Positions 1-64,000 of a stretch of DNA of 64,000 nt are shown here, piece by piece. The notes beneath the pieces were generated by a model. That model was not told the origin of the DNA and did no database searches. It worked only from the letters and a program-made list of their open reading frames with translations. A program made the position numbers and the translations under genes. Location: NCBI GenBank assembly GCA_021203515.1, contig JAJQAY010000083.1, positions 3,665-67,664 on the forward strand, in the 5' to 3' direction. This stretch comes from Bacteroides sp. (lineage in GTDB: Bacteria; Bacteroidota; Bacteroidia; Bacteroidales; Bacteroidaceae). Positions within the stretch are counted from its first letter, which is position 1, and the number at the start of each line of letters is the position of its first letter.

Positions 1-172
1 GGCATTGACCAAGTTCCTGATAGACGGGCATCACAAGTTTATTGGCAATCCTCCTATGAGCGATGATGCCTTGAGAATGCTCGTAATTGTCGTCAACTTC
101 GTGGTCGTTTTCTTTAATTGGACGGTGGCTTATTTCCGCTTCAAGGAGGCGGAGATAATCAATCGTTGGTAA
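1..172 (+). CDS. C-terminal fragment of a hypothetical membrane protein (gene starts upstream of the window)
   Basis: Open frame from nt 2 (...ALRMLVIVVNFVVVFFNWTVAYFRFKEAEIINRW) ending at TAA 170-172. It contains a hydrophobic helix. No family recognised. Confidence 0.4.
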   Translation, partial: ALTKFLIDGHHKFIGNPPMSDDALRMLVIVVNFVVVFFNWTVAYFRFKEAEIINRW

Positions 173-191
173 TCCTCTAAATTGTAAGCTA

Positions 192-560
192 ATGAATTTT
201 AAAGACAGCAAGGCCATCTACCTGCAAATAGCAGACCGCATCTGCGACGAGGTTCTTCTGGGGCAATACCCGGAAGAGGAGCGTATCCCCTCGGTGCGCG
301 AGTATGCGGCTGTGGTAGAGGTCAACGCCAATACGGTGATGCGCTCTTATGACTACTTGCAGACGCAGGGGGTGATTTACAACAAGCGGGGCATCGGCTA
401 CTTTGTCTCTTCGGGCGCCCGCACGCTGATACTCTCCCTTCGCAAGGAGTATTTTCTCAGGGAAGAAGCCGATTACTTCTTCAAGCAATTGTATACGCTC
501 GGCATTTCGACGGATGAGTTGACGGAGATGTACCGGGAATTTAGTAAGAAACAGAAATAA
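192..560 (+). CDS. GntR family transcriptional regulator (short YhcF/YtrA-like, 122 aa)
   Basis: Winged-helix signature RIPSVREYAAVVEVNANTVMRSYDYLQTQGVIYNKRGIGYFV. ATG start, TAA stop. Confidence 0.85.
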   Translation: MNFKDSKAIYLQIADRICDEVLLGQYPEEERIPSVREYAAVVEVNANTVMRSYDYLQTQGVIYNKRGIGYFVSSGARTLILSLRKEYFLREEADYFFKQLYTLGISTDELTEMYREFSKKQK

Positions 561-568
561 AGAAGATT

Positions 569-1366
569 ATGAAACGAACAACTTATATAATATTGGGAGC
601 GCTGCTTGGCGGACTGCTGGTGATGTGCGGCGGTATCTTCTACTTGTCTACTCTCGGCGTGTCGTGGGAGGACACTTGCCTGAAAATTGACGGAGAACGG
701 AAGACCGTACAGCTTCCGGAGTGCCGGGTGGTGAAGTTTGCGATGGAACCGTATTCCGAGGATGTGATTATATCCCTCCAGGGATGGCTGAATGTGGAGC
801 CGGCGGAAGCTGCCGTAGGTAGTCTGGCCTATGTGGACGGCCTGGACAAGTACATGACGCTGCAATCGGCAGGAGATACCTTGCAGGTGACATTCAAAAT
901 AGGTAAGGATGACGTTGACGGGAAACTTCGGGGCCGGAGATGGATGGGAGCCTTGTCCGGAGAGATGGGACTGAAGATACCGGCAAGCGTGCGGCAGGTC
1001 ATTGTCGAGACTATGGTCGAAACTACTTTCAGCAATTTCCGTTGCGACACGCTGTCGTTTAGCGTGCACGAGGTGGCTAAAGTGCAAAATTGCCGTATCG
1101 CTTCTCTGGAAGCAGAGGCACGTTCTCTGCACTTCAATAGCGGAATGGTGGATAATCTGCACCTGAACCTGGACGGTATTCAGAACTGGAAGGTGAACAC
1201 CGACTCTTTCTATATCGATACGGAGCATCTGGCTGCCACCTACAGAAGCCGTTGCAATCTGCAAAAGGGCGAATGCCGCCGGGTACTTTGGAGGCCGTTG
1301 GGCCCGAAAGCAGCTCTGGACTTGGAGTTAAAACAGGCAGTTAAAATAGAAGTGGCCGAACAATAG
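569..1366 (+). CDS. Hypothetical membrane-anchored protein, probably co-transcribed with the GntR gene
   Basis: 265-aa ORF starting 8 nt after the GntR stop. It has an N-terminal TM helix (IILGALLGGLLVMCGGIFYL). No conserved motif recognised. Confidence 0.55.
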   Translation: MKRTTYIILGALLGGLLVMCGGIFYLSTLGVSWEDTCLKIDGERKTVQLPECRVVKFAMEPYSEDVIISLQGWLNVEPAEAAVGSLAYVDGLDKYMTLQSAGDTLQVTFKIGKDDVDGKLRGRRWMGALSGEMGLKIPASVRQVIVETMVETTFSNFRCDTLSFSVHEVAKVQNCRIASLEAEARSLHFNSGMVDNLHLNLDGIQNWKVNTDSFYIDTEHLAATYRSRCNLQKGECRRVLWRPLGPKAALDLELKQAVKIEVAEQ

Positions 1367-1382
1367 TGAGGTATAAATACTT

Positions 1383-1390
1383 TATATTTG
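1383..1390 (+). promoter_or_regulatory. Bacteroides -7 promoter box TATATTTG (TAnnTTTG) for the dcu gene
   Basis: Exact match to the TAnnTTTG consensus, 22 nt upstream of the ATG at 1412. Confidence 0.45.
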
Positions 1391-1411
1391 CAGGATTAAA
1401 TATATAAAGGT

Positions 1412-2722
1412 ATGGTCTTGCAATTAGCGTTTGTATTGGTAGCTATTATTATCGGTGTCCGGCTGGGCGGCATCGGTCTTGGAGTAATGGGAGGGATAGG
1501 TCTTGCAATTCTGACTTTCGGTTTCGGATTGCAACCCACGTCGCCTCCCATTGACGTTATACTGATGATAGCCGCTGTCATTTCGGCTGCATCGTGTATG
1601 CAGGCCGCCGGAGGGTTGGACTATATGGTGAAGCTGGCGGAGAAGCTGCTACGGAGAAATCCCTCGCAAGTCACTATCCTGAGCCCTATCGTGACCTATC
1701 TCTTCACCTTCGTGGCAGGTACGGGGCATGTGGCCTATTCGGTGCTGCCCGTGATAGCCGAAGTTGCCACCGAGACCAAGATACGACCGGAACGCCCCTT
1801 GGGCATTGCTGTGATTGCCTCGCAGCAGGCCATCACAGCAAGCCCCATCTCTGCCGCCACCGTCGCGCTGCTCGGACCGCTTGCCGGGTTCGACATCACC
1901 CTCTTCGACATCCTAAAAATCACCATCCCGGCAACCATCGTCGGTGTGCTCGTGGGCGCGCTGTTCTCCATGAAAGTGGGTAAGGAACTGATGGACGACC
2001 CCGAATACAAGAAAAGACTGGCGGAAGGTTATCTCGACACCAAGAAGATACAGACCAACGATGTGCACAATCAGCGCCATGCCGTCGTATCCGTCCTTCT
2101 CTTCATCCTTGCCACGGTCTTCATTGTCTTCTTCGGGTCTTTCGACAGCCTGCGCCCTTCGTTCGTAATAGATGGCGAAACGGTGAGGCTCGGTATGTCT
2201 GCTATCATAGAAATAGTGATGCTGTCTGCCGCCGCCCTTATCTTGCTGCTGACCAAGACCGATGGCATGAAAGCGACGCAAGGCTCTGTCTTTCCTGCAG
2301 GTATGCAGGCCGTGATTGCTATCTTCGGCATTGCGTGGATGGGGGATACTTTTCTTCAAGGCAATATGCTCCAACTGACTCAGTCCATCGAAGGCGTGGT
2401 GAGGCAAATGCCGTGGCTGTTCGGCATAGCCTTGTTTGTCATGTCTATTCTGCTCTATAGCCAGGCGGCTACGGTGCGTGCATTGATGCCGCTGGGCCTG
2501 GCTTTGGACATTTCGCCCATGATATTGATTGCTTTGTTCCCTGCCGTAAACGGTTATTTCTTCATTCCCAACTATCCTACGGTGGTGGCTGCCATCAACT
2601 TCGACCGCACCGACACTACCCGCATAGGCAAATATGTGCTCAACCATTCTTTCATGATGCCGGGGCTTGTCTCCACAATTGTGGCTATCGGGCTGAGACT
2701 GCTGCTTATTGAGGTATTCTGA
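1412..2722 (+). CDS. dcuB: Anaerobic C4-dicarboxylate transporter, DcuA/DcuB family (DcuB-like)
   Basis: 436-aa polytopic protein. Blocks recalled from E. coli DcuB: AEKLLRRNP, GTGHV, IRPERP, LRPSF, FDRTDTTRIGKYVLNHSFMMPGL. Confidence 0.9.
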   Translation: MVLQLAFVLVAIIIGVRLGGIGLGVMGGIGLAILTFGFGLQPTSPPIDVILMIAAVISAASCMQAAGGLDYMVKLAEKLLRRNPSQVTILSPIVTYLFTFVAGTGHVAYSVLPVIAEVATETKIRPERPLGIAVIASQQAITASPISAATVALLGPLAGFDITLFDILKITIPATIVGVLVGALFSMKVGKELMDDPEYKKRLAEGYLDTKKIQTNDVHNQRHAVVSVLLFILATVFIVFFGSFDSLRPSFVIDGETVRLGMSAIIEIVMLSAAALILLLTKTDGMKATQGSVFPAGMQAVIAIFGIAWMGDTFLQGNMLQLTQSIEGVVRQMPWLFGIALFVMSILLYSQAATVRALMPLGLALDISPMILIALFPAVNGYFFIPNYPTVVAAINFDRTDTTRIGKYVLNHSFMMPGLVSTIVAIGLRLLLIEVF

Positions 2723-2726
2723 TAAA

Positions 2727-2766
2727 CAAAAAAGGAAGAACTGCGTTTTGCAATTCTTCCTTTTAC
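2727..2766. terminator. Bidirectional intrinsic terminator between dcuB and the tRNA
   Basis: Stem AGGAAGAA (2733-2740) / TTCTTCCT (2754-2761). An A-run lies upstream and a T-run downstream. Confidence 0.6.
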
Positions 2767-2770
2767 TCAG

Positions 2771-2843
<73 letters not shown>

Positions 2844-2857
2844 ATGTTTTGTGGGTG

Positions 2858-2865
2858 CAAAGGTA
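2858..2865 (-). promoter_or_regulatory. -7 box TACCTTTG for the tRNA-fMet gene
   Basis: Minus-strand TAnnTTTG match about 15 nt upstream of the tRNA 5' end. Confidence 0.45.
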
Positions 2866-3036
2866 CAGCATTTCTTTTAATACGCAAATAAAATCGCTAT
2901 TATTTTTTCTGAAAAAGCATGTATTTATGCCTAATCTGCTGATAGAGATTAAAATACTATGCAAATATTTATTTCTGCCGGTAAGGGCAATTGTTAATAA
3001 AATGAGCTTTTGTTTGTAATATATGCGGAAATGTTT

Positions 3037-3044
3037 TACTTTTG
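3037..3044 (+). promoter_or_regulatory. -7 box TACTTTTG for the TetR-fabG pair
   Basis: TAnnTTTG match 32 nt upstream of the ATG at 3076. Confidence 0.4.
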
Positions 3045-3075
3045 CTCAAATTATTAAGCAATGTGCAATTAATCT

Positions 3076-3675
3076 ATGGTCGTATCAAAGACAAAAGCTA
3101 AATTAGTGGATGTGGCGCGGCAGTTGTTTGCCAAGATGGGCGTTGAAAATACCACGATGAATGATATAGCCCTTGCTTCTAAAAAAGGTAGGAGGACACT
3201 CTATACCTATTTTAAAAGTAAGGAGGACATCTATATGGCTGTTGTCGAATCGGAACTGGATATGCTTTCGGATATGATGAAGCATGTAGCGGAGAAAGAC
3301 ATCTCGCCGGATGAGAAGATGATTGAAATGATTTATACGCGGCTCGATGCGGTGAAGGAGGTGGTGTTTCGTAACGGTACGCTGCGTGCCAACTTCTTCC
3401 GGGACATATGGCGTGTGGAGAAAGTACGCAAGCGGTTTGATGCAAAGGAGATACAGCTTTTCAAAGACGTTCTCCGGGAGGGTGCGGAGAAAGGAGTGTT
3501 CCAGATAGACGATATCGACATGACCGCCGAATTGGTGCATTATAGTGCGAAGGGAATTGAAGTTCCTTATATACGCGGTCATATCGGGGTCAACCTGGAT
3601 GACGCAACCCGTGATAAATATGTCGTCAACATTGTGTTTGGCGCACTGCATAGAAAAGAAAATATTAATCAATAA
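3076..3675 (+). CDS. TetR/AcrR family transcriptional regulator
   Basis: N-terminal HTH ARQLFAKMGVENTTMNDIALASKKGRRTLYTYFKSKEDIY. 199 aa. Confidence 0.88.
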   Translation: MVVSKTKAKLVDVARQLFAKMGVENTTMNDIALASKKGRRTLYTYFKSKEDIYMAVVESELDMLSDMMKHVAEKDISPDEKMIEMIYTRLDAVKEVVFRNGTLRANFFRDIWRVEKVRKRFDAKEIQLFKDVLREGAEKGVFQIDDIDMTAELVHYSAKGIEVPYIRGHIGVNLDDATRDKYVVNIVFGALHRKENINQ

Positions 3676-3687
3676 TTAAAAAAGAGT

Positions 3688-4434
3688 ATGGGATTGTTAG
3701 ATGGTAAGACAGCCCTTGTAACCGGTGCTGCACGCGGTATCGGTAAGGCTATCGCTTTGAAGTTCGCTCAGGAAGGAGCAAACATTGCATTCACCGACCT
3801 GGTGATTGACGAAAATGCGGACGCTACGGCAAAAGAAATCGAAGCATTCGGCGTAAAGGCGAAAGGATATGCTTCCAACGCAGCCAATTTCGAAGACACT
3901 GCCAAGGTGGTAGAAGCTATTCACACTGATTTCGGCAGCATTGATATCCTGGTAAACAATGCCGGTATCACTCGCGACGGTCTGATGATGCGCATGAGCG
4001 AGCAACAATGGGACATGGTTATTAACGTGAACTTGAAATCAGCTTTCAACTTCATCCATGCTTGTACTCCGATTATGATGCGCCAGAAGAGTGGTAGCAT
4101 CATCAACATGGCTTCCGTAGTGGGTGTTCACGGCAATGCAGGGCAGGCTAACTACTCGGCTTCCAAAGCTGGTATGATTGCACTGGCCAAGTCTATCGCA
4201 CAAGAGTTGGGCTCTCGCGGCATCCGTGCCAACGCCATCGCTCCGGGCTTCATCATGACAGCCATGACCGATGCACTTTCTGACGAAGTGAAGACCGAAT
4301 GGGCCAAGAAGATACCTTTGCGTCGTGGCGGTACGCCCGAAGACGTGGCAAACGTTGCTACCTTCCTTGCTTCCGACTTGTCGTCTTACGTGTCAGGTCA
4401 GGTAATCCAGGTAGATGGTGGTATGAATATGTAA
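3688..4434 (+). CDS. fabG: 3-oxoacyl-[ACP] reductase FabG (SDR family)
   Basis: Rossmann motif TGAARGIGKAIA, NNAG, catalytic YSASKAG. 248 aa, typical FabG length. Confidence 0.9.
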   Translation: MGLLDGKTALVTGAARGIGKAIALKFAQEGANIAFTDLVIDENADATAKEIEAFGVKAKGYASNAANFEDTAKVVEAIHTDFGSIDILVNNAGITRDGLMMRMSEQQWDMVINVNLKSAFNFIHACTPIMMRQKSGSIINMASVVGVHGNAGQANYSASKAGMIALAKSIAQELGSRGIRANAIAPGFIMTAMTDALSDEVKTEWAKKIPLRRGGTPEDVANVATFLASDLSSYVSGQVIQVDGGMNM

Positions 4435-4435
4435 A

Positions 4436-4532
4436 ATTAGTTATGAGTTATAAGTGATTAGTTATTTGTTATGGTTGACAAATCATTAACGATTAATCAC
4501 CTATAACTTATAACTTATAACTTATAACTAAC
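4436..4532. repeat. REP-like hairpin element, arms of TTATAAC(T)-type sub-repeats
   Basis: The left arm ...GAGTTATAAGTGATTAG pairs with the right arm ...TAATCACCTATAAC, followed by (TTATAAC)n. It fills the fabG-stop to rluA-start gap exactly (stop 4434, ATG 4534). Confidence 0.75.
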
Positions 4533-4533
4533 A

Positions 4534-5208
4534 ATGACTGTCGTATACGAGGACAATCATATTATTATAGTCAACAAGACCGCTTCCGAGATAGTTCAGG
4601 GAGACAAGACGGGTGATACGCCGCTTTCGGAAACCGTAAAGCAGTATCTGAAGGAGAAATACCAGAAGCCCGGTAATGTCTTTGTAGGTGTTACCCACCG
4701 CCTGGACCGCCCCGTAAGCGGTCTTGTTGTTTTCGCCAAGACCAGCAAGGCGCTCGCCCGCCTGAACGAAATGTTCAAGAACAGCGAAGTGAAGAAGACC
4801 TACTGGGCTGTGGTGAAGAATCCGCCTCGCACGGAGGAGGGGGGACTGGTGAATTATCTGGTGCGCAACGAGAAACAAAACAAAAGCTATGCGTACGACA
4901 AAGAAGTACCGAACAGCAAGAAAGCAATCCTGCACTACCGGCTCATCGGGAAGTCGCAAAACTATTATCTGCTGGAGATAGACCTCAAGACGGGGCGTCA
5001 TCATCAGATACGGTGCCAGTTGGCAAAGATGGGGTGTCCTATCAAAGGCGATTTGAAGTACGGCTACCCCCCCCGTTCCAATCCGGACGGAAGCATCTGC
5101 CTGCATGCACGTTTTGTCCGCTTCGTGCATCCGGTATCCAAGGAAATGATAGAAGTGGAAGCACCCGTTCCCTCCGGTAATCTGTGGAACGGCTTTGAGA
5201 TATTCTGA
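4534..5208 (+). CDS. RluA family pseudouridine synthase
   Basis: Catalytic motif HRLDRPVSGLVVFAKT and the downstream block GRHHQIRCQLA. 224 aa. Confidence 0.88.
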   Translation: MTVVYEDNHIIIVNKTASEIVQGDKTGDTPLSETVKQYLKEKYQKPGNVFVGVTHRLDRPVSGLVVFAKTSKALARLNEMFKNSEVKKTYWAVVKNPPRTEEGGLVNYLVRNEKQNKSYAYDKEVPNSKKAILHYRLIGKSQNYYLLEIDLKTGRHHQIRCQLAKMGCPIKGDLKYGYPPRSNPDGSICLHARFVRFVHPVSKEMIEVEAPVPSGNLWNGFEIF

Positions 5209-5230
5209 TAACCTTTTAAACTAAATTTCA

Positions 5231-7768
5231 ATGAAAGGTATTACGATTTTATCGGGCTTGCTCCTCTTTGCAGGACTCACGGCCCGGGCACAAGAGAGAG
5301 TGACCGAATATAACGTGTGTCCTGCCGTTACGGTACGAACACCCATCCAGGGGGACAGTATTAACTTTGTAGGCGATAAGTTTGCCGCGAAAGAACTGCT
5401 GAAGACAAGCATCAACCTCGATTTTGACGGATGCTCCTATGAACGGATGACGGCGGATACGGCCGGATACGTCAGCGTGGCAAAGGCGGATAAGGACAAT
5501 CTGTTCTATCTGTTTGCCACCAACCTGCGTGCAGAACGCTTCATGAAGGGTACGTTGAATGTATATTCTCCCGCCCGTTTCGAAGTATTTGTGAACGGTG
5601 AGTCCAAGCAAATAAAGACGACAGCCGAAGACAGTCTGTCGCAAGTGCGCCCCACTGCCGTCAGCCTGCGCCTGGACCCAGAAGCGGATTATGGGATTGT
5701 TATCAAATTGCTTTCCACTGCCGACGACAAGGCTCAGCCGGTATTGAAGTGCGAGTTTGAGAAAGAGAAGGACTTTGCCGGTGTGGGCTATCAGATGGCG
5801 CCCGACTTGAAGAGACGTTTCTCGTTGTTCAATACGAACTTCGGCAGCCGGGTGCGCTCGGTAGCCCTTTCGCCCGACGGCAAGTACCTGCTGACGTGGT
5901 ACTGGGACAACTATTCGCTGAAACGCTCGAAGACGCATTGCAAACTGACCGAGGTCAAGACCGGCCGCGTGATATTGCCGAATGCCAACGAGAAGATGCG
6001 CTGGATGCCTCGCAGCAATAAGTTGTATTACACCGTGATGGGCGAGCATCAAAATGATTTGGTTGTATTCGACCCCGCAACGATGCGCGAAGAAGTATTG
6101 CTGAAGGACGTTCCCGAAGGTTACTTCACCTGGTCGCCCACGGAAGACTATCTGATTTACTCCTCCCGCGATGAAGGCGAGAAGGTGAACGGCCCGTTGA
6201 AACGCCTCGTGCATCCCGACGACCGTATCCCCGGCTCACGCGGACGCGGCTATCCGGTGAAGTACGATTTGTCGACCGGACTTTCCGAACGCCTGACCTA
6301 CGGTAGTCACGGTGTCTATCTGAACGATATTTCTCCTGACGGCAAGAAGCTGCTGTGCTCTTCCTCCAAATCGAATATCACCAAGTGCCCGTTCTCCCTC
6401 TCTTCCCTGTTCGAGATAGACCTGGCTACTTTGAAGGCGGATACATTGGTGACGTGGGAGCCTTATGCAGGCAGCGGTTCTTATTCTCCCGACGGCAAGC
6501 AACTCTTGCTGACCGGTAGCCCGTCCGCTTTCGGAGGTATCGGCAAGAATTGCGGTGACCATCCCATTGCCAACGATTTCGACACGCAGGCCTTCATTAT
6601 GGACTTGGCTACGAGAAAAGTAGAACCTATCACACGCGATTTCAATCCCAGTGTCGACTTCCTGCAATGGAACCCTGTGGACGGCTGCATCTATTTCAAT
6701 ACGACCGACGAAGACTGCAAGCACATCTACCGCTATACTCCCAAGACCGGGAAGTTTGAAATGCTTCCGCTCAAGGAAGACGTGATTGACTCTTTCTCTC
6801 TGGCAGAAAATAATCCGACGATAGCTGCTTATGTAGGAGGTGGTAACACCAGCACAGGCGTTGCCTATATCTATGACATGAAGAAGAAAGCCTCCACTCT
6901 GCTTGCCAACCCGATGAAGCCCGTATTGGACAAGATAGAACTGGGCACGATGGAAGAGTGGAGCTTTACTGCTGCGGACGGTACGGAGATTAAGGGTATG
7001 ATGTGTCTGCCCCCGGCTTTCGACGCTAATAAGAAATACCCGCTCATTGTTTATTATTATGGCGGAACCACGCCGACGACGCGTGGCATCACTTCACCCT
7101 ATTGCGCTCAGTTGTTTGCTTCACGCGATTATGTAGTCTATGTTATCCAGCCTAGCGGTACTATCGGATACGGACAAGAATTCTCTGCCCGCCATGTCAA
7201 TGCATGGGGCGACTATACGGCTGATAATATAATAGAAGGAACCAAGAAATTCTGTGCGGCTCATCCGTTTGTCAATGAAAAGCGCATCGGCTGCCTGGGT
7301 ACCTCTTATGGTGGCTTCATGACTATGTACTTGCAGACAAAGACCGATATGTTTGCCGCTGCCGCTTCACATGCCGGCATCAGTAACGTGGCCAGCTATT
7401 GGGGCGAGGGCTATTGGGGCTATTCTTATAACGCCGTTGCCGCTGCCGAAAGCTATCCCTGGAACAATCCCGATTTGTTCACCAAGCATGGAGCGCTGTT
7501 CAATGCGGATAAAATCAACACACCTCTGTTGTTGCTGCAAGGTACGGTCGATACGAATGTGCCTCTTGGTGAGAGCATACAGATGTATAATGCGTTGAAG
7601 ATACTGGGCAAGACGGTGGAATATATTCAGGTAGACGGAGAAAATCACTTCATCCTCGATTATCCAAAGCGTGAGCAATGGCAAAACTCCATCATGGCAT
7701 GGTTTGCACGTTGGTTGCAGGATAGTCCGGAATGGTGGAATGACCTTTACCCGGAAAGACATTGGTAA
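5231..7768 (+). CDS. S9 family (prolyl oligopeptidase/DPP-like) serine peptidase with N-terminal beta-propeller
   Basis: Signal peptide, repeated SPDGK propeller motifs, nucleophile elbow GTSYGG, C-terminal alpha/beta hydrolase region. 845 aa. Confidence 0.9.
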   Translation: MKGITILSGLLLFAGLTARAQERVTEYNVCPAVTVRTPIQGDSINFVGDKFAAKELLKTSINLDFDGCSYERMTADTAGYVSVAKADKDNLFYLFATNLRAERFMKGTLNVYSPARFEVFVNGESKQIKTTAEDSLSQVRPTAVSLRLDPEADYGIVIKLLSTADDKAQPVLKCEFEKEKDFAGVGYQMAPDLKRRFSLFNTNFGSRVRSVALSPDGKYLLTWYWDNYSLKRSKTHCKLTEVKTGRVILPNANEKMRWMPRSNKLYYTVMGEHQNDLVVFDPATMREEVLLKDVPEGYFTWSPTEDYLIYSSRDEGEKVNGPLKRLVHPDDRIPGSRGRGYPVKYDLSTGLSERLTYGSHGVYLNDISPDGKKLLCSSSKSNITKCPFSLSSLFEIDLATLKADTLVTWEPYAGSGSYSPDGKQLLLTGSPSAFGGIGKNCGDHPIANDFDTQAFIMDLATRKVEPITRDFNPSVDFLQWNPVDGCIYFNTTDEDCKHIYRYTPKTGKFEMLPLKEDVIDSFSLAENNPTIAAYVGGGNTSTGVAYIYDMKKKASTLLANPMKPVLDKIELGTMEEWSFTAADGTEIKGMMCLPPAFDANKKYPLIVYYYGGTTPTTRGITSPYCAQLFASRDYVVYVIQPSGTIGYGQEFSARHVNAWGDYTADNIIEGTKKFCAAHPFVNEKRIGCLGTSYGGFMTMYLQTKTDMFAAAASHAGISNVASYWGEGYWGYSYNAVAAAESYPWNNPDLFTKHGALFNADKINTPLLLLQGTVDTNVPLGESIQMYNALKILGKTVEYIQVDGENHFILDYPKREQWQNSIMAWFARWLQDSPEWWNDLYPERHW

Positions 7769-7862
7769 AAGTTGAAAGTTGAGAGTTGAAAGTTGAAAGT
7801 TAGCTGCGCTGTATCTGCATAGTAACTTTCAACTTTCAACTTTCAACTCTCAACTTTCAACT
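7769..7862. repeat. REP-like hairpin element, AGTTGAA-heptad arms with loop GCTGCGCT-N-GCATAG
   Basis: (AGTTGAA)x4-5 ... AGCTGCGCTGTATCTGCATAGT ... (TTCAACT)x5. It starts directly after the S9 stop codon. Confidence 0.9.
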
Positions 7863-7909
7863 AAAAAAAAGCCGTTTCCCGGAATAGACAAGAGGGGAAC
7901 GGCTTTTTT
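7863..7909. terminator. Bidirectional rho-independent terminator
   Basis: A8 run, then stem GCCGTTTCCC (7871-7880) / GGGGAACGGC (7894-7903), then T6 run. Confidence 0.8.
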
Positions 7910-8113
7910 GCGTTAGTGTGCTTACTATTATTCGGCCACTTAAAGCTGTGTTGTAGACGCCCTTAGCTTTGCTATTGCTCAGCCAAGAACGTCCAGCACA
8001 AACAAACATAACAGGGCTGCTACTTAATGCTAATTTTTTTTATTTGCTTTAAACAGTTGATATATTTATTGTCTAGTTATAAAGTTCGCTTATTGGTAAA
8101 CTTGACGTCTACA
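7866..8113 (-). ncRNA. Candidate sigma-54-dependent small RNA (about 245 nt), hypothetical
   Basis: No ORF of 60 aa or more. It is bounded by a -24/-12-like element (8125-8139) and the terminator at 7863-7909. The 5' GUAGACGU (8112-8105) can pair with GCGUCUAC (7960-7953). Confidence 0.25.
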
Positions 8114-8124
8114 CTTACTATAAC

Positions 8125-8139
8125 TCAAAGGATGTGCCA
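8125..8139 (-). promoter_or_regulatory. Sigma-54-like -24/-12 element TGGCAC-N5-TTGA
   Basis: The minus strand reads TGGCACATCCTTTGA. There is one mismatch to TGGCAC-N5-TTGC, at the -12 C. Confidence 0.3.
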
Positions 8140-8206
8140 AAAGAAACGGAGATTGATAAGTTGCTGAAAATAAGAAGTGTATCCTTTATTCCCCGATAAG
8201 ATACAT

Positions 8207-8244
8207 TGTGGAATAGTGTGGAAAGTGTGGAACGAAGTGTGGAA
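8207..8244. repeat. Four direct (G)TGTGGAA repeats with 9-12 bp spacing
   Basis: TGTGGAA occurs at 8207, 8217, 8226 and 8238. The repeats lie just 3' of the regulator stop and 70-105 bp upstream of the -24 element. They could be a regulator-binding site or a solo arm of a hairpin element. Confidence 0.7.
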
Positions 8245-8255
8245 TTTTTCTACAG

Positions 8256-9692
8256 TTACAACTCTATATCGTAGAGTTTGAGCTTGTTGTACAGCGTTTT
8301 CCGGTCGATACCCAGTAATTGTGCAGCACGGCTTTTGTTGTGTCCGGTCTGTTTCAGTGCCTCGATGATTTGCTGCTTCTCCGTTTCCTCATTGCGGAGG
8401 GGCATGCCTGTGTGTACGGGGGCTTGCGCTTGCAGTTCGCTGAGTTCGTCCAGCGTGATAAGTTTGTCCTGAGCCAGCAGGGTGGCGCGTCGGATGATGT
8501 TCTTCATCTGGCGCAGGTTGCCGGGCCATTGGTACTCCAGCAAAGCCCGGGATGCTTTCTCATCAAAGCCGATGAGATGTTTGTCCAGTTCGCGGTTTGC
8601 CTGGTCGAGGAAGAAGTTGGCGAAGAGAAGAATGTCCTCGCGACGGTCTTTCAACTGCGGCATACGCAGGGTGAACTCGTTGATGCGGTGGTAAAGGTCT
8701 TCGCGGAACGCACCTTTTTCGATGGCTTGCTCCAGATTTTCGTTGGTGGCGGATACTAACCGCACATCCACCTGTATCTCTTTGGTAGAACCTACAGGGC
8801 GTATCATCCGCTCCTGCAGGGCACGAAGCAACTGTATCTGCACCTCGTAGCTGAGGTTTCCTATTTCATCCAGAAAGATAGTACCGCCGTTGGCAGCTAC
8901 GAATGCGCCTGTCTTGTCGGTCAGCGCACCCGTAAAAGCACCTTTCACATGACCGAAAAACTCGGAAGCCGCCAGTTCCTTGGGAACGGAACCGCAGTCG
9001 ATGGTAACGAACGGCTGCCCCGCACGACGGCTGAGTTGATGGATGCGATGGGCGACATATTCCTTACCAGTTCCGCTGGCTCCGTTGATGAGCACGGACA
9101 TGTTGGTAGTGGAAACAAGTTTTACATAATTATAAAGCTGCTTGGCGGCGTCGCTCTCTCCTTCGAGGAAATCGGATGAAGGGGATGTGTCTTCTGTGAC
9201 CTTCTGAACTGGATTTTCTTTACTCCCGGAATGCATCATCTGTTTGGGTGAAACGGATGGTCTGTTTGGGGCAGACGCATCATCTGTTTGGGGCGAATGC
9301 ATCATCTGTTTCGATGCTGCGGATGATGTGTTCAACGTCTCAGTCATTTTCTTCAACAACTCATCCGGGTTCACCGGCTTGGCAATGTAATCGCGGGCGC
9401 CCAACTTCATGGCTTGCACGGCAGACTGTATGTCGGCATATCCAGTCATCATGATGAGCGGAATGGACAGGTTTTGCTCTCCCAGCCATTTCAGCAAGTC
9501 GATGCCGTCGCGGTCGGGCAGACGCAAGTCGGACAATATCAAATTTACGTTTTCCGTCTCGATATGTTTCTGCGCACGGGCAATGCTGCTAACGGAACTG
9601 ACCTGGAAACCTTTTTTACCAAGCCACGTTTTTAGCATCATACCATAAGTAATGTCATCTTCTACGATTAATATAGATTTCATTGCCGTCAC
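8256..9692 (-). CDS. Sigma-54-dependent Fis-family response regulator (NtrC/AtoC type), orphan
   Basis: REC domain (ILIVEDD...LILSDLRLPDRDG), AAA+ Walker A GASGTGKE, GAFTGA loop, C-terminal HTH NKSRAAQLLGIDRKTLYNKLK. No adjacent histidine kinase. Confidence 0.92.
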   Translation of the reverse strand: MTAMKSILIVEDDITYGMMLKTWLGKKGFQVSSVSSIARAQKHIETENVNLILSDLRLPDRDGIDLLKWLGEQNLSIPLIMMTGYADIQSAVQAMKLGARDYIAKPVNPDELLKKMTETLNTSSAASKQMMHSPQTDDASAPNRPSVSPKQMMHSGSKENPVQKVTEDTSPSSDFLEGESDAAKQLYNYVKLVSTTNMSVLINGASGTGKEYVAHRIHQLSRRAGQPFVTIDCGSVPKELAASEFFGHVKGAFTGALTDKTGAFVAANGGTIFLDEIGNLSYEVQIQLLRALQERMIRPVGSTKEIQVDVRLVSATNENLEQAIEKGAFREDLYHRINEFTLRMPQLKDRREDILLFANFFLDQANRELDKHLIGFDEKASRALLEYQWPGNLRQMKNIIRRATLLAQDKLITLDELSELQAQAPVHTGMPLRNEETEKQQIIEALKQTGHNKSRAAQLLGIDRKTLYNKLKLYDIEL

Positions 9693-9740
9693 TTTAGTGT
9701 CTTTTGTGAGACAAAGGTAAGCGGTTTTATCCGATTTTAG

Positions 9741-9748
9741 TATATTTG
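9741..9748 (+). promoter_or_regulatory. -7 box TATATTTG for the PPIase gene
   Basis: TAnnTTTG match 28 nt upstream of the ATG at 9776. Confidence 0.45.
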
Positions 9749-9775
9749 CAAACTTAAATTAAACAAAAAAGCAAG

Positions 9776-10614
9776 ATGAAAAGGAATTTAATTGTATTAT
9801 TAACTATACTGGCTTGCGGCCTGACGGCTTGCAAATCGGGACAAAAAAGAGACGGAGATATGGAAAAAGAAACGAAGTTGAAGATTGAAACCAGTGCGGG
9901 TGACATCATCGTGAAACTGTATAACGAGATACCGAAGCATCGTGATAACTTTATTAAGCTGGCAGAAAAGGGTACGTATGAAGGTACGCTGTTTCACCGC
10001 GTCATCAAGGATTTTATGATACAGGCAGGCGACCCCGAGTCGAAGAATGCTCCGAAGGGCAAGATGCTGGGGCGGGCGATGTGGGCTATACCATCCCTGC
10101 TGAATTTGTCTATCCGAAATACTTCCATAAGAAAGGTGTGTTGTCGGCTGCGCGTCAGGGAGACAATGTAAATCCGGAGAAGGCGTCGTCCGGCTGCCAG
10201 TTCTACATTGTTACCGGAAAGGTGTACAACGACTCCACGCTGCTGGGTATGGAGCAGCAATTAAACCAGTCGCGTCTGAACAATGCTTTCAATGCGTTGG
10301 CACAGAAGCACATGAAGGAAATTTATAAGATGCGTAAGGACGGCGACCAGGATGGGCTGATGAACTTGCAGGACTCGCTGATTGCACAGGCTGAGGCGCA
10401 AGTTGCCAATGAGCCGGAGTTCCGTTTCACGCCGGAGCAGGTGAAGGCTTATACCACCGTAGGCGGCACGCCGCATCTGGATGGGGAATATACCGTGTTC
10501 GGTGAAGTGCTGGAAGGCATGGATGTGGTCGACAAGATACAGAAGGTGAAGACCGATGGCAACGACCGTCCCGAGGAAGACGTGAAGATAATTAAGGTCA
10601 AAGTCTTAGACTAA
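9776..10614 (+). pseudogene. Cyclophilin-type peptidyl-prolyl isomerase lipoprotein, split by a 1-nt frameshift
   Basis: ORFs 9776-10171 (FHRVIKDFMIQAGDP) and 10081-10614 (YTVFGEVLEGMDVVDKI) are halves of one cyclophilin. The frame changes in the G-run at 10069-10072 (expected ...KMLGAGDVGYTIPAEF). Confidence 0.85.
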
Positions 10615-10616
10615 CT

Positions 10617-10693
10617 GTCATTCAGAGCGAAGCGAAGAATCTACTCCCTGCATTTATCAAGGAGAATAGATTCTTCGCTTCGCTCTGAATGAC
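10617..10693. repeat. Perfect 27-bp inverted repeat hairpin (GTCATTCAGAGCGAAGCGAAGAATCTA)
   Basis: Arms are 10617-10643 and 10667-10693, exact reverse complements. The loop has an additional CTCC/GGAG pairing. No T-run follows. Confidence 0.9.
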
Positions 10694-10710
10694 GGACACT
10701 CCGATTGGAT

Positions 10711-11971
10711 ATGAAGATAAATAAATTAACCCTGAGCAACGGTTTGCGGCTAGTGCACAACGAAGACACCAGCACGCAAATGGTGGCATTGAATATAGTC
10801 TATGACGTCGGTGCATGCGACGAACATCCCGAGCATACCGGCTTTGCCCATCTGTTCGAGCATCTGATGTTCGGCGGTTCGGTGCATATCCCCGATTATG
10901 ACACTCCTTTGCAACTGGCAGGAGGAGAGAACAATGCGTGGACGAATAATGATATAACCAATTATTATCTGACAGTGCCGAAGCCGAATGTGGAAACCGG
11001 CTTCTGGTTGGAGTCCGACCGTATGCTGGAACTGGCGTTCGACGAACAAAGCCTCGAAGTGCAGCGCGGGGTCGTCATGGAGGAGTTCAAGCAGCGTTGC
11101 CTGAACCAACCTTACGGTGACGTGGGGCATTTGCTTCGCCCGCTTGCCTATCAGGTGCATCCCTATCGTTGGCCCACTATCGGAAAGGAACTGTCGCACA
11201 TCGAGCAGGCAACGCTGGACGAGGTGAAGGACTTCTTCTTTAGCCACTATGCGCCCAACAATGCCGTGCTTGCTGTCACCGGAAACATTTCGTGGGAAGA
11301 AACGATCAGGCTGACCGAGAAGTGGTTTGCACCTATTCCCCGCAGGGATGTTCCCCGCAAGGCGGTTGCCGCAAGAACCGGAGCAGACGGCGGAACGGCG
11401 GTTGGAGGTGGAACGCAATGTTCCGTTGGATGCCTTGTTTATGGCTTACCACATGTGCAATCGCGAGGATGCCGATTATTATGCGTTCGATATCCTGTCG
11501 GATGTACTGAGTAACGGACGTTCCAGTAGGTTAAGCCGTCGGTTGGTGTAGGAGCAGAAGGTCTTTTCCAGTATCGATGCCTACGTCAGCGGTACGCGCG
11601 ATGCCGGATTGCTGCATGTCAGCGGTAAGCCGGCGGCAGGTGTGTCGTTGGAGCAGGCGGAGAGTGCTGTCCGCCGGGAATTGGAGGAATTGCGGCAGTC
11701 GCTTGTGGGTGAACAAGAACTGGAGAAAGTGAAGAATAAATTCGAGTCCACTCAAATATTCGGCAATATCAATTACTTGAATGTAGCTACCAACCTCGCC
11801 TGGTTCGAACTGACGGGACAGGCTGAGGATATCGACCTCGAAGTGGAACGTTATCGGGCGGTGACGGCGGAGCAGTTGCAGGCGGTGGCGCAGCAGGCGC
11901 TCCGGGAGGAGAATGGGGTGGTGTTGTATTATAAGAAGTTGAAAGTTGAAAGTTGCTATGCAGTGTCATAG
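10711..11971 (+). pseudogene. M16 family zinc peptidase, disrupted by one frameshift and one in-frame TAG
   Basis: HxxEH motif HTGFAHLFEHLMF. The frame shifts at the C-run 11353-11356. An in-frame TAG at 11549-11551 (RRLV*EQKVF) sits where Gln is expected. The last 12 codons and the stop lie inside a hairpin element. Confidence 0.85.
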
Positions 11972-12010
11972 CGCAGCTTAATTTTCAATTTTCAACTTTC
12001 AACTTTCAAC
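11937..12010. repeat. REP-like hairpin element (AGTTGAA heptad class) overlapping the M16 gene 3' end
   Basis: AGTTGAAAGTTGAAAGTTGCTATGCAGTGTCATAGCGCAGCTTAATTTTCAATTTTCAACTTTCAACTTTCAAC. The loop is related to the 7769-7862 element in the opposite orientation. Confidence 0.9.
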
Positions 12011-12021
12011 TCTTTAGAATT

Positions 12022-13355
12022 ATGAGTAACTCTTTCAAACATACGGTAGACATTACAAGCCCTGTTTCTTTTAGGGCTTCCCATCGTCATAGGTCAGCTT
12101 GGCGTCATTATCCTCGGCTTTGCAGATACCCTAATGATAGGGCATCATAGCACTGCCGAGCTTGGTGCGGCATCTTTCGTAAATAATCTGTTTACCCTTT
12201 GCATCATATTCAGCACAGGCTTCAGCTACAGACTGACACCTATCGTGGGCAGTCTTTACGGCAACCGCCGCTTTGCCGAAGCGGGGCAGGCGTTGCGGTG
12301 CAGTCTGGTGGCGAATGTGCTCGTAGCTCTGCTCCTGACGCTAATCATGGGCATTGTTTACTTCTTCGTAGAACACTTGGGGCAGCCGAAAGAACTGATC
12401 CCGCTGATAAAGCCCTACTTCCTCGTACTCTTGGCTTCGCTCGTGTTCGTCATGCTGTTCAACGGTTTCAAGCAATTCACGGACGGCATCACCGATACCC
12501 AAACCGCTATGTGGATTTTGCTCGGAGGAACGCACTTAACATCGTAGGAAACTATATTCTCATCAACGGAAAACTGGGACTTCCCGAGATGGGACTGCTC
12601 GGTGCGGGTGTCAGTACACTGTTTTCACGCATCGTTATGGTGATTGTCTTTGCGATGATTGTGCTGCGCAGTCGCCGTTTCTTGCGTTACCGGGTAGGCT
12701 TTTCCCGTATGGGCTGGTCATCTGCTCTGTTCGGGCGACTCAATTCCTTAGGCTGGCCCGTCGGGTTACAGATGGGAATGGAGACTGCATCGTTCAGTCT
12801 CAGCACGATTATGGTGGGCTGGCTAGGCACTCTCGCGTTGGCGTCCCACCAGATTATGCTGACTATCTCCCAATTCACCTTTATGATGTTCTATGGCATG
12901 GGAGCGGCAGTAGCCGTGCGTGTCAGTAACTTCAAGGGGCAGGGCGACCGGGAGAATGTGCGCCGTTCGGCTTACGCAGGTTTTCATCTGATACTGGCGA
13001 TGGAAGTGGTGTTGCTGAGCATCGTCTTTGCCCTGCGCGGCCAGGTGGGCGGATGGTTTACGGACAGCGCGGAAGTTTCCGGCATGGTAGCCGCCCTGTT
13101 TTTCCTTTCCTTATATACCAGTTCGGCGACGGGTTGCGAATCAACTTTGCCAATGCCCTGCGCGGTATCTCCGATGTAAATCCGATGATGATAATCGCCT
13201 TCATATCCTATTTTGTTATATCTTTGCCCGTAGGATACTTCTGTGGCTTCGTGATGGGTTGGGGCTTGACGGGCGTCTGGATGGCTTCCCCTTTCGGACT
13301 GACAAGTGCCGGACTGATGCTGTGGTTGCGGTTCAGATATAAGACTAAAGGATAA
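12022..13355 (+). pseudogene. MATE family efflux transporter, at least 3 frameshifts
   Basis: Fragments 12022-12150, 12134-12547, 12199-13179 and 13053-13355 concatenate into one MATE protein (LPIVIGQLGVIILGFADTLMIGHHS ... ANALRGISDV). Shifts are near 12040-12060, 12525-12533 (AA/AAA) and 13099-13106. Confidence 0.85.
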
Positions 13356-13368
13356 AAACGATAGACTA

Positions 13369-15681
13369 GTGAACAACGTCTCCAAACTAAAGATAGCCGT
13401 CGGCTTCACCTTGTTGCTGGCAGCCTTATTCTTTTCCCTGTTCTTCGTGCACCGGGAAATGGAGAACCTTATGCAGTCCGACGACCTGGATGTGCAGTGG
13501 ACGGACAGCCTAATTTCCCTTCTTCGCGAGAAAGACACCAACACCATCAACATGCTGCGTACACTGAGCGAAGCGAACGACACGATGGTGTCCACCCGCG
13601 AACTGGAGAACATCATTGCCGCCCAGCCGGATACGATTGTTCCACGGAAGCGTGTTCAGCACCGTGTAATCGAGCATCGCGATACGGTAGTAACCAAGCC
13701 CCGAAAGCGCGGCTTCTTCCGCCGCCTGGGCGAAGTCTTTGTTCCCCCGAAGAAAGACACCGCCATTCAGGTGACTACCTCCCTTGAGTTTGTCACGGAT
13801 ACGGTGATTGATCCGTATAATCCGGTAGACTCCATGCAAGAAAAGCTGCGTGCTGTGGCGCAACAGAAGAAGAGCAATACCGTGGTGCAACGTCGCAAGC
13901 GTACCACGCTGCAACGCATGGACCAACTGCTGACTGCCCGCATCGACAGCCTGCTGAAAGGCTATGAACAGGAGACGTTGCAACACGCCCGAGAAGAAGC
14001 CGAGTATCAGCAGTCCGTGCGCCATCGCTCCATCCGCATCATCAGCGGCATTGCCGTGGGCGCCGTATTGCTTTCCGCTCTGTTCCTCCTGCTTATCGGA
14101 CGCGATATAGCCCGTAGCAACCGCTATCGGCGCCAATTGGAAGAAGCCCGCCGCCGTGCCGAAGACCTGCTTGCCACGCGCGAGAAGCTAATGCTCGCCA
14201 TCACCCATGACTTCAAAGCACCGCTCGGCTCCATCATGGGTTGTGCCGACCTGCTCTCCCGCCTGACGGTGGACGAACGGCAACGTTTCTATCTGGATAA
14301 TATGAAGACCTCTTCGGAACACCTGCTGAAGCTCGTCGTCGACCTGCTAGATTTCCACCGACTCGACCTCCATAAGGCAGAAGTGAACCGCGTCACCTTC
14401 CATCCCTCGCGCTTGCTAGAAGAAATCTACGTCAGCTTCGAACCGCTTACTTCCGCCAAAGGACTGGCATTGCATTGCAACATCGCCCCCGAACTGAGCG
14501 ATACCTTTATTTGTGACCCGTTACGTCTGCGGCAGATTATCAACAACCTGCTGTCCAATGCCGTGAAGTTCACCGCCGAAGGCAGCATTACGCTGACGGC
14601 ACGCTATGAAGACCGCCATCTCCTCGTCTCGATAGCCGACACCGGCAAGGGTATGGAACCTGCCGACCGCGAACGCATCTTCCAAGAGTTCACCCGCCTG
14701 CCGGGGGCGCAGGGCGAAGAAGGTTTCGGCTTGGGACTCTCCATCGTCCGCATGTTGGTGCAACTGCTCGAAGGTACTATCGAGGTGGAAAGTGAACCAG
14801 GGAAGGGTAGTACCTTCACTGTCCGCATCCCCATCTACCCCGTAAGAGAGTTGAAAGTTGAAAGTGGAAAGTTGAAAGTTACGATGCCGGAGGGTGCCGT
14901 TGCAGATGCTAATGACCGCTTTCAACTTTCAACTTTCAACTTTCAACTAAATAAGGTTCTTCTCATCGACGATGACCGCATCCAACTGACGCTGACCTCC
15001 GCCATGCTCTCGCAGAGCGGTATCACTTCCGTCTGCTGCCTGCAAATGGATGAACTGCTGGACGCCCTGCGCACCGACACTTTCGATGTGCTCCTCACCG
15101 ACGTGCAAATGCCCGCTATCAACGGCTTCGACCTCTTGAAGCTGCTTCGTGCCTCCAATATCCCCCAAGCGCAGACTATTCCGGTGATAGCCGTTACCGC
15201 CCGCAGCGACATGAAGCCCGAAGAGTTCGTGGCACATGGTTTCTCCGGTTGCCTCCACAAGCCCTTTACGGTGGCCGAACTGCTTGGAGAGTTGAATGTG
15301 GAAAGTGAAGAACTGAAGGTTGCTATGCAGGAAGATGCCGTTGCGGATGCCAAACCTTCAACTCTCAACTTCTCCGCCCTCACCGCCTTCTCCGGCGACG
15401 ACGCAGAAGCCGCCCGTTCTATTCTTGAAAGCTTCGTTTCCGAAACCCGCCTGAATGCCGACCGTCTGCGGCAGGCTATGGAAACTGAAGACGCGGAAGG
15501 CGTGGCAGCCGTTGCCCACAAAATGATTCCTCTTTTTACGTTGATTGGCGCCCCAGAACTCGTCGCCCTGTTGCGGACACTCGAATCGCAGCGCGGTGCG
15601 GCATTTACGGAAGCGATAAAGGAGACTGCACTTTCATCTCTGGCTTTAATAACGGATGTGGTAAATCAAGCTATTCCATGA
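13369..15681 (+). CDS. Hybrid sensor histidine kinase/response regulator (HisKA-HATPase-REC-Hpt)
   Basis: H-box ITHDFKAPL, N-box LLSNAVKFT, G-boxes DTGKGM and GFGLGLSIV, REC VLLIDDD...LLTDVQMPAINGF, Hpt AHKMIP. GTG start. Confidence 0.92.
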   Translation: MNNVSKLKIAVGFTLLLAALFFSLFFVHREMENLMQSDDLDVQWTDSLISLLREKDTNTINMLRTLSEANDTMVSTRELENIIAAQPDTIVPRKRVQHRVIEHRDTVVTKPRKRGFFRRLGEVFVPPKKDTAIQVTTSLEFVTDTVIDPYNPVDSMQEKLRAVAQQKKSNTVVQRRKRTTLQRMDQLLTARIDSLLKGYEQETLQHAREEAEYQQSVRHRSIRIISGIAVGAVLLSALFLLLIGRDIARSNRYRRQLEEARRRAEDLLATREKLMLAITHDFKAPLGSIMGCADLLSRLTVDERQRFYLDNMKTSSEHLLKLVVDLLDFHRLDLHKAEVNRVTFHPSRLLEEIYVSFEPLTSAKGLALHCNIAPELSDTFICDPLRLRQIINNLLSNAVKFTAEGSITLTARYEDRHLLVSIADTGKGMEPADRERIFQEFTRLPGAQGEEGFGLGLSIVRMLVQLLEGTIEVESEPGKGSTFTVRIPIYPVRELKVESGKLKVTMPEGAVADANDRFQLSTFNFQLNKVLLIDDDRIQLTLTSAMLSQSGITSVCCLQMDELLDALRTDTFDVLLTDVQMPAINGFDLLKLLRASNIPQAQTIPVIAVTARSDMKPEEFVAHGFSGCLHKPFTVAELLGELNVESEELKVAMQEDAVADAKPSTLNFSALTAFSGDDAEAARSILESFVSETRLNADRLRQAMETEDAEGVAAVAHKMIPLFTLIGAPELVALLRTLESQRGAAFTEAIKETALSSLALITDVVNQAIP
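14848..14948. repeat. Hairpin element (AGTTGAA class) inserted in frame in the kinase HATPase-REC linker
   Basis: GAGTTGAAAGTTGAAAGTgGAAAGTTGAAAGTT...CTTTCAACTTTCAACTTTCAACTTTCAACT, translated ELKVESGKLKVTMPEGAVADANDRFQLSTFNFQL. Confidence 0.9.
15289..15372. repeat. Degenerate second hairpin element in frame in the kinase REC-Hpt linker
   Basis: GAGTTGAATGTGGAAAGTGAAGAACTGAAGGTTGCTATGCAGGAAGATGCCGTTGCGGATGCC...CCTTCAACTCTCAACTTC, translated ELNVESEELKVAMQEDAVADAKPSTLNF. The loop is homologous to the 14848-14948 copy. Confidence 0.8.
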
Positions 15682-15834
15682 GGACGTGCTGAGTCGTGTA
15701 CCCCGACATGGTAAGGTCGGCTGAGATTGTAGGGTAAATGTTTCTCTTCTATTAATTTCAGTCCGAAGGAACTATTTCTCAAAATAAATTGTTTATTTTG
15801 TAACCTCTTTTAATAAGATGATAGACAAAGCTCC

Positions 15835-18800
15835 ATGAGAAGAAAATGGTTAAGAAGAGTAGTTTGGATACTACTGACTCCTATATTCTTGTTTATATTA
15901 CTGATGATATTGCTCTATGTGTCTCCTGTGCAGAACCTTCTGCGGAAGCAAGTGACGGCAATGGCATCGGAAGCCACCGGTATGGATATTTCGGTGGAGC
16001 GTATCGACCTGCGTTTCCCGCTGAACCTGCTGGTGCGTGGTGTGTTGGTGGTGCAGCAACCGGACACATTGCTGAACCTCGAAAGCCTGAACGTGCATGT
16101 GCAGGCCTGGCCTTTGCTGAAAGGTAAAGTCGAGGTAGACGACATCACTATCAAGAACGTAGCCGTCAACTCCGCCGGACTGATGGACGGTATGCAGATA
16201 AAGGGCGTGCTGGGACAATTCTTTCTGGAAAGCCACGGCATCGACCTGGGCAAGGAAGATGCCGTACTGAACCGGGTGGAACTGAGCGATACCCACCTGC
16301 AAGTGCTGCTGGCAGATACCACAGAAAGCCCGAAAGATACCACCGAGACAGCTTTGAACTGGAAAGTAACCCTCCACACGCTGGGCTTGAAGAACGTGTC
16401 GGTAGACTTGAAAATGCCGCTTGACTCCTTGTCTCTGTCCACCCGCATCGGAGACGCCGGTTTGGAAGATGTCAATGCCGACCTGGGTCGTCAATGTTAT
16501 GGTTGGAGGAAATTTACACTTACCGGCACTACCGTAAACTATGACACCGGCATGGCTCCTCCTGCCGAAGGATTTGATGCCTCGCACATTGCCCTGCGCG
16601 ATATTCGCATCGATATCGACTCCGTGATGACCTGCGGGCGCAACATGTCGGCCGTCATCCGTGAGTTCTCCATGAGCGACCGCTCCGGACTGAGTATCAC
16701 TTCGTTGACCGGACGCCTCTCGGCCGACTCCACCGTTATCCGCATTCCCTATCTGCAACTGCTGACGCCACATAGTCAGGTGGACCTGACCGCGCAAACC
16801 TATTGGGAATTGGTGGACATTCCCACCACCGGACGCCTCTCGGCACGGCTCAATGCCCTTATCGGCAAGCAGGATGTGCTGCTTTTTGCCGGCGGACTGC
16901 CCGAAAGTTTTAAAGAAGCCTATCCCTTCCGCCCGCTGGTCATCCGTGCCGGCACGGAAGGAAACTTGAAACAGATGCAGATTTCCCGCTTCACCGCCGA
17001 CCTGCCCGGTGCTTTCTCTTTGAGTGGCGGTGGCGAGCTTTGGAGCCTTACGGATAGCTTGAAACGCGGTGCTCAACTCGACTTCGAGATGCAAACCCAA
17101 GACTTGAACTTCCTTACAGGACTGACGGGAGATAAGCCCGACGGTTCCATCGTTGTGCCCGATAGCATGAACCTGGCAGCACGCCTCGGTTTGGATGGTT
17201 CTCAGTGCACGGCAACCTTGAAATTAGAAGAAGGGAAGGGTACGCTTCACCTGGATGCCGCCTACAATCTTTCCACAGAGGCCTATCATGCCAATCTGGG
17301 TATCGATGCTTTGCAGCTTCATCATTTTTTGCCCAAAGACTCACTCTATACACTCACAGCGAACATAGCCGCCAAGGGAAAGGGAACAGACATCGCCTCC
17401 CACCTGACGGTGGCCGATGTAGAAGCCCGGCTGAAGGAATTGCAATACGGCCGGTGGAACGTGTCGGGCGTGAATATGGATGCCGGACTGAGGGCGTCCG
17501 TAACCTCCCTGAAGTTGACAAGTGACAATGGTTTATTAAAAATGCAATCGACGGCCGACTTGCGTCTCGACCGGAAATACATGGATGGCAAGTTGGATAT
17601 GAATGTCGAACAGGTGGATTTGCATAAATTGGGGATGGCTCCCAAACCTCTGCAACATCCGTTTGCTTTCCGCCTGGGAGCGGAAGCACGGCGGGACTCT
17701 ATTAAACTGAAACTGGATGCCGGAGACATGGATTTGCAGTTTCGTGCCCGCAGCACGTTGAAGAAGTTGTTGGAGCAGTCGGACGAGTTCATGGCAATCC
17801 TGACGAAGCAGTTGGAAGACCGTCGTTTGGACCACGCAGCTCTGCGCCGCGTGTTGCCGTCGGCCACAATGAAGCTGACGGCAGGACGGGCTAATCCGGT
17901 CAGCTACTTCCTGCAAACCAAAGACGTGTCGTTTCAGGACTTCAACCTTCGCTTCGGCTTTACTCCGAGGCGGGGCATCAATGGGCGTACTGCCATTCAC
18001 GGATTGCACGTAGACTCACTGCAACTCGATACGATTTTCTTTGCCATCAAGCAGGATACTGCCCGCATGGTGCTGCAGGGTGGCGTCATCAACGGACCGA
18101 AGAACCCGCAATTCGTCTTTCGCAGTACGCTTACGGGCGAAATCCATAACGAAGATGCCGAATTGACCGTAGACTATGTGGACGGTAAAGGCAAGACCGG
18201 TATTCTGTTCGGTGTCAACGCCCGTCCGCTGGTTGAGGGACGTAACAGCAGAGGTAACGGCATCTTGCTTAACCTGACGCCTGCCGAACCGATTATTGCT
18301 TATCGTAAATTCCGCTTCGTTGACAAAAGCAATTGGATTTATCTGCATAAGAACATGCGTGTATATGCCAATATCGATATGGATGGTGGCGATGGCCTGT
18401 GTTTCCGCATGCAGTCCGACCGGAGTGACAGCATTTCACTACAAAACATGAATGTGGAACTGAGCCGTTTCCGGTTGGGCGAGTTGAGTGACGTTCTTCC
18501 GTATATGCCTCGGTTGAGCGGGCTCTTCTCTGCTGAGGCGCAATATATTCAGACGCCTACTTCTTTGCAGGTTTCTGCCGAAGCCAATATCGATAAGTTA
18601 ACCTACGAGCGCCAGCCCGTAGGAAATATCGGTCTGGGTGCCACGTGGCTGCCCGGCGATAAGGAAAAACATTATCTGAATACGTACTTCAGTTATGATA
18701 AACAGGAAGTGATGACTGCCGACGGTGTACTGATGCAAACGAATGGTAAGGACTCACTGGATATAACCACCACTCTCGAACATTTCCCGATGAAGATTGC

Positions 18801-20397
18801 CAATGCTTTCATTCCCGACCAAATGGTAACCTTTACCGGAGACCTCGATGGCGACATGCACATCTATGGAGAGATGGATAAGCCGAGAATGCGCGGTGAG
18901 ATTAAACTGGACAGCGTGTCGGTATATGCCCGCCAGGCAGGTGCACGCTATTGGTTCGACAATCGTCCGGTGCAGATTAAGGACAATGAGTTGCTGTTTA
19001 ACAAATTCTCTATCTATACCACCAGTAGGAATCCATTTAGGATTGACGGCAATGTGAATTTCCGCAATCTGGATCGCCCCACGGCCAACTTGACATTGCG
19101 CGCCAATAATTATACCTTACTGGATGCGCCGCGCACCCGCGAAAGCCTTGTTTATGGCAAGGTATTCGTGGATTTGAATGCAACGGTTCGCGGTCCGCTG
19201 GATGCATTGGTGATGCGTGGAAATATGAACCTGTTGGGTAATACGGACGTCACGTACGTACTGACCGACTCACCTTTGACGGTGGAAGACCGCCTCGACG
19301 GGCTGGTTACTTTTACTTCCTTCACTGACACCACATCGGTTCATGCCGATGATGCTCCCACCATGTCGCTTGGCGGCATGGACATGGTGATGTCCGTACA
19401 CATAGACGATGCCGTGCGCCTGCGTGCTGACCTCAGCCCCGACCGCAGCAAATTCATCGAACTGGAAGGCGGTGGTGACTTGAACATGCAATATACACCG
19501 CAGGGTGACATCAATCTTACGGGACGTTACACGCTTTCGGGTGGTGTCATGAAGTATTCACTTCCGATTATTCCGCTGAAAGAGTTCCAGATTAATAGTG
19601 GTAGTTATGTGGATTGGCGGGGTAATCCGATAAACCCGACGCTGAGCCTGAAAGCTACCGAGCGTGTGCGTGCTTCGGTAGCCGATGGTGACGACGGAGG
19701 TACGCGTATGGTGAACTTCGATGTTTCCATCGCCATCAAGAACCGCTTGGATGCTCCCGAACTTATCTTCGATATAACGGCTCCTGATGATGCCACCATT
19801 GAAAACGAGTTGCAGGCGATGGGTGCTGAAGAACGTAGCAAACAGGCGATTGCCATGCTGGCGACAGGAATGTATATGAACAGCGGTGTCAAAGGCGGCG
19901 GATTGTCAATGGGAGGCGCCCTGAACAGTGTGTTGCAAAGTCAGATTAATGCATTGGCAGGTTCGGCTTTGCAGAGCGTGAATGCTAACTTCACGCTAGG
20001 TGTAGAAGACCGTACGGCGGCAGAGACGGGCGACAAGCAGACGGATTACAGCTTCCGCTACTCGCAACGCCTCTTTAACGACCGCGTGCAGATAGTAATC
20101 GGTGGTAAGGTGACCACCGGTGCCAATGCGACGAATGATGCCGAGTCGTTCATCGACAATATCTCGCTCGAATACCGGTTGGATACATCGGGCACTCGCT
20201 ACGTACGTGCATTCTACGATAAGAACTACGAAAGCGTACTCGACGGGGAAATCACGGAAACCGGTGTCGGCCTTATTCTCCGTCGTAAGATGGACCGCTT
20301 GGGAGAACTCTTCATCTTTAAGAAAAAGAATAGGAGAGGGTCGGGACAAAATAGAAGAGGACAAGAAGAAAATAGAAGAAGACAAGAAGAAAAATGA
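15835..20397 (+). CDS. tamB: Translocation/assembly module protein TamB (DUF490 family)
   Basis: 1520 aa with an N-terminal TM anchor and a long beta-rich body. The conserved C-terminal block is SLEYRLD...RAFYDKNYESVLDGEITETGVGL. An Omp85 partner follows directly. Confidence 0.88.
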   Translation: MRRKWLRRVVWILLTPIFLFILLMILLYVSPVQNLLRKQVTAMASEATGMDISVERIDLRFPLNLLVRGVLVVQQPDTLLNLESLNVHVQAWPLLKGKVEVDDITIKNVAVNSAGLMDGMQIKGVLGQFFLESHGIDLGKEDAVLNRVELSDTHLQVLLADTTESPKDTTETALNWKVTLHTLGLKNVSVDLKMPLDSLSLSTRIGDAGLEDVNADLGRQCYGWRKFTLTGTTVNYDTGMAPPAEGFDASHIALRDIRIDIDSVMTCGRNMSAVIREFSMSDRSGLSITSLTGRLSADSTVIRIPYLQLLTPHSQVDLTAQTYWELVDIPTTGRLSARLNALIGKQDVLLFAGGLPESFKEAYPFRPLVIRAGTEGNLKQMQISRFTADLPGAFSLSGGGELWSLTDSLKRGAQLDFEMQTQDLNFLTGLTGDKPDGSIVVPDSMNLAARLGLDGSQCTATLKLEEGKGTLHLDAAYNLSTEAYHANLGIDALQLHHFLPKDSLYTLTANIAAKGKGTDIASHLTVADVEARLKELQYGRWNVSGVNMDAGLRASVTSLKLTSDNGLLKMQSTADLRLDRKYMDGKLDMNVEQVDLHKLGMAPKPLQHPFAFRLGAEARRDSIKLKLDAGDMDLQFRARSTLKKLLEQSDEFMAILTKQLEDRRLDHAALRRVLPSATMKLTAGRANPVSYFLQTKDVSFQDFNLRFGFTPRRGINGRTAIHGLHVDSLQLDTIFFAIKQDTARMVLQGGVINGPKNPQFVFRSTLTGEIHNEDAELTVDYVDGKGKTGILFGVNARPLVEGRNSRGNGILLNLTPAEPIIAYRKFRFVDKSNWIYLHKNMRVYANIDMDGGDGLCFRMQSDRSDSISLQNMNVELSRFRLGELSDVLPYMPRLSGLFSAEAQYIQTPTSLQVSAEANIDKLTYERQPVGNIGLGATWLPGDKEKHYLNTYFSYDKQEVMTADGVLMQTNGKDSLDITTTLEHFPMKIANAFIPDQMVTFTGDLDGDMHIYGEMDKPRMRGEIKLDSVSVYARQAGARYWFDNRPVQIKDNELLFNKFSIYTTSRNPFRIDGNVNFRNLDRPTANLTLRANNYTLLDAPRTRESLVYGKVFVDLNATVRGPLDALVMRGNMNLLGNTDVTYVLTDSPLTVEDRLDGLVTFTSFTDTTSVHADDAPTMSLGGMDMVMSVHIDDAVRLRADLSPDRSKFIELEGGGDLNMQYTPQGDINLTGRYTLSGGVMKYSLPIIPLKEFQINSGSYVDWRGNPINPTLSLKATERVRASVADGDDGGTRMVNFDVSIAIKNRLDAPELIFDITAPDDATIENELQAMGAEERSKQAIAMLATGMYMNSGVKGGGLSMGGALNSVLQSQINALAGSALQSVNANFTLGVEDRTAAETGDKQTDYSFRYSQRLFNDRVQIVIGGKVTTGANATNDAESFIDNISLEYRLDTSGTRYVRAFYDKNYESVLDGEITETGVGLILRRKMDRLGELFIFKKKNRRGSGQNRRGQEENRRRQEEK
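20348..20389. repeat. Tandem 21-bp duplication in the tamB 3' end
   Basis: AAAATAGAAGAGGACAAGAAG (20348-20368) and AAAATAGAAGAAGACAAGAAG (20369-20389), with 1 mismatch. It encodes the basic tail NRRGQEENRRRQEEK. Confidence 0.85.
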
Positions 20398-20398
20398 T

Positions 20399-22753
20399 AT
20401 GAGACGACTGATACTATATATAATAGGTATAATGTTGTTGGCGGGTTGTTCTACTACCAAACATCTGCCGGAAGGCGAGATACTCTACATTGGGCAGAAG
20501 CCGATGATTGTGGAGAACCGCAGCGAAACCCCGGTAGGCGAAACGGCTATGGAAGAAGTGGAAGCCGCCCTTGCTACTGCGCCCAACAACTCTTTGCTGG
20601 GTAGTTCGACAATGCGTATTCCTTTCCCCTTGGGATTGTGGATATACAATGGTTTCGTGAAATATGATAAAGGCTTAGGGAAGTGGATATTCAACGTTTT
20701 TGCGGCAAAGCCGGTGTTGATGTCGTCCGTCAATCCGGATATCCGGCAGAAAGCGGCGGCTAACTTGCTGCGCGACTATGGCTATTTCAATGGTACTGTT
20801 AGTTATAAGACTTTTATAGGCCCGAAAGACTCGCTGAAAGCCAAACTGCAATATACCGTGGATATGCGCAATCCTTATTTTATCGATACGGTCTACTATC
20901 GCGGTTTCAGCGAACGGACACTGCGTGTCATGAATATGAGTCGCCGCTCTTCGCTTATCAGCCCGGGAGAACAGTTCAATGTCGCCGACCTCGACGGGGA
21001 ACGTACCCGTCTCAGTACGCTGTTGCGCAATATCGGTTACTATTATTTCCGCCCGGACTATATGACGTATCAGGCAGATACTACGATGGTGCCCGGTGGG
21101 CACGTCACGATGCGCATGATACCTGCACCCGGCATGCCTGCCGTTGCCGAGAAGCCGTTCTATACCGGTAAAAGAGCTTTTTATCTTTACGGCAAACAGG
21201 GAGAGGCGCCCAACGACAGCATGGAATATAAGAACTTGCGCATCTACTATCATGATAAATTGCGGGTGCGTCCCAATATGCTTTATCGCTGGATAGGCTA
21301 TCAGAACTATCGCCAGAAACGTCAGGTGCAGGGCAGCACCGGTATGTCCCGTCGGCAAGCCATGCAGAACCTTTACAGTTACTATCGCCAGACGCGTGTG
21401 CAGGAACGCTTGGCTAATGTCGGCATCTTCCGTTATCTCGAAATGCAATATACGCCCCGCGACACGACGTTCGTTTGCGATACGCTCGATGTGAATTTCT
21501 ATGCCGCTCTCGACAAGCCTTATGATACGGAGTTGGACTTTAACGTAACGATGAAGAGCAATAACCAGACCGGACCGGGAGCATCTTTTACGGTCACAAA
21601 GAATAATGTATTCGGCGGCGGTGAGTCTTGGAACGTTAAGCTGAACGGCTCTTATGAGTGGCAGACCGGCAAGGATCGCTCTTCGCTGATGAATAGCTAT
21701 GAGTTCGGTGTTTCTACCTCACTTATGTTTCCGCGTGTCGTTTTCCCCCGCTTTGGCGATAGGGAATATGACTTTCCCGCAACTACGACTTTCCGTCTGT
21801 ATGCCGACCAGTTGAACCGTGCAAAGTATTATAAACTGTTGGCTTTCGGTGGAAATGCCACTTATGATTTCCAACCGAAGCGGACGAGTAAGCATAGCTT
21901 CACGCCTTTCAAACTGACTTTTAATGTACTCCGTAATCCTACGGAAGCCTTCAAGCAATTGCAGGCGGATAATCCGGCGCTCTACGTCAGCTTGCGCGAC
22001 CAGTTCATTCCTGTGATGGAATATACCTATACCTATGATAATGCTACCAAGCGCCGTATCCGTAATCCGATTTGGTGGCAGACTACGGTTAGCTCCGCCG
22101 GTAACCTCACATCTTGTATTTACGGTATCTTCGGAAGGTCTTTCGGTGAGAGAGACAAGAAATTGCTGGGAGTACCCTTCGCCCAATTCCTGAAAGTGAA
22201 TAGCGAGTTCCGTTATCATTATAAGATAGACAAGAACCAGATGATAGCATCGCGCATTGCCGGTGGAGTAGTATGGTCTTATGGAAATGCCATATCGGTT
22301 CCTTATACCGAACAGTTCTACATCGGTGGTGTCAACAGTGTGCGTGCTTTCTCGGCACGCAGCATCGGTCCCGGCGGCTGTATTCCCGACAAAGAGAGCA
22401 AGTACTCTTTCATCGATCACGTGGGCGACATTCGTATGGAAGCCAATGTGGAATATCGTTTCCGTATCATCGGCGACCTGCATGGAGCAGTGTTCCTGGA
22501 TGCCGGCAATGTGTGGTTGATGCGTAAGGATGAATCGCGTCCCGGCGGCGAACTGACAATGAGAGACTTTGCCAAGCAGATAGCTTTGGGCACGGGTGCT
22601 GGTTTGCGTTACGACATGGATTTTCTTGTTTTCCGTCTGGACTGCGGTGTTGGTTTGCACGACCCGTATGAAACCGGTAAATCGGGATATTATAATATTC
22701 CGAAGTTCAAGGACAGCCTGGCGCTACACTTTGCTATCGGTTATCCGTTCTAA
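20399..22753 (+). CDS. tamA: BamA/TamA family (Omp85) outer-membrane protein, lipoprotein form
   Basis: The ATG at 20399 lies 1 nt after the tamB TGA. Lipobox LLAGCS. C-terminal beta-barrel ending ...HFAIGYPF. The upstream part of ORF 20120-22753 overlaps tamB and is not credible. Confidence 0.85.
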   Translation: MRRLILYIIGIMLLAGCSTTKHLPEGEILYIGQKPMIVENRSETPVGETAMEEVEAALATAPNNSLLGSSTMRIPFPLGLWIYNGFVKYDKGLGKWIFNVFAAKPVLMSSVNPDIRQKAAANLLRDYGYFNGTVSYKTFIGPKDSLKAKLQYTVDMRNPYFIDTVYYRGFSERTLRVMNMSRRSSLISPGEQFNVADLDGERTRLSTLLRNIGYYYFRPDYMTYQADTTMVPGGHVTMRMIPAPGMPAVAEKPFYTGKRAFYLYGKQGEAPNDSMEYKNLRIYYHDKLRVRPNMLYRWIGYQNYRQKRQVQGSTGMSRRQAMQNLYSYYRQTRVQERLANVGIFRYLEMQYTPRDTTFVCDTLDVNFYAALDKPYDTELDFNVTMKSNNQTGPGASFTVTKNNVFGGGESWNVKLNGSYEWQTGKDRSSLMNSYEFGVSTSLMFPRVVFPRFGDREYDFPATTTFRLYADQLNRAKYYKLLAFGGNATYDFQPKRTSKHSFTPFKLTFNVLRNPTEAFKQLQADNPALYVSLRDQFIPVMEYTYTYDNATKRRIRNPIWWQTTVSSAGNLTSCIYGIFGRSFGERDKKLLGVPFAQFLKVNSEFRYHYKIDKNQMIASRIAGGVVWSYGNAISVPYTEQFYIGGVNSVRAFSARSIGPGGCIPDKESKYSFIDHVGDIRMEANVEYRFRIIGDLHGAVFLDAGNVWLMRKDESRPGGELTMRDFAKQIALGTGAGLRYDMDFLVFRLDCGVGLHDPYETGKSGYYNIPKFKDSLALHFAIGYPF

Positions 22754-22821
22754 ATGTACATTTTGACTAAATAGCGATAAAGAATGAACTAAAATTCGTC
22801 CATATCTGCTAGATTTTTTTG

Positions 22822-22829
22822 TACATTTG
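22822..22829 (+). promoter_or_regulatory. -7 box TACATTTG
   Basis: TAnnTTTG match 49 nt upstream of the ATG at 22878. Confidence 0.45.
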
Positions 22830-22877
22830 CCGATGTTATCAACCGTGATACACTAACCTTTTTAAATAATAACTGAT

Positions 22878-23789
22878 ATGAAACCAACTTTATTCTTATT
22901 GGCAGCCGGAATGGGCAGCCGTTATGGTGGCTTGAAACAACTGGACGGACTGGGTCCTAATGGCGAAACTATTATGGATTATTCCATTTATGATGCTATC
23001 AATGCCGGGTTTGGCAAGCTTGTTTTTGTTATCCGTAAAGACTTCGAACAGGATTTCCGTGATAAAATCATTTCCAAATATGAAGGCCATATCCCTTGCG
23101 AGCTGGTATTTCAGGAACTGAATGCTCTTCCCGAAGGGTTTACCTGTCCGGCAGACCGTACCAAACCTTGGGGAACGAACCATGCCGTAATGATGGGTGC
23201 CGATGTGATAAAGGAACCGTTTGCCGTTATCAACTGCGATGACTTTTATGGTCGCGACTCTTTCCAGACGATGGGTAAATTCTTGTCCGCACTTCCCGAA
23301 GGCTCTAAGAATGTATATTCAATGGTGGGCTTCCGTATCGGAAATACATTGAGTGATAGCGGTACGGTGTCTCGCGGGCTTTGCGGTACGGATGCAAACA
23401 ATCTGCTTACTTCCGTAGTGGAGCGTACCAAAATTCAGCGCATAGACGGTGAGGTGAAATACGTTGACGATAACGGAGAATGGACATCTACTCCTGAAAC
23501 GACTCCGGTCAGCATGAACTTCTGGGGCTTTACTCACGATTATTTCGCATATAGTAATGAGTTTTTCAAGACTTTCCTGAGCGACCCTAAGAACATGGAG
23601 AACCTGAAGAGCGAATTCTTCATTCCGTTGATGGTGGATAAATTGATTAATGACGGCACCGCTACTTGCGAAGTGCTTGATACCACCAGCAAATGGTTCG
23701 GTGTAACCTATCCGGAAGACCGCCAGAGTGTAGTCGATAAAATCCAGGCATTGGTAGATGCCGGTGAATACCCTGCTAAACTTTTCTAA
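22878..23789 (+). CDS. Sugar-phosphate nucleotidyltransferase (NTP-transferase fold)
   Basis: N-terminal loop LAAGMGSRYGGLKQL, typical of nucleotidyl transferases. 303 aa. Confidence 0.8.
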   Translation: MKPTLFLLAAGMGSRYGGLKQLDGLGPNGETIMDYSIYDAINAGFGKLVFVIRKDFEQDFRDKIISKYEGHIPCELVFQELNALPEGFTCPADRTKPWGTNHAVMMGADVIKEPFAVINCDDFYGRDSFQTMGKFLSALPEGSKNVYSMVGFRIGNTLSDSGTVSRGLCGTDANNLLTSVVERTKIQRIDGEVKYVDDNGEWTSTPETTPVSMNFWGFTHDYFAYSNEFFKTFLSDPKNMENLKSEFFIPLMVDKLINDGTATCEVLDTTSKWFGVTYPEDRQSVVDKIQALVDAGEYPAKLF

Positions 23790-23858
23790 GGGTATCCGAC
23801 ATTCAGAATATAACGAAGCATCTCCTCTCTTAATATAAAGAGAAGAGGCGCTTCTTCT

Positions 23859-24708
23859 TTATATATCTGCAGAGTTGCGGTACATCTGCGGCGTCATTCC
23901 TACATGGCGCTTAAAGAATTTGTTGAAGAAAGCTGCATTATTGAAACCTAAGGTCAATGCGATATCTTTCACCGGTGTATTGCTGGTGCGCAGTTGTGTT
24001 TTGGCATCAACGATGAGAGCATCGTTGATGATTTCCATAGCTGTACATCCTGCTTCTTTTTTTAACTATCCGGCAAAGGGCTGACGGAGTCGTTTGCATC
24101 TCTTTGGCATAGTATGACATTTGGTGTTGCCGGGTATAGTCGGCATGTACCAACCGTACAAAAAGTCGGTATTGCTGAAAATGTTTGCTACCGGGAGTTT
24201 CTTTTATTCTGGCATGTTCCGGGCAAAGCTCGGATATTCCTTGCAGCATAAGGTGTAATAAGTTTTCCAATACATTTGGGCTTATCTGTTGACTGACTGT
24301 TTTATACATATGCGCCAATACTGTGAACGTTCCCCGGTAGAGTTGGAAAGTAACCTTTGGCAATGGTAGAACAAAATGCTCTCCGATTATGTGGAATTTA
24401 TCCATCATGCTTTTGCCCATGAATGCATCGTGAATAAGTTGTTGGGAGAAGACTACCACATGTAGCCGGAGATCTTCGGATGCCATTGACAATTGAATGA
24501 ATGTTTCCGGTGGAATAACTATGAGGGTATTAGGACCAATCCGGTAATTGGTGAAATTTATCGTCAGTTTCAATCCTCCTTCTACGCAAAGAGCGAAAAC
24601 ACCGGTTGCCGTCTGATGCGATTGTGTCAGTTGTTGCCTCAATTCTTCGGCTGTAACGTTTTCATAAGCGATGAAGCTTTTACTGATACTGAATTTGGAT
24701 GTGCTCAT
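23859..24708 (-). pseudogene. AraC family transcriptional regulator, frameshifted in a T7/A7 run
   Basis: The N-terminal cupin-like part is ORF 24007-24708. The C-terminal HTH (PVKDIALTLGFNNAAFFNKFFKRHVGMTPQMYR) continues in another frame down to TAA at 23859-23861. The shift is at the homopolymer 24057-24063. Confidence 0.82.
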
Positions 24709-24928
24709 ATGTTGGATGTTTTACTATTGCAAAAATGGAAGATATTAGTGTATTATCGGGTGAAATAATAGTTAATAATCAGTCTTATCTATTCCTCTCC
24801 TCCGTTAAATAAGCTAAATATGTAAATAATGGAATATGTTTTGCCATAATAGGATGTTGATTTTTCTTCGTTCTTTTGCTATATAAGTGTTTTAGCCCGA
24901 CCTTTGCGCATCTCTTCAGATTGATACT

Positions 24929-26560
24929 ATGAATAGACATTGGCTTATGTGTTCCGGTACTTTTATGTGTTCTCCTTTTATAATAGGAATTATTCCTTCG
25001 CATACATTGATTATTGTTTTATTATTGATAATTATCATTGGATTGTTTGCTTATATTCTCCGTATGCGGGTGAGGTTGCACACGGAAGATGAAAAGTTGC
25101 TGAATACGGCTGCCGAACAGCTGTTTGACGTGTGGCCGGTTAGTGTTATTATCATAGATATAAAGGGACGTATCAATCGCGTCAATAATCAATTAATTGA
25201 GAAACTACAACTGGACAGGGCGGATTTGTTGGGGAAAGATATAACTTCCGTGCTGGAAGTCATATGTGATAAGGAAAACAGATTGCCTCACTTTTTTGCA
25301 GGAGATACAAGAAGGCAAGGAACGGGTCATATCACTCTCTGCCAATAGCTTTGTGTGCGAACCGAAACGGAGAATCAGCTTTCTGATAGAAGGTTCGCTG
25401 GTCGGCATTTATGAAGGTAACAATTATCGAGAATTATCCTTTATTACAGGAATGTGCTTGAAGAGCGCACACAGATGCGTTTGTTGAATATAGCCTTGAG
25501 TCGGATGCAAATATTCCAGTGGTCGCATGAGATGGACAGAGACTTGATGGTGATTGACCCACGATATTTTGAGTACTTAGGAATACCGACTAAGGATTAC
25601 ACGATGACTACCAAAGAATTTATGGGTTACCTGCATCCGGATGACGTAGATAATGTAATCGGTGCTTTGGCTTCCCAATTGGGAGGGAATCTGAATGAAA
25701 GCCTTATCCCCTATCGCTTGCGGCGGCAAGACGGCACTTGGGAATGGTTCGAGGTGCAATCTACCTATGTAGGGCAGTTGGCTGATGCGCCTTTCCGTGT
25801 GATTGGTATCTGCATGAGTACGCAGAAATACAAGGATACCGAAGCACGACTAAACGAAGCTTTACAGGAAGCGCAACGTAGCGACCAACTGAAAAGTATG
25901 TTCCTTGCTAACATGAGCCATAAAATTCGTACTCCGCTCAATGCAATCGTAGGTTTCTCCACTTTACTGGCTTCTGAAGAGGCAGAACTGAGCCGCGAGG
26001 AAATTAGCGAGTTTTCCAATTTGATTGAGAAGAATAGCGAGACACTGACGGTCTTAATTTCGGATATTCTCGATTTGTCGAAGATTGAGTCGAATACGAT
26101 GGAATTCAGTATACAGCATGTTTCCCTCAATAAGATTTTGGCTGATATCGGAAAGATACATAAGATGAATATGCCGGACGGGGTGGAAATGATATTGGAT
26201 ATGCCCGAACAGGAGCTTTGGATAGATACGGACCCGATGCGCCTGGGACAGGTGGTAAACAATCTGATAAACAATGCCGTGAAGTTTACCCATGAAGGGC
26301 ATATTTGCCTGGGCTACCATCAGAGCGGCTCGGAAACGATAGAACTGTTCCTGCGGGATACCGGCACGGGAATATCCGAAGAAGTATTATCGCATGTCTT
26401 CGAGCGTTTCTTTAAAGAAAATGCGTTTGTGCAAGGAACAGGGTTGGGATTGCCTATCTGCAAAAATATCGTAGAACATCTGAACGGCACTATCGGCGTT
26501 ACTTCCAAAGAGGGTGAAGGAACTTGCTTTACCGTGACCCTGCCCTTGGTCGCCTCCTGA
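24929..26560 (+). pseudogene. PAS-domain sensor histidine kinase, two frameshifts
   Basis: Fragments are 24929-25348, 25266-25487 and 25454-26560. H-box MSHKIRTPLNAIVGF, NNLINNAVKFT, DTGTGI, GTGLGLPICK. Shifts are at the T6 run 25292-25297 and near 25448-25456. Confidence 0.85.
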
Positions 26561-26602
26561 TATATTTATCCGCTTTCCTCACTATATCCGGCTGAAAATC
26601 GC

Positions 26603-26610
26603 TACCTTTG
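26603..26610 (+). promoter_or_regulatory. -7 box TACCTTTG
   Basis: TAnnTTTG match 22 nt upstream of the ATG at 26632. Confidence 0.45.
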
Positions 26611-26631
26611 CGGCCGTAAACGATTTAGATT

Positions 26632-28599
26632 ATGATATCAGTAGAAGGACTGAAGGTAGAATTCAATGCTACACCTTTGTTCGAAGACGTCTCTTACGTT
26701 ATCAATAAAAAGGACCGCATAGCCCTGGTGGGTAAGAATGGTGCGGGAAAATCTACCATGCTCAAGATATTGGCAGGATTGCAACAACCCACTTCCGGTG
26801 TTGTGGCTGTTCCCCGTGAATGCACTATCGGCTACCTGCCCCAAGTAATGATACTTAGTGACGAACGTACCGTGATGGAAGAGGCGGAGCTTGCTTTCGA
26901 CCATATCTTCGAAATGCAGGCGGACATCAAACGCATGAACCAACAGCTTGCCGAACGCTCCGATTACGATAGCGAAGACTACCAGAAACTTATCGACCGC
27001 TTTACCCACGAGAACGAACGCTTCCTGATGATGGGTGGCACGAACTATCGCGCCGAGATTGAACGTACCTTGCAAGGATTGGGTTTCAGCCGTGCCGACT
27101 TCGAACGTTCGACGAGCGAATTTTCCGGTGGATGGCGTATGCGTATCGAACTTGCCAAACTGCTGCTGCGTCGTCCCAATGTATTGTTGCTCGACGAACC
27201 TACCAACCACCTCGACATTGAGAGTATCCAATGGCTGGAGAACTTTCTCTCCACCCGCGCCAATGCAGTGGTGCTCGTCAGCCACGACCGCGCTTTCCTG
27301 AACAATGTCACCACCCGCACTATCGAAATTACCTGCGGACGCATCTACGATTATAAAGTAAAGTATGACGAGTTTGTTGTGTTGCGCAAAGAACGCCGCG
27401 AACAGCAACTCCGTGCCTACGAAAACCAGCAAAAGCAGATACAAGATACGGAAGACTTCATCGAGCGCTTCCGCTACAAAGCCACCAAAGCCGTGCAGGT
27501 GCAGAGCCGCATCAAGCAGTTGGAGAAGATAGAACGCATCGAAGTGGACGAAGAAGACAATTCGGCGTTGAGGCTGAAGTTCGTGTGTAGCAGTCGTAGC
27601 GGTAACTATCCCGTCATCTGCGAAGATGTGGGCAAGGCATACGGCGACCATGTCATTTTTCACGATGTGAACCTCACGATTAATCGTGGCGAGAAGGTGG
27701 CTTTCGTCGGCAAGAACGGTGAAGGTAAGTCAACCCTTGTCAAGTGCGTCATGGATGAAATTACGGATTATACCGGTAAGCTGACCTTGGGACACAATGT
27801 GCAAATCGGCTATTTCGCACAGAACCAGGCGCAACTGTTGGACGATAGCCTGACGGTGTTCAACACCATCGACCGGGTGGCGGTGGGCGACATCCGGACA
27901 AAGATACGCGACATTCTCGGAGCTTTCATGTTTGGCGGCGAGGCTTCGGACAAGAAGGTCAAAGTGCTGTCCGGCGGAGAGCGCACACATCTTGCCATGA
28001 TTAAGCTTCTGCTCGAACCGGTGAACTTCCTGATACTGGACGAACCGACCAATCACCTCGATATGCGCTCGAAGGATGTACTGAAAGATGCCATCCGCGA
28101 ATTTGACGGTACGGTGATAATTGTCAGCCACGACCGTGATTTCCTGGACGGACTTGCGACTAAAGTATATGAGTTCAGTGGCGGATTGGTGAAAGAACAC
28201 CTGGGCGGCATCTACGACTTCCTGCAAAAGAAGCAGATTGAAAGCCTGAACGAATTGCAGAAATCACCTGCACTTTCCGCTTTTCCTTCGGCCGGCAAAA
28301 ACACTTCCGCCAACGGTGCGGATGCTTCGCAGCCTTCACCTACAAAACTATCTTATGAGGAACAGAAGGAACTGAACAAGAAGTTGAAGAAGCTGGAACG
28401 CCGCGTGTCCGATTGCGAAGCCGAAATAGAACAGACGGAAGCCGCCATCGCCATTCTCGAAGCAAAGATGGCTACACCGGAAGGGTCTGCGGATATGTCT
28501 TTCTATGAGCAACACCAGAAGTTGAAGGCGCAACTGGATCGCGTCATGGAAGAGTGGGATACCGCTTCGACCGAACTGGAAGCGGCACGCAACACATAA
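26632..28599 (+). CDS. ABC-F family ATPase (two ABC domains, no TM domain, C-terminal coiled coil)
   Basis: Walker A GKNGAGKST and GKNGEGKST, signature motifs FSGGWRMR and LSGGERTH, charged C-terminal coiled-coil tail. 655 aa. Confidence 0.92.
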   Translation: MISVEGLKVEFNATPLFEDVSYVINKKDRIALVGKNGAGKSTMLKILAGLQQPTSGVVAVPRECTIGYLPQVMILSDERTVMEEAELAFDHIFEMQADIKRMNQQLAERSDYDSEDYQKLIDRFTHENERFLMMGGTNYRAEIERTLQGLGFSRADFERSTSEFSGGWRMRIELAKLLLRRPNVLLLDEPTNHLDIESIQWLENFLSTRANAVVLVSHDRAFLNNVTTRTIEITCGRIYDYKVKYDEFVVLRKERREQQLRAYENQQKQIQDTEDFIERFRYKATKAVQVQSRIKQLEKIERIEVDEEDNSALRLKFVCSSRSGNYPVICEDVGKAYGDHVIFHDVNLTINRGEKVAFVGKNGEGKSTLVKCVMDEITDYTGKLTLGHNVQIGYFAQNQAQLLDDSLTVFNTIDRVAVGDIRTKIRDILGAFMFGGEASDKKVKVLSGGERTHLAMIKLLLEPVNFLILDEPTNHLDMRSKDVLKDAIREFDGTVIIVSHDRDFLDGLATKVYEFSGGLVKEHLGGIYDFLQKKQIESLNELQKSPALSAFPSAGKNTSANGADASQPSPTKLSYEEQKELNKKLKKLERRVSDCEAEIEQTEAAIAILEAKMATPEGSADMSFYEQHQKLKAQLDRVMEEWDTASTELEAARNT

Positions 28600-28652
28600 G
28601 AACACACCTTTATGAGAGATAAAGAGAACAACTATTTTAATTTTATATAAGT

Positions 28653-30689
28653 ATGAGAGTTATTAATTATTTACCTATCGCAGCATTCTGTCTGATGGCG
28701 GCATCCTGCGGCACCGGCAAGAAGCAAGCCGAACTTACGGGCGGCATTCAGCTGGCCAATCTTGACACAACGGCTTTGCCGGGTACTGACTTTTACCAAT
28801 ACGCTTGTGGCGGTTGGATGAAGAACAATCCTATTCCTGCCGAATATTCTCAATATGGTTCTTTCACCATTCTGGCAGAAAACAACCGGAAACAAATTCA
28901 GGGACTTATCGAAGAACTGGCCGCTACCCAGCACGAAGCCGGTAGCGTTGCCCAAAAGGTGGGCGACCTCTATAAGATAGTGATGGACAGCGTGAAGCTG
29001 AACAACGACGGCGTGACTCCTATCAAGGCTGAACTGGAACAACTGGGAGCATTGAAAGACACAAAAGAAGTCTATGCTTTGCTGGGCAACCTGCAGAAAA
29101 AGGGAATTGTTGCCTACAATGTAGTCTATGTAGGCGCAGACGAAATGAACAGTTCGATGAATGCCGTTCAGACTTACCAGACCGGTTTGAGTATGGGCGA
29201 ACGCGAATACTACCTGGAGAATGACGAGGCAACCGCTAAAATTCGTAATGCCTTCCGTGCCCACGTGCAGAAGATGTATCAACTGGTCGGCTTCGATGAG
29301 GCTACCGCCAAGAAGGGAATGGAAGTGGTGATGGCTGTGGAGACACGTCTTGCCAAGGCATACCGTTCGCGCACCGAGTTGCGCGACCCCCATGCCAACT
29401 ATAACAAGATGAGCATGGAGCAGATAAAGAAGGATTATCCCACATTTGACTGGGATGCCTATCTGTCTGCCCTGGACTTGAAAGATGTAAAAGAAATCAT
29501 TGTTGGCCAGTCTGCTTCCCTGAAAGCGGCCGCCGACATCCTGAATACATTGCCTGCCGAGCAGCAAGCTCTGTACTTGCAATGGAAATTGATTGATGCG
29601 TCTGCGGGTTGTCTGAGTGATGCCATTGCCGAACAGAACTTTGACTTCTTCGAACGCACCATGAGTGGTACGCAAGAAATGCAGCCCCGCTGGAAGAGAG
29701 CCGTCGGCACGGTAAGTTCTGCTTTGGGCGAAGCCGTAGGCCAGATGTACGTAGAGAAGTATTTCCCCGCTACAGCCAAGGAACGCATGGTGGCTTTGGT
29801 GAAGAACTTGCAGGATAACCTGGGCGAACGTATCCAAAACCTGAGCTGGATGGGCGACTCCACCAAAGTGAAAGCTTTGGAGAAGCTGGCCACTTTCCAT
29901 GTAAAAATCGGTTATCCTGATAAGTGGAAAGACTATTCCACTTTGGAAATCAAGGACGATTCCTTCTGGGCAAATATGGAACGTGCCAATAAATGGGGAC
30001 ATGCCGAGATGGTGGCTAAAGCCGGTAAGCCTGTAGATAAAGACGAGTGGCTGATGACTCCGCAGACCGTGAATGCTTATTATAACCCCACTACCAACGA
30101 AATCTGTTTCCCTGCCGGCATCCTGCAATATCCGTTCTTCGATATGAGTGCCGACGATGCCTTCAACTACGGCGCTATCGGTGTGGTTATCGGCCATGAA
30201 ATGACTCACGGTTTCGATGACCAGGGGCGCCAATACGACAAAGAAGGCAACCTGAAAGACTGGTGGACGGAAGAAGACTCCAAACGCTTTGACGAACGTG
30301 CGCAGGTGATGGTGAATTTCTTTGATAGCATCGAAGTTGCTCCGGGCGTATATGGCAACGGCCGTATGACGCTGGGTGAGAACATTGCCGATCATGGCGG
30401 TTTGCAAGTATCTTTCCAGGCTTTCAAGAAGGCTACTGCCAATGCTCCTTTGGCCGACAAGGATGGTTTTACTCCCGAACAACGTTTCTTCCTGGCTTAT
30501 GCCAGCGTGTGGGCTAATGATATTCGTCCCGAAGAAATCCTGAACCGTACGAAGAGAGATGTACACGCTCTGGGCAAATGGCGCGTAGACGGTGCTCTGC
30601 CGCAGATTGATGCCTGGTACGAAGCATTCAATATAACGGAGGAAGACCCGATGTTCCTGCCGAAAGAAAAGCGGGTATCTATCTGGTAA
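28653..30689 (+). CDS. M13 family metallopeptidase (PepO/endothelin-converting-enzyme-like) lipoprotein
   Basis: Lipobox MAASCG, zinc motif VIGHEMTHGFD, downstream GENIADHGG. 678 aa. Confidence 0.92.
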   Translation: MRVINYLPIAAFCLMAASCGTGKKQAELTGGIQLANLDTTALPGTDFYQYACGGWMKNNPIPAEYSQYGSFTILAENNRKQIQGLIEELAATQHEAGSVAQKVGDLYKIVMDSVKLNNDGVTPIKAELEQLGALKDTKEVYALLGNLQKKGIVAYNVVYVGADEMNSSMNAVQTYQTGLSMGEREYYLENDEATAKIRNAFRAHVQKMYQLVGFDEATAKKGMEVVMAVETRLAKAYRSRTELRDPHANYNKMSMEQIKKDYPTFDWDAYLSALDLKDVKEIIVGQSASLKAAADILNTLPAEQQALYLQWKLIDASAGCLSDAIAEQNFDFFERTMSGTQEMQPRWKRAVGTVSSALGEAVGQMYVEKYFPATAKERMVALVKNLQDNLGERIQNLSWMGDSTKVKALEKLATFHVKIGYPDKWKDYSTLEIKDDSFWANMERANKWGHAEMVAKAGKPVDKDEWLMTPQTVNAYYNPTTNEICFPAGILQYPFFDMSADDAFNYGAIGVVIGHEMTHGFDDQGRQYDKEGNLKDWWTEEDSKRFDERAQVMVNFFDSIEVAPGVYGNGRMTLGENIADHGGLQVSFQAFKKATANAPLADKDGFTPEQRFFLAYASVWANDIRPEEILNRTKRDVHALGKWRVDGALPQIDAWYEAFNITEEDPMFLPKEKRVSIW

Positions 30690-30710
30690 TCTCCCTTCCT
30701 ATTATTATTC

Positions 30711-30756
30711 AGTCCCGTCGTACAAGTTGTTGATGCTTGTGCGACGGGACTTTTTT
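30711..30756 (+). terminator. Rho-independent terminator after the M13 peptidase gene
   Basis: Stem GTCCCGTCG (30712-30720) / CGACGGGAC (30742-30750), followed by T6. Confidence 0.8.
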
Positions 30757-30780
30757 GTGCTGATAATGTGTGCTTTGTAG

Positions 30781-30933
30781 TTTTCCTCGGTGGGGAACGC
30801 CAGTTTCCCCGGTGAGAAACGCTCGTTTCCTCGGTGGGGAACGACCGTTCCCACGATAGGAAACGCGAGTTCCCATTAGGGGAAACTGTCGTTCCCATTA
30901 GGGGAACGAGCGTTTCCATCAGAGGAAACGGGC
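30781..30933. repeat. Seven tandem 22-bp units, each a GTTTCC-N6-7-GGAAAC dyad
   Basis: Units start at 30781, 30803, 30825, 30847, 30869, 30891 (21 bp) and 30912. The consensus is GTTTCCnnnGnTGGGGAAACGnnC. TTTCC and GGAAA half-sites alternate about every 11 bp. Confidence 0.9.
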
Positions 30934-31028
30934 GCCCTCTCCTGAAAGTACGAAGTAAAGAATGCCTTCCTTTCTAAATTATACCTAATTTATTGTATAT
31001 GAATGTATGTGCGAACAAACAAAATTAG

Positions 31029-31036
31029 TAACTTTG
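31029..31036 (+). promoter_or_regulatory. -7 box TAACTTTG for purH
   Basis: TAnnTTTG match 49 nt upstream of the ATG at 31085. Confidence 0.45.
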
Positions 31037-31084
31037 CATATCAAATACTAAAACATACGCATACTTTATTAATAAGCAAAACCC

Positions 31085-32608
31085 ATGTCTGAAACTAAAA
31101 GAATTAAAACAGCTCTGGTATCCGTTTACCATAAAGAAGGTTTGGACGAAATCATTACCAAACTGCATGAAGAAGGAGTAGAATTCATGTCGACCGGTGG
31201 AACCCGTCAGTTTATCGAATCCTTAGGCTATCCCTGCAAGGCAGTGGAAGACCTCACTACCTACCCTTCCATTTTAGGTGGACGCGTCAAGACCCTGCAT
31301 CCGAAGATATTCGGTGGTGTTCTTTGCCGTCGCGGATTGGAGCAAGACATGCAACAGATAGAGAAATATGAAATTCCCGAAATAGACCTCGTCATCGTCG
31401 ATTTGTATCCCTTTGAAGCAACCGTTGCCAGTGGTGCCGAGGAACCTGCTATCATCGAGAAGATTGATATAGGCGGCATCTCCCTGATACGTGCCGCTGC
31501 CAAGAATTACAACGACGTGGTTATCATTGCTTCGCAAGGACAATACCAGCCCTTCCGCGATATGCTGATGGAGCACGGCGCCGTTACTTCGCTCGAAGAA
31601 CGCCGTTGGTTTGCCAAAGAGGCTTTTGCCGTTTCTTCCCACTACGACTCGGCCATCTTCAACTATTTCGATGGAGAAGAAGGCTCGGCATTCCGCCAGT
31701 CGGCCAATAATCAGAAGACGTTGCGCTATGGCGAGAACCCGCATCAGAAGGGTTACTTCTACGGTAACATCGATGCCATGTTCGACCAAATCCACGGGAA
31801 GGAAATCTCCTACAACAGCCTGCTCGACATCAATGCGGCGGTCGACCTGATAGACGAATTTACGGATACCACGTTTGCTATCCTGAAACATAATAACGCT
31901 TGCGGGCTGGCTTCGCGCCCCACTGTGCTGGAGGCATGGAACGATGCACTTGCCGGTGACCCGGTTTCGGCTTTCGGCGGTGTGCTCATCACCAATGCCG
32001 TGATTGACAAAGAAGCGGCCGAGGAAATCAACAAGATATTCTTTGAAGTTATCATCGCTCCCGACTATGATGTGGATGCGCTGGAAATTCTCGGTCAGAA
32101 GAAGAACCGCATTATCCTGGTGCGCAAAGAGGCCTCTCTGCCCAAGAAGCAGTTCCGCTCTTTGCTGAACGGTGTGCTGGTGCAAGACCGTGACCTCAAG
32201 GTGGAGACTCCCGAAGACTTGAAGACGGTGACCACTAAAGAACCTACCGCACAGGAGATTGAAGATATGCTGTTCGCCAACAAGATTGTGAAGAACAGCA
32301 AGTCCAATGCCATCGTACTGGCCAAGGGCAAGCAACTGCTGGCAAGCGGTGTCGGTCAGACGAGCCGTGTGGATGCACTGAAGCAAGCCATCGAGAAAGC
32401 CCGGAACTTCGGTTTCGACCTGAACGGGGCGGTCATGGCAAGCGATGCTTTCTTCCCCTTCCCCGATTGTGTGGAGATTGCGGACAAGGAAGGTGTCAAA
32501 GCAGTTATTCAGCCGGGTAGCAGCATCAAAAACCAACTCTCGTTCGACTATTGCAACGAGCATGGCATCGCGATGGTGATTACCGGTTTCCGTCATTTCA
32601 AACACTAA
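31085..32608 (+). CDS. purH: Bifunctional AICAR formyltransferase / IMP cyclohydrolase PurH
   Basis: 507 aa. The MGS-like N-terminus (ALVSVYHKEGL) and conserved LRYGENPHQ and IQPGSSIK blocks support the call. Confidence 0.95.
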   Translation: MSETKRIKTALVSVYHKEGLDEIITKLHEEGVEFMSTGGTRQFIESLGYPCKAVEDLTTYPSILGGRVKTLHPKIFGGVLCRRGLEQDMQQIEKYEIPEIDLVIVDLYPFEATVASGAEEPAIIEKIDIGGISLIRAAAKNYNDVVIIASQGQYQPFRDMLMEHGAVTSLEERRWFAKEAFAVSSHYDSAIFNYFDGEEGSAFRQSANNQKTLRYGENPHQKGYFYGNIDAMFDQIHGKEISYNSLLDINAAVDLIDEFTDTTFAILKHNNACGLASRPTVLEAWNDALAGDPVSAFGGVLITNAVIDKEAAEEINKIFFEVIIAPDYDVDALEILGQKKNRIILVRKEASLPKKQFRSLLNGVLVQDRDLKVETPEDLKTVTTKEPTAQEIEDMLFANKIVKNSKSNAIVLAKGKQLLASGVGQTSRVDALKQAIEKARNFGFDLNGAVMASDAFFPFPDCVEIADKEGVKAVIQPGSSIKNQLSFDYCNEHGIAMVITGFRHFKH

Positions 32609-32717
32609 TAGATTTCAGATTTTAGATTTCAGATTTATGATGGACTGTATCCCATCGGACATGTTGGCATCACTCATAAATCTGAAATCTGAAATCATAA
32701 ATTATAAATCATAAATC
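32609..32717. repeat. REP-like hairpin element, arms of (A)GATTTCA / TGAAATC(T) sub-repeats
   Basis: TAGATTTCAGATTTTAGATTTCAGATTTATGATG ... CATCACTCATAAATCTGAAATCTGAAATCATAAATTATAAATCATAAATC. It fills the purH-stop to mreB-ATG gap. Confidence 0.85.
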
Positions 32718-32720
32718 AAC

Positions 32721-33743
32721 ATGGGATTATTCTCTTTTACACAAGGGATAGCGATGGACCTTGGCACAGCCAATACCATCATCACAACAAACGGTAAGAT
32801 TGTGGTGGATGAACCTTCGGTAGTGGCGTTGGACCGTCGTACAGACAAGATGATTGCCGTGGGCGAGAAGGCAAAGCTGATGCACGAAAAGACCCACGAA
32901 AATATACGTACCATCCATCCCCTGCGCGACGGCGTGATTGCCGACTTCTATGCTTGCGAGCAGATGATACGCGGACTTATCAAGATGGTGAACAATCGCA
33001 ACCGGTTGTTCTCTCCTTCACTCCGCATGGTAATCGGCGTTCCGTCGGGAAGCACCGAAGTAGAACTTCGTGCCGTGCGCGACTCTGCCGAACATGCAGG
33101 CGGACGTGACGTTTATCTGATTTTCGAACCGATGGCCGCCGCTATCGGTATCGGCATCGATGTAGAGGCACCGGAAGGCAACATGATTGTCGATATAGGT
33201 GGTGGCTCTACGGAAATCGCCGTTATCTCCCTGGGAGGTATTGTCAGCAACAACTCCATCCGCATTGCCGGCAACGACTTGACTGCCGACATCCAGGAAT
33301 ACATGAGCCGCCAACACAATGTGAAGGTCAGCGAACGTATGGCAGAGCGTATCAAGATTAATGTAGGTGCGGCCCTGACCGAACTTGGCGAGGATGCTCC
33401 CGAAGACTATATCGTTCATGGTCCGAACCGCATCACGGCCTTGCCGATGGAAGTGCCCGTATGCTATCAGGAAGTGGCACACTGTCTGGAGAAGTCCATC
33501 TCCAAGATTGAAACCGCCACCCTGAGTGCATTGGAGAATACGCCTCCCGAACTGTATGCCGACATCGTGCACAACGGTATCTACCTGGCCGGTGGCGGTG
33601 CTTTGCTTCGTGGACTCGACAAACGTCTGACTGATAAAATAAACATACCGTTCCACATTGCGGAAGACCCCTTGCATGCCGTTGCCAAAGGTGCCGGCGT
33701 TGCGCTGAAGAACGTTGACCGCTTCTCATTCCTGATGAGATAA
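32721..33743 (+). CDS. mreB: Rod shape-determining protein MreB
   Basis: Actin-fold motifs DLGTANT and VDIGGGSTE. 340 aa. Confidence 0.96.
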   Translation: MGLFSFTQGIAMDLGTANTIITTNGKIVVDEPSVVALDRRTDKMIAVGEKAKLMHEKTHENIRTIHPLRDGVIADFYACEQMIRGLIKMVNNRNRLFSPSLRMVIGVPSGSTEVELRAVRDSAEHAGGRDVYLIFEPMAAAIGIGIDVEAPEGNMIVDIGGGSTEIAVISLGGIVSNNSIRIAGNDLTADIQEYMSRQHNVKVSERMAERIKINVGAALTELGEDAPEDYIVHGPNRITALPMEVPVCYQEVAHCLEKSISKIETATLSALENTPPELYADIVHNGIYLAGGGALLRGLDKRLTDKINIPFHIAEDPLHAVAKGAGVALKNVDRFSFLMR

Positions 33744-33747
33744 GCGT

Positions 33748-34590
33748 ATGCGAAATTTACTGAACTTTCTCGTTAAATATAATTACTGGTTCCTCTTTCT
33801 TTTGTTAGAGGTAGCCAGTTTTGTTTTATTGTTTCGCTTCAACCATTATCAGCAGAGTGTGTATTTCACATCGGCCAATGGATTGGCGGGGAAGGTTTAT
33901 GAGGTTTCGGGCGGCATTAGTTCCTACTTTCATCTGAAGTCGGTCAATGAAGATTTGCTCGACCGGAATATGTGGCTGGAACAACGGGCGGCATTCCTGG
34001 AAAAGATGCTGCTGGAGCAGGGACTGGACTCGGTGAAGTTGTACAGCCTTGAACGCTTGGCTCCGGTAGATTATCGCATCTTTAAAGCCAGTGTCATCAA
34101 GAACAGTTTGAATAAGGCGGACAATTATATTACGCTCAACCGCGGTGCGGCGGCAGGTATTCGTCCGGAAATGGGCGTTGTGGATGCCAATGGTGTGGTG
34201 GGCATCGTGTATAAGACGTCTCCCCGGTATTCGTTGGTCATTCCGTTGCTGAACAGCAAGTCCAGCATCAGTTGCAAGATTGTGGGCAGCGCCTATTTCG
34301 GTTATCTGAAGTGGGAGGGAGGAGACTCGCGTTATGCCTATTTGAAGGACTTGCCGCGTCATGCCGAGTTCAACTTGGGCGATACGGTGGTCACCAGCGG
34401 CTATTCTACGGTATTCCCCGAAGGAGTTATGGTAGGTACGGTTGATGATATGGCCGATTCGCACGACGGACTTTCATATTTATTGAAGATAAGACTGGCT
34501 ACGGACTTTGGAAAGGTGAGCAATGTGCGCGTCATAGCACGCACGGGGCAGGATGAACAGAAGAAGTTGGAAGAAGAAGAAGGAAAATAG
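33748..34590 (+). CDS. mreC: Rod shape-determining protein MreC
   Basis: The gene lies directly after mreB. It has an N-terminal TM helix plus coiled coil, then a beta-rich C-terminal domain. 280 aa. Confidence 0.88.
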   Translation: MRNLLNFLVKYNYWFLFLLLEVASFVLLFRFNHYQQSVYFTSANGLAGKVYEVSGGISSYFHLKSVNEDLLDRNMWLEQRAAFLEKMLLEQGLDSVKLYSLERLAPVDYRIFKASVIKNSLNKADNYITLNRGAAAGIRPEMGVVDANGVVGIVYKTSPRYSLVIPLLNSKSSISCKIVGSAYFGYLKWEGGDSRYAYLKDLPRHAEFNLGDTVVTSGYSTVFPEGVMVGTVDDMADSHDGLSYLLKIRLATDFGKVSNVRVIARTGQDEQKKLEEEEGK

Positions 34591-34623
34591 ACGGAAGTTG
34601 TCAATTGTCAATTCTAAAGAAGA

Positions 34624-35136
34624 ATGGTTATCAATTATTTGCATAAGATAGGGTGGTTTATCGGTTTGGTACTGTTGCAGGTGCTGATACTGAACAATGT
34701 GCATATGGCCGGGTATGCCACTCCATTTCTATATATCTACCTGATATTGAAGTTTGAGTCGGACGTATCGCGCAATGCTTTGATGTTGTGGGCGTTCTTC
34801 CTCGGACTGACGGTCGATATATTTTCGGATACTCCGGGAATGAATGCGGCGGCTATCGTGCTGCTGGCTTTCGTGCGGCCTACTTTCCTGCGCTTGTTTA
34901 CTCCCCGCGATACACCGGATATGTTGGCACCCGCCGCCCGTACGATTGGATTTTCTTCTTTCTTGAAATATTTGATAATCTGTGTTTTGGTACACCACGG
35001 CATACTACTTACTATTGAATTCTTTTCTTTTGCCAACATCGGAGTATTGTTACTCAGGATTGTGGCAAGTTCATTGCTGACGGTGGTCTGCATTATGGCG
35101 ATAGAGGGAATTCGGAAGAAGCAACCGCCCTTGTAA
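34624..35136 (+). CDS. mreD: Rod shape-determining protein MreD
   Basis: 170-aa polytopic membrane protein in the mreC-mrdA position. Confidence 0.8.
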   Translation: MVINYLHKIGWFIGLVLLQVLILNNVHMAGYATPFLYIYLILKFESDVSRNALMLWAFFLGLTVDIFSDTPGMNAAAIVLLAFVRPTFLRLFTPRDTPDMLAPAARTIGFSSFLKYLIICVLVHHGILLTIEFFSFANIGVLLLRIVASSLLTVVCIMAIEGIRKKQPPL

Positions 35137-35159
35137 TTAGTAATTTGTAATTAGTAATT
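35134..35159. repeat. Direct repeat of the near-palindromic 12-mer TAATTAGTAATT (x2)
   Basis: Copies are at 35134-35145 and 35148-35159. They overlap the mreD stop, in the short mreD-mrdA spacer. Confidence 0.6.
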
Positions 35160-35173
35160 CGTATTTTTCTTAA

Positions 35174-37039
35174 ATGAAAGACTATACACTGGAGAAACGA
35201 AAATATGTGATAGGCATGGCGGCTGTCGTCATTGTCCTCATTTATGCGCTTCGACTGTTCGACTTGCAAATCATGACGGATGATTACAAGAAGAATGCAG
35301 ACAGTAATGCCTTCCTGAATAAGATACAATACCCTTTGCGCGGAGCCATTTACGACCGCACTGGCAAGTTGCTGGTGTTCAATCAGCCGGCCTATGATAT
35401 AACTTTTGTCCCGCGTGAGGTGACGCAACTTGATACGCTGGACTTCTGCCGGGCGCTGAACATCACCCACGAACAGTTCCAGAAGCGAATGAAGGACGTG
35501 AGGAACCGCTGGATGAATCCCGGTTATTCCAAATACACGCATCAGGTATTCATGACGCAACTCTCTGCCGAGGAGTGCGGGGTGTTTCAGGAAAAGCTGT
35601 TCAAGTTTCCTGGTTTCTATATTCAGCGGCGTATCATCCGGCAATATACTTATAATTCTGCGGCCCATACGTTGGGTGATATTGGCGAAGTTTCCAAGAA
35701 AGATATTGAAGCGGATAACTATTATATTCGCGGTGACTATATCGGAATGCAGGGCATCGAGAAATCTTACGAGAAATACCTGCGTGGAGAAAAGGGCGTA
35801 GAGATTTTGCTTCGCGATGCGCACGGGCGTATTCAGGGGCATTATATGGATGGAAAGCTCGACCGTCCTTCCGTGCCCGGCAAGAACCTGACTTTAGGGA
35901 TAGACATCGAATTGCAAAGACTGGGCGAACGCTTGTTGCAACATAAGATTGGAGCGATTGTCGCCATCGAGCCTGCTACGGGCGAAATACTTTGCATGGT
36001 TTCTTCACCGACTTTTGACCCTCACCTGATGATTGGCCGCCAACGTGGAAAAAACCACCGGATGCTGCAAATGGATAAACGGAAACCTTTGCTGAACCGG
36101 GCAATCATGGGTGCTTATCCGCCAGGGTCGACTTTCAAGACGGCGCAGGCGCTGACGTTCTTGCAGGAAGAGATTATTCACGAAGATTATCCTGCTTTTC
36201 CTTGTGCGCACGGCTTCAACTATGGTAGTTTGCACGTGGGATGTCACGGACATGCTTCTCCTTTGCCTTTAGTACCGGCAATCGCTACTTCCTGCAACTC
36301 TTACTTCTGTTGGGGATTGTTCAGGATGTTCAGCGATAAGAAATACGGTTCCCCTCAGAATGCCATTACCGTATGGAAGGATCACATGGTGTCGCAGGGG
36401 TTCGGCTATCGTCTGGGTACGGACCTTCCCGGCGAGCAGCGCGGACTAATCCCGAATGCGAAGTTCTATGATAAAGCCTATCGCGGCTCCTGGAACGGAC
36501 TGACGGTTATCAGTATAGCCATCGGCCAGGGCGAAATTCTGGCTACTCCTTTGCAGATAGCCAATCTGGGGGCGACCATTGCCAACCGGGGGCATTTCAT
36601 TACTCCGCACATCGTGAAGGAAATACAAGATAACGAACTGGATAGCATCTACCGGACTCCGCGCTATCCCACCATCGACCGCGAATATTACGAGGAAGTG
36701 GTGAAAGGTATGCGTGCAGCCGTCACCGGAAGTACGGGTAGTGCTACTTGCCGCATGGTCGGTGCTATGTTGTCGGGCGTGGAAGCCTGCGGTAAGACGG
36801 GTACGGCGCAAAATCGCGGAAAAGACCACTCTGTCTTTATGGGCTTTGCACCGATGGACAATCCCAAGATTGCCATCGCAGTCTATGTGGAGAATGGCGG
36901 CTTTGGCGCTACTTATGGAGTACCTATCGGTGCTATGATGATGGATCAGTATTTACACGGAAAACTATCTCCCGAAAATGAGATACGGGCGGAAGAGTTT
37001 AGTAACCGCGTTATATTGTATGGTGACGAAGAGAGATAA
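35174..37039 (+). CDS. mrdA: Penicillin-binding protein 2 (elongasome transpeptidase)
   Basis: SxxK (PGSTFKT), SxN (TSCNSYF) and KTG (GKTGTAQ) motifs. 621 aa, in the mre/rodA cluster. Confidence 0.93.
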   Translation: MKDYTLEKRKYVIGMAAVVIVLIYALRLFDLQIMTDDYKKNADSNAFLNKIQYPLRGAIYDRTGKLLVFNQPAYDITFVPREVTQLDTLDFCRALNITHEQFQKRMKDVRNRWMNPGYSKYTHQVFMTQLSAEECGVFQEKLFKFPGFYIQRRIIRQYTYNSAAHTLGDIGEVSKKDIEADNYYIRGDYIGMQGIEKSYEKYLRGEKGVEILLRDAHGRIQGHYMDGKLDRPSVPGKNLTLGIDIELQRLGERLLQHKIGAIVAIEPATGEILCMVSSPTFDPHLMIGRQRGKNHRMLQMDKRKPLLNRAIMGAYPPGSTFKTAQALTFLQEEIIHEDYPAFPCAHGFNYGSLHVGCHGHASPLPLVPAIATSCNSYFCWGLFRMFSDKKYGSPQNAITVWKDHMVSQGFGYRLGTDLPGEQRGLIPNAKFYDKAYRGSWNGLTVISIAIGQGEILATPLQIANLGATIANRGHFITPHIVKEIQDNELDSIYRTPRYPTIDREYYEEVVKGMRAAVTGSTGSATCRMVGAMLSGVEACGKTGTAQNRGKDHSVFMGFAPMDNPKIAIAVYVENGGFGATYGVPIGAMMMDQYLHGKLSPENEIRAEEFSNRVILYGDEER

Positions 37040-37041
37040 AC

Positions 37042-37117
37042 ATTAAGGTATTAGGTATTAACTATGCAGATTGCAGCCGCACCTAATACTTAATATCTAA
37101 TACTTAATACTTAATAA
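37042..37117. repeat. REP-like hairpin element, arms of TAATAC(T)/GGTATTA sub-repeats with loop CTATGCAG...AGCCGCA
   Basis: ATTAAGGTATTAGGTATTAA-CTATGCAGATTGCAGCCGC-ACCTAATACTTAATATCTAATACTTAATACTTAATAA. The loop resembles that of the AGTTGAA-class elements. Confidence 0.85.
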
Positions 37118-37130
37118 AATTAGTTGGGTC

Positions 37131-38588
37131 GTGACGAGAAGAGGTAGTATATGGAAATCATTGGATTGGGTGACGATTGTCGTTTACCTGATGCTGATTA
37201 CTTTTGGCTGGTTTAGCGTGTGCGGGGCAAGTTATGATTATAGCGACCGCGATTTCCTTGATTTCTCTACCCGTGCGGGTAAGCAGTTTGTGTGGATAAT
37301 CTGCTCCTTTGGGCTAGGCTTTGTGTTGCTGATGCTGGAGGATACGCTGTATGACATGTTTGCATACCTTATATATATAGGGTTGATGCTGCTGCTCATT
37401 GTCACGATATTCATAGCTCCCGATACGAAAGGGTCGCGTTCGTGGCTGATACTGGGGCCGGTCAGTTTGCAGCCGGCGGAGTTTGCCAAGTTTGCAACGG
37501 CACTGGCGCTTGCCAAGTATATGAGTGCCTACTCCTTCACCATGAAAAACTGGAAGCATGCGGCAGCGCTGGTTTTCTTTATATTGTTTCCCATGATGCT
37601 GATTATTCTTCAGCGGGAGACGGGGTCTGCATTGGTATATACGGCTTTCTTCCTGATGCTTTATCGCGAAGGCATGCCCGGCGTGGTACTCTTCTCCGGA
37701 CTTTGCGCGGTGGTTTATTTCGTGGTAGGCATTCGCTTCGACCAGGTGTTTATTGCGGATACTCCGACGCCTATCGGAGAGTTTGCCGTGTTGTCGATGG
37801 TATTGCTCTTTGCCGGCGGCATGGTGTGGGTGTATAAGAAGAAATGGCAACCGGTATGGCATATCATAGGCGGCTCGTGTGTGGTGTTGCTGATTGCTTA
37901 TCTTATATCGGAATATATCACTCCTTTCAATCTTATATGGGTGCAGTGGGGATTGTGCGTGGTTGTAGTATGCTACTTATTCATTCTTTCTCTGAGCGAG
38001 CGCCATATCAGCTATTTCCTGATAGGATTGTTTGCAATCGGTTCGATAGGTTTTCTCTATTCCAGTGATTACTTCTTTAACAAGGTGTTGGAACCTCACC
38101 AGCAGATACGTATCAAGGTGGTGCTCGGCATGGAAGAAGACCTTGCAGGGGCGGGGTATAATGTCAATCAGTCGAAGATAGCTATAGGCTCCGGCGGACT
38201 GACGGGAAAAGGCTTCCTGAACGGTACACAAACCAAGTTGAAATATGTGCCCGAACAGGATACGGACTTTATCTTCTGTACGGTGGGTGAAGAAGAAGGA
38301 TTTGTGGGCTCTACGGCAGTGTTGTTCTTGTTTCTCGTTCTGATACTTCGGCTGATAGTGTTGGCAGAGCGCCAGCAGTCTGCATTCGGGAGGGTGTATG
38401 GGTATTCGGTGCTAAGCATCTTCCTGTTCCATCTGTTTATCAATATCGGGATGGTGCTGGGCTTGACGCCCGTAATCGGTATTCCGTTGCCTTTCTTCAG
38501 TTACGGAGGCTCTTCGTTGTGGGGCTTCACGATTTTGCTGTTTATCTTTCTGCGTATCGATGCGGGGAGAAACAGGAGATTGGTGTAG
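37131..38588 (+). CDS. rodA: Rod shape-determining protein RodA (SEDS family)
   Basis: 485-aa polytopic protein with the conserved C-terminal block GLTPVIGIPLPFFSYGGSS. GTG start. Confidence 0.92.
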   Translation: MTRRGSIWKSLDWVTIVVYLMLITFGWFSVCGASYDYSDRDFLDFSTRAGKQFVWIICSFGLGFVLLMLEDTLYDMFAYLIYIGLMLLLIVTIFIAPDTKGSRSWLILGPVSLQPAEFAKFATALALAKYMSAYSFTMKNWKHAAALVFFILFPMMLIILQRETGSALVYTAFFLMLYREGMPGVVLFSGLCAVVYFVVGIRFDQVFIADTPTPIGEFAVLSMVLLFAGGMVWVYKKKWQPVWHIIGGSCVVLLIAYLISEYITPFNLIWVQWGLCVVVVCYLFILSLSERHISYFLIGLFAIGSIGFLYSSDYFFNKVLEPHQQIRIKVVLGMEEDLAGAGYNVNQSKIAIGSGGLTGKGFLNGTQTKLKYVPEQDTDFIFCTVGEEEGFVGSTAVLFLFLVLILRLIVLAERQQSAFGRVYGYSVLSIFLFHLFINIGMVLGLTPVIGIPLPFFSYGGSSLWGFTILLFIFLRIDAGRNRRLV

Positions 38589-38602
38589 TCGGTAATCGGC
38601 TC

Positions 38603-39088
38603 TTATCGTTCCAACTTAATTCCTACGTCGTTGATGCCGGGCAGTGTTTCATCCGGTAGGGTATAGGCTATTTTGAACCGGTAGTCTCCGGGTTTCCCTA
38701 TCTTGATGCTCCCGATGAAGAATGCCGACTGATACAAACCGCCACAGCCATCGCCTTTCCATATTCCTTCTTTATCTGCCAAAATAGCCTGTAAGGTATC
38801 TACGGGTATCTTGTTGATTTCCGGTCCTTCGTAATGAACAGAAAGGTTGATGTTTTGGTAAGGGCAGTCGTTCCGGTTGCGTATTTCTACGGAGAGTTTG
38901 TAGTAGGTCTGTGAGTCGGGAACCGCGACATTAAAGAGCAGCGTGTCCTGTCGCCTCCAGCCCTCTTGCGGAATAGACTGAAAAGCGTGATATACTGTCT
39001 GTTTATCGCAAGCGCTGAGTGCGCCTGCGATAAACAGCAGAATTATACATTTCAGAGTTCCTCTCTTATTCTTGAACAGGTTTGTCAT
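38603..39088 (-). CDS. gldH: Gliding-motility-associated lipoprotein GldH
   Basis: An internal ATG at 39088 gives MTNLFKNKRGTLKCIILLFIAGALSAC (lipobox) plus a 161-aa GldH-like body. As given, the sequence is in frame with the upstream PSP1 ORF. Confidence 0.75.
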   Translation of the reverse strand: MTNLFKNKRGTLKCIILLFIAGALSACDKQTVYHAFQSIPQEGWRRQDTLLFNVAVPDSQTYYKLSVEIRNRNDCPYQNINLSVHYEGPEINKIPVDTLQAILADKEGIWKGDGCGGLYQSAFFIGSIKIGKPGDYRFKIAYTLPDETLPGINDVGIKLER

Positions 39089-40555
39089 TTTGAGCGGGTT
39101 TATCTCCTTGAGGTCTGGGCTTGTTGTTGTGAGGACGTCTGCGGTTATTGTTGTTCCGCTGCGAACGTTCTCCCTGTCCGGACGGTTGCTCACTACCCTG
39201 TCTGGCTGATTGCTCGCCGTTTTGCCTGGGCGGTTGTTCGCCGTTTTGTCTGGGTGGCCTGCCTTGCCGGGGTTGTTCTTGGGAGCGTCTGTTCTCGCCT
39301 TGTCTACTTTCCCTTTGTCTGGGTTGTTCTTGTCTAGGTTGTTCTTTGGTTTGTTGACCCGACGTTTGTTCTTCACCTTGCGGACGGCTGCCGGTGTTCT
39401 TTTCCTCTTCTTGTTCCGGTTACTATTTCCGGCATCATTCCCTGCACCTGCACCGTTCCTGTTTCCGTTGTTTCCTTCTCCTCCGTTTCTGCTTCTGCGG
39501 TTACGGTCGAAGCGGGTCAGACTTTCCTGCTCCAGTAAGTCTACCGGCTTTTTAGGTTCTGCCTGGGGTGCCTCTTCTGCCAGGCTATCCGGCTTGATGC
39601 CCCGCTTGTTCAGGTTGATAACCTCGAATGCACGTCTTCCGCTGATAGTAACCAGGTTGGCGGGAATATTCTTGTCGCTGGAATAAGTCACCTGATTGCT
39701 GAGTATGTCGGCCTTGAAGAAATAGAAGATACCGTCTTTGGTTTCCAGTTCCATTTCTCTGGAAGGCAGGCGCTTTTGTGCCTCCACATAGTAGTCCACC
39801 TCATAGTTGAGGCAGCATTTCAACTTGGCACATTGCCCTGCCAGTTTCTGCGGGTTCAGGGAGATATCCTGAAAGCGGGCGGCGCTGGTCGATACGGACA
39901 CGAAAGAAGTCATCCACGTGGCACAGCACAGCTCACGTCCGCAAGGGCCGATACCGCCGATGCGTCCGGCTTCCTGACGGGAACCGATTTGCTTCATCTC
40001 GATGCGCACATGGAAAGCGTCGGCAAGAACTTTAATCAGTTGGCGGAAGTCCACACGCTCGTCGGCAATGTAGTAGAAGATAGCCTTGTTGCCGTCTCCC
40101 TGATACTCCACATCCCCGATTTTCATATTGAGGTTCAGGTTCAGGGCGATCTGGCGGGCGCGGATCATAGTGCTATGTTCGCGTGCCTTGGCCTCATTGT
40201 ATTTATCCATATCCACCTGCTTTGCTTTCCGGTAGATACGTTTGATGTCGGCCTCCGATTTGATGTTTGCTTTCCGCATCTGTAGCGGAACGAGGCATCC
40301 CGTTAGGGTCACCACACCGATGTCATGTCCCGGAGTAGCCTCTACAGCTACGATGTCCCCTTTTTCCACAGGGATTTTATTGCTGTTGCGGAAATACCCT
40401 TTACGGGTGTTCTTGAACTGAACTTCCACCAAATCCGACTCTTCGGCATTGCCCGGTATGTCGGCAAGCCAGTCGTAGGTATTCAGTTGCTTGTCCTGCC
40501 TGCCGCAACTCTTGCAACAGAGACATCCGCTTCCGTTATGTAGTTTAAATTCCAT
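39066..40555 (-). pseudogene. PSP1 (RicT/YaaT-like) domain protein; the literal ORF 38603-40555 runs in frame into gldH, probably through a 1-nt indel
   Basis: PSP1 C-terminal domain with Cys motifs GPCGRELCC and KLKCCLNYE. A second frame is open from 39419 and encodes a Q/R/E/P-rich tail ending ...NNKPRPQGDKPAQNDKPVQE at TAA 39066-39068, just inside gldH. Confidence 0.7.
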
Positions 40556-40563
40556 TCTTTTAT

Positions 40564-41688
40564 CTATTGTTTTAATAATACAATCATTTTCAGTGAGAAG
40601 TCGAAGAATACCATACGGGCATTCACGTTTTGCTCGATGTGTACCTGTGCTTCGCTCAGTTCATTCATGATGCCTATCACGTTCCGCTCGTTGACAAACG
40701 GGGCGAAGCGGGTGGCGAAGTTCTGCTCCGGCAGGGTCATATAGTTTATTTCCTTGCGGTGCAGGTTGTATATGAAGTTCTCCCGTGTCATGCGCTGGCA
40801 GTATCCCAGGAAGTTCTTTTGGCGTTCCCGTCCCATGCCGGCCAGTTGCTCGCTCCATTGTTTCATCTCCCGTATCTTCCGTTGGTAAGAGAGACGCATC
40901 AGGCTGACAAACAGTTCGAAGAAAAGCTCGTTTTCCTCGTTCAGGTGAATGGTCTCTAATGCCTTGATAAAATCTCCGTTTGCCAGATGAGCGATAGTCT
41001 GGCTATCCACCGGCTGCACGCCGAATTTCTGTTGCAGAGCGTCGGCAATATCCGCTTCTTCTATCTTGCGTATGTTGAAACGCTGCGTACGGCTGAGGAT
41101 GGTGGGCAGTATCATTTCCGGTGCTTCGGATACTAATAAGAAGACGGTTTTCTCCGGCGGCTCTTCCAGTAGTTTCAGCAACTTGTTGGCACAGACTTCG
41201 TGCATCTTTTCCGGCAACCAGACGATGGTTACCTTATATCCTCCTTCGCTGGATTTTAGGCTGAGCTTTCGCGTGATTTCATCGCTCTCTTTGGCGTAGA
41301 TAATCGCTTGTTCGTTTTCCGCGCCCATCTCGTTCAGCCAATGGTTTAGGGAGAAGTAGGGACTGCTTAGCACAAGATGCCGCCAATCGGCAATGTAGTC
41401 ATCACACACCTCCTTCTTTCCTTTGGAACTCTTTACGATGGGAAAGACGAAATGAACATCCGGATGCACCAGCTTATTCCACTTTACGCACGAAGGGCAC
41501 GTGCCGCAAGCGTCGGTTTCCGTTCTGTTCGGGCAACAGATATAACGGGCATAAGCCATTGCCAACGGGAGTTTTCCTACCCCTGTCGGACCACAAAACA
41601 GTTGCGCGTGCGGGATACGTCCTTCCTGTACCTCTTGTCTCAACCGCTGTTTAGCAGCTTCCTGCCCTATTACATCTTTGAAAAACAC
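40564..41688 (-). CDS. holB: DNA polymerase III subunit delta' (HolB)
   Basis: AAA+ clamp-loader fold GPTGVGKLPLA, zinc module CGTCPSC, SRTQ sensor motif. 374 aa. Confidence 0.88.
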   Translation of the reverse strand: MFFKDVIGQEAAKQRLRQEVQEGRIPHAQLFCGPTGVGKLPLAMAYARYICCPNRTETDACGTCPSCVKWNKLVHPDVHFVFPIVKSSKGKKEVCDDYIADWRHLVLSSPYFSLNHWLNEMGAENEQAIIYAKESDEITRKLSLKSSEGGYKVTIVWLPEKMHEVCANKLLKLLEEPPEKTVFLLVSEAPEMILPTILSRTQRFNIRKIEEADIADALQQKFGVQPVDSQTIAHLANGDFIKALETIHLNEENELFFELFVSLMRLSYQRKIREMKQWSEQLAGMGRERQKNFLGYCQRMTRENFIYNLHRKEINYMTLPEQNFATRFAPFVNERNVIGIMNELSEAQVHIEQNVNARMVFFDFSLKMIVLLKQ

Positions 41689-41740
41689 AGTACTATAATA
41701 ATTTTAGTTAATAGCTGATTCCTTTTTCCTAGTAGCTAAT

Positions 41741-42694
41741 TCAATACACCTGCCTAGCTACTTTCCGGATGCTGTCTACCGCGCCAATGGAGTAGAAGTG
41801 AATACTGGGAATGCCATGCGCCATCAATTCCTTGCATTGCTGCACGCACCACTCGATGCCTACTTGCTGCGCTTCGGCATCGTTCTTACACTTCATTGCC
41901 TCCTTTGCCAGTTCTTCGGGTAGGTCGACTTTGAAAGTTTTGGGTATCATGCTAATCTGTGACAACTTCTTGAAAGGCTTGATGCCCGGAATGATAGGAA
42001 TGGTGACCCCTGCCTTTCGGGTGCGTTTCACAAAGTCGAAATATTTCCGGTTGTCGTAGAAGAGTTGGGTGACGGCATATTCAGCTCCTTGTTCCATTTT
42101 CTTTTTCAGCCAATGGATGTCGGTGTCGATATTGGGAGCTTCCTCGTGTTTCTCCGGATAGCAAGCCACACCGTAAGAGAACGGGGTACTGGTGACTTTC
42201 ATCTCGGAGCCGTCTACGAAGATACCTTTATTGAAATTATTGATTTGTTCCTGCAACTCGATGGCATGATGATAGCCGTCGCCCTCGGGAGTAAAGACCG
42301 ATTCGTGCTTTGCCTTGTCGCCGCGCAATACAAGAAGGTCGGCGATGTTCAGGAATTGCAGGTCGAGCAGTACATATTCGGTTTCTTCGCGAGTGAAGCC
42401 GCTGCAAAGAATATGAGGCACGACCGTAATATTATACTTGTTCTGTATAGCGGCAGCCACAGCCACAGTGCCCGGACGGCGGCGCAAGCGGCTTCGCTGG
42501 AACAGTCCGTTGCCCAGGTCCTTGTACACGTATTCGCTGCGATGCGTGGTGATATTGATGTATTTAGGGTCAAATTCCCGTAATGTATCTATAGTTTCAT
42601 ACAGCTTTTCAATGCCTGTGCCTTTCAATGGAGGCAATATTTCAAAAGAAAAAGCTGTTTTTTCGTTACTGTTTATCAGGTCGATTACTCTCAT
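41741..42694 (-). CDS. metF: Methylenetetrahydrofolate reductase [NAD(P)H] MetF
   Basis: 317-aa MTHFR-family sequence (FSFEILPP...TTHRSE...TQLFYD). Confidence 0.92.
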   Translation of the reverse strand: MRVIDLINSNEKTAFSFEILPPLKGTGIEKLYETIDTLREFDPKYINITTHRSEYVYKDLGNGLFQRSRLRRRPGTVAVAAAIQNKYNITVVPHILCSGFTREETEYVLLDLQFLNIADLLVLRGDKAKHESVFTPEGDGYHHAIELQEQINNFNKGIFVDGSEMKVTSTPFSYGVACYPEKHEEAPNIDTDIHWLKKKMEQGAEYAVTQLFYDNRKYFDFVKRTRKAGVTIPIIPGIKPFKKLSQISMIPKTFKVDLPEELAKEAMKCKNDAEAQQVGIEWCVQQCKELMAHGIPSIHFYSIGAVDSIRKVARQVY

Positions 42695-42743
42695 TTCTTT
42701 TTCGTTATCTTTGTCTAACCGGCAAAAACTTGCACATTGGGAA

Positions 42744-42751
42744 CAAAAATA
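42744..42751 (-). promoter_or_regulatory. -7 box TATTTTTG for metF
   Basis: Minus-strand TAnnTTTG match 50 nt upstream of the metF ATG. Confidence 0.4.
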
Positions 42752-42783
42752 CGAAAAAGAAATGAGAATGCCTTTTTGCCAGG

Positions 42784-44686
42784 CTATTCTTTTATACAGC
42801 GGATGGAAAGAGCGATATAAAAGTCCTTGTTCTTAGCTAAATTACTGCCACGAGCAATCTCATTCATATTTCCCATCATGAGAATGGCTTCATCGGCAAG
42901 CGTCCCTCCAGCGTTTCCACTTATCCAGTAGGCGGCTGCCGTACCGGTATTTCGACGCTTTTGTGTTCCATTATCTCCAACATTGAATAATCCGTTGGAT
43001 AAGAAACTTAATCCGGTTTGGTTGGTGGCAGGGAGGGCTTCTGCTCCACTGAAGCTTTCTCATGTTGCGGCTTTCAGGAGGGCAGTTTCGTAATTCTCCA
43101 GTTTTTCCCAATCGGAACTATTCGGGATTTTCCAACCTTCAGGGGGCTAACTCACCGTCAAGAAGAGCTTCTCCATTATAGAAGAAGACGTTGCCATACT
43201 TGAAGTAACCGGCTTCTTTACCTAATTCATCTATTGAGGAGAGAGGCTTTCTGTTTTGATAACAAGTTGCCCGCAAGTCTTCTTTCATCCAATATTGCGT
43301 ACCTATTTTTACGATGGGATAGGTTTCCAGTATTCCGCTTCGCAAGTCTCTGATGGTGTAGCTGCTTACGTTGATGGACAAGGCTGTTGCAGGCTTTTCA
43401 AAAACAATGTTTTTGTTGTTGTCGATATAAAACTTCTCAATCGGTTTAGAGTGTCCGGCTGTATAATTTAAGGAGCTATTTTGTGTATCCCAGCATACGG
43501 AACCGCCATGTATCAAGGCCGCTTTGTCCGGTAGCTGGAGAACAACCCCTTTAGTCAAGTCGGTCTGTTCGTTGTCCAACACAGGATAAACCACAATGGC
43601 TTTGGAACCGAATGTCTTATCGTCGGTCTGGAGGTATTCGCGGCAAACTTCGGCTATAGGGTTTCCCTGATAATAAACCCTGTATACGTCGGATGTGCTG
43701 AATGAGAAAGAGGCTGTGTGAACGGCAGTGATGTTGTAATCATTCTCGCCGGTTGCCTTTTCATTGAAACTCCATTCTTTGATATTAGCGACTATACCCG
43801 TCAATGCCTTGCTTGTGCTTTGCAGTGCATCGATGCGGATTTCCAATTCCGTATCGCTTTTGACAGTAGCCGAAGACATGGAGCAAGTGTATATTTTGCC
43901 ATTCCATTCCAGTGTGAATGCTTGGTTGCTGTTGGGGTGTGTCTGCGGGATGATAATAAACTCTTTGCCCGTCAATGTGCCGTCATCTTGCTCCTTCCAT
44001 TTTCCGAAAAGGGATAATATCTGCCTCACTATCTTCTACCAATCCTGACAATTCTCCCGATTGCAGGTCGTATATAACTTGGGTCTTGAAGCCGGTAGTA
44101 ACGATTCTGGGATTGACCTTAAGCATATCGTTCACGTTCTCTCCTTTTTCGGGAGCAAGTACGATGTTGATTTTTGCCAGTCGGTGCTTGTATTCCAGTT
44201 CTACAGTTTCCTTGCTGTTACGCACTTCCTCGATGTTGGCAGTCATGAAGTTGGATAGGGCGTAGTTTTGCGAATTGCTCTGATTGGTTTGCACTGCGAT
44301 ATTCAGGAGAGTACTTCCTTGGGAAATGCCTTCGGCTTGATAAGGGTAGTAACTGATAAAGTCCAGCGTGGCATCGCCTTCGGGATAGAACACTTCCTTT
44401 TGCGGGGTTAGGGTAGAGCCTTCTCCGCAAGCTAGACGCAGATTATTGATGTAGCGCTGTTGGTCCAAGGAATTATTCGTCAGCATGGCGAATAGTCCCA
44501 TTTGGTCTCCAACCTCAAAAGTGCTTTGTGTAGCCTTGGTGGTGCTTTTACTGATTTTGGTGGAGAAGGAAATGGGGATACTCCCCTCCTTTATCTCATC
44601 TTCAATTTTGTTGATGCAGGATGCACTGAACAGGGCGCAAAAATGAGTGATATATTCAATGCCTTTCCTAAATAGCAGTTTTTCAT
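42784..44686 (-). pseudogene. Fimbrillin-family lipoprotein with C-terminal FISUMP domain, at least 3 frameshifts and 1 nonsense codon
   Basis: Lipobox ...HFCALFSASC. FISUMP motifs are KIGTQYWMKEDL and LAPEGWKIPNSSDW. Shifts are at the T5/A5 run 44679-44683, near 44000-44013 and at the G5 run 43142-43146. An in-frame TGA at 43060-43062 sits where Trp is expected (KAATwESFSG). Confidence 0.78.
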
Positions 44687-44977
44687 TCTAATATTATTTG
44701 TAAGGCGGATTAAGTATCCGTCTTAGGTTTATGTTTAAAAATGGTGTGTCTAAATGTTAGATTGAGCGGTACCCGGAGAGCAGGGGAAGTCGGTGCTTTT
44801 CTTTCTTCTTTTTTGGCACAAATTGTTAAAAACGGGGGTAAATGTATACTAATATTTCGTATTGTGAACCCTAAATCAATAAAAACTTCTCTAAATAATT
44901 TATGGCACTCTGATTTTTTGCCTAACTTTATACGCTAAAATCGTATATAGTAATTAGTTAAACCATAGAATACGCTT

Positions 44978-45895
44978 ATGCCTTTAAATTTACCCGATAA
45001 GCTTCCTGCGATAGAACTGCTGAAAGAGGAGAATATTTTCGTGATTGACAACTCGCGTGCCACTCAACAGGACATCCGCCCTCTACGTATTGTCATATTA
45101 AACCTGATGCCGCTGAAGATTACAACGGAGACGGACTTGGTGCGTTTGCTTTCCAATACCCCGTTGCAGGTGGAGATTTCATTTATGAAAATCAAGAGTC
45201 ACACGTCTAAGAATACTCCGATAGAACACATGAAGACTTTCTATACGGATTTCGAGAAGATGCGCGGCGAGAAGTACGACGGTATGATTATCACCGGTGC
45301 ACCCGTGGAACAGATGGACTTTGAGGAAGTGACTTACTGGAAGGAGATTACTGAAATCTTTGACTGGGCGCGCACGCACGTCACATCTACGCTTTATATC
45401 TGCTGGGCGGCACAGGCAGGGCTGTATCATCATTACGGAGTGCCCAAGTATGCTTTGGACAAGAAGATGTTCGGTACCTTCGAGCACCGTCCGCTGAACC
45501 CTCCGCATCCTATATTCCGTGGGTTCGACGATGTGTTCTATGTTCCCCATAGCCGCCATACCGAAGTGCGGAGAGAGGATATTCTGAAAGTTCCCGAATT
45601 GACGTTGCTTTCGGAGTCTAAAGATGCCGGTGTGTATATGGCAGTGGCTCGTGGCGGTCGCGAGTTCTTCGTGACCGGTCATTCGGAGTATTCCCCCTTG
45701 ACGCTGGATGGTGAATATCGTCGTGATTTGGATAAGGGATTGCCCATTGAGATGCCGCGCAATTATTATGTGGACGATAATCCCGACAAGGGTGTGCTGG
45801 TTCGTTGGCGTGCCCACGCCAACTTGCTGTTCTCCAATTGGCTGAACTACTTTGTATATCAGGAAACGCCTTATAATATTAATGATATTGTATAA
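44978..45895 (+). CDS. metA: Homoserine O-acyltransferase MetA (succinyl/acetyl)
   Basis: 305 aa matching MetA along the full length ([21 protein letters not shown]...[15 protein letters not shown]...GHSEYS). Confidence 0.93.
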
Positions 45896-45898
45896 ATT

Positions 45899-45964
45899 CA
45901 CTACGAATTAACACAGATTTTCCGGATGATTATAATCTGTGATAATCCGTGTTAATCTGTAGTG
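45899..45964. repeat. REP-like hairpin element, arms of (A)ACACAGATT-type sub-repeats
   Basis: CACTACGAATTAACACAGATT...AATCCGTGTTAATCTGTAGTG with an inner pairing. It lies between the metA stop and the U32 ATG. Confidence 0.8.
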
Positions 45965-45972
45965 CAGAGATT

Positions 45973-47821
45973 ATGATAAAGCAACGTAAAATAGAATTGC
46001 TGGCTCCTGCCAAGAACCTGGAATGTGGCATCGAAGCGATTAATCACGGGGCGGACGCGGTGTATATCGGTGCGCCTAAGTTCGGTGCACGTGCGGCAGC
46101 GGTCAATTCGCTGGAAGACATTGCGGCTTTGGTGGAATATGCACATATATATAATGTACGCATCTACGTCACGGTCAATACCATCCTGAAAGAAGAGGAA
46201 CTGGCGGAGACAGAGCAGATGATTTGGGAATTATATCGTTTGGGCGTAGACGCACTGATAGTGTAGGATATGGGGATTACCCGCCTCCACCTGCCACCCA
46301 TACCCCTACATGCCAGCACGCAGATGGATAACCGTACACCGGAGAAAGTCCGTTTCCTGAAAGATGCCGGCTTCCGCCAAGTGGTATTGGCGCGTGAGCT
46401 TTCGTTGCAGGATATCCGCCGCATTCACGATGCTTGCCCGAAGTACCTCTCGAAGTATTTGTGCATGGCGCACTCTGCGTCAGCTATAGCGGGCAGTGCT
46501 ATGTCAGCCAGGCCTGCTTCAGTCGAAGTGCCAACCGGGGAGAATGTGCGCAGTTCTGCCGGTTGCCGTTCAGCCTTGTCGATGCCGACGGGAAGACGAT
46601 TGTGCGCGACAAGCATCTGCTATCCCTGAAAGACCTCAACCAGAGCGAAGTGCTGGAAGACCTGCTCGATGCAGGCGCTTCTTCCCTGAAGATAGAGGGG
46701 CGGCTGAAGGACGTTTCGTATGTAAAGAATGTCACTGCCGTCTATCGCCGGAAACTGGATGCTATCTTTGCCCGTCGCAAGGAGTATGTCCGTGCCTCTT
46801 CCGGTACTTGTCATTTCGACTTCACTCCCCAATTGGACAAGAGTTTCAGCCGGGGCTTCACCCACTACTTCCTGCAAGGCCGCGAGCAGGGAATATCCTC
46901 TTTCGATACTCCCAAGTCTCTGGGCGAGGAGATGGGAACGATGAAGGAGCAGCGTGGCAATTATCTGACCGTGGCAGGCGTGAATCCTTTCCATAATGGA
47001 GACGGCGTATGCTTCCTCGATGAGCAGGGCCGTCTGCAAGGCTTCCGCATCAATCGTGTGGACGGAAACAAGCTATATCCCGCGGGAGAGATGCCCCGCA
47101 TCAAGCCCCGCACCCTCCTTTACCGTAATTTCGACCAGGAGTTTGAGCGTGTGCTTGCCCGCAAATCGTCCGAACGGAAGATAGGTGTTAGCCTGGAGTT
47201 GGCCGCCACTTCGTTCGGCTTTAGCCTGACGGCTACGGATGAAGACGATAATCGCGTGACGCTGTCCTTTCCTTATATAAAGGAACCGGCACGTACACCG
47301 CAGGTGGATAACCTCCGGACGCAATTGAGCAAACTGGGTAACACCCCGTTCGAGGTGAGACTACTCCTGAAGGACTCCCCGGCTTCATTGTCCGCTTCCC
47401 GGAGAACTGGTTTCTGCCTGCTTCGGTGGTTGCCGACTGGCGCAGACAGGTGATAGACAAACTGATTGCCGCCCGGCGCATCACCTATCGTCGCGAACTG
47501 GCCGTGTGGAAGCCGACGCGCCATGCCTTTCCTGCCGCCTCGCTCACTTATCTGGGAAATGTGATGAACAACCCTGCCAGGAACTTCTATCTCGAACATG
47601 GAGTTGCCTCGGTGGCTCCGGCTTACGAAAAGCAGGCGGTGCCCGATGCGGTGCTGATGTTCTGCAAGCATTGCCTGCGCTATAGCATGGGTTGGTGCCC
47701 GACGCATCAGAAAGGGCGCTCCTCTTATCGCGAACCCTATTATCTGGTGAGAACGGACGGCAAGCGTTTCCGCCTGGACTTTGACTGTAAACATTGCCAG
47801 ATGAAAGTATATGCAGAGTAG
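45973..47821 (+). pseudogene. Peptidase U32 family protein, in-frame TAG plus two frameshifts
   Basis: Blocks IELLAPAKNLE, GADAVYIGAPKFGAR and FVHGALCVSYSGQCYVSQ. The TAG at 46264-46266 (ALIV*DMG) sits at an expected Gln. Shifts are near 46440 (G/GG) and at the C-run 47377-47380. Confidence 0.85.
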
Positions 47822-47849
47822 TGAGATACGTGGAATAGAAGAAAGAGGT

Positions 47850-48878
47850 ATGCGGACGGATGAGAATAAAACGCAGATTAACGCAGATTTATGCAAAGAT
47901 TTCCCTTCTCTGCGTAACTCTGCGTTAATCTGCGTTTTACTATTGCTTGCCTGTTGCCTGGCTTCTTGCCACTATCCCCGCCCCAATCTGGAAGACGAAA
48001 CCTTGAGTGCCCGCACCCGCGACTCCCTGGCTTATCTCTACGAACGGCATTATACTTGGGACACCAATCTGGAAGTTCAGGATGACTCCGTCACCATCGC
48101 CTGCCTGCCGGTGAAGGACTGCTACAACACGCTCCACAAGGGCGACCGCGTGGTCGTGGCAGAGTTTGCCGTTCATCCTGCCGATAGCGTGGATAGCGTC
48201 TGGGTGAAGCTGGCCCACTCGCAAGAGGTGCAGGGCTGGATACGGGAGTCGGATATGATACGCGCCTTTGTCCCGACGGACAGTATTTCGCAATCCATCT
48301 ACTTGTTCAGCGATACACATGCTTCTTACTTCATCGTTATCTTCGCGTTGTTTGTGGCGGTGTGGCTGTTTCGTGCTTTTCGCCGCAAGCAATTGCAGAT
48401 GGTCTATTTCAATGATATTGACAGTGTGTATCTGCTGTTGCTGTGTCTGCTGATGGCGTTCAGCGCCACCGTCTACGAGTCGATGCAGGTATTCGTGCCG
48501 GAGACGTGGCAGCACTTTTATTTTAATCCCACGCTGTCGCCATTCCGGGTGCCGTTCGTGCTGTCCGTCTTCCTGATGAGCCTTTGGCTGTTCGTCGTGG
48601 TGCTGCTGGCGGTGCTCGATGATTTGTTCCGTCAACTCAGTCCGGCCGCTGCCGTGTTCTATCTCCTGGGACTAGCTTCGTGTTGCATCTTCTGCTACTT
48701 TTTCTTTATTCTGACCACACACATCTACGTGGGTTATCTGTTTTTGGGCGTATTCGTCTACGTATTTCTGCGAAAGCTGCACGCTTCGCTGTCGGTGTCG
48801 CGCTATCGCTGCGGGCATTGCGGGCAGAAGTTGCGGGTGAAAGGCGTATGTCCGCATTGCGGGGCTATCAACGAGTGA
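47850..48878 (+). CDS. Hypothetical membrane lipoprotein-like protein with SH3-like segment and C-terminal zinc ribbon
   Basis: Signal/lipobox-like ALICVLLLLACCLASC, several TM helices, C-terminal CGHCGQKLRVKGVCPHCG. The start is uncertain (ATG 47811 or 47850). The 5' end lies inside a hairpin element. Confidence 0.6.
   Translation: MRTDENKTQINADLCKDFPSLRNSALICVLLLLACCLASCHYPRPNLEDETLSARTRDSLAYLYERHYTWDTNLEVQDDSVTIACLPVKDCYNTLHKGDRVVVAEFAVHPADSVDSVWVKLAHSQEVQGWIRESDMIRAFVPTDSISQSIYLFSDTHASYFIVIFALFVAVWLFRAFRRKQLQMVYFNDIDSVYLLLLCLLMAFSATVYESMQVFVPETWQHFYFNPTLSPFRVPFVLSVFLMSLWLFVVVLLAVLDDLFRQLSPAAAVFYLLGLASCCIFCYFFFILTTHIYVGYLFLGVFVYVFLRKLHASLSVSRYRCGHCGQKLRVKGVCPHCGAINE
47868..47938. repeat. 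REP-like hairpin element (ACGCAGATTA class) inside the 5' coding region of the membrane protein gene
   Basis: AAAACGCAGATTAACGCAGATTTATGCAAAG...CTCTGCGTAACTCTGCGTTAATCTGCGTTTT. Confidence 0.85.
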
Positions 48879-48946
48879 CGGCTTGAGGTGTAGCCGAAGC
48901 ATACTCTCCTCCCTATCTTATCCATACTCTCCTAGTACATTAGCAT

Positions 48947-49031
48947 ATAATCAATGCGGATGATTACTACAATCATGTATAATGATTGTGGCAATCATCC
49001 GTATTGATTGTATCAATCATCCTACATGATT
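48947..49031. repeat. REP-like hairpin element, arms of CAATCAT/ATGATTG sub-repeats
   Basis: ATAATCAATGCGGATGATTACTACAATCAT-GTATA-ATGATTGTGGCAATCATCCGTATTGATT, plus extra CAATCAT copies. Confidence 0.8.
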
Positions 49032-49092
49032 GTCGGCTGATGTCCGGCCTTTGCCGGGATGAGGTAGGGCATCGGCATGGCAAAGGTAGTGA

Positions 49093-51525
49093 TTAGAAGC
49101 GGCAACGCAACTCTATCCCTGCCTGCACGGGGCGACCCTTCTGCATGAAACCGTTGCCCATGCTCTCGAAGTAGAAGGCGGCATAGTCCTTGTCCAGTGC
49201 GTTGCGTACCCAGAAGTCCACTTGTCCGCGACCTTTCTGGAAGCTGACGCGGCCGTTGAGCGTGCCGTAGAAGGATTGGCTCACCAGGTTTTCTTCTGTC
49301 CAGTAGATGCGTCCGGCTCCGGTGTAGTTGACGTTCAGTTGGATGCGGTCTAGCCAGTGGCCCGGGTTGATGCGGAAGATGTATTGACCGCCCAGGGTGA
49401 GGGTGTGCTTGGGCACGAAGGGGACGTAATTGCCGTTGTAGCTTACCTCCTGCAACTGTCCGCCGACGCGGGCGTTCGCCACGTAGTCCTTGAAGGTGGC
49501 ATAAGTGTAGCCGTAGCTGGCGTTCAGCGTGAAGTCCGTGGTGACGGCAAGGGCAAGGGCAAGCTCGGCACCGAGGCTGCGGCTCTTTCCGGCATTTACC
49601 GTTTCACGCCCCAGGCCGCTTTGGGCGAAACGGGAGATTTGCTGGTCGCGCGTATCGAGCCAGAAGAGGGCGGCATCGGTGTGCAGGCGATTGCCGAAAA
49701 GGTTCAGGTGGGCTCCTATTTCGTAGTTCCAGGTCTGTTCGGGTTTGTATACGGTGGCGGCGCTGACATCCGGGTTCTCTCCGGCATTGGGGAAGTTCTG
49801 GTCTACCAAGTCTTTGTAGGCGTCCGGCACGTGGGGCATAATTTCATCTTTGGATTGCCGCATCATGTCGTTGCGCAGGCTGGACTGCAAGAGGTCGGAG
49901 AGCATCTGGATGTTGTATCCGCCGGAACGGTAACCTTTGCTGACGGTGGCGTAGACGTTTCCCGCGTTGTTCTTGAAGTCGTATTGCAGGGCGAACTTCG
50001 GCAGCAGTTGCAGGTAGTCCTTGTCCATGCTGCCCTGATAGCGCGACTCCACGGTGAGGGCCGTTTCGGGCATCATGGCTATCTCGCGGATGACGTTCCC
50101 ATTTTGTACCATCTCTCCCTTGATGCCTACGGTGTAGTCCATAGCGGTTCCGGAGTTGTAGTCCATTTTCATGCGTTCATAGTCCAGTCGCAATCCGGCC
50201 GTGAAGGATAATCCGTCGAGGCCGAACAAGTCCCTGAACGTGGACTGGTGGAAGATGGCCCCGTTCAGTAGCGGAGTGTCGAAGTTGCCGTTGATGGGCA
50301 GACGCTGGCTGGTGATTTGCAGAGACGGCAGGATGTTCATGCTCATGGTCGGCCCCATAGGCACTTGTATCTGCGAGGGGATTACGCCGCCTAGCATCTG
50401 GCTCATCATGCTCATTCCGTCTTCCTTGAAAGTGACCGGAGCATCTGTCTTTAGCCATTGATAGAAGCCGAAAGCACCCGTGACCCACTGCCAGCGGCCG
50501 TTGCCTTTGCTCTTCAGGGTGATTTCTTCGCTCAGGGTGTGGATGCGTTGCCGTTGTTCCAGCGTATAGATATTGGCGGCCGTGAAGTCCTGGTCGAGGA
50601 ACATGCGGTCTTTCAGATATTGATAGCCGGTGACGGCGCTCAGTGTGAAGTGACGTGCCTGATATTCCAGGTTCAATCCGGTGTTGAGCAGGTTGCGGTA
50701 GTAGCTGCTCTCTTCGTTGTAGGCGGGTTGGGCAACGTTGCCCGTTGCCCGGTCATAGAGCCCGTAGGGGTATCCGCCCTGGTCACTGTACTCGTAGCTG
50801 ACGTTGAGGTCGACTTTCCAATTCTCCGTGGGCAGGTAGATGCCACGGAAACGCCCTCCGGCGGACTGGCCTTTGTCTATCTTCTTGTTGCTGAGCGCTG
50901 CGTTGCGGAAGAAGCCCCCTTGATAATCGTAGAAGCCTCCGGTGGAGAAGGTAAAGCGTTCAGAAGTGCGGTGATAGTGGGTGATGGAGGCGTTGTAGGC
51001 GTTGTGCGTGCCTGCACCCATGCGGAAGTCCGTGCCCTGATAGGAGAAGGGTGACTTGGTATGCATCTTTATCAGTCCGCCCATGGCGTTGCGGCCGTAC
51101 AGCGTTCCTTGCGGACCGCGCAGTGCGTCGATGCGCTCGATGTCGGAGTAGTTGAAGTCGAAGGCGGACTTGTCGATGTAGGGGATGTTGTCTACATACA
51201 GTCCGATGGACGGCGTATTGATGCGCGAGCCGATGCCGCGGATGTAAACGGCGGAGGTGAGTCGTGAGCCGTAATCGGGGATGAACATATTGGGTACAAG
51301 TCCCGTGAGGCTTTTTATCGAGTTGACTTGCGCGGCCTGCATGTCTTGTTGGGAGAGCAGGGTGACGGCAGTGGGTTGCTCGCGAAGCTTGCGGTTCTCC
51401 TTGGGAGCCGCGATGACGAGGATTTCTTCTACGTCTACTACTTTCAATGTGTCCACTTCTTCTGCCAATACGTTTCCGGCAGTCAGGACGGTCATAATCA
51501 GGGTGAAAATCTTGTATCTATTCAT
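49093..51525 (-). CDS. TonB-dependent receptor (siderophore/metal-type, no SusD partner)
   Basis: Signal peptide MNRYKIFTLIMTVLTAGNVLA, plug block DALRGPQGTLYGRNAMGG, C-terminal barrel ending ...IELRCRF. The upstream part of ORF 49093-51576 is unlikely to be coding. Confidence 0.9.
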   Translation of the reverse strand: MNRYKIFTLIMTVLTAGNVLAEEVDTLKVVDVEEILVIAAPKENRKLREQPTAVTLLSQQDMQAAQVNSIKSLTGLVPNMFIPDYGSRLTSAVYIRGIGSRINTPSIGLYVDNIPYIDKSAFDFNYSDIERIDALRGPQGTLYGRNAMGGLIKMHTKSPFSYQGTDFRMGAGTHNAYNASITHYHRTSERFTFSTGGFYDYQGGFFRNAALSNKKIDKGQSAGGRFRGIYLPTENWKVDLNVSYEYSDQGGYPYGLYDRATGNVAQPAYNEESSYYRNLLNTGLNLEYQARHFTLSAVTGYQYLKDRMFLDQDFTAANIYTLEQRQRIHTLSEEITLKSKGNGRWQWVTGAFGFYQWLKTDAPVTFKEDGMSMMSQMLGGVIPSQIQVPMGPTMSMNILPSLQITSQRLPINGNFDTPLLNGAIFHQSTFRDLFGLDGLSFTAGLRLDYERMKMDYNSGTAMDYTVGIKGEMVQNGNVIREIAMMPETALTVESRYQGSMDKDYLQLLPKFALQYDFKNNAGNVYATVSKGYRSGGYNIQMLSDLLQSSLRNDMMRQSKDEIMPHVPDAYKDLVDQNFPNAGENPDVSAATVYKPEQTWNYEIGAHLNLFGNRLHTDAALFWLDTRDQQISRFAQSGLGRETVNAGKSRSLGAELALALAVTTDFTLNASYGYTYATFKDYVANARVGGQLQEVSYNGNYVPFVPKHTLTLGGQYIFRINPGHWLDRIQLNVNYTGAGRIYWTEENLVSQSFYGTLNGRVSFQKGRGQVDFWVRNALDKDYAAFYFESMGNGFMQKGRPVQAGIELRCRF

Positions 51526-51609
51526 AATTGGTTTTGTTTCGACTGCAAAGTAAGGGGAAATCGACGGAGTGGGCAATCCTCATTTATTAGGATTTCGGGG
51601 GGGAAGAGG

Positions 51610-51783
51610 TTCACCACAGAGTACACAGAGTCTCACAGAGGGATTTATATTCAAACGCAGATTAACGCAGATTTTCGCAAAGCAAACTCTAATTATATAA
51701 ATAATCTGCGTGAATTTGCGTTAATCTGCGTTTCTTTAATTTTTTCTTTAAACTCTGTGAGACTCTGTGTCCTCTGTGGTGAA
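51610..51783. repeat. Nested hairpin elements: a CACAGAG-class outer hairpin with an ACGCAGATTA-class hairpin in its loop
   Basis: Outer arms 51610-51640 and 51753-51783 are 31 bp with 1 mismatch. Inner arms are about 51652-51682 and 51700-51733. Confidence 0.88.
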
Positions 51784-51786
51784 ATC

Positions 51787-52350
51787 TTAAATGCGGTCTG
51801 CCTCGATGTATCCGTGCATCACCGCGTAGATAGTCAGTCCTGCTACAGACTTGATGCCCAGCTTTTCCACGATATTCTTGCGGTGGGAAATAACGGTGGT
51901 CAGGCTGATGTTCAACTTGTCGGCAATCTCTTTGTTGATGAGGCCTTTGGTGATGAGTACCAGTACTTCTATTTCGCGGGCGGAAAGGTCGTGCTCGCCC
52001 GGATGTCCGTGCTGGTGTCCGTGCTGATGCAGTTGTAGGATGGCCTTTATTAGGCTCTTCTCGTCCTGATAAATGTTAAGAGTGGGCGCTCCTGATAGTT
52101 GAGGCTGATTGTCGCCACCCGCCAGCACTATGATCTTCGGCTTGCGGGGCAGGAAGAATGCGGTATGCTCGAAATAGATTTGTGCGGAGATGAAATAGTG
52201 GGCATACATATCGGGCGTATCGTCCATCAGTTGTTCGAAAGAGTGGAACGCACGGATAGTCGCCATCGGGATGATTTCTTCCAGAAGGTTCTGCAAACCC
52301 AGACATTCCAGCGTATTAGGGTCGATGATGGCTATCTCGGGGACGTTCAT
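51787..52350 (-). CDS. LuxR/GerE-family transcriptional regulator with a degenerate (pseudo-)receiver domain
   Basis: C-terminal HTH LSAREIEVLVLITKGLINKEIADKLNISLTTVISHRKNI. The N-terminal REC-like fold lacks an obvious phospho-acceptor Asp. The linker is His-rich (HQHGHQHGHPGEH). Confidence 0.82.
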   Translation of the reverse strand: MNVPEIAIIDPNTLECLGLQNLLEEIIPMATIRAFHSFEQLMDDTPDMYAHYFISAQIYFEHTAFFLPRKPKIIVLAGGDNQPQLSGAPTLNIYQDEKSLIKAILQLHQHGHQHGHPGEHDLSAREIEVLVLITKGLINKEIADKLNISLTTVISHRKNIVEKLGIKSVAGLTIYAVMHGYIEADRI

Positions 52351-52425
52351 GGTTATTTTTAGATTTGGTCGTAAAGATACGGATTTCAGTATAGATTACA
52401 CAGATTTATATTATTAAAACGCAGA

Positions 52426-54048
<1,623 letters not shown>

Positions 54049-54050
54049 TT

Positions 54051-54080
54051 CACCACAGATTACACAGATTAACACAGATT
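54051..54080. repeat. Left arm of a perfect 30-bp inverted repeat flanking the GxxExxY gene
   Basis: CACCACAGATTACACAGATTAACACAGATT. The exact reverse complement is at 54503-54532. Confidence 0.95.
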
Positions 54081-54455
54081 TTAAATAATATATCTGTGAA
54101 TACCTGTTTGTAAGTTTATAACGTTGAAATTAATTAGTAGGCCTAAATTATGCTCTGATAATCTGAGATAGGTCATAAGTTGGGCTGTATGTATAGGTAA
54201 TAAGGTCTCTACGGATTTTAGTTCAAGGATAATTGTATTTTCTACTAAAACATCCATTCTATAACCGTTGCTTAATGTGATTCCCTTATAATTAATAGGC
54301 AGGTCCTTCTGTTTCTCGAATTTTATACCTTGCTTTTCAAATTCGTAACATAAACATGCTTCATAAGTACTTTCTAAAAGTCCTGGTCCTAATGCTTTAT
54401 GAACTTCATAAGCACAACCTATAATCTTATATGATAAGTCATTAATATCTTTCAT
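54081..54455 (-). CDS. GxxExxY protein (PD-(D/E)XK nuclease-like superfamily)
   Basis: The GLLESTYEACL motif matches GxxExxY, and the 124-aa size is typical. The likely start is MKDINDL at 54455. The TTG-start extension to 54482 lies in the 11-bp repeats. Confidence 0.85.
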   Translation of the reverse strand: MKDINDLSYKIIGCAYEVHKALGPGLLESTYEACLCYEFEKQGIKFEKQKDLPINYKGITLSNGYRMDVLVENTIILELKSVETLLPIHTAQLMTYLRLSEHNLGLLINFNVINLQTGIHRYII

Positions 54456-54457
54456 TG

Positions 54458-54501
54458 CAATCAGTCTCCAATCAGTCTCCAATCAGTCTCCAATCAGCCT
54501 C
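54458..54501. repeat. Four tandem copies of the 11-mer CAATCAGTCTC directly 5' of the GxxExxY start
   Basis: Copies are at 54458-54468, 54469-54479, 54480-54490 and 54491-54501. The last copy is CAATCAGCCTC. Confidence 0.9.
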
Positions 54502-54502
54502 C

Positions 54503-54532
54503 AATCTGTGTTAATCTGTGTAATCTGTGGTG
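54503..54532. repeat. Right arm of the perfect 30-bp inverted repeat
   Basis: AATCTGTGTTAATCTGTGTAATCTGTGGTG. It ends 3 nt before the radA stop codon. Confidence 0.95.
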
Positions 54533-54535
54533 AAT

Positions 54536-55903
54536 TTAACCGAATAGCGTTCTGAACGCCTCTTCTACCTTTCTCACCGGCACCAATTCTATTTTTATTT
54601 TAGAAGTATTCAGTCCCTGCATATTATATTTCGGCAATATAAACCGCTTGAAACCCAACTTTTCAGCTTCGCCGATGCGTTGTTCGATCCTATTCACCGG
54701 GCGAATTTCTCCTGATAACCCGATTTCCCCCGCCATGCAGACTTCCGGTTCTATTGCCGTATCCATATTGCTGGACAGGATGGCGCTGATAACGGCAAGA
54801 TCTATCGCCGGATCATTCACCTTCAGCCCTCCGGCAATGTTAAGGAATACATCCTTTTGGGCAAGCTTGAAGCCGACCCGTTTCTCCAATACCGCCAATA
54901 ACATATTCATTCTCCGGGTGTCGAAGCCTGTAGCGGAACGTTGCGGATTACCGTATACGGCACTGCTAACCAATGCCTGCGTCTCTATCAGGAATGGACG
55001 TATGCCCTCTATTGCCGAAGCGATAGCGACACCGCTCATGCCCTCGTGATCTTGGCTCAACAGTAACTCCGACGGATTGTCAACCTGCCGCAATCCATCC
55101 TGCCGCATCTCATAGATGCCCAACTCTGCCGTACTTCCGAAGCGGTTCTTGATACTGCGCAGGATGCGGTACATATAATGCTGGTCGCCATCAAACTGCA
55201 ACACCGTGTCTACGATATGCTCCAAAACCTTCGGCCCGGCAATACTGCCTTCCTTATTGATATGCCCGATAAGAATTACCGCCGTATGCGTTTCTTTGGC
55301 AAACCGCAGGATGGAAGCCGAGCACTCCCGCACCTGCGCAATGCTTCCCGGTGACGATTCGAGTGTTTCCGTAGAAATAGTTTGGATAGAGTCTATGATA
55401 ACCAGGTCCGGATGTGTATTCTTGATGTGCACGTAAATCTGTTCCAATGATGTTTCGCAGACAATAAGGCAATCGTTGGAAGTCTGCGCCAGCCGGTCGG
55501 CGCGCAACTTTAACTGACGGGCACTTTCCTCGCCCGAAATATATAGGATTTTCTTTTCAGGTATTTGCATCACTGTCTGCAATACTAAAGTCGATTTCCC
55601 GATACCCGGCTCACCGCCTATCAGTACGAGGGAACCTTGTACCAATCCGCCTCCCAGCACCCGGTTCAACTCTACATCATGCAGGTCGATGCGCGGTTCG
55701 TCGTCAGCTTCTATTTCGCTCAGTGTCACAGGCTTTGCCTTGGCGGTTTCTATGCCCGATGTCGGTCGCTTGTCCACCACCTCTTTGCGCATCACCTCTT
55801 CCACATACGTATTCCACGCTCCGCACGACGGACACTTCCCAATCCATTTGGGCGAGTCTTGTCCGCAGTTACTGCATACATAAACCATTTTTTCTTTTGC
55901 CAT
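54536..55903 (-). CDS. radA: DNA repair protein RadA (Sms)
   Basis: Zinc finger CSNCG...CPSCGAWNT, Walker A GGEPGIGKST, KNRFG motif, Lon-protease-like C-terminal domain. 455 aa. Confidence 0.95.
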   Translation of the reverse strand: MAKEKMVYVCSNCGQDSPKWIGKCPSCGAWNTYVEEVMRKEVVDKRPTSGIETAKAKPVTLSEIEADDEPRIDLHDVELNRVLGGGLVQGSLVLIGGEPGIGKSTLVLQTVMQIPEKKILYISGEESARQLKLRADRLAQTSNDCLIVCETSLEQIYVHIKNTHPDLVIIDSIQTISTETLESSPGSIAQVRECSASILRFAKETHTAVILIGHINKEGSIAGPKVLEHIVDTVLQFDGDQHYMYRILRSIKNRFGSTAELGIYEMRQDGLRQVDNPSELLLSQDHEGMSGVAIASAIEGIRPFLIETQALVSSAVYGNPQRSATGFDTRRMNMLLAVLEKRVGFKLAQKDVFLNIAGGLKVNDPAIDLAVISAILSSNMDTAIEPEVCMAGEIGLSGEIRPVNRIEQRIGEAEKLGFKRFILPKYNMQGLNTSKIKIELVPVRKVEEAFRTLFG

Positions 55904-55932
55904 ATTAAAGAATTTCCTTTAGAATGATTGCC

Positions 55933-55940
55933 CAAAGGTA
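55933..55940 (-). promoter_or_regulatory. -7 box TACCTTTG for radA
   Basis: Minus-strand TAnnTTTG match 30 nt upstream of the radA ATG. Confidence 0.45.
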
Positions 55941-56187
55941 CGATTTTTCATTGCAGTGCCGATAGGGTGCTACAGAGTTTTTCTATGAGCAGGTAGAAAA
56001 ATAGTATAGTATGGTTGGTGGTATCTGAAAATATTATTGGGCAATATGCCTAGAAGATGCTTTGCATACTACTTGAGGATATTCAGGAAGCAATTATAAT
56101 AACCTGCGATGATTTAGAAAGAGAGAGATTGATGGGAATGTTATGGAGATTTTATCTATTTCAGTACAGAGGTGGGACTGTATTTGG

Positions 56188-56205
56188 AGTTCTAGCAGAA
56201 CTTAA
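56188..56205. repeat. Left copy of an 18-bp perfect inverted repeat (AGTTCTAGCAGAACTTAA)
   Basis: The exact reverse complement is at 56798-56815. It has an internal dyad AGTTCT-nnn-AGAACT. Confidence 0.9.
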
Positions 56206-56329
56206 GAGCATAAAAAGAGGGAAACTTGGCATTAAGAACATGCCGACAATGTTTTTCTTTGAAATTTGTCTTCATAGCTTTTTGATTTAATTTGGTTTCT
56301 AAAATTGCATTTAGTACTTTAAGGCGTTG

Positions 56330-56337
56330 CAAATGTA
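56330..56337 (-). promoter_or_regulatory. Only TAnnTTTG box (TACATTTG) inside the IR-bounded segment, facing away from susC
   Basis: The plus strand reads CAAATGTA. I found no other TAnnTTTG on either strand in 56206-56797, and none between 56816 and the susC ATG. Confidence 0.4.
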
Positions 56338-56797
56338 TTTAAGTTCCGTTAAATACCGAAAGGGAAATAAACATATTCTCACCTTATTTACAACATTTAA
56401 CTATTTAAAAAGCTTTATATATCTCTACTAGTAAATAAATATGTTTAATAATTCACCTGTTAGCTCTGCTGTTTATGTGTATTTACTACTTTCTTATTCT
56501 ATTCCATCTCTAATATTATAAAATATTAATTATTAATTGCCAAACCCTGCCTTTGCTGTGAAAACCGCTTGATTATTGGTAAAATCAGATGTTTTTCTAT
56601 AATGATTTATTTATGTTAAAAATGAGCACTGGCATTCTTATATGGATTGTTGGACTTTTTTCTACCGAAGCACAAAAGAAGGCTGCTAATATTTATTTAG
56701 TAGCACCAACTAATTATTAAATGTGGCAGGGGTAGACTTGTGTGGTCTGGTTAGGCCGGTAGATGCTTTAGAAAAAGCAAAACAGGAAAAGTTCTTT

Positions 56798-56815
56798 TTA
56801 AGTTCTGCTAGAACT
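56798..56815. repeat. Right copy of the 18-bp perfect inverted repeat (TTAAGTTCTGCTAGAACT)
   Basis: Reverse complement of 56188-56205, 127 bp upstream of the susC-like ATG. Confidence 0.9.
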
Positions 56816-56941
56816 AATTTCAATTATTTTTTTACTCGTTTTCCCCATGAAGTAGTTTTAAAAGGAATAGAGAGCTTTTCTTTTGTGAAGAAATAAATCT
56901 TTTCTTAAAACATGTGTTTAATTAATGTAACAGACTTAAAA

Positions 56942-59900
56942 ATGAATTTACGAATTGTTTGTGGACAACGATGCTCAAGGCCTAAGGTTTTGACGGCATT
57001 TTTACTCCTTTCTCTCTTTGCGCCTGTCACTATTTCCGCTAATGCGACGGATACGGATGCTACGGAAGTTGTGCAACAGCAAAAGGAACAGACTATTACC
57101 GGTACGGTGATTACCGGTGACACGAATGAACCGGCGATTGGAGCTACTATTTATTTGAGGAATAGTACCACGGGTGCTATTACGGATGTAAACGGTAAGT
57201 ATACTATTACGGTAGAAGGTATAGGAGGCATATTGGAATTCTCTTATATAGGATATAAGAAACAGGAAGTGGACATTGCCAACCAGAAAACTATAAATAT
57301 CACCTTACTACCGGATACTGAAGTATTGGACGAAGTGGTGGTTGTAGGTTATGGCAGCCAGAAGAAAGAGAGTGTAGTTGGTGCCATCTCTACTTTGGAT
57401 GTCACTAAATTGACTGTACCGGGCGCATCCATATCAAACGCACTGGCCGGGCAGCTTTCAGGCATCGTTTCTATGAGCCGTTCAGGTGAACCGGGCAAGA
57501 ACAGTGCCGCCGATTTCTATATCCGAGGTGTGTCGTCCTTTACGGGAACTACTTCTCCGTTGGTTTTGGTGGATGGTATCGAGCGTGACCTCGACCTGGT
57601 AGATACGGATGACATTGCTGCCTTCTCTATTTTGAAGGATGCTTCGGCTTCCGCTGTATATGGTGTACGCGGTGCCAACGGTGTTATCTTGATTACCACC
57701 AAAAAGGGTACTGTAGGTAAGCCGCAGATTAATGTACGTACCGAATTCGGTCTCACCCAGCCTACAAAGAAACCTAAAATGTTGGGATCTGCCGAATGGG
57801 CCGAACTTTATAACGAGGCTTATTCAAAGGAATATTATACTCAGTCTGATATTCAGAAATACCGCGACGGCAGTGACCCGGACCTCTATCCGAATGTAAA
57901 CTGGTTCGATGCTCTGTTTAAAGATGCGGCTGTCAATCAGAATGTAAAACTGAACATTACAGGTGGTAGTGACATCGTGAAGTATTATATCTCCGGTTCG
58001 TTCTACAATGAAAGTTCTATTTACAGAACGGCCGGGAATATTTACGGTTATGACTCTTCCATCCGATATAATAAATTTAACTTCCGTGCAAATGTAGACT
58101 TGAATTTGACTAAGAGCACAGTGGTTAACTTTAACTTGGCGAACATCTACGAGAAGTCGTTCGGCCCCGGATTTGGTGATAAAGACTCGGATATTTGGTC
58201 ATACACATTCCTTACTTCGCCTAATGCTTATCCGGTGGAATACTCCGATGGCAAGCTTTCAGGCCCCTCTACCGACTCCGGTTATAATCCCTGGAACATG
58301 TTGGTTTACTCCGGATACCGCGAGCAGTTCTGGAATTCAGCCCAGTCTCTTATCGGTATTACTCAGGACATCGGTGCGTTGTGGAAACCGTTGGAAGGAT
58401 TGACTGCCAATATTAAATTCTCCTGGGATGCTTGGAATACCACCACACAACGCCGTTCAAAAACTTCTTCTTACTATCATGCCCGCGGACGTAAAGATGA
58501 CGGCAGCTTGAGGTATGATGAAGAAGACGGTGTTCCGGTACCCGTACATACAGGTAGTGAAGACCTGAGTTTCAACATCGGACGTGACGGAACCATGACA
58601 CGTTACGTAGAGGGTTCGTTGAACTATAGCCGTTTATTCAATAATGTGCACCGCGTGGGTGCTTTGTTCCTTTACAATCATAAGATTTATACAAAGACCC
58701 AGGCCGGCAGCAGTAATGAAGCATTGCCTCATAAAAATCAAGGTATAGCCGGTCGTGTTACTTATGCCTTCCGCGATACTTACTTTGGTGAAGTGAATAT
58801 GGGTTACAACGGTTCTGAAAACTTCGCTCGCGGTCACCGCTTCGGTTTCTTCCCGGCATTTGCTGTGGGCTGGATGGTTTCCAATGAAAAATGGTTTGAA
58901 CCCGCCACTAAGGTTGTGGATATGTTGAAGTTAAAAGCTTCTTACGGTAAAGTAGGTAATGACAATATCGGCGGTAACAGAAGATGGGCCTATGAATCGA
59001 GCATTGTGAGCGGTAATAGCTGGAATTATGGTAACAGCGGTGGTAACGGTGGCGGCAGTCTTATCATGGGTGAGGTGGAGAACCTTACCGTTTCTTGGGA
59101 AGAAGCCAAGAAATTTAATGCCGGTGTAGAATTCTCCTTATTTAATAAGGTGAAAGTGTAGGCCGATTATTTCCGTGAAGAGCGCGTCGGTATTTTCTTG
59201 CAACGTTCCGGATTGCCCGCTATCGTGGGTATATCTACTGTTCCTTATGTCAATGTGGGTGAAACGCTAAATCAGGGTTTTGATGCCAGCGTTGAATATA
59301 CGCATCAGATTGACAAAGTGTTGGTTACTGCCCGCGGCAACTTTACCTTCAACCGTAATGAATTGAAAAATAACGATGAGCCCGATTGGAAATACAAATA
59401 CCAAAATAAGATAGGAAAGCCTTTCGGTTCGGACGGTTATCTTCAGCCCTTCGGTTTGGTAGCCCTTGGCTTGTTCGAGAGTGAGGAAGAAATAGCCAAC
59501 AGCCCCGTTCAGAACTATGGCGAGTATCGCGTAGGTGATATCAAGTATAAAGATGTGAATGGTGGCGGTAAGATAGACGACTTGGATAAAGTGGCTCTCG
59601 GATATACCAATTTGCCGGAAATCACTTATGGATTTGGTGCGACAGCCCAGTGGAAAGGTTGGGGCTTCAACGTCTTCTTCCAGGGAGTAGCCCGTACCAG
59701 CTTCTTCCTCAGCGGCTCTTCTATCCGCAGTCCGTTCTCGTCAGGTAATGCAGATCGTGGAGCTCTCAACTCGGATATATATGGTAATGTATGGATGTCT
59801 ACCAATACACCCGAACAAAATGCCAATGTCGCCTATCCGCGCCTCAGTGCCGGTAGTGGTGGCGCCGGTGCTTCCAATAACTCGCAGACTTCTTCATGGT

Positions 59901-60136
59901 GGTTGCGCGACGGTTCGTTCATACGTCTGAAGAGTCTGGAAGTAGGTTATTCATTGCCCAAGAACCTGCTTAGCAAGTCATTCATCAAGGCACTTCGTTT
60001 TTATGTATCAGGCAACAACCTGTTGGAATTCAGTCCGTTCAAACTGTGGGATCCGGAAAAGAACAAGAACAATGCCGATGGTTCGGGTTATCCCCTCAAT
60101 CGCGTATTCTCCGTCGGATTTAATGCTAATTTCTAA
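56942..60136 (+). pseudogene. SusC/RagA family TonB-linked outer-membrane protein with one in-frame TAG
   Basis: Carboxypeptidase-regulatory-like N-terminal domain (ITGTVITGDTNEPAIGATIYL...DVNGKYTI), plug block VVVGYGSQKKE, C-terminus ...VGFNANF. The TAG at 59159-59161 (NKVKV*ADYFREER) is in frame with ORF 59198-60136. Confidence 0.9.
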
Positions 60137-60158
60137 ACTTTAATAAAACAAGAATTTT

Positions 60159-62065
60159 ATGAAAACTCAGATAAAATCCCTTTTGCTTTTATGTTTCGCT
60201 GCCGGAAGCGTTTTGCTTTCTTCTTGCGATGATTTTCTAGACAGGCAGGAAGATGAGGAAATGACTTTTGAGAAAATCTGGCAGTCAAGAAATACCGTTA
60301 AGCAATATTGGCTGAACGCCATGTCGTTTCTGCCTCAACCTCGTGGTACTTATTGTGGTGACTATGATCCCTATTTAGGTGCTTCGGATGAGTGTACCAT
60401 TGCTTATGACCGTGGGTATCGTTCCATCAATTTTGGTTCATGGAATGCTTCTAATGTACCTTATTATAAAATGGCAGACTACTATAAAGGCATTCGTGAG
60501 TGCAACATCTTTATGCAGAATGTGTATTCCTGTTCTGACCCCTTGGCAAAAAAAAAGCTGATTTGGATCTGTATTATTACCAGGCCAAGTTTGCCCGCGC
60601 TTTCTATTATTTTTGCATGATGCGTGATTACGGACCTGTATTCTTGGTGGGTGATGAACTGTTGGATTTCACGGCTACTACGGAAGATCTGTACCGTCCG
60701 CGCAACACGTGGGAGGAATGTGTGGATTATGTAGTAAGCGAGATGACGGCTTGTGCCGAAAGCGATGCTGTGAAAACGCAGTTTGAACCGGCTGAATATG
60801 GTTTGGCAACCAAAGGAACTTGCTATGCCGTTATTTCCCGCCTGTTGCTCTATTCTGCCCGTGACTTGTTCAATGGCAACCAGCTTTACAGCAGCGTGAA
60901 GAACCCGGTGACGGCTGATTTTCCGGAATTGTCGGGAGTCAACCTCTTTCCGCAAACCTATGATGCCAACAAGTGGCTGAAAGCGGCAGAGGCAGCCAGA
61001 AGGGTGATAGATATGCCTAACTATAAGTTATATCGCTCTGCCAGTAACGATCCTTATGAAAATTACAATGGCATATTGGGTGAACTATGGAACAGTGAAC
61101 TGATTTGGACGGACGGGTATAAAACCGTTTCTATCTGGCAGTAAATGTAACGCCGACCAGTATGACAGCGACAACTGCTTATGGGGCAGTTGGCCCTACG
61201 CAGCAACAAGTAGATGCTTATGCTATGAGCAACGGACGCTATCCTATTACAAGCTATGGAGCAGACGGTAGCCCCGTTGTTGATCCGCAGTCCGGATACG
61301 ATGCAGCCACAGAATTGCAAAAGAGTGACTGGACCTATCCTTTGCATGGCTGGAGCACATACGGCGATTTCGGTATCAATGCTCCCAACATGTACAAGGA
61401 CCGTGAGCCGCGCTTTTATGTATCAGTCTTTTTTTGGTGGTACCGGATGGGCATATCCTAATGGTTGGGCGGTTACTTCATTTGCCAAAGGCGGAAATGG
61501 AAACAAGAGTCACGACTTCACCAAGAGTGGATATTTGATTAATCGTTTTTATGACCACAAACTGAGTGCCGGTAACTGGGGCAACGTTACTTTCCCCACC
61601 TTCCGTTTGGCAGAAATGTATCTGAACTTTATAGAAGCCGTATTCGAGTGTGAAAAGAGAGGAGTTACCATGCCCGCCGATTATCGTGCCAAAGCACTGG
61701 AGGTTTGGGCAGACTTGCGCGACCGTGCCGGACTGGACCCGATTACCGATATTTATCCCAATGCCACTGCTGCCGACTTGGTGGAACTTTGCCGCAAGGA
61801 ACGTCGCATAGAACTTGCTTTCGAAAGCCAGCGATACTTTGACACCCGTACATGGATGATTGCAGAAGAAACCGATGGTGGTCCTATGTATGGTATGGAT
61901 ACGAGTTTCCCGCAGCCGGACGGCGATGCTTCTATAACTCCCGACGGTTATTGGCAACGTACTGTCTTTGAAACTCGCGTTTTCAAGAAGAATCATTATC
62001 TTTACCCGTTCTCACAAAGAGAGTTAGACCGTAACAAGTTGCTCACGCAGAACTATGGGTGGTAA
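60159..62065 (+). pseudogene. RagB/SusD family nutrient-uptake lipoprotein, at least 3 frameshifts
   Basis: Lipobox VLLSSCDDFLD and position directly after susC. Fragments are 60159-60620, 60563-61144, 61162-61461 and 61256-62065. Shifts are at the A9 run 60548-60556, near 61125-61150 and at the T7 run 61429-61435. Confidence 0.88.
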
Positions 62066-62115
62066 ACTGAGTAGTATTTTAAGAATTTAAATAAAACGAT
62101 AAACGAATAGTTTAT

Positions 62116-63493
62116 ATGAAAAAATATATATGTTATTATCTCCTCTTGGCTGTGTCTTTGCCGTTTACGCAAAGCGCCTGCGAGGATGGAAGAGATGAAT
62201 ACTTGAGCGATTTCAGTACGATTCTTTACTTTAGAGATAGTGGTGCCATCAGTATGACCCTGTATAAGACCGGAGAAAATACGAAGTATCAATTGTCGGT
62301 AGTCAAGGCGGGTTCCGATACGGGAGCAACAGCAAGTGTGAGTGCCAAGGTGATGGACAACGCTGAATTACTGGCTTACAATGCAGCAGAAGGCGCTAAC
62401 TATAAGAGTCTTCCTTCGGATTGCTATTCCGTAGGTGCGTCAGATGTGAACTTTACTTCATCCGACTTGTATAAGACGGTGGATGTATCCATCTCTCCTG
62501 AAAGTGTCGAAAGCTATCTGGATGGAATTAGCACTTACGTCATTCCTTTTGAGTTGGTGAATGGTTCCGATTCTGTCAATGTGGAGAAAAAAATACGCTT
62601 TCCTTCAGGTCATGAACGTTTTGACACCGACTATCGGTTTTGAGACACCGGGATATATTGCCACTGATGACATTACGGATAATAGTGGAACTATCACTAT
62701 CCAACAGAAAGTTACCATGCCGATAAGTAATCTGTGGAACTTTGATTTTGTGATTGAAGTGGACGAAGATGTGTTGACACAGTACAATACGGAAAATAAC
62801 GAGACTCTGAATCTGATGGCGCAAGGTTCTTATCAAGTGAAAGCATCCGCATTCACTGCCGGTAAAAATTCGGCAACGGTCAGCATCTCTATCGATAAGT
62901 CTAAGCTGTCATTGGGACGTCAGGCATTGCCGCTGCGCATTAAGAGTATCTCCAATACCAATTTCGAGATAGATGCTGTCAGTGCAACTTGCGTGATAGG
63001 TGCAAACTATACGGTGCCGAGAAGCTCATTGGTGCAGATACCTCTGTCATTGGATATGCTTTCATCGAATGCAACGGTCAACGGTGACGGTACGGGCCTG
63101 ACCGGTTTGTTCGATGGCAGAGCAGGCGGCAAGCACTGGCATGGCAATTATTCCGGTACTGGTTTCGATCCTGTCTACGGTCAGTATATCGACTTCCACC
63201 TGAACAGTGCCATCAATCACTTTGCTTACGACTTCTGGACGCGCTTTGAGAATTCAGCAGGCGCTCCGGTGTCTACGGATATTTATGTCAGCAATGACGG
63301 TTCTACATGGACGAAGCTGGGTGTTGTAGCCACTGCTTTCACGAAGGATGACGAAGAGTACAATTCAGGAGTATTCTCTTCGGGAACGGCATTTACTTAT
63401 GTTCGCTTTGCAGTTACCAAGAGTAATGCCGGCAATTGCAGTAACGGTGCTGCATACTGGAATTGTGGTGAAATGAAAATATACGGACTCTAA
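62116..63493 (+). pseudogene. PUL-associated surface lipoprotein (DUF1735-like N-terminus, discoidin/F5-8 type C-like C-terminus), 1 frameshift
   Basis: Lipobox FTQSAC. Fragments 62116-62643 and 62561-63493 join at the A7 run 62587-62593. The C-terminal jelly-roll-like block is YVRFAVTKSNAG...NCGEMKIYG. Confidence 0.7.
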
Positions 63494-63557
63494 CAATTTT
63501 TCTAACCTTTTGGAGGTAATGGCCTCCTGACTCTATTTTAATGTAAAATCTAGGTTA

Positions 63558-63595
63558 GGGAGAGGAAATCGTTCTATGATTTCCTCTCCCTTTTT
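63558..63595 (+). terminator. Rho-independent terminator
   Basis: 13-bp stem GGGAGAGGAAATC (63558-63570) / GATTTCCTCTCCC (63578-63590), followed by T5. Confidence 0.85.
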
Positions 63596-63617
63596 ATTCA
63601 CTTAAATCTATTAACTT

Positions 63618-64000
63618 ATGAAAATGAAGTTATTTTCTATTTTATTTTTTAATCTGGTTCTTTTAAGTTCTGCCGCCTGTAGCGACAACAACAATTCAGA
63701 GAAAACAGATGACCCTTTCTTTACTATTGCCGAAGAATATCTTCAGCAAGATTTTGAGGCAACTTCTTCTTCCGTTGCCATTCTCGTAAATACCAATTTG
63801 GGGAGCGGAGTGTGGGAGGCCAAGTCCGACGCATCCTGGTGCCCGGTCTCCATACGTACCTCTTCTGACGGTAGAGCTGAAATTCTGCTGGCGGTGCAAG
63901 CCAGTGAGGAGCCGGATGTGAGAACTGCTACCATAACCGTGACATCGGTGGTAAAGAACTACTCTATTAAAGTGCGGCAATTGGGCTATGGCCCTGCCAT
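63618..64000 (+). CDS. BACON-domain lipoprotein, N-terminal part (continues past the window end)
   Basis: MKMKLFSILFFNLVLLSSAACSDN lipobox, then a BACON-like segment (SSSVAILVNTN...WEAKSDASWCPVS...ATITVTS...IKVRQ). There is no stop before nt 64000, so it is absent from the ORF track. Confidence 0.75.
   Translation, partial: MKMKLFSILFFNLVLLSSAACSDNNNSEKTDDPFFTIAEEYLQQDFEATSSSVAILVNTNLGSGVWEAKSDASWCPVSIRTSSDGRAEILLAVQASEEPDVRTATITVTSVVKNYSIKVRQLGYGPA

Follow-up and report, generated by a model that had tools for sequence, protein, structure and literature searches.

Rickettsia is the textbook case of selfish palindromes becoming part of proteins, and the elements concerned, the Rickettsia palindromic elements (RPEs), reportedly go back to Ogata et al. 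in 2000. RPEs are short palindromic repeats that occur both between genes and in frame inside genes, where they supply an extra peptide at fold-compatible positions, and their copies are found at various stages of decay; all of this applies equally to the class of Bacteroides repeats described here. The arms of the Bacteroides class, however, are tandem heptads, which RPE arms are not. RPEs are open by design in the frame in which they are inserted, whereas the Bacteroides class has stops in all three frames, one of which must go. Unlike RPEs, the Bacteroides class also lies overwhelmingly at the 3′ ends of genes, and its coding sites swap unit type at a fixed position and length. Given the organism, the composition and the heptad-arm architecture, sequence homology to RPEs (which are discussed in PMC2229807) is unlikely, and the relation would be one of analogy only.

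Other described systems share some of these properties. REP, BIME and REPIN sequences, which go with RAYT transposases (PMC3116915, PMC3337134, PMC3733652), are, like this class, abundant extragenic hairpins at gene 3′ ends and within operons, forming genome-specific families that are largely inherited vertically and whose evolution takes place inside the genome. In REPs the stem is conserved and tagged with GTAG or CGTC and the spacer varies, whereas in the Bacteroides class the stem is variable and periodic at 7 nt, and the loop, if anything, is the conserved part. The extragenic 3′-end bias of REPs is found in the Bacteroides class, but a conserved stem tagged with GTAG or CGTC is not found in its arms. 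Bacterial MITEs, including those of a census of cMITEs in Bacteroidota (PMC11602168), are also small non-autonomous inverted repeats and mostly intergenic. They are abundant in Bacteroidota and largely genus-specific, and the text of the census makes no mention of heptad arms or of copies in frame or in coding sequence (PMC11602168). In the Bacteroides class the same arms enclose many different internal sequences, which fits terminal inverted repeats plus a variable cargo; no autonomous parent sharing these ends was seen in 1.5 Mb of loci, a limited and biased sample. The coding palindromes of Nematomorpha mitochondria (PMC6649704) are likewise long inverted repeats in genes with both arms translated, but they are unique and gene-internal, without tandem-unit arms or a dispersed intergenic family, and belong to another type of genome and another taxon. 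PARCELs (PMC2996958) resemble this class in being palindromic, translated and spread among unrelated genes, and their distribution points to a coding module that spread horizontally (PMC2996958). They are, however, repeats arranged in tandem within the genes of surface proteins, in Mollicutes and other microbes, not 3′-end hairpins that occasionally lie in genes. The earlier note on this DNA knew of no equivalent description for Bacteroides, and our search of the literature (exact DNA strings, peptides, and Bacteroides REP, RAYT, MITE and in-frame repeats) likewise found no description of this class.

Results

The earlier note, made from sequence alone, had proposed that two palindromic elements, also present between genes, are inserted in frame at the domain boundaries of a hybrid sensor kinase. 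The kinase gene and its elements lie as follows in the window (the whole stretch of 64,000 nucleotides that was analysed).

13369-15681, + strand: hybrid sensor histidine kinase ORF of 770 aa, with HisKA, HATPase_c, receiver and Hpt domains (Pfam)
14849-14948, + strand: copy 1, in-frame heptad hairpin element filling the HATPase-to-receiver linker (aa 494-527); left arm 14849-14878, loop 14879-14918 (40 nt), right arm 14919-14948
14866-14868, + strand: GGA codon replacing the sole in-frame TGA, through the change of unit 3 (14863-14869) from AGTTGAA to AGTgGAA
15287-15372, + strand: copy 2, in frame, related to copy 1 but degenerate, filling the receiver-to-Hpt linker (aa 641-668)

Sequence, coordinates and translations of both copies were as first stated. 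Pfam places HATPase_c at residues 383-489, Response_reg at 530-641 and Hpt at 685-749. The 770-aa product is unchanged (100% identity) in an NCBI MAG and in independent assemblies from Logan (P0001, P0002), and the gene order MatE-kinase-TamB-Omp85 is conserved around kinase orthologues.

Copy 1, translated as ELKVESGKLKVTMPEGAVADANDRFQLSTFNFQL, has two arms of 30 nt each that are 97% complementary; about 4.6 AGTTGAA units make up the left side and extend to 14880. Its predicted RNA folds have energies of −46.7 kcal/mol (+ strand, z-score −7.9) and −42.7 kcal/mol (− strand, z-score −8.5), with 0 of 200 shuffles equally good; at z of about −8 the DNA symmetry clearly exceeds that of shuffled controls, so the objection that it might not do so falls away. 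The sequence AGTTGAAAGTTGAA occurs 19 times in the window with at most one mismatch, against 0.04 expected, and the units of copy 1 correspond one by one to those of the copies in intergenic DNA at 7768-7862 and 11936-12011. The observation of one heptad hairpin both in intergenic DNA and in the kinase ORF is confirmed. The TGAs of units 1, 2 and 4 are out of frame, and unit 3, which holds the single in-frame position, is also the only unit off consensus. The frame arithmetic thus confirms that AGTgGAA in the third unit converts exactly the in-frame TGA to GGA. Stops are present in the arms in the other two frames. The pristine arms surround a diverged loop, and the same loop is found in the decayed copy 2.

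Copy 2 is translated as ELNVESEELKVAMQEDAVADAKPSTLNF and is 79% identical to copy 1 over 67 nt. The ungapped score between the two is 39, compared with a null mean of 7.1 and a maximum of 15 in the shuffle test, and the loop alone scores 19, compared with a null maximum of 14 in 2000 shuffles. Judged by these alignments, copy 2 is clearly a homologue of copy 1, loop included. Its hairpin is not significant alone (z −1.5 and −2.3; 15 and 6 of 200 shuffles as good). Both copies lie in frame in linkers at the kinase domain boundaries, as proposed, but the palindromic symmetry of copy 2 is not significant by itself. Copy 2 is partly common to the orthologue L004, and clearer elements occupy linker 2 of L017, L019 and L020. 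There is partial overlap between its outer ends (GAGTTGAA... and ...CAACTTC) and the conserved residues ELN and NF.

An AlphaFold2 model of the kinase, poor overall (mean pLDDT 57.5, pTM 0.29), was used solely to mark the inserts as its least confident, coil-like parts: residues 492-525 are coil with pLDDT below 50, and residues 645-663 are of low confidence. The model, weak as it is, accords with both inserts being linkers.

Further hairpins of this class lie elsewhere in the window.

4439-4529: hairpin of AGTTATA/AGTTATG units, in the spacer that separates the stop of adh_short from the start of rluA
7768-7862: intergenic copy, starting right after the stop of the S9 peptidase gene (5231-7768); z −11.1
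11936-12011: copy at the M16 peptidase gene's 3′ end, core loop in reverse orientation; z −6.1
32610-32718: hairpin with AGATTTC/ATAAATC units, between the co-directional genes 31085-32608 and 32721-33743
37046-37116: hairpin with AGGTATT/TAATACT units and a core-like loop, between genes 35174-37039 and 37131-38588
52871-52957, − strand: third copy in frame, within ORF 52426-54075 (− strand), which encodes an FAD-dependent oxidoreductase; z −6.6 and −8.9

The copy at 7768-7862 has the loop GCTGCGCTGTATCTGCATAG and a separate canonical terminator downstream of it; the orthologous spacer of B. rodentium measures just 24 nt, and that of B. fluxus consists of 52 unrelated nt. At the site orthologous to 4439-4529, B. 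fluxus has a spacer of 12 nt and B. rodentium a 92-nt hairpin of ATTAATG units. The M16 peptidase gene ends in an ORF fragment (11609-11971) that continues across the left arm of the copy at 11936-12011 and stops in the loop. The M16 peptidase and MatE genes just upstream of the kinase are each split into several ORFs. The copy in the FAD oxidoreductase, translated as EELKVESGELPCGVLAQPNSQLSTLNSQLN, carries AGTgGA as its in-frame unit together with the canonical core loop, and residues 363-396 (34 unaligned) stand where the solved Vibrio homologue 3NLC has only 9 residues, a net insertion. In Rfam searches of the window, only a tRNA reached the gathering score; permissive E-values over 4-16 kb gave generic miRNA-precursor hairpin models, far below threshold.

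The wider distribution of the class was taken from metagenomes, in which at least 120 loci, selected for at least two perfect units per arm, gave at least 80 distinct elements; flanking contexts were called from ORFs, not from annotation. Among the matches listed, a read-through test assigned 76 of 80 distinct elements as non-coding and 4 as coding, and the ORF-context classifier placed 3 copies inside a long ORF. Only 1 of the 52 copies listed with called ORFs on both sides lay between divergent 5′ ends (3′|3′, 18; 3′|5′, 16; 5′|3′, 17; 5′|5′, 1). The distance from stop codon to element had a median of 6 nt and was at most 20 nt in 68 of 87 listed cases, with the stop codon inside the element in 19. 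The class is thus normally located 0-20 nt downstream of stop codons. Units of the arms vary (AGTTGAA, AGTTGAG, GAATGAA, CAATTGA and others), stems differ between copies that share one loop, and 78 different loops were counted among the 121 AGTTGAA-armed copies listed. A stop is present in 12 of 21 unit types other than AGTTGAA, against about 33% expected for a random 7-mer by a base-composition estimate; since many units are related to each other, this enrichment is suggestive only.

No sense-strand bias in fold energy was seen in oriented non-coding copies (25 against 26, p 0.26), and the arm pattern had 0 matches in viral contigs. A role as intrinsic (Rho-independent) terminator was rejected: the heptad stems are A+T-rich with no T run after them, and several copies lie between tightly spaced co-directional genes. 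The longest flanking direct repeats were distributed in length as in a shifted control, with none at 58 of 76 elements, whose ends are blurred by unequal numbers of units in the arms. AGTTGAA and TTCAACT arms paired at a distance of 150-5000 nt did not occur in the limited and biased 1.5 Mb of loci, nor was any composite element seen there in which such arms bracket a gene. As neither a transposase, a target-site duplication nor an autonomous parent was found, the mobility of the repeat is deduced from its distribution only.

With three or more AGTTGAA units, all frames of the 5′ arm contain a stop, whichever strand is read, because the unit contains TGA and 7 is not a multiple of 3. Coding copies are accordingly rare, but real. 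Besides the kinase and the FAD oxidoreductase, in-frame copies are present in Gnd (6-phosphogluconate dehydrogenase; at least 14 loci) and in CarA (three element-derived segments). This host range was taken from DNA, since protein searches gave no usable match: a phmmer search of 1.84 billion representative proteins with the 36-aa FAD insert returned one match, to a eukaryotic NACHT-LRR protein, which was dismissed as a chance match, and a word-indexed protein search with the copy 1 peptide at 40 aa gave no candidate. The resemblance to RPEs that had been proposed is borne out by the same repeat being intergenic and in frame in the kinase, FAD oxidoreductase, Gnd and CarA. As in RPEs, the inserts lie in linkers or in segments missing from a homologue, with the host domains intact (Pfam, 3NLC).

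To persist in a gene, a copy must have a length that is a multiple of 3 and its in-frame TGA replaced, and the replacement codon is GGA in all four AGTTGAA-type cases. The AGT-GGA solution recurs in the FAD copy, the Gnd copy and the L024 kinase orthologue, and a GAATGAA-type copy of B. rodentium has GAAcGAA exactly at its in-frame TGA. The suggestion that the kinase insertion was kept translatable by selection survives, with a qualification. Among the matches listed, the in-frame TGA is replaced in 4 of 4 coding copies, but AGTGGA also occurs somewhere in 16 of 76 non-coding copies, and the 'fix' may thus predate arrival in a gene rather than follow it. Selection is still needed to explain why all four coding copies have AGTgGA at the in-frame unit. 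Placement at domain boundaries, similarly, holds for both kinase copies but not in general, as those in FAD, Gnd and CarA are each internal to one domain (Pfam for FAD and CarA); the in-gene copies sit at permissive places, namely interdomain linkers and a segment without counterpart in a solved homologue. In-gene changes of length were seen only as steps of three units (21 nt, 7 aa): a Gnd cluster (at least 90% identity) is dimorphic, 497 versus 490 aa, the difference being TFNFQLS, and one variant of the FAD oxidoreductase is 7 aa shorter. No frameshifted alleles were seen at the arrays. The arrays stay dynamic, their unit number changing by slippage.

Orthologues of the kinase have linkers of comparable length at both sites in every case, and clean empty sites, which an insertion would lead one to look for, were not seen. 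Deep-branching orthologues have unrelated P/T/E/A-rich linkers of 13-37 aa whose inverted-repeat scores (3-8, against a shuffle 99th percentile of 8) are at background; the same peptides without DNA symmetry, which would have pointed to ordinary protein linkers, thus did not turn up in distant orthologues. Many crown-group Bacteroides orthologues have hairpins of other heptads at the same spot of the linker and of about the same length. In linker 1, GAATGAA-type hairpins are present in at least 10 species and AGTTGAA/G-type hairpins in 3, with none in the deep branches, and the linker measures 32-36 aa with an element versus 13-37 aa without. The 'insertion' in this linker is really a replacement. 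Since hairpins of other heptads stand at the same site, the site has long been occupied by such elements, with turnover, copy 1 being the current occupant.

The FAD oxidoreductase gave a similar picture. Its orthologues (87-91% identity) always have 108 nt between the same anchors, filled by hairpins of −39 to −51 kcal/mol with arms of AGTTGAA, GAATGAA, GAGTGGA or CAATTGA units. Third-position identity in the flanks is 0.47-0.56; the right arms of the window copy and of L082 are 0.94 identical. Across species, the heptad type at one orthologous site is shown by these comparisons to differ, with site and length kept. The pair formed by EERRMKNEELPCGVTAQPDSSFFIPHSSLK of the B. rodentium kinase and EELRMKNEELPCGVIAQPDSSFFIPHSSLN of the L081 FAD insert was counted as copying between loci, and in B. 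stercorirosoris the two kinase linkers share a near-identical stretch of 50 nt that is absent from linker 1 of the sister L020. Equivalent in-frame hairpins are present in orthologues from isolates of B. rodentium, B. oleiciplenus and B. stercorirosoris; in B. clarus, B. stercoris, B. gallinarum and L083 the hairpin has decayed and the gene is intact.

Discussion

The explanation that we favour, with a probability of roughly 0.7, is that each kinase segment represents one copy of a non-coding hairpin repeat dispersed in Bacteroides, here translated as passenger linker DNA. The repeat consists of two inverted arms of tandem 7-nt units (here AGTTGAA) around a centre of 14-60 nt, often the motif GCTGCGCTATCATGCTGCATAG. 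The kinase copies would be read as spacers of about 30 aa between HATPase, receiver and Hpt. The spacers are presumably disordered, and their peptide would have no specific function and be tolerated as passenger. Turnover may proceed by copying between dispersed copies, resembling gene conversion, by homogenization of variant units in place, or by both; copy 1 would then be a recently renewed occupant of linker 1 and copy 2 an old, decaying occupant of linker 2. We read the elements as probable REP- or MITE-like passenger DNA translated as linker, by analogy with RPEs.

Perfect hairpins kept at the same coding site in several lineages, together with the pristine arms of copy 1, are nevertheless more than simple neutral decay predicts. 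This excess hints at an active maintenance process or a function at the level of nucleic acid. In-gene hairpins might thus be selected as nucleic acid, which we regard as possible but unlikely. A stem of −40 to −50 kcal/mol at a domain boundary could pause the ribosome and aid co-translational folding; an RNase or attenuation site could uncouple expression of the kinase core from that of the receiver and Hpt modules; or a one-heptad change could shift the frame into the built-in TGAs and truncate the protein between domains. Near-perfect hairpins are indeed kept or renewed at a coding site in several species despite nearly saturated synonymous sites, the slippage of unit number is real, and perfect arms that hold stops in the other two frames surround a diverged loop in copy 1. 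Yet the many orthologues that keep an intact gene beside a decayed hairpin indicate that the hairpin is dispensable, and the fold energy of non-coding copies has no sense-strand bias. A slippage switch, moreover, sits badly with the lack of frameshifted alleles, and 4-5 units are short for a contingency locus.

A composite of these ideas is improbable in our view. Under it the hairpins would be actively maintained, the stem being rewritten or homogenized, with the site and often the 22-nt loop motif kept even in essential genes, and with orthologous positions swapping heptad type at unchanged length. At gene ends, periods of 7 and 10 nt (both 1 modulo 3) with an embedded stop would form a designed, bidirectional three-frame stop, and arrays inside genes would serve in addition as points of slippage, able to cut proteins short precisely between domains.

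If neighbouring genes for kinase, receiver and Hpt had fused and trapped 3′-end hairpins at the junctions, this would account for a class that normally sits at gene ends being found exactly at two domain junctions. Such a fusion is very improbable: orthologues down to 54-70% identity (Mediterranea, Caecibacteroides and deep Bacteroides MAGs) already show the HisKA-HATPase-receiver-Hpt fusion, with linkers free of elements, and the copies in FAD, Gnd and CarA lie within single domains. Barely credible is the view that the linkers are native and nothing was inserted, resemblance and symmetry arising by chance or from amino-acid repeats; comparable linker lengths in every orthologue and the conserved ELN and NF at the ends of copy 2 would agree with it, but it is contradicted by the unit-for-unit match to intergenic copies (19 against 0.04), the z of about −8, the unrelated deep-branch linkers with background symmetry and the repeat in unrelated enzymes. 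Mis-joining of a repeat into the gene during assembly, conceivable for a window from a MAG with two broken genes just upstream, is rejected, with hardly any probability left, by the identical 770-aa product in independent assemblies, the intact frame on both sides and the isolate orthologues.

Passenger DNA translated as linker would bring the phenomenon known from Rickettsia to a dominant gut genus, in a two-component kinase and in the central enzymes Gnd, CarA and FAD oxidoreductase, and with an element class otherwise expected to terminate translation in every frame. It would provide a natural experiment on the tolerance of interdomain linkers and other permissive sites for foreign peptide, and a source of protein length variation in steps of 7 aa. 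Should the turnover of heptads at fixed coding sites be borne out across whole genomes, it would offer an exceptionally clean case in which to study concerted evolution or gene conversion of very short repeats in bacteria. For annotation and homology tools, segments of 30 aa of the ELKVES...FNFQL type would represent repeat DNA, not protein motifs. An example of a peptide predicted from an insert is ELRVESGEWTMQHDSAANSQLSTLNSQLN.

In-frame hairpin elements at two domain boundaries of a sensor kinase

A hybrid sensor kinase encoded in the window contains two related elements, copy 1 and copy 2. Pfam limits (HisKA, residues 271-333; HATPase_c, 383-489; receiver, 530-641; Hpt, 685-749) agree with the domain-boundary placement proposed in the earlier note; copy 1 codes for residues 494-527, from the end of HATPase_c to the first receiver strand (linker 1), and copy 2 for residues 641-668, in the receiver-to-Hpt gap (linker 2).

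13369-15681, + strand: hybrid sensor kinase, 770 aa (ORF call and Pfam)
14849-14948, + strand: copy 1, in-frame hairpin with two 30-nt arms, 97% complementary, and a 40-nt loop
15287-15372, + strand: copy 2, in-frame relative of copy 1, recognised by sequence similarity, not folding

The arms of copy 1 comprise 4.3-4.6 tandem units of AGTTGAA/TTCAACT, and none of 200 dinucleotide shuffles folded as well as its RNA (-46.7 kcal/mol for the + strand and -42.7 for the - strand; z = -7.9 and -8.5). The DNA symmetry claimed for both copies thus stands against shuffled controls for copy 1, but not for copy 2, which folds no better than its shuffles (z = -1.5 and -2.3). Despite the lost fold, the sequence of copy 2 leaves no doubt that it is related to copy 1: identity is 79% across 67 nt, with an ungapped score of 39 (shuffle maximum 15) and a loop-only score of 19 (maximum 14 among 2000 shuffles). 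The 14-mer AGTTGAAAGTTGAA, allowing at most one mismatch, has 19 matches in the window versus 0.04 expected, at 7770-7862, 11937-12011, 14849-14948, 15357-15370 and 52939-52952.

Of the four TGA positions in the left arm of copy 1, only that of unit 3 would be in frame. The earlier argument that this unit, AGTgGAA, removes the sole in-frame stop is correct (GGA at 14866-14868). The identical 770-aa product is found in an NCBI Bacteroides MAG and in independent Logan assemblies, so the in-frame state is no quirk of the window assembly. Two neighbouring genes are broken in the window, but the kinase ORF is not. An AlphaFold2 model of the kinase, weak overall (mean pLDDT 57.5), has residues 492-525 as coil of the lowest confidence and residues 645-663 at low confidence.

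Immediately upstream of the kinase, the M16 peptidase and MatE genes (10705-11971 and 12134-13355) are each split into several overlapping ORFs, by frameshifts or MAG errors; both are intact in B. rodentium (411 and 447 aa). The last M16 fragment (11609-11971) enters the element at 11936-12011, crosses its left arm and stops within the loop, so that roughly the 11 C-terminal residues of the fragment are element-encoded. In a draft of B. rodentium JCM 16496 (L058; L numbers are collected loci or genomes) the kinase frame is broken at about residue 397, away from any element, probably by a sequencing error; it is intact in a second B. rodentium assembly (L001).

Architecture of the hairpin class

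At least eight hairpins in the window have arms built from tandem units of 7 nt (heptads), and the unit varies from copy to copy. Features of this kind are:

7768-7862, 11936-12011, 14849-14948, 52871-52957: AGTTGAA/AGTTGAG hairpins
4439-4529: AGTTATA hairpin
32610-32718: AGATTTC/ATAAATC hairpin
37046-37116: AGGTATT hairpin
34596-34618, 35131-35166: solo heptad arrays

Many loops contain one core motif, consensus GCTGCGCTATCATGCTGCATAG, in one orientation or the other. The motif has 20 distinct occurrences in the 1.55 Mb of Bacteroides DNA collected, and 18 of these lie between inverted heptad arms, with five or more unit types represented. Among the matches listed, the 121 AGTTGAA-armed metagenome copies have 78 different loops, and only about one fifth contain the motif; arms and centres thus combine freely. 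An Rfam search gave no family match for the class.

A period of 7 leaves a remainder of 1 on division by 3, and the unit holds TGA, so three or more units place a stop in every frame of the 5' arm on either strand. A stop codon is also contained in 12 of 21 other heptad types, which is suggestive and not independent evidence. Hairpins of 10-nt units (AACGCAGATT or ACACAGATTA types; 45920-45960, 47868-47938 and 51652-51734) have the same all-frame property, their period being also 1 mod 3 with TAA at every unit junction. A 133-aa PD-(D/E)XK nuclease ORF of the GxxExxY type (54081-54482, - strand; PF13366, E 7e-45) is flanked by inverted arms of 10-nt tandem units (CACAGATTAA/TTAATCTGTG; region 54050-54530), and looks like a cargo-carrying version of the window's ORF-less 10-nt-unit hairpins.

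Elements at gene 3' ends

A metagenome scan requiring two perfect units per arm, and so selecting well-preserved AGTTGAA arms, found at least 120 loci, mostly on human-gut contigs, with 80 distinct elements; gene contexts were derived from ORFs of 120 aa or more rather than from annotation. Among the matches listed, a read-through test scored 76 of these 80 as non-coding and 4 as coding, and an ORF-context classifier placed 3 of the same 80 inside a long ORF. Where ORFs were called on both sides (52 copies among the matches listed), 18 pairs were convergent, 33 co-directional and 1 divergent. The distance from stop codon to element, again among the matches listed, had a median of 6 nt, and 68 of 87 distances were 20 nt or less; the ORF stop was itself a TGA within the arm in 19 cases.

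Several features speak against a terminator role for the class: the stems are A+T-rich, no T tract comes after them, and some copies separate closely spaced genes that are co-directional. A separate canonical terminator comes after the 7768-7862 copy. The sense strand had no fold-energy advantage (25 versus 26, p 0.26), and this equality thus gives no indication that the transcript rather than the DNA matters.

Orthologous intergenic sites show presence, absence or different occupants. The spacer 3' of the S9 peptidase gene is a 94-nt element in the window, 24 nt in B. rodentium and an unrelated 52 nt in B. fluxus. Between adh_short and rluA, B. fluxus has a 12-nt spacer; in B. rodentium the spacer is an ATTAATG-unit hairpin of 92 nt, and in the window an AGTTATA-unit hairpin of 97 nt whose inner stem is still similar to the ATTAATG units.

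Coding copies are rare and filtered for stops

A third in-frame copy lies in an FAD-dependent oxidoreductase gene (FAD):

52426-54075, - strand: FAD ORF
52871-52957, - strand: in-frame copy, reading EELKVESGELPCGVLAQPNSQLSTLNSQLN

This copy has AGT-GGA at the would-be in-frame TGA. FAD residues 363-396 have no counterpart in the solved Vibrio homolog 3NLC, which has 9 residues there; the net gain is about 25 aa, and it falls within the domain PF21688. Among the matches listed, 14 metagenome loci carry SGKLKVESGKLSDNAQLSTFNFQLS in 6-phosphogluconate dehydrogenase (Gnd; element at 2876-2945 of L102, proteins P0242-P0256). In gut Gnd, a cluster of 1340 members at 90% identity or more comprises two forms, of 497 and 490 aa, differing by exactly TFNFQLS, that is, three right-arm heptads. 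From the right arm, 7 aa are missing in one FAD lineage; a second lineage has lost the 17 central residues. Length variation of coding copies respects the frame.

The in-frame TGA is GGA in all four AGTTGAA-type coding copies. The AGTGGA variant is also present in 16 of the 76 non-coding copies among the matches listed, so selection may have picked pre-existing variants, not awaited mutation. The GAATGAA-type copy in the B. rodentium kinase has GAAcGAA exactly at the in-frame TGA, and L081 and L007 have TTA at that position. Coding copies are rare, real and filtered.

In the metagenome sample, a carbamoyl-phosphate synthase small subunit (CarA; L119, ~1100-1600) contains three separate element-derived segments, ENGKLKVENEEQNNFQPSTFNFQLSTLHSPL, NLQLSTFNFQL and HSQLSTFNFQLK, one of them inside the CPSase_sm_chain domain.

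Turnover at fixed coding sites

The RPED and FQE anchors are exactly 108 nt apart in all FAD orthologs with 87-91% protein identity, and the core loop has one orientation. Their arms are:

Window: AGTTGAA left, CTCAACT right (complement of AGTTGAG)
L081: GAATGAA, fold -48.6 kcal/mol
B. intestinalis (L082): GAGTGGA/AACTCTC
L084: CAATTGA
L083: decayed

Third-codon-position identity of the flanks is 0.47-0.56; arm identity is 0.15-0.94 and does not track the flanks. In the B. intestinalis left arm, four of five units carry T-to-G although one would suffice, which points to homogenisation within the arm. Nearly identical stretches of 30 residues are encoded by the insert in the L081 FAD gene and by that in the B. 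rodentium kinase; the two inserts therefore represent the same subfamily in different genes. These patterns point to copying between loci and to array evolution in place, unranked, as probable sources of heptad turnover.

We recovered about 55 syntenic kinase orthologs, arranged in a rough neighbour-joining tree. Deep branches (Mediterranea, Caecibacteroides and several Bacteroides MAGs among them; 54-70% identity) have the same domain architecture and unrelated linkers of 13-37 aa, with inverted-repeat scores of 3-8, which is background (shuffle mean 4.9, 99th percentile 8). In crown Bacteroides, linker 1 is in one of three states:

GAATGAA-type hairpin with core loop, either orientation: B. 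rodentium, B. oleiciplenus, L005, L007, L009, L049, L054, L056 and others
AGTTGAA/G-type hairpin: window, L024, B. stercorirosoris
Decayed or unrecognisable: B. clarus, B. stercoris, B. gallinarum, B. fluxus, L003, L004, L021, L035

The window's nearest kinase relatives (L003, L004, L021 and L035) are all in the third state. The clean indels that the earlier note proposed to look for among orthologs were not found: linkers with a hairpin (32-36 aa) and without one are of about equal length, and the kinase therefore offers no clean empty site. The linker has long been occupied, by an occupant that changes over time. Copy 2 is old: it has partial counterparts in L004, and linker 2 of L017, L019 and L020 holds clearer ones. 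Copy 1 is odd in combining pristine arms with a diverged loop version in common with copy 2.

In the B. stercorirosoris kinase (L019, 4498-4590 and 4927-5028) a near-identical 50-nt stretch, GGAGAGTTGAGAGTGGAGAGTTCTGTGCAGCATGATRGCGCAGCC, is present in both linkers, suggesting copying within the gene; linker 1 of its sister L020 is unrelated. In linker 1 of the L003 kinase (P0112), 7 aa (21 nt) are repeated in tandem, VEKTVEHTMEKTVEKTMEKTLEKEE; the repeat lacks a hairpin partner and may be a one-armed expansion.

Origin and maintenance

The best-supported account has four parts. The elements would be REP/MITE-like hairpin repeats whose usual niche is the first few nucleotides past a stop codon; occasionally they would end up in, or be copied into, permissive coding positions; there they would survive only in frame and without an in-frame stop; and they are predicted to be translated as flexible spacers, in the kinase as the two interdomain linkers. 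From the distributions we infer that elements may move and be converted. Many orthologs let the element decay, so the encoded peptide probably has no specific use.

The same decay weighs against the main rival, that the hairpin is kept for a role at the nucleic-acid level, whether in pausing, in processing or as a slippage switch that would truncate the protein between its domains. That perfect stems are renewed speaks for such a role, and the absence of both strand bias in fold energy and frameshift alleles against it. That the segments are native linkers, products of gene fusion or assembly artefacts is contradicted by the data.

In behaviour the elements match Rickettsia palindromic elements (RPEs), to which the earlier note had likened the in-frame copies, but the architecture differs and the likeness is one of analogy, not membership. 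The location is REP-like, but the conserved stem tagged GTAG or CGTC that defines REPs is absent. As in MITEs, identical arms occur with different cargo; no target-site duplication stood out from the control around the 76 non-coding elements, whose ends are blurred by unequal unit numbers, and no autonomous parent with the same ends was found in 1.5 Mb of collected loci. According to a 2024 census (PMC11602168), MITEs are very numerous in Bacteroidota; heptad arms and coding copies do not appear in its text. The element DNA strings and peptides had no match in the literature searched. We rate as new the stop-carrying heptad arms, the strict placement close to stop codons and the swap of unit type at fixed coding sites.

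Other repeats in the window

Another type of hairpin repeat (GTCATTCAGAGCGAAGCGAAGAATC ... inverted) lies directly past a gene end at 10617-10693, and is also present at the orthologous position in B. cutis (L021, 319-390). Period-22 tandem repeats of 3-4.6 copies with 70-82% matches occur at 9233-9311, 30782-30934 and 48970-49033.

Follow-up and report, generated by a model that had tools for sequence, protein, structure and literature searches.

Inverted tandem-unit arms around a GxxExxY gene at the radA junction of Bacteroides, and their possible relation to gene-less hairpin repeats

Hairpin repeats of the type considered here are frequently found between genes in gut Bacteroides, in many environmental bacteria and in phage contigs. 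In Enterobacteria and Pseudomonas the REP sequences, palindromes of 20-40 nt with a GTAG or CGTC tag, are associated with the RAYT proteins, IS200/IS605-like transposases of the HUH/Y1 class that act on single strands. We have analyzed a stretch of 64,000 nucleotides from Bacteroides sp. (contig JAJQAY010000083.1), hereafter called the window, in which a small gene of the GxxExxY family lies inside an inverted repeat between radA and an oxidoreductase gene. An initial reading of the sequence only, hereafter the sequence-only reading, noticed that this repeat resembles gene-less hairpins nearby and raised the question whether GxxExxY proteins could generate or move such hairpins, by analogy with RAYTs. 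A link of this kind would offer the GxxExxY/PF13366 family its first testable function, namely the binding or cleaving of its own arm units, and would offer an origin for a widespread class of repeats.

The cassette of the window and its product

The features of the window that enter the comparison are the following, listed from radA along the minus strand.

54536-55903, minus strand: radA (DNA repair protein RadA), upstream host gene (TIGR00416, 1.5e-178)
54503-54534: 5' (upstream) arm in gene orientation, 32 nt, 100% complementary; the minus strand reads TTCACCACAGATTACACAGATTAACACAGATT
54458-54501, minus strand: four tandem 11-nt units, CAATCAGTCTC on the plus strand and GAGACTGATTG on the gene strand
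54081-54455, minus strand: GxxExxY gene, 124 aa plus stop (ATG 54455, stop TAA 54083-54081; PF13366, TIGR04256)
54049-54080: 3' (downstream) arm, exact reverse complement of the 5' arm
52426-54048, minus strand: FAD-dependent oxidoreductase, downstream host gene (PF21688, 1.6e-67)
51787-52350, minus strand: GerE/LuxR-type regulator gene, with the next element right after its stop
51610-51783: nested gene-less hairpin element, outer arms of CACAGAG type (TTCACCACAGAGTACACAGAGTCTCACAGAG) at 51610-51640 / 51753-51783
47863-47942: gene-less hairpin of CGCAGATT type, AAAACGCAGATTAACGCAGATT...AATCTGCGTTAATCTGCGTTTT
45899-45964: gene-less hairpin, partly degenerate, of CACAGATT type

The repeat search delimits a perfect inverted repeat of 32 nt (54049-54080 / 54503-54534; 100% complementary, with 422 nt between the arms), which is slightly longer than the 30 bp noticed initially because the outer TT/AA pair belongs to it too. 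A chance origin of such a perfect repeat within 1 kb is excluded; moreover, the arm pattern ACACAGATTNNCACAGATT occurs seven times in the window with at most two mismatches, against 0.01 occurrences expected. Given the oxidoreductase ATG at 54048 and the end of radA at 54536, the spacer is 54049-54535 (487 nt), and the bracketed unit of 486 bp is all but 1 nt of it, the near-total occupancy that the sequence-only reading had claimed. On one side the stop codon TAA of radA is 1 nt away from the cassette, and on the other the outer end of the 3' arm, GGTGAA, runs straight into the oxidoreductase ATG. The contents were also read correctly, since the arms enclose just the 124-aa gene, whose stop codon adjoins the 3' arm without a gap, and the four 11-nt units. 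The unit and its bounds are thereby demonstrated.

The 5' arm is built of three tandem CACAGATT units with a period of 9-10 nt and the outer end TTCACCAC. The 11-nt units, three of them exact and one with a T>C change, are located between this arm and the ATG; they are not found in the orthologous cassettes L001, L017, L019, L048, L076 and L167, and the array is a lineage-specific expansion. As anticipated, the gene-less hairpins of the window have the same build as the cassette arms, at 45899-45964, 47863-47942 and 51610-51783 as well as in solo fragments near 52390-52436. The element at 51610-51783 encloses an inner hairpin of CGCAGATT type (about 51651-51730), and arms of the type seen in the hairpin at 47863-47942 also surround the GxxExxY genes that L014 and L085 have at the radA site. 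The Rfam scan detects no rRNA within 44000-58000, the cassette not lying in a 23S rRNA helix, and gives just sub-threshold, miRNA-like matches to the hairpins, since these are long perfect stems and not family members; an Rfam identity was thus rejected. (The BrickBuilt MITE of P. gingivalis, which has TIRs of IS5 type, was also rejected as a relative.)

The product of the enclosed gene is a full-length match to PF13366 or PDDEXK_3 (7e-45, 152.6 bits, cut-off 22) and matches TIGR04256 or GxxExxY (1.7e-47, 160.6 bits, cut-off 35), the family comprising 23,232 clusters at 50% identity (E<=1e-3). Its conserved residues are G23, G25, E28, Y31, E38, D68, E78, K80, Q92, Y96 and N109. The GxxExxY motif corresponds to G25-L-L-E28-S-T-Y31, in which G25, E28 and Y31 do not vary among 46 diverse members, and the catalytic-type residues D68 and E78-x-K80 are invariant in the family alignments, as in PD-(D/E)XK enzymes. 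After the ExK strand there follows a QxxxY motif, Q92-L-M-T-Y96, with Y96 invariant and Q92 invariant or nearly so. The AF2 model (pLDDT 95.6) has a confident PD-(D/E)XK fold with the alpha-beta-beta-beta-alpha-beta core, for which the best Foldseek matches are Cas4 SSO0001 (E=8e-4, TM about 0.5), lambda exonuclease and RecE; a sequence search of the PDB returned no match, and these relatives are found by fold comparison alone. On this modeling, the protein is predicted to be a minimal nuclease of the RecB/Cas4-like PD-(D/E)XK kind.

Several other identities were considered for the protein and rejected. Cas4 has four Fe-S cysteines, whereas no cysteine is found among the invariant or nearly invariant columns of the family; furthermore, the neighboring genes are radA and the oxidoreductase rather than cas genes, and the Cas4 match in PADLOC has E=0.006. 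Apart from this weak match, the libraries of defence systems and phage families contain nothing above noise. RAYT is excluded as an identity because Pfam gives PF13366 alone and the fold is PD-(D/E)XK, not that of an HUH/catalytic-tyrosine Y1 transposase. The element encodes no DDE, serine, tyrosine or HUH transposase, its sole product being the 124-aa PD-(D/E)XK protein. A profile search of the window with PF05635, the protein family of the intervening sequences (IVS) of 23S rRNA, also gave no match.

Distribution of cassettes and arms

To evaluate the radA-oxidoreductase spacer among relatives, as the sequence-only reading had proposed, we compared it in 80 Bacteroidaceae species. The spacer is either short and empty or contains a GxxExxY gene, in every case enclosed by arms, so that the whole cassette is polymorphic for presence and absence at this one site. 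In about 45 species the spacer measures 1-114 nt and has no arms, or at most faint remnants of them, and in cassette-free species the oxidoreductase starts 1-20 nt past the radA stop. All 22 distinct loci with a complete GxxExxY gene have arms; hence the situation that would have spoken against the link, namely relatives carrying the gene at this site without the repeats, does not occur among them. In L058 the gene is internally deleted and the arms are kept. On the host tree, species with and without the cassette are intermingled, about two thirds of them lacking it, and the sister species L019 and L016 have different cassette types at the junction.

The arms at the radA site contain 3-4 tandem units of 8-10 nt and have the outer end TTCACCAC...; in the family each arm combines such units with a conserved outer end TTCACCAC(A/G)(G/A)AG. 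The type of arm tracks the protein clade (CACAGATT arms at 72-82% protein identity, CGCAGATT arms at 67% and CACAGAG arms at 54-59%). The orthologue appears in 1,627 index blocks of the contig collection, one representative being P0004 of B. cellulosilyticus. All the close homologues of the window's protein lie at the radA-oxidoreductase junction, and the dN of their clade scales with that of the flanking genes; from these two results the clade appears to be vertically inherited, long resident at the radA site and repeatedly lost, rather than recently mobile. Purifying selection acts on the gene and on the arm sequence alike: dN/dS of the gene is 0.03-0.10 across orthologous cassettes, and the arms of such cassettes are 87-100% identical between species in which dS is >1 or saturated.

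The association of gene and arms extends to the family at large. Systematic inverted arms, which the sequence-only reading had suggested looking for around other GxxExxY genes, are present on both sides of 51 of the 97 distinct genes (53%) and on at least one side of 79 (81%), the corresponding values for 359 control ORFs being 4 (1%) and 21 (6%); the family-wide association is thus demonstrated. The control for arm complementarity consists of non-GxxExxY ORFs and replaces a null of cross-locus pairing, which is inflated because the arms of different loci resemble one another. Of the 112 long-range inverted repeats that an unbiased scan recovered from about 1 Mb, about 100 are of the cassette arm type. 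In the motif census about 19% of family members have no recognizable arm. A few cassettes present swapped or duplicated arm arrangements, and extra copies of the terminal TGTGGTGAA lie outside some 3' arms.

Family members are found in many unrelated contexts, and a link of GxxExxY with radA is therefore not general. Even into unrelated loci, the arm type is co-inherited with the protein clade, as in the pairs L120/L164 and L106/L155, in which proteins 80-87% identical have the same arms in unrelated contexts. Cognate gene-less copies are present on the same contigs, their arms matching those of the resident cassette with an identity of 0.88 vs 0.54 between contigs (p=6e-6). A contig of particular interest is L090, on which a GxxExxY cassette and a gene-less element have about 85 nt in common at each end; the homology stops exactly at TCACCAC / GTGGTGA and the interiors are unrelated, which gives the two the appearance of a textbook autonomous/non-autonomous pair. 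The sequence-only reading was not aware of a previous description of this link, and our literature searches on GxxExxY, on PF13366/PDDEXK_3/TIGR04256, on the arms and on MITE/REPIN/RAYT in Bacteroides found none either. The cassette family is real, large and apparently undescribed.

Possible mechanism and competing explanations

The explanation that we prefer, at about an even chance, is that of a cassette family in which a promoter-less GxxExxY gene is contained within inverted arms of tandem units, with the gene-less hairpins as cassette arms devoid of the gene, hence non-autonomous relatives similar to MITEs or REPINs, and with the nuclease as a RAYT-like mover. The nuclease would be expressed through read-through from the host operon and would recognize the repeated units that make up its own type of arm, either in duplex DNA or in the extruded hairpin. 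It would then cut at or near the outer TCACCAC boundary, after which host repair or replication could assist in copying or moving whatever is enclosed by two inverted arms. In this way the GxxExxY nuclease would fill, with a different class of enzyme, the role that RAYT has for REP/REPIN.

The generation or movement of hairpins by the nuclease is what we infer from these comparisons, and several results weaken the role of mover: hairpins without the gene in phages, arms around other ORFs, the likeness to PF05635 elements, the long vertical residence of the window's clade, and the absence of target-site duplications or any other footprint of transposition, for which we inspected the filled/empty radA junctions, the two elements of L090 and the GerE hot spot described below. 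In addition, hydrolytic PD-(D/E)XK nucleases are not known to perform strand transfer unaided. As to phages, 955 kb of phage-derived contigs, chosen by the arm motif, contain 86 hairpin elements and zero GxxExxY genes, and only one GxxExxY locus was retrieved from the viral collection; on the phage contigs the arms also bracket other small, non-nuclease ORFs.

The analogy with RAYT and REP, which was at the origin of this study, holds for the architecture and fails for the enzyme. In both systems one small gene stands between inverted copies of the hairpin repeat that is dispersed in the same genome (a likeness of architecture only), the gene-less repeats are cognate to those flanking the gene and far outnumber it, and the gene is largely vertical at a fixed site. 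However, the enzyme of the cassette is of the PF13366 PD-(D/E)XK class rather than HUH/Y1, its arm has 3-4 tandem units of 8-10 nt and the TTCACCAC outer end instead of a tagged palindrome, and its gene lies inside a single hairpin (with a 400 nt loop between the arms) in an operon junction, without a promoter. The cassettes would consequently be a second gene-plus-hairpin system of the RAYT/REPIN kind, with a different enzyme.

Among the alternatives, one situates the function of the arms at the RNA level, as in the IVS of 23S rRNA. The arms would form a double-stranded stem in the radA-GxxExxY-oxidoreductase transcript that RNase III cuts, thereby making the insertion tolerable or processing the operon mRNA, and the nuclease would be cargo or a selfish passenger spread by other means. 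We regard this as a possibility of clearly lesser weight, which is compatible with the preferred explanation and not mutually exclusive with it. IVS containing an ORF occur in Leptospira, Coxiella and Xanthomonas, the protein being S23p, a four-helix bundle (PF05635). The IVS of Coxiella has nearly the same unit and architecture as the cassette: its 428 nt contain an ORF for about 120 aa and, near the start of this ORF, 2-3 tandem heptamers GACAGAT in a copy number that varies between strains, and the inverted repeats at its borders pair into a 28-bp stem that RNase III cleaves (PMC4990558). Both are thus elements of 430-490 nt whose single ORF encodes about 120 aa. Their terminal inverted repeats, about 30 bp in length, give a stem of about 28 bp in the IVS and a perfect one of 32 bp in the cassette; short tandem units with strain-variable copy number (GACAGAT vs ACACAGATT) lie by the 5' arm, and the insertion into a transcribed unit is sense-oriented in each.

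Additional evidence in favor of an RNA-level role comes from genes for four-helix-bundle proteins of PF05635, which are not nucleases: they too are found in operon junctions and have flanks of tandem 7-nt units, which are inverted in three of the five loci. Of 46 cassettes, 39 have the orientation of the upstream gene, and cassettes typically begin 0-10 nt past the stop codon of that gene, in very short junctions of operon genes; the gap from arm to start codon has a median of about 24 nt and falls below 10 nt for one cassette in four, so that many have no room for a promoter of their own. No terminator is found between radA and the oxidoreductase, the 32-bp stem is retained in both the MFE and the centroid RNA folds (z = -3.7), and hairpins of the cassette class are common between phage genes.

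Yet the signature of an RNA stem, an enrichment of G-U on the sense strand, is not found in the 77 distinct arm pairs: of their 430 non-Watson-Crick positions, 83 are G-U vs 102 A-C, while other mismatches dominate (245). The absence of a G-U excess argues against selection for a stem in sense RNA and is more easily reconciled with a role at the DNA level. The need for a stem alone would also leave unexplained the build in tandem units, the conserved outer TTCACCAC and the family-specific units, and in L301 and L309 the flanking repeats are direct or non-complementary. The cassette further differs from the IVS in being located in an mRNA operon junction rather than an rRNA helix, in coding for a putative nuclease instead of a four-helix bundle, and in the state of its gene, which is under purifying selection whereas the Coxiella ORF is decaying; excision by RNase III is established for the IVS, whereas the wobble analysis of the cassette gives no sign of RNA-stem selection.

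It is unlikely, in our view, that the arms are pre-existing REP-like hairpins of the host, regulatory or structural, and that GxxExxY is a separate selfish gene targeting their loops, the arms then being the target and not the mobile unit. There is a precedent in IS1397, which targets REP/BIME loops for insertion, and hairpin loops do take insertions, as the nesting at 51610-51783 indicates. The GerE site is a second hot spot for hairpin elements in Bacteroides, orthologous sites in other species being variously empty or occupied by short, long-loop or nested hairpins, with the same hairpin-in-hairpin nesting in L068 as in the window. The hairpins are, moreover, mostly gene-less, many occurring where GxxExxY is absent, and the common ends and unrelated interiors of the L090 elements could be read in the same sense. 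Nevertheless, none of the about 45 gene-less radA spacers has an intact hairpin, none of the about 25 hairpin-bearing species at the GerE hot spot has a GxxExxY insertion, and the arm type, which co-varies with the protein clade, accompanies the gene into unrelated loci.

The least probable alternative is a domesticated function, in which the nuclease works for the host (repair alongside radA and defence being examples), is regulated through the arms as operator or processing sites, and has a mobility that is only historical; the strong purifying selection on gene and arms while synonymous sites are saturated, the long vertical residence of the clade at one site and the weak resemblance to Cas4 (in PADLOC and with SSO0001 in Foldseek) would fit it, but losses are frequent and scattered, about two thirds of the species do without the cassette and sister species differ, the gene has many contexts unrelated to radA, no known defence system is matched above noise, and the same genomes contain dispersed gene-less copies of the cognate type.

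Relation to other mobile elements and wider implications

The preferred explanation, that of a cassette family with gene-less relatives, can also be compared with other classes of elements. Like TIR transposons and MITEs, the cassette has terminal inverted repeats with iterated subterminal units and is polymorphic for presence and absence; copies are also found in unrelated loci, gene-bearing and gene-less ones have common ends (L090), and one copy has lost part of its interior (L058). Unlike these elements, it codes only for a predicted hydrolytic nuclease of 124 aa instead of a DDE, serine or tyrosine transposase, and shows no target-site duplication. Homing endonuclease genes, some of which encode PD-(D/E)XK enzymes such as I-Ssp6803I, are likewise small nuclease genes for which the same precise site is filled or empty, in states interleaved on the host tree, and whole GxxExxY protein clades are similarly tied to one site. 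Homing genes, however, need no terminal inverted repeats and are usually without them, nor do they spawn gene-less hairpins elsewhere. Finally, integron cassettes are also promoter-less, single-ORF units expressed from outside, with variable cargo (cf. the phage cassettes and other ORFs) and imperfect inverted-repeat bounds that act as folded structures. They differ in that no integrase or attI platform exists for the GxxExxY cassette, whose ORF is flanked by two arms rather than a single adjacent attC and which is dispersed in operon junctions instead of being arrayed.

A broader proposal, which we advance only tentatively, is that GxxExxY nucleases may be the enzymes of an unrecognized, pan-bacterial class of mobile hairpin/TIR elements that spawned the abundant CAC(R)(R)AG-type repeats of Bacteroidota, many other phyla and their phages, with the IVS of 23S rRNA as a sister branch. 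Such elements would depend on a minimal nuclease of RecB/Cas4-like PD-(D/E)XK type that recognizes arrays of 8-10-nt units, and would do without any DDE, HUH, serine or tyrosine recombinase. The architecture common to cassettes and IVS bears on the origin and movement of the latter, a question asked since the early 1990s, and if the IVS were such a sister branch their long-sought origin would be explained.

The cassettes and hairpins also have a practical consequence, because they account for many spurious small ORFs and false extended starts in annotations. An example is the GTG at 54075, which the mechanical ORF list gives as the start of the oxidoreductase; we have rejected this start as read-through of the arm, the start being the ATG at 54048.

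The cassette between radA and the oxidoreductase gene

The GxxExxY gene of the window and its two inverted arms, each an array of tandem short units, occupy the spacer between the genes for RadA and an FAD oxidoreductase, arranged as follows:

54049-54080 and 54503-54534: cassette arms, an inverted repeat of 32 nt, 100% complementary, with 422 nt between
ATG 54455 to TAA 54083-54081, - strand: GxxExxY ORF, 124 aa
54458-54501: tandem array of four 11-nt units
stop at 54536, same strand as GxxExxY: RadA gene (TIGR00416, 1.5e-178)
start ATG 54048, same strand as GxxExxY and radA: FAD oxidoreductase gene

The inverted repeat, described as 30 bp in the sequence-only reading, is real and a little longer (32 nt), and the interval it brackets indeed holds the GxxExxY ORF, the four 11-nt units and nothing else; the 487-nt spacer is filled bar 1 nt, in line with the essentially complete filling that had been noted. 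Profile searches match the ORF (54455-54081) to PF13366 (PDDEXK_3, 7e-45) and TIGR04256 (GxxExxY, 1.7e-47), and a 100% identical protein is on record from a Bacteroides sp. MAG. It is the only GxxExxY gene in the window, in which the arm pattern occurs seven times against 0.01 expected. The same arm construction is seen in gene-less hairpins, i.e. two inverted arms without the gene, at 45899-45964 (as that reading had stated), 47863-47942 and 51610-51783, the last being a nested element with a CGCAGATT-type hairpin within CACAGAG-type arms. No terminator-like site was found between radA and the oxidoreductase gene. Only the window lineage has the 11-nt units (gene-strand sequence GGAGACTGATT), orthologous cassettes (L001, L017, L019, L048, L076, L167) having an arm-to-ATG distance of 3-20 nt and no 11-nt tandem; because the unit resembles the arm unit (xxCAGATT vs xxCTGATT), its sequence suggests an origin by local slippage or duplication. 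Of note, a mechanical ORF list extends the oxidoreductase to GTG 54075 (MLICVICGE...), translating arm positions 54049-54075, and the start used by the homologues in all species compared is the ATG at 54048. In annotations, such repeats probably give rise to false start extensions and spurious small ORFs.

In B. cellulosilyticus the orthologue, which has 82% identity and is present on >1,000 contigs, lies at the same junction, its cassette having the same arms with two mismatches and lacking the 11-nt tandem. A RadA scan with one genome per species yielded 80 Bacteroidaceae loci. In ~45 species the spacer is 1-114 nt long and has neither GxxExxY gene nor arms (e.g. T, AT or ACATT), while faint arm remnants occur in a few gene-less spacers (L056, L066, L067). 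Wherever a complete GxxExxY gene is present at the junction, inverted arms with 3-4 tandem units each enclose it (22 distinct junction sequences). In keeping with the cassette nature ascribed to it, the unit is polymorphic for presence and absence among relatives, filled loci carrying gene and arms together. Three arm types pair with three protein clades at this junction: CACAGATT with proteins 72-82% identical to that of the window, CGCAGATT with 67% and CACAGAG(G/T) with 54-59%. One locus (L058) retains the arms around an internally deleted GxxExxY gene. Since filled and empty states are interleaved on the RadA+oxidoreductase tree, and the sister species L019 and L016 have different cassette types, arms and gene together are the unit of gain and loss at the radA junction.

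Of 40 empty junctions, 32 have TAA as the radA stop codon, vs 3 of 22 filled ones (window 54536-54538; L001-L086; Fisher p=5e-7, not corrected for phylogeny), the filled junctions having mostly TGA (12) or TAG (7). At several filled loci GGGTGA abuts TTCACC directly, producing a GGTGA/TCACC palindrome.

The close homologues examined (P0004, P0072, P0089, P0100; 75-82% identical) all lie at this same radA-oxidoreductase junction, and in the CACAGATT clade the dN of GxxExxY scales with that of the flanking oxidoreductase, a relation that fits long vertical residence with repeated loss. The dN/dS of the GxxExxY gene is 0.03-0.10 where computable. Synonymous substitutions between these species have reached saturation (dS >1 or not computable), and despite this the 30-nt arms are 87-100% identical; the window and L017, for instance, have a dS of 1.23 and both arms 100% identical, and in L019 a change in one arm is compensated in the other (CACGGATT / AATCCGTG). 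Together, these observations show that the protein and the arm sequence are both under constraint.

Association of gene and arms across the family

The GxxExxY family comprises 23,232 clusters at 50% identity (E<=1e-3). An alignment of diverse members was used to retrieve 80 environmental loci (51-66% identical). Most of the GxxExxY genes there lie between inverted arms built on a common scheme, in which the outer end reads (T)TCACCAC(A/G)(G/A)AG and is followed by units of CACAGAG, CACGAAG, CACGGAG, CGCAGAG, CGCCGAG or CACAAAG with a period of 8-11 nt. A census with a strict motif confirmed the predicted systematic flanking: both arms surround 51 of 97 distinct GxxExxY genes (28 have one arm only, 18 none) vs 4 of 359 control ORFs of at least 100 aa at the same loci (17 and 338, respectively). 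Long-range inverted repeats, sought in an unbiased way across all loci and the window, number 112, ~100 of them of this arm type. The geometry is tight, with a median of 24 nt from the 5' arm end to the start codon and 8 nt from the stop codon to the 3' arm, and neighbours are co-oriented in 39/46 cases upstream and 40/54 downstream. The searchable literature yielded no account of the gene-arm association.

Among the cluster representatives, many with 260-295 aa (P0121-P0129 and others) have two GxxExxY domains in tandem; these are genuine fusions or else neighbouring cassettes joined during gene calling. In many single-domain members the N- or C-terminus is extended by sequence resembling translated arm repeats (...SPVSPVS, ...SLRPLR).

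Several relations are evidence that the cassette moves as a unit and has relatives lacking the gene. Proteins 80-87% identical are found in unrelated contexts with the same arm type (L120/L164, L106/L155, L093/L132). On one contig (L090), the GxxExxY cassette at 281-848 and a gene-less element at 2029-2311 have ~85 nt in common at each end, including a second internal palindrome, with homology ending exactly at TCACCAC and GTGGTGA(A) and unrelated flanks. Among 15 contigs with a cassette and separate arms, the latter have a median identity of 0.88 to the resident cassette arms vs 0.54 to the arms of other contigs (Mann-Whitney p=6e-6). Such relations would be expected between autonomous and non-autonomous copies within a single family of repeats. 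The earlier idea of a possible 'autonomous' form of the local hairpin elements has support from genome architecture, extending well outside the window.

A second hot spot (window 51610-51783) lies directly downstream of a GerE/LuxR-type regulator gene (51787-52350, - strand), after its stop codon. It is empty in L036, L030, L017, L064 and L071, and contains a short hairpin in L029, L034 and L057, a long-loop element in L040 and L167-L172, and a nested hairpin-in-hairpin in L068 and the window; no GxxExxY gene is present at the orthologous sites of any species compared (L016-L172).

Arm unit number is 2 or 3 among strains with 98-100% identical flanks (L040 6704-6871; L167-L172 ~5185-5352), and L172 has unequal arms, with 2 units in the 5' and 3 in the 3' arm. 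Because unit number differs between near-identical strains and between arms, the arms behave like minisatellites. Directly beyond the 3' arm, the terminal motif (C)TGTGGTGAA is present in further tandem copies (L040 6872-6900, with up to three; L020 ~7176-7195; L017 2947-2960; L042 1600-1615; L016 ~7033-7063). L016, where the site is empty apart from them, retains such copies as a remnant. Repeated insertion or loss may have left them as footprints.

The GxxExxY protein and its possible partnership with the arms

Residues G23, G25, E28, Y31, E38, D68, E78, K80, Q92, Y96 and N109 are invariant or nearly so; they comprise a D...ExK catalytic set and the QxxxY motif known from nucleases of the RecB/Cas4/lambda-exonuclease type. 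An AlphaFold model of high confidence (pLDDT 95.6) finds its best structural matches in Cas4 SSO0001, lambda exonuclease and RecE (TM ~0.5), with weak matches to Hjc, tRNA-splicing endonuclease and a homing endonuclease. GxxExxY proteins lack conserved Fe-S cysteines, and searches of PDB sequences, PHROGs and PADLOC gave nothing beyond a weak Cas4 match. A 2012 survey of PD-(D/E)XK proteins entered PF13366 as of unknown function, with multiple transfers.

In folding predictions for the cassette RNA (z = -3.7), the 32-bp stem is present in the MFE as well as the centroid structure and, if transcribed, would be a predicted RNase III substrate. In 77 distinct arm pairs, non-Watson-Crick positions are G-T (sense-strand wobble) in 83 cases, A-C in 102 and others in 245, counts that give no sign of selection on sense-RNA pairing. 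Sequence-specific recognition of iterated sites fits better, because unit sequence and outer end are conserved, unit types are clade-specific and the arms are built in tandem. We infer that the partner of the arms would be the encoded GxxExxY protein, their sole conserved candidate.

Limits of the RAYT analogy and similarity to intervening sequences

By analogy with RAYT transposases and their REP hairpins, the sequence-only reading had proposed that GxxExxY proteins could generate or move the repeats. The analogy is limited by viral hairpins without the gene, other cargo ORFs, lack of target-site duplication and odd arm arrangements. A scan of viral contigs for the arm motif found >120 loci, and 955 kb of arm-bearing viral contigs contain 86 inverted-repeat elements, short hairpins for the most part, and lack any GxxExxY gene; a protein-based scan of the viral collection found a single GxxExxY locus (L299). 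Arms in phage contigs bracket other small ORFs with equally tight geometry: CACGAAG-type arms enclose a 99-aa ORF without Pfam match, identical in two viral contigs (L186 761-1139, L276 2118-2496), and, in a third (L275 2753-3166), a non-nuclease ORF for a DUF6527 protein. Because such arms enclose non-nuclease ORFs, the cargo of arm-flanked cassettes can vary. No target-site duplication was seen at the radA junctions, the L090 copies or the regulator hot spot. Finally, swapped or duplicated arms in a hairpin-gene-hairpin order are found in L106, L150 and L299 (1390-1500, 1860-1980), where a 3'-type then a 5'-type arm lie both upstream and downstream, so that a complete hairpin stands on each side of the gene and the gene is not inside one hairpin. 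GxxExxY as the putative enzyme moving the hairpins is plausible, with real counter-indications, and we rate the cassette as a gene-plus-hairpin repeat system of the RAYT/REPIN type or an IVS-like cassette. The function of this very large orphan family becomes directly testable via the arms.

The 23S rRNA intervening sequence (IVS) of Coxiella spans 428 nt and contains an ORF for a four-helix-bundle (S23p) protein. Inverted repeats at its borders form a 28-bp stem cut by RNase III, and 2-3 tandem heptamers GACAGAT adjoin the ORF start, their count being strain-variable (PMC4990558), as is the number of arm units in the hot-spot elements of L040 and L167-L172. With a consensus-like PF05635 query, genuine four-helix-bundle proteins were retrieved; five of them were looked up. 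Their genes are all co-oriented in tight operon junctions, a PF05635/bAvd-like gene lying between sdhA/frdA and sdhB/frdB in L300 and L303-L305 and between two epimerase genes in L306-L308, with spacers of ~40 nt in both cases. All five have tandem units of 7 nt or longer on both sides, which are inverted in three (L300, GATTAGN; L303; L306, GTGACAA) and direct or non-complementary in two (L301, L309); the 7-nt units are GATTAGN, GTGACAA and GTAACAA. Because four-helix-bundle genes also sit in operon junctions with tandem-unit flanks, the window cassette appears to be a member of a broader class of single-ORF cassettes flanked by short-unit repeats. The rRNA IVS is the sole member of that class for which we found a description in the literature searched.

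Follow-up and report, generated by a model that had tools for sequence, protein, structure and literature searches.

A probable promoter inverton, predicted OFF, before a pseudogenised susC/susD locus in an uncultured Bacteroides lineage

A susC/susD-type PUL in the window (the whole 64-kb stretch of DNA analysed here, from a metagenome-assembled genome lineage whose RadA is MCD8183370.1) is preceded by a perfect pair of short inverted repeats. The question raised by this locus is whether the repeats bound a promoter that flips, and whether the PUL is cut off from that promoter in the assembled orientation. We conclude that the 628-bp element at 56188-56815 is very probably a site-specific inverton that controls the susC/susD PUL and stands in the OFF state, and that its flipping most likely depends on a recombinase whose gene is located elsewhere in the genome.

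The repeat pair and the promoter between the repeats

Direct reading of the region confirmed the repeat pair described in an earlier note on this DNA: the arms are identical at 18 of 18 positions, are spaced by 592 nt, and lie exactly where the note had placed them (Table 1). Each copy is also, as claimed, a dyad with an asymmetric 3-nt center, built as 6+3+6, with the center AGC in one copy and GCT in the other. The dyad AGTTCTNNNAGAACT occurs twice in the 64 kb, both times as a repeat arm, and dinucleotide-preserving shuffles of the window gave a match in 0 of 100 trials, in agreement with the claim that the pair is unlikely to have arisen by chance. Allowing up to 3 mismatches, the window holds no copy of the 18-mer beyond the two arms. 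These are the only two core sites in the 64 kb, and both are intergenic.

Table 1. Features of the candidate switch and its neighbors, in window coordinates
Feature	Coordinates	Strand	Remarks
radA	54536-55903	-	Conserved left neighbor, in synteny with L018, L019 and L070; transcribed away from the switch
Left inverted repeat	56188-56205		AGTTCTAGCAGAACTTAA; core AGTTC-TAGCA-GAACT; presumed recombinase site
Candidate invertible segment	56206-56797		592 bp; AT-rich, non-coding
Terminator-like hairpin	56226-56256	+	TTGGCAT...ATGCCGA, then a T-run; from a consensus scan only; stem kept in relatives
Predicted invertible promoter, -7 box	56330-56337	-	TACATTTG; motif-level; would fire leftward (susC OFF), co-directional with radA
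-33-like element	56358-56361	-	TTTC (consensus TTTG); precedes the -7 box by 20 nt
Right inverted repeat	56798-56815		TTAAGTTCTGCTAGAACT; perfect reverse complement of the left arm; 126 nt separate it from the susC ATG
susC-like TonB-dependent transporter gene	56942-60136	+	Inactivated by CAG to TAG (Q740*) at 59159-59161
susD-like gene	60159-62065	+	Fragmented by three frameshifts

The segment between the repeats is AT-rich and ORF-poor, as the earlier note had described it. Its G+C content is 26-35%, versus about 50% in the flanking genes, and it contains no ORF of at least 60 aa. An Rfam scan of 55850-57000 returned no RNA family. The right repeat does lie close before susC, but the gap is one nucleotide shorter than the 127 nt originally given, because the in-frame susC ATG is at 56942. 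A partial third copy of the repeat at 56338-56351 (TTTAAGTTCCGTTA) was considered as an alternative recombination site and rejected. It is probably a chance match, because it aligns as the diverged equivalent of the sequence upstream of the promoter in related loci.

A short AT-rich, non-coding segment with inverted repeats at its ends could also be a MITE or IS remnant that inserted upstream of susC. We consider this extremely improbable, as the element has no target-site duplication (the flanks read ...TATTTGG and AATTTCA...), its interior occurs once in the window and has no relation to the segments between the same repeats at other loci, and its position and promoter are conserved in related species. 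Moreover, it flips in place and does not move.

Our motif scan found exactly one match to TAnnTTTG inside the segment, TACATTTG at 56330-56337 on the minus strand, pointing away from susC. The plus strand has no match from 56188 to the susC ATG, and thus none faces susC within the segment or between the right repeat and the ATG; both observations of the earlier note were reproduced. Inversion would move the box to the plus strand at 56666-56673 and leave 276 nt between it and the susC ATG, a value that replaces a rougher estimate of about 270 bp. radA does possess its own -7 box, TACCTTTG, at 55933-55940 on the minus strand. The segment promoter is presumably active, to judge from its motif and conservation, and in the susC-OFF orientation it may read into radA, which would couple the switch to a DNA-repair gene. 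The terminator-like hairpin would, in the OFF state, face any transcript that runs into the segment from the left; in the ON state it would sit in the susC leader without its T-tail.

Inversion at the orthologous locus and at loci with the same repeat architecture

We searched the N-terminal part of the SusC protein against metagenome contigs and collected 80 related loci. The closest of these, L018, L019 and L070, share the radA-switch-susC synteny and encode SusC proteins 91-92% identical to that of the window (90-92% over the closest relatives as a whole). Outside the switch they align colinearly with it (radA, 79-80% nucleotide identity; susC leader, 88-89%), but within the repeats, window positions 56198-56422, which include the -7 box, match all three loci in reverse at about 80% identity. 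The remainder of the segment, 56423-56797, is lineage-specific. When the reverse-complemented window was aligned to the relatives (alignment A1), homology began about 80 nt before the promoter, continued through it, and broke off at the outer edge of the repeat. The repeat in the three relatives is AGTTCTCTTGGAACTTATGAGCTTA, a perfect 25-bp pair that shares its frame with the window repeat and differs in the center, which is TCTTG in the orthologue versus TAGCA in the window, the change being present in both arms. Among the proteins that cluster with the orthologous SusC (P0032) at 90% identity, one is named from Bacteroides cutis. One member of the RadA cluster, P0003, was considered as a further orthologous locus and set aside, as a GH3 gene and no PUL lies beside its radA.

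The promoter is conserved in these relatives. In L070, L018 and L019, the equivalent of the -7 box reads TACATTTG or TATATTTG on the strand that faces susC and precedes the ATG by 257-258 nt. The -33 element is kept as TTTC in all three, and in L018 its spacing to the -7 box is 19 nt by hand count. In L018 and L070, the susC-facing strand carries TAYATTTG with the upstream TTTC. The genes behind it are intact in the relatives: susC is open over 1069 codons, susD over 640, and the gene that follows over 464-468 (called proteins: SusC, 1064 aa; SusD, 635 aa). Because these intact relatives mostly have the L018-type orientation, we read that orientation as ON. The window switch reads as OFF, because the conserved promoter faces susC in the majority state of the relatives and faces away from it in the window.

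To test orientation within a species, we took contigs for three exact SusC variants, P0153 to P0155. The L018 orientation was present in 14 full-length and 4 partial contigs, with L018 and L019 counted in, and a single contig, L120 (ERZ27279726), was flipped, with flanks 99% and interior 99.2% identical. L119 and L120 have opposite orientations and share the identical SusC protein, P0154. The comparison of orientation in other assemblies that the earlier note had suggested gave two results: the promoter module of the relatives is reversed with respect to the window, and one contig is flipped within the relative species. The repeats are much shorter than assembler k-mers, and therefore each contig orientation must have read support.

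Two more distant groups among the related loci also flip. In the group G25 (SusC, 77-78%), the repeat is AGTTCTTGCAGAACT and the flanks are 99-100% identical, while the 406-bp interior, up to 100% identical, stands in one orientation in 12 contigs and in the other in 5; L025 and L026 of this group are 100% identical except for the flip. In the group G47, L082 is flipped versus L047 and L048 at 100% identity. Both groups likewise carry a -7 box near one end of the segment, pointing outward over the repeat.

The same core also serves a switch in an unrelated PUL. A scan for the 18-mer in one genome per species gave 11 loci, 5 of them in Bacteroides, and did not recover the window locus itself. 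The 6 non-Bacteroides single matches are at the level of chance (about 17 expected in 596 Gb on two strands). In 4 of the 5 Bacteroides loci, the core AGTTCTAGCAGAACTT forms an inverted pair, 739-1316 bp apart, which has a DUF4861 gene on one side and a different susC/susD pair on the other; at L013, one arm of the pair has a single mismatch. The flanks of these loci are colinear, and the interior of L011 is reversed versus L010, L013, L017 and L015 (for example, L011 4506-4859 matches L017 1066-713 at 90.7%), with the inner ends TGGTACATT... and TAATATT... exchanging sides. The interiors of the DUF4861 loci are unrelated to that of the window.

Thus, the proposal of the earlier note that the repeats bound an invertible promoter is borne out by an orthologous module that is reversed with breakpoints at the repeats, and by related loci that flip. 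These flips also bear on the possibility that a dimeric transcription factor uses the repeats as operators and acts by looping, with a segment that does not invert here. Near-perfect 6-3-6 dyads are a typical form of helix-turn-helix dimer sites, but operators do not predict the physical reversal of the sequence between the dyads that is seen at the orthologous and related loci, and we regard this possibility as highly improbable.

State of the switch in its own strain and decay of the PUL

The PUL behind the switch is decayed. Position 740 of SusC, a stop codon in the window, is Q in all relatives, and the Q740* stop is also present in four independent Logan run assemblies. Compared with the intact orthologue, susD is shifted at an A9 tract (60547-60555), by -1 at 61126, and at a T7 tract (61429-61435), and the gene after susD carries +1 in an A7 tract. 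The strain is identical across runs in other respects, but the tracts vary in length (A8/A9 and T7/T8), and no combination restores the frame. The predicted products still show their family domains in Pfam (CarbopepD_reg_2 in SusC, with Plug according to precomputed hits, and SusD-like_3/SusD_RagB in SusD). To the right of susD lie a lipoprotein gene of the BT_3987-like_N / F5/8-type-C kind and the start of a BACON-domain gene. The degeneration by Q740* and frameshifts had been missed by the earlier note. A flip to ON would not restore function or uptake, because the PUL itself is inactivated, and selection for continued switching may be gone with the function of the PUL.

The switch is OFF in the window and in the assemblies of five independent runs (SRR15221329, -35, -26, -36 and -27). 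Among the same-strain Logan assemblies that cover a junction (five runs), none is flipped and all are colinear with the window. A flipped junction would read ...GTATTTGG-AGTTCTAGCAGAACTTAA-AAAGAACTTTTCC; an exact 39-mer of the flipped left junction had 0 matches in metagenome contigs, a null result that is uninformative by itself because the strain is rare, its exact RadA being present in six contigs only, all from one SRA project. The Logan contigs end at 56383-56439 and 56457-56619, which we considered as a sign of mixed orientation. We rejected this reading because the ends are scattered in the most AT-rich stretch and all covered junctions are colinear with the window, and coverage drop-out fits better.

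The earlier note had called the promoter apparently locked OFF. The OFF part stands, as the promoter faces away from susC; locking is not established, because both repeats are intact and perfect, and assemblies display the majority orientation only. The corresponding explanation is that the locus is a former inverton now frozen OFF, whose invertase has been lost or rejects the changed center, with a dead PUL behind it. Consistent with this, OFF alone is seen in the window and the five run assemblies, the flipped junction is absent from the metagenome contigs searched, the PUL is pseudogenised, and the repeat center is unlike that of the orthologue. However, a frozen and unselected repeat pair is expected to drift apart, whereas these arms still agree at every position; an identical core serves a flipping switch in other Bacteroides; and a minority ON fraction would be invisible in assemblies that give only the majority orientation. 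On this evidence, we judge a frozen switch unlikely, and switching in this strain is putatively ongoing.

For annotation, the cluster is best described as both phase-variable and pseudogenised, with two independent causes of absent expression. With intact relatives mostly ON and the decayed lineage uniformly OFF, the locus could illustrate, on a small scale and in nature, how genes decay once the switch before them is silenced.

Repeat cores, the candidate recombinase, and comparison with known systems

Repeat pairs of the type AGTTC-N5-GAACT, a few of them one base off in an arm, occur in nine locus types: the window locus, the orthologue group, G25, G47, L050, L054, G52 (where the switch precedes an ECF sigma / anti-sigma / susC unit), G64, and the DUF4861 locus. 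The interiors of the nine types are mutually unrelated. Eight different centers are found among them, and the partner center is the exact reverse complement in every pair. Polymorphisms in the repeats indicate where exchange takes place. In G47, a mismatch in the outer arm (AGGACT) remains with the flank in both orientations. The inner bases TGG or TAA beside the core move with the interior. The crossover is thus confined to the core, because the outer mismatch stays with the flank and the inner bases travel with the interior. This pattern suits a site-specific recombinase whose binding arms are conserved and whose central exchange depends on homology. Such a combination is typical of tyrosine recombinases.

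Inverted repeats can also recombine without a dedicated enzyme, and no recombinase was identified at these loci, so RecA-dependent homologous recombination between chance or structural repeats has to be weighed. We consider it very unlikely. The repeats are merely 15-25 bp, the frame recurs in nine locus types with unrelated interiors, exchange is restricted to the core, and exact matches to the 10-base pattern are enriched, with dozens observed versus about 0.2 expected in 80 loci of 2.5 kb each.

A site-specific recombinase is the reading that we favor. No recombinase domain was detected by Pfam/NCBIfam in 40 ORFs of the window, as the earlier note had stated, or in 8 ORFs beside related switches, and a crude catalytic-motif regular expression run over all collected loci found no recombinase. 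Since neither the window nor the surroundings of the switches examined encode one, the enzyme would have to act in trans. A candidate is a Tsr0667-family tyrosine DNA invertase, its identity and class both being putative. Tsr0667 reportedly has the consensus AGTYYYN4GDACT; the fit of the window core AGTTCTAGCAGAACT to it is a lead, and the window switch may belong to a Tsr0667 regulon.

The following mechanism would account for these features. The invertase, whose gene most likely lies elsewhere in the genome, would recognize both repeats by their AGTTC/GAACT half-sites, bind there, and exchange strands within or beside the 5-nt center, at cleavage positions that are presumed, and thereby flip the 592-bp segment. 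The segment would carry a single Bacteroides-type promoter near one end (-33 TTTC, a 20-nt spacer, and the -7 box). In the assembled orientation this promoter would fire leftward toward radA, leaving the PUL without a promoter and OFF. When inverted, it would lie about 276 nt before the susC ATG and read over the right repeat into susC (ON).

We tentatively extend this mechanism to the 5-nt center, which may act as a locus-specific address: one invertase acting in trans would read the constant arms, exchange would need identical centers, and orthologous switches could be readdressed. We regard this as possible, though we lean against it. The center TAGCA of the window is also used by the DUF4861-susC PUL switch of B. 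congonensis and its allies, and TCTTG is that of the B. cutis-like relatives. If the proposal is true, each promoter flips alone, and the chromosome is protected from scrambling by recombination between different PUL switches. Largely conserved arms, matching centers within each pair, and locus-specific centers would then amount to a testable rule for how a global invertase keeps its switches independent.

The locus is very probably a genuine inverton of the known kind associated with susC/susD in Bacteroides, a kind that is well documented, and as such it is ordinary. With it, an uncultured Bacteroides lineage gains a well-supported case of a phase-variable PUL promoter, together with contig-level evidence that the orthologous switch flips within a related species; the current understanding of Bacteroides phase variation is left unchanged. 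Invertible regions adjoining susC/susD are common in Bacteroides (PMC10939037, PMC12632263). The catalogue compiled with PhaseFinder (PMC10939037) contains similar cases, with intergenic inverted repeats near the start of susC and both orientations in metagenomes; it reports read-level ratios in reference species, whereas our data are contig-level orientations in an uncultured lineage known from a metagenome-assembled genome and in its relatives.

The promoter invertons of B. fragilis capsular polysaccharide loci, which are flipped by the serine invertase Mpi (PMC4747536, PMC12632263), are a second point of comparison. As proposed for the window, a promoter segment of a few hundred base pairs between inverted repeats turns an operon for a surface structure ON or OFF under a global invertase acting in trans. 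The differences lie in the enzyme class presumed for the window, in the repeat, in the target (a capsule locus versus a PUL), and in the length of the segment (roughly 200 bp versus 592 bp in the window). Mpi sites reportedly contain ARACGTWCGT, and the window 18-mer has no ACGT-type motif.

A third point of comparison is the Tsr0667 system. In B. fragilis, three SusC/SusD clusters (shufflons) and nine further regions are all inverted by one tyrosine invertase, Tsr0667, and 9 of these 12 regulated regions are simple inversions (PMC4747536). Tsr0667-regulated regions by susC/susD in B. fragilis YCH46 go back to Nakayama-Imaohji et al. 2009, as relayed in PMC4747536 and PMC9881135. In B. thetaiotaomicron, the Tsr0667 homologue BT2267 is accompanied by the repeat AGTTCTGCAAAGACT... 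/ AGTTCTGCAAAGACTTTGCAGA, which is described as conforming to the Tsr0667 motif (bioRxiv 10.1101/2025.06.24.661302). Of the 15 bases of the window core, 12 recur in this repeat.

Like the Tsr0667 regions, the window has a short inverted repeat starting AGTTCT... by a susC/susD pair. Tsr0667 acts globally in trans and need not adjoin its target, and the window is likewise without an adjacent invertase. The window differs from the susC shufflons in having one susC with one 5' end and repeats that are intergenic; it corresponds instead to the simple promoter inversions. It further differs from the Tsr0667 system in that we infer its dependence on a Tsr0667 homologue, no invertase having been found in the 64 kb, and in that the genes downstream of its switch are pseudogenes.

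Decay of the PUL behind the switch

The susC/susD-type gene cluster (PUL) behind the invertible promoter, window 56942-63493, is degenerate throughout, with lesions in susC, susD, and the BT_3987-like gene (see table). In the closest relatives, the corresponding open frames are intact (1069, 640, and 464-468 codons, respectively). Assemblies of sequencing runs from the same strain (loci L098-L101) are 100% identical apart from two homopolymer tracts in susD, which read A9 or A8 at 60547-60555 and T7 or T8 at 61429-61435, depending on the assembly. The susD frame was not restored by any A8/A9 and T7/T8 combination, and either a dead gene is drifting here or the differing tract lengths reflect sequencing noise. 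Several genes elsewhere in the window also seem broken, suggesting either indel errors in the MAG or more widespread gene decay in this lineage.

Features of the PUL and its surroundings (window positions, except where loci are named)
Feature	Position	Description
susC nonsense	59159-59161	CAG->TAG, Q740*
susD frameshifts (n = 3)	60547-60555; 61126; 61429-61435	
BT_3987-like gene frameshift (n = 1)	62586	
M16 peptidase	10081-11971	three ORFs; seems split
MatE transporter	12134-13179	seems split or truncated
Two giant overlapping ORFs	15835-22753	seem split or truncated
Mfa-like fimbrillin	43139-44501	seems split or truncated
U32 peptidase	46434-47453	lacks N-terminus; seems truncated
Intergenic hairpin elements	7745-7887; 11928-12020; 14846-14948; 47867-47939; 51610-51785	short tandem units
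PD-(D/E)XK_3 cassette	54049-54534	~490 bp; 32-bp inverted repeat around gene
~200-bp bounded segment	about 2493-2696	loci L052, L057, L062, L076
~200-bp bounded segment	about 2465-2667	loci L064, L081, L084, L097

The switch and related segments

When the switch stands at susC-OFF, the invertible promoter points the same way as radA, on the minus strand from 56320 leftward to 55903; radA lies 285 bp past the left repeat, and the closest relatives keep the radA-switch-susC synteny. OFF-state transcription could possibly run on into radA. Within the invertible segment, a partial third repeat copy, TTTAAGTTCCGTTA (56338-56351), directly adjoins the -7 box; alignment with relatives suggests that this match arose by chance. 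An extra half-site, AAGTTCT (56789-56795), lies inward of the right repeat, 5 nt (TTTTT) inside the right core half-site and 2 nt before the 18-mer.

Some groups of susC homologues (loci in the table) carry a ~200-bp segment bounded by AGTTC-N5-GAACT about 2.2 kb upstream of susC, found in a single orientation across every contig seen. Because this putative switch fronts genes for an ECF sigma factor and a FecR-like anti-sigma, it would control that regulator pair.

Hairpin elements and the cassette beside radA

The intergenic hairpin elements are of two kinds, one built of the tandem unit (AAAGTTG)n and the other of (CACAGATTA / CGCAGATTAA)n, a unit also present in the arms of the PD-(D/E)XK_3 cassette. 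The cassette's inverted repeat is perfect (TTCACCACAGATTACACAGATTAACACAGATT) and encloses a gene of 133 aa (PF13366); four tandem CAATCAGTCTC units occupy 54459-54502, and all Logan contigs (assemblies of the strain's own sequencing runs) break within the right arm. The entire cassette is missing from the corresponding intergenic site of L018 and L019, two of the closest relatives, which suggests a small mobile insertion; the cassette is similar in arrangement to RAYT/REPIN.
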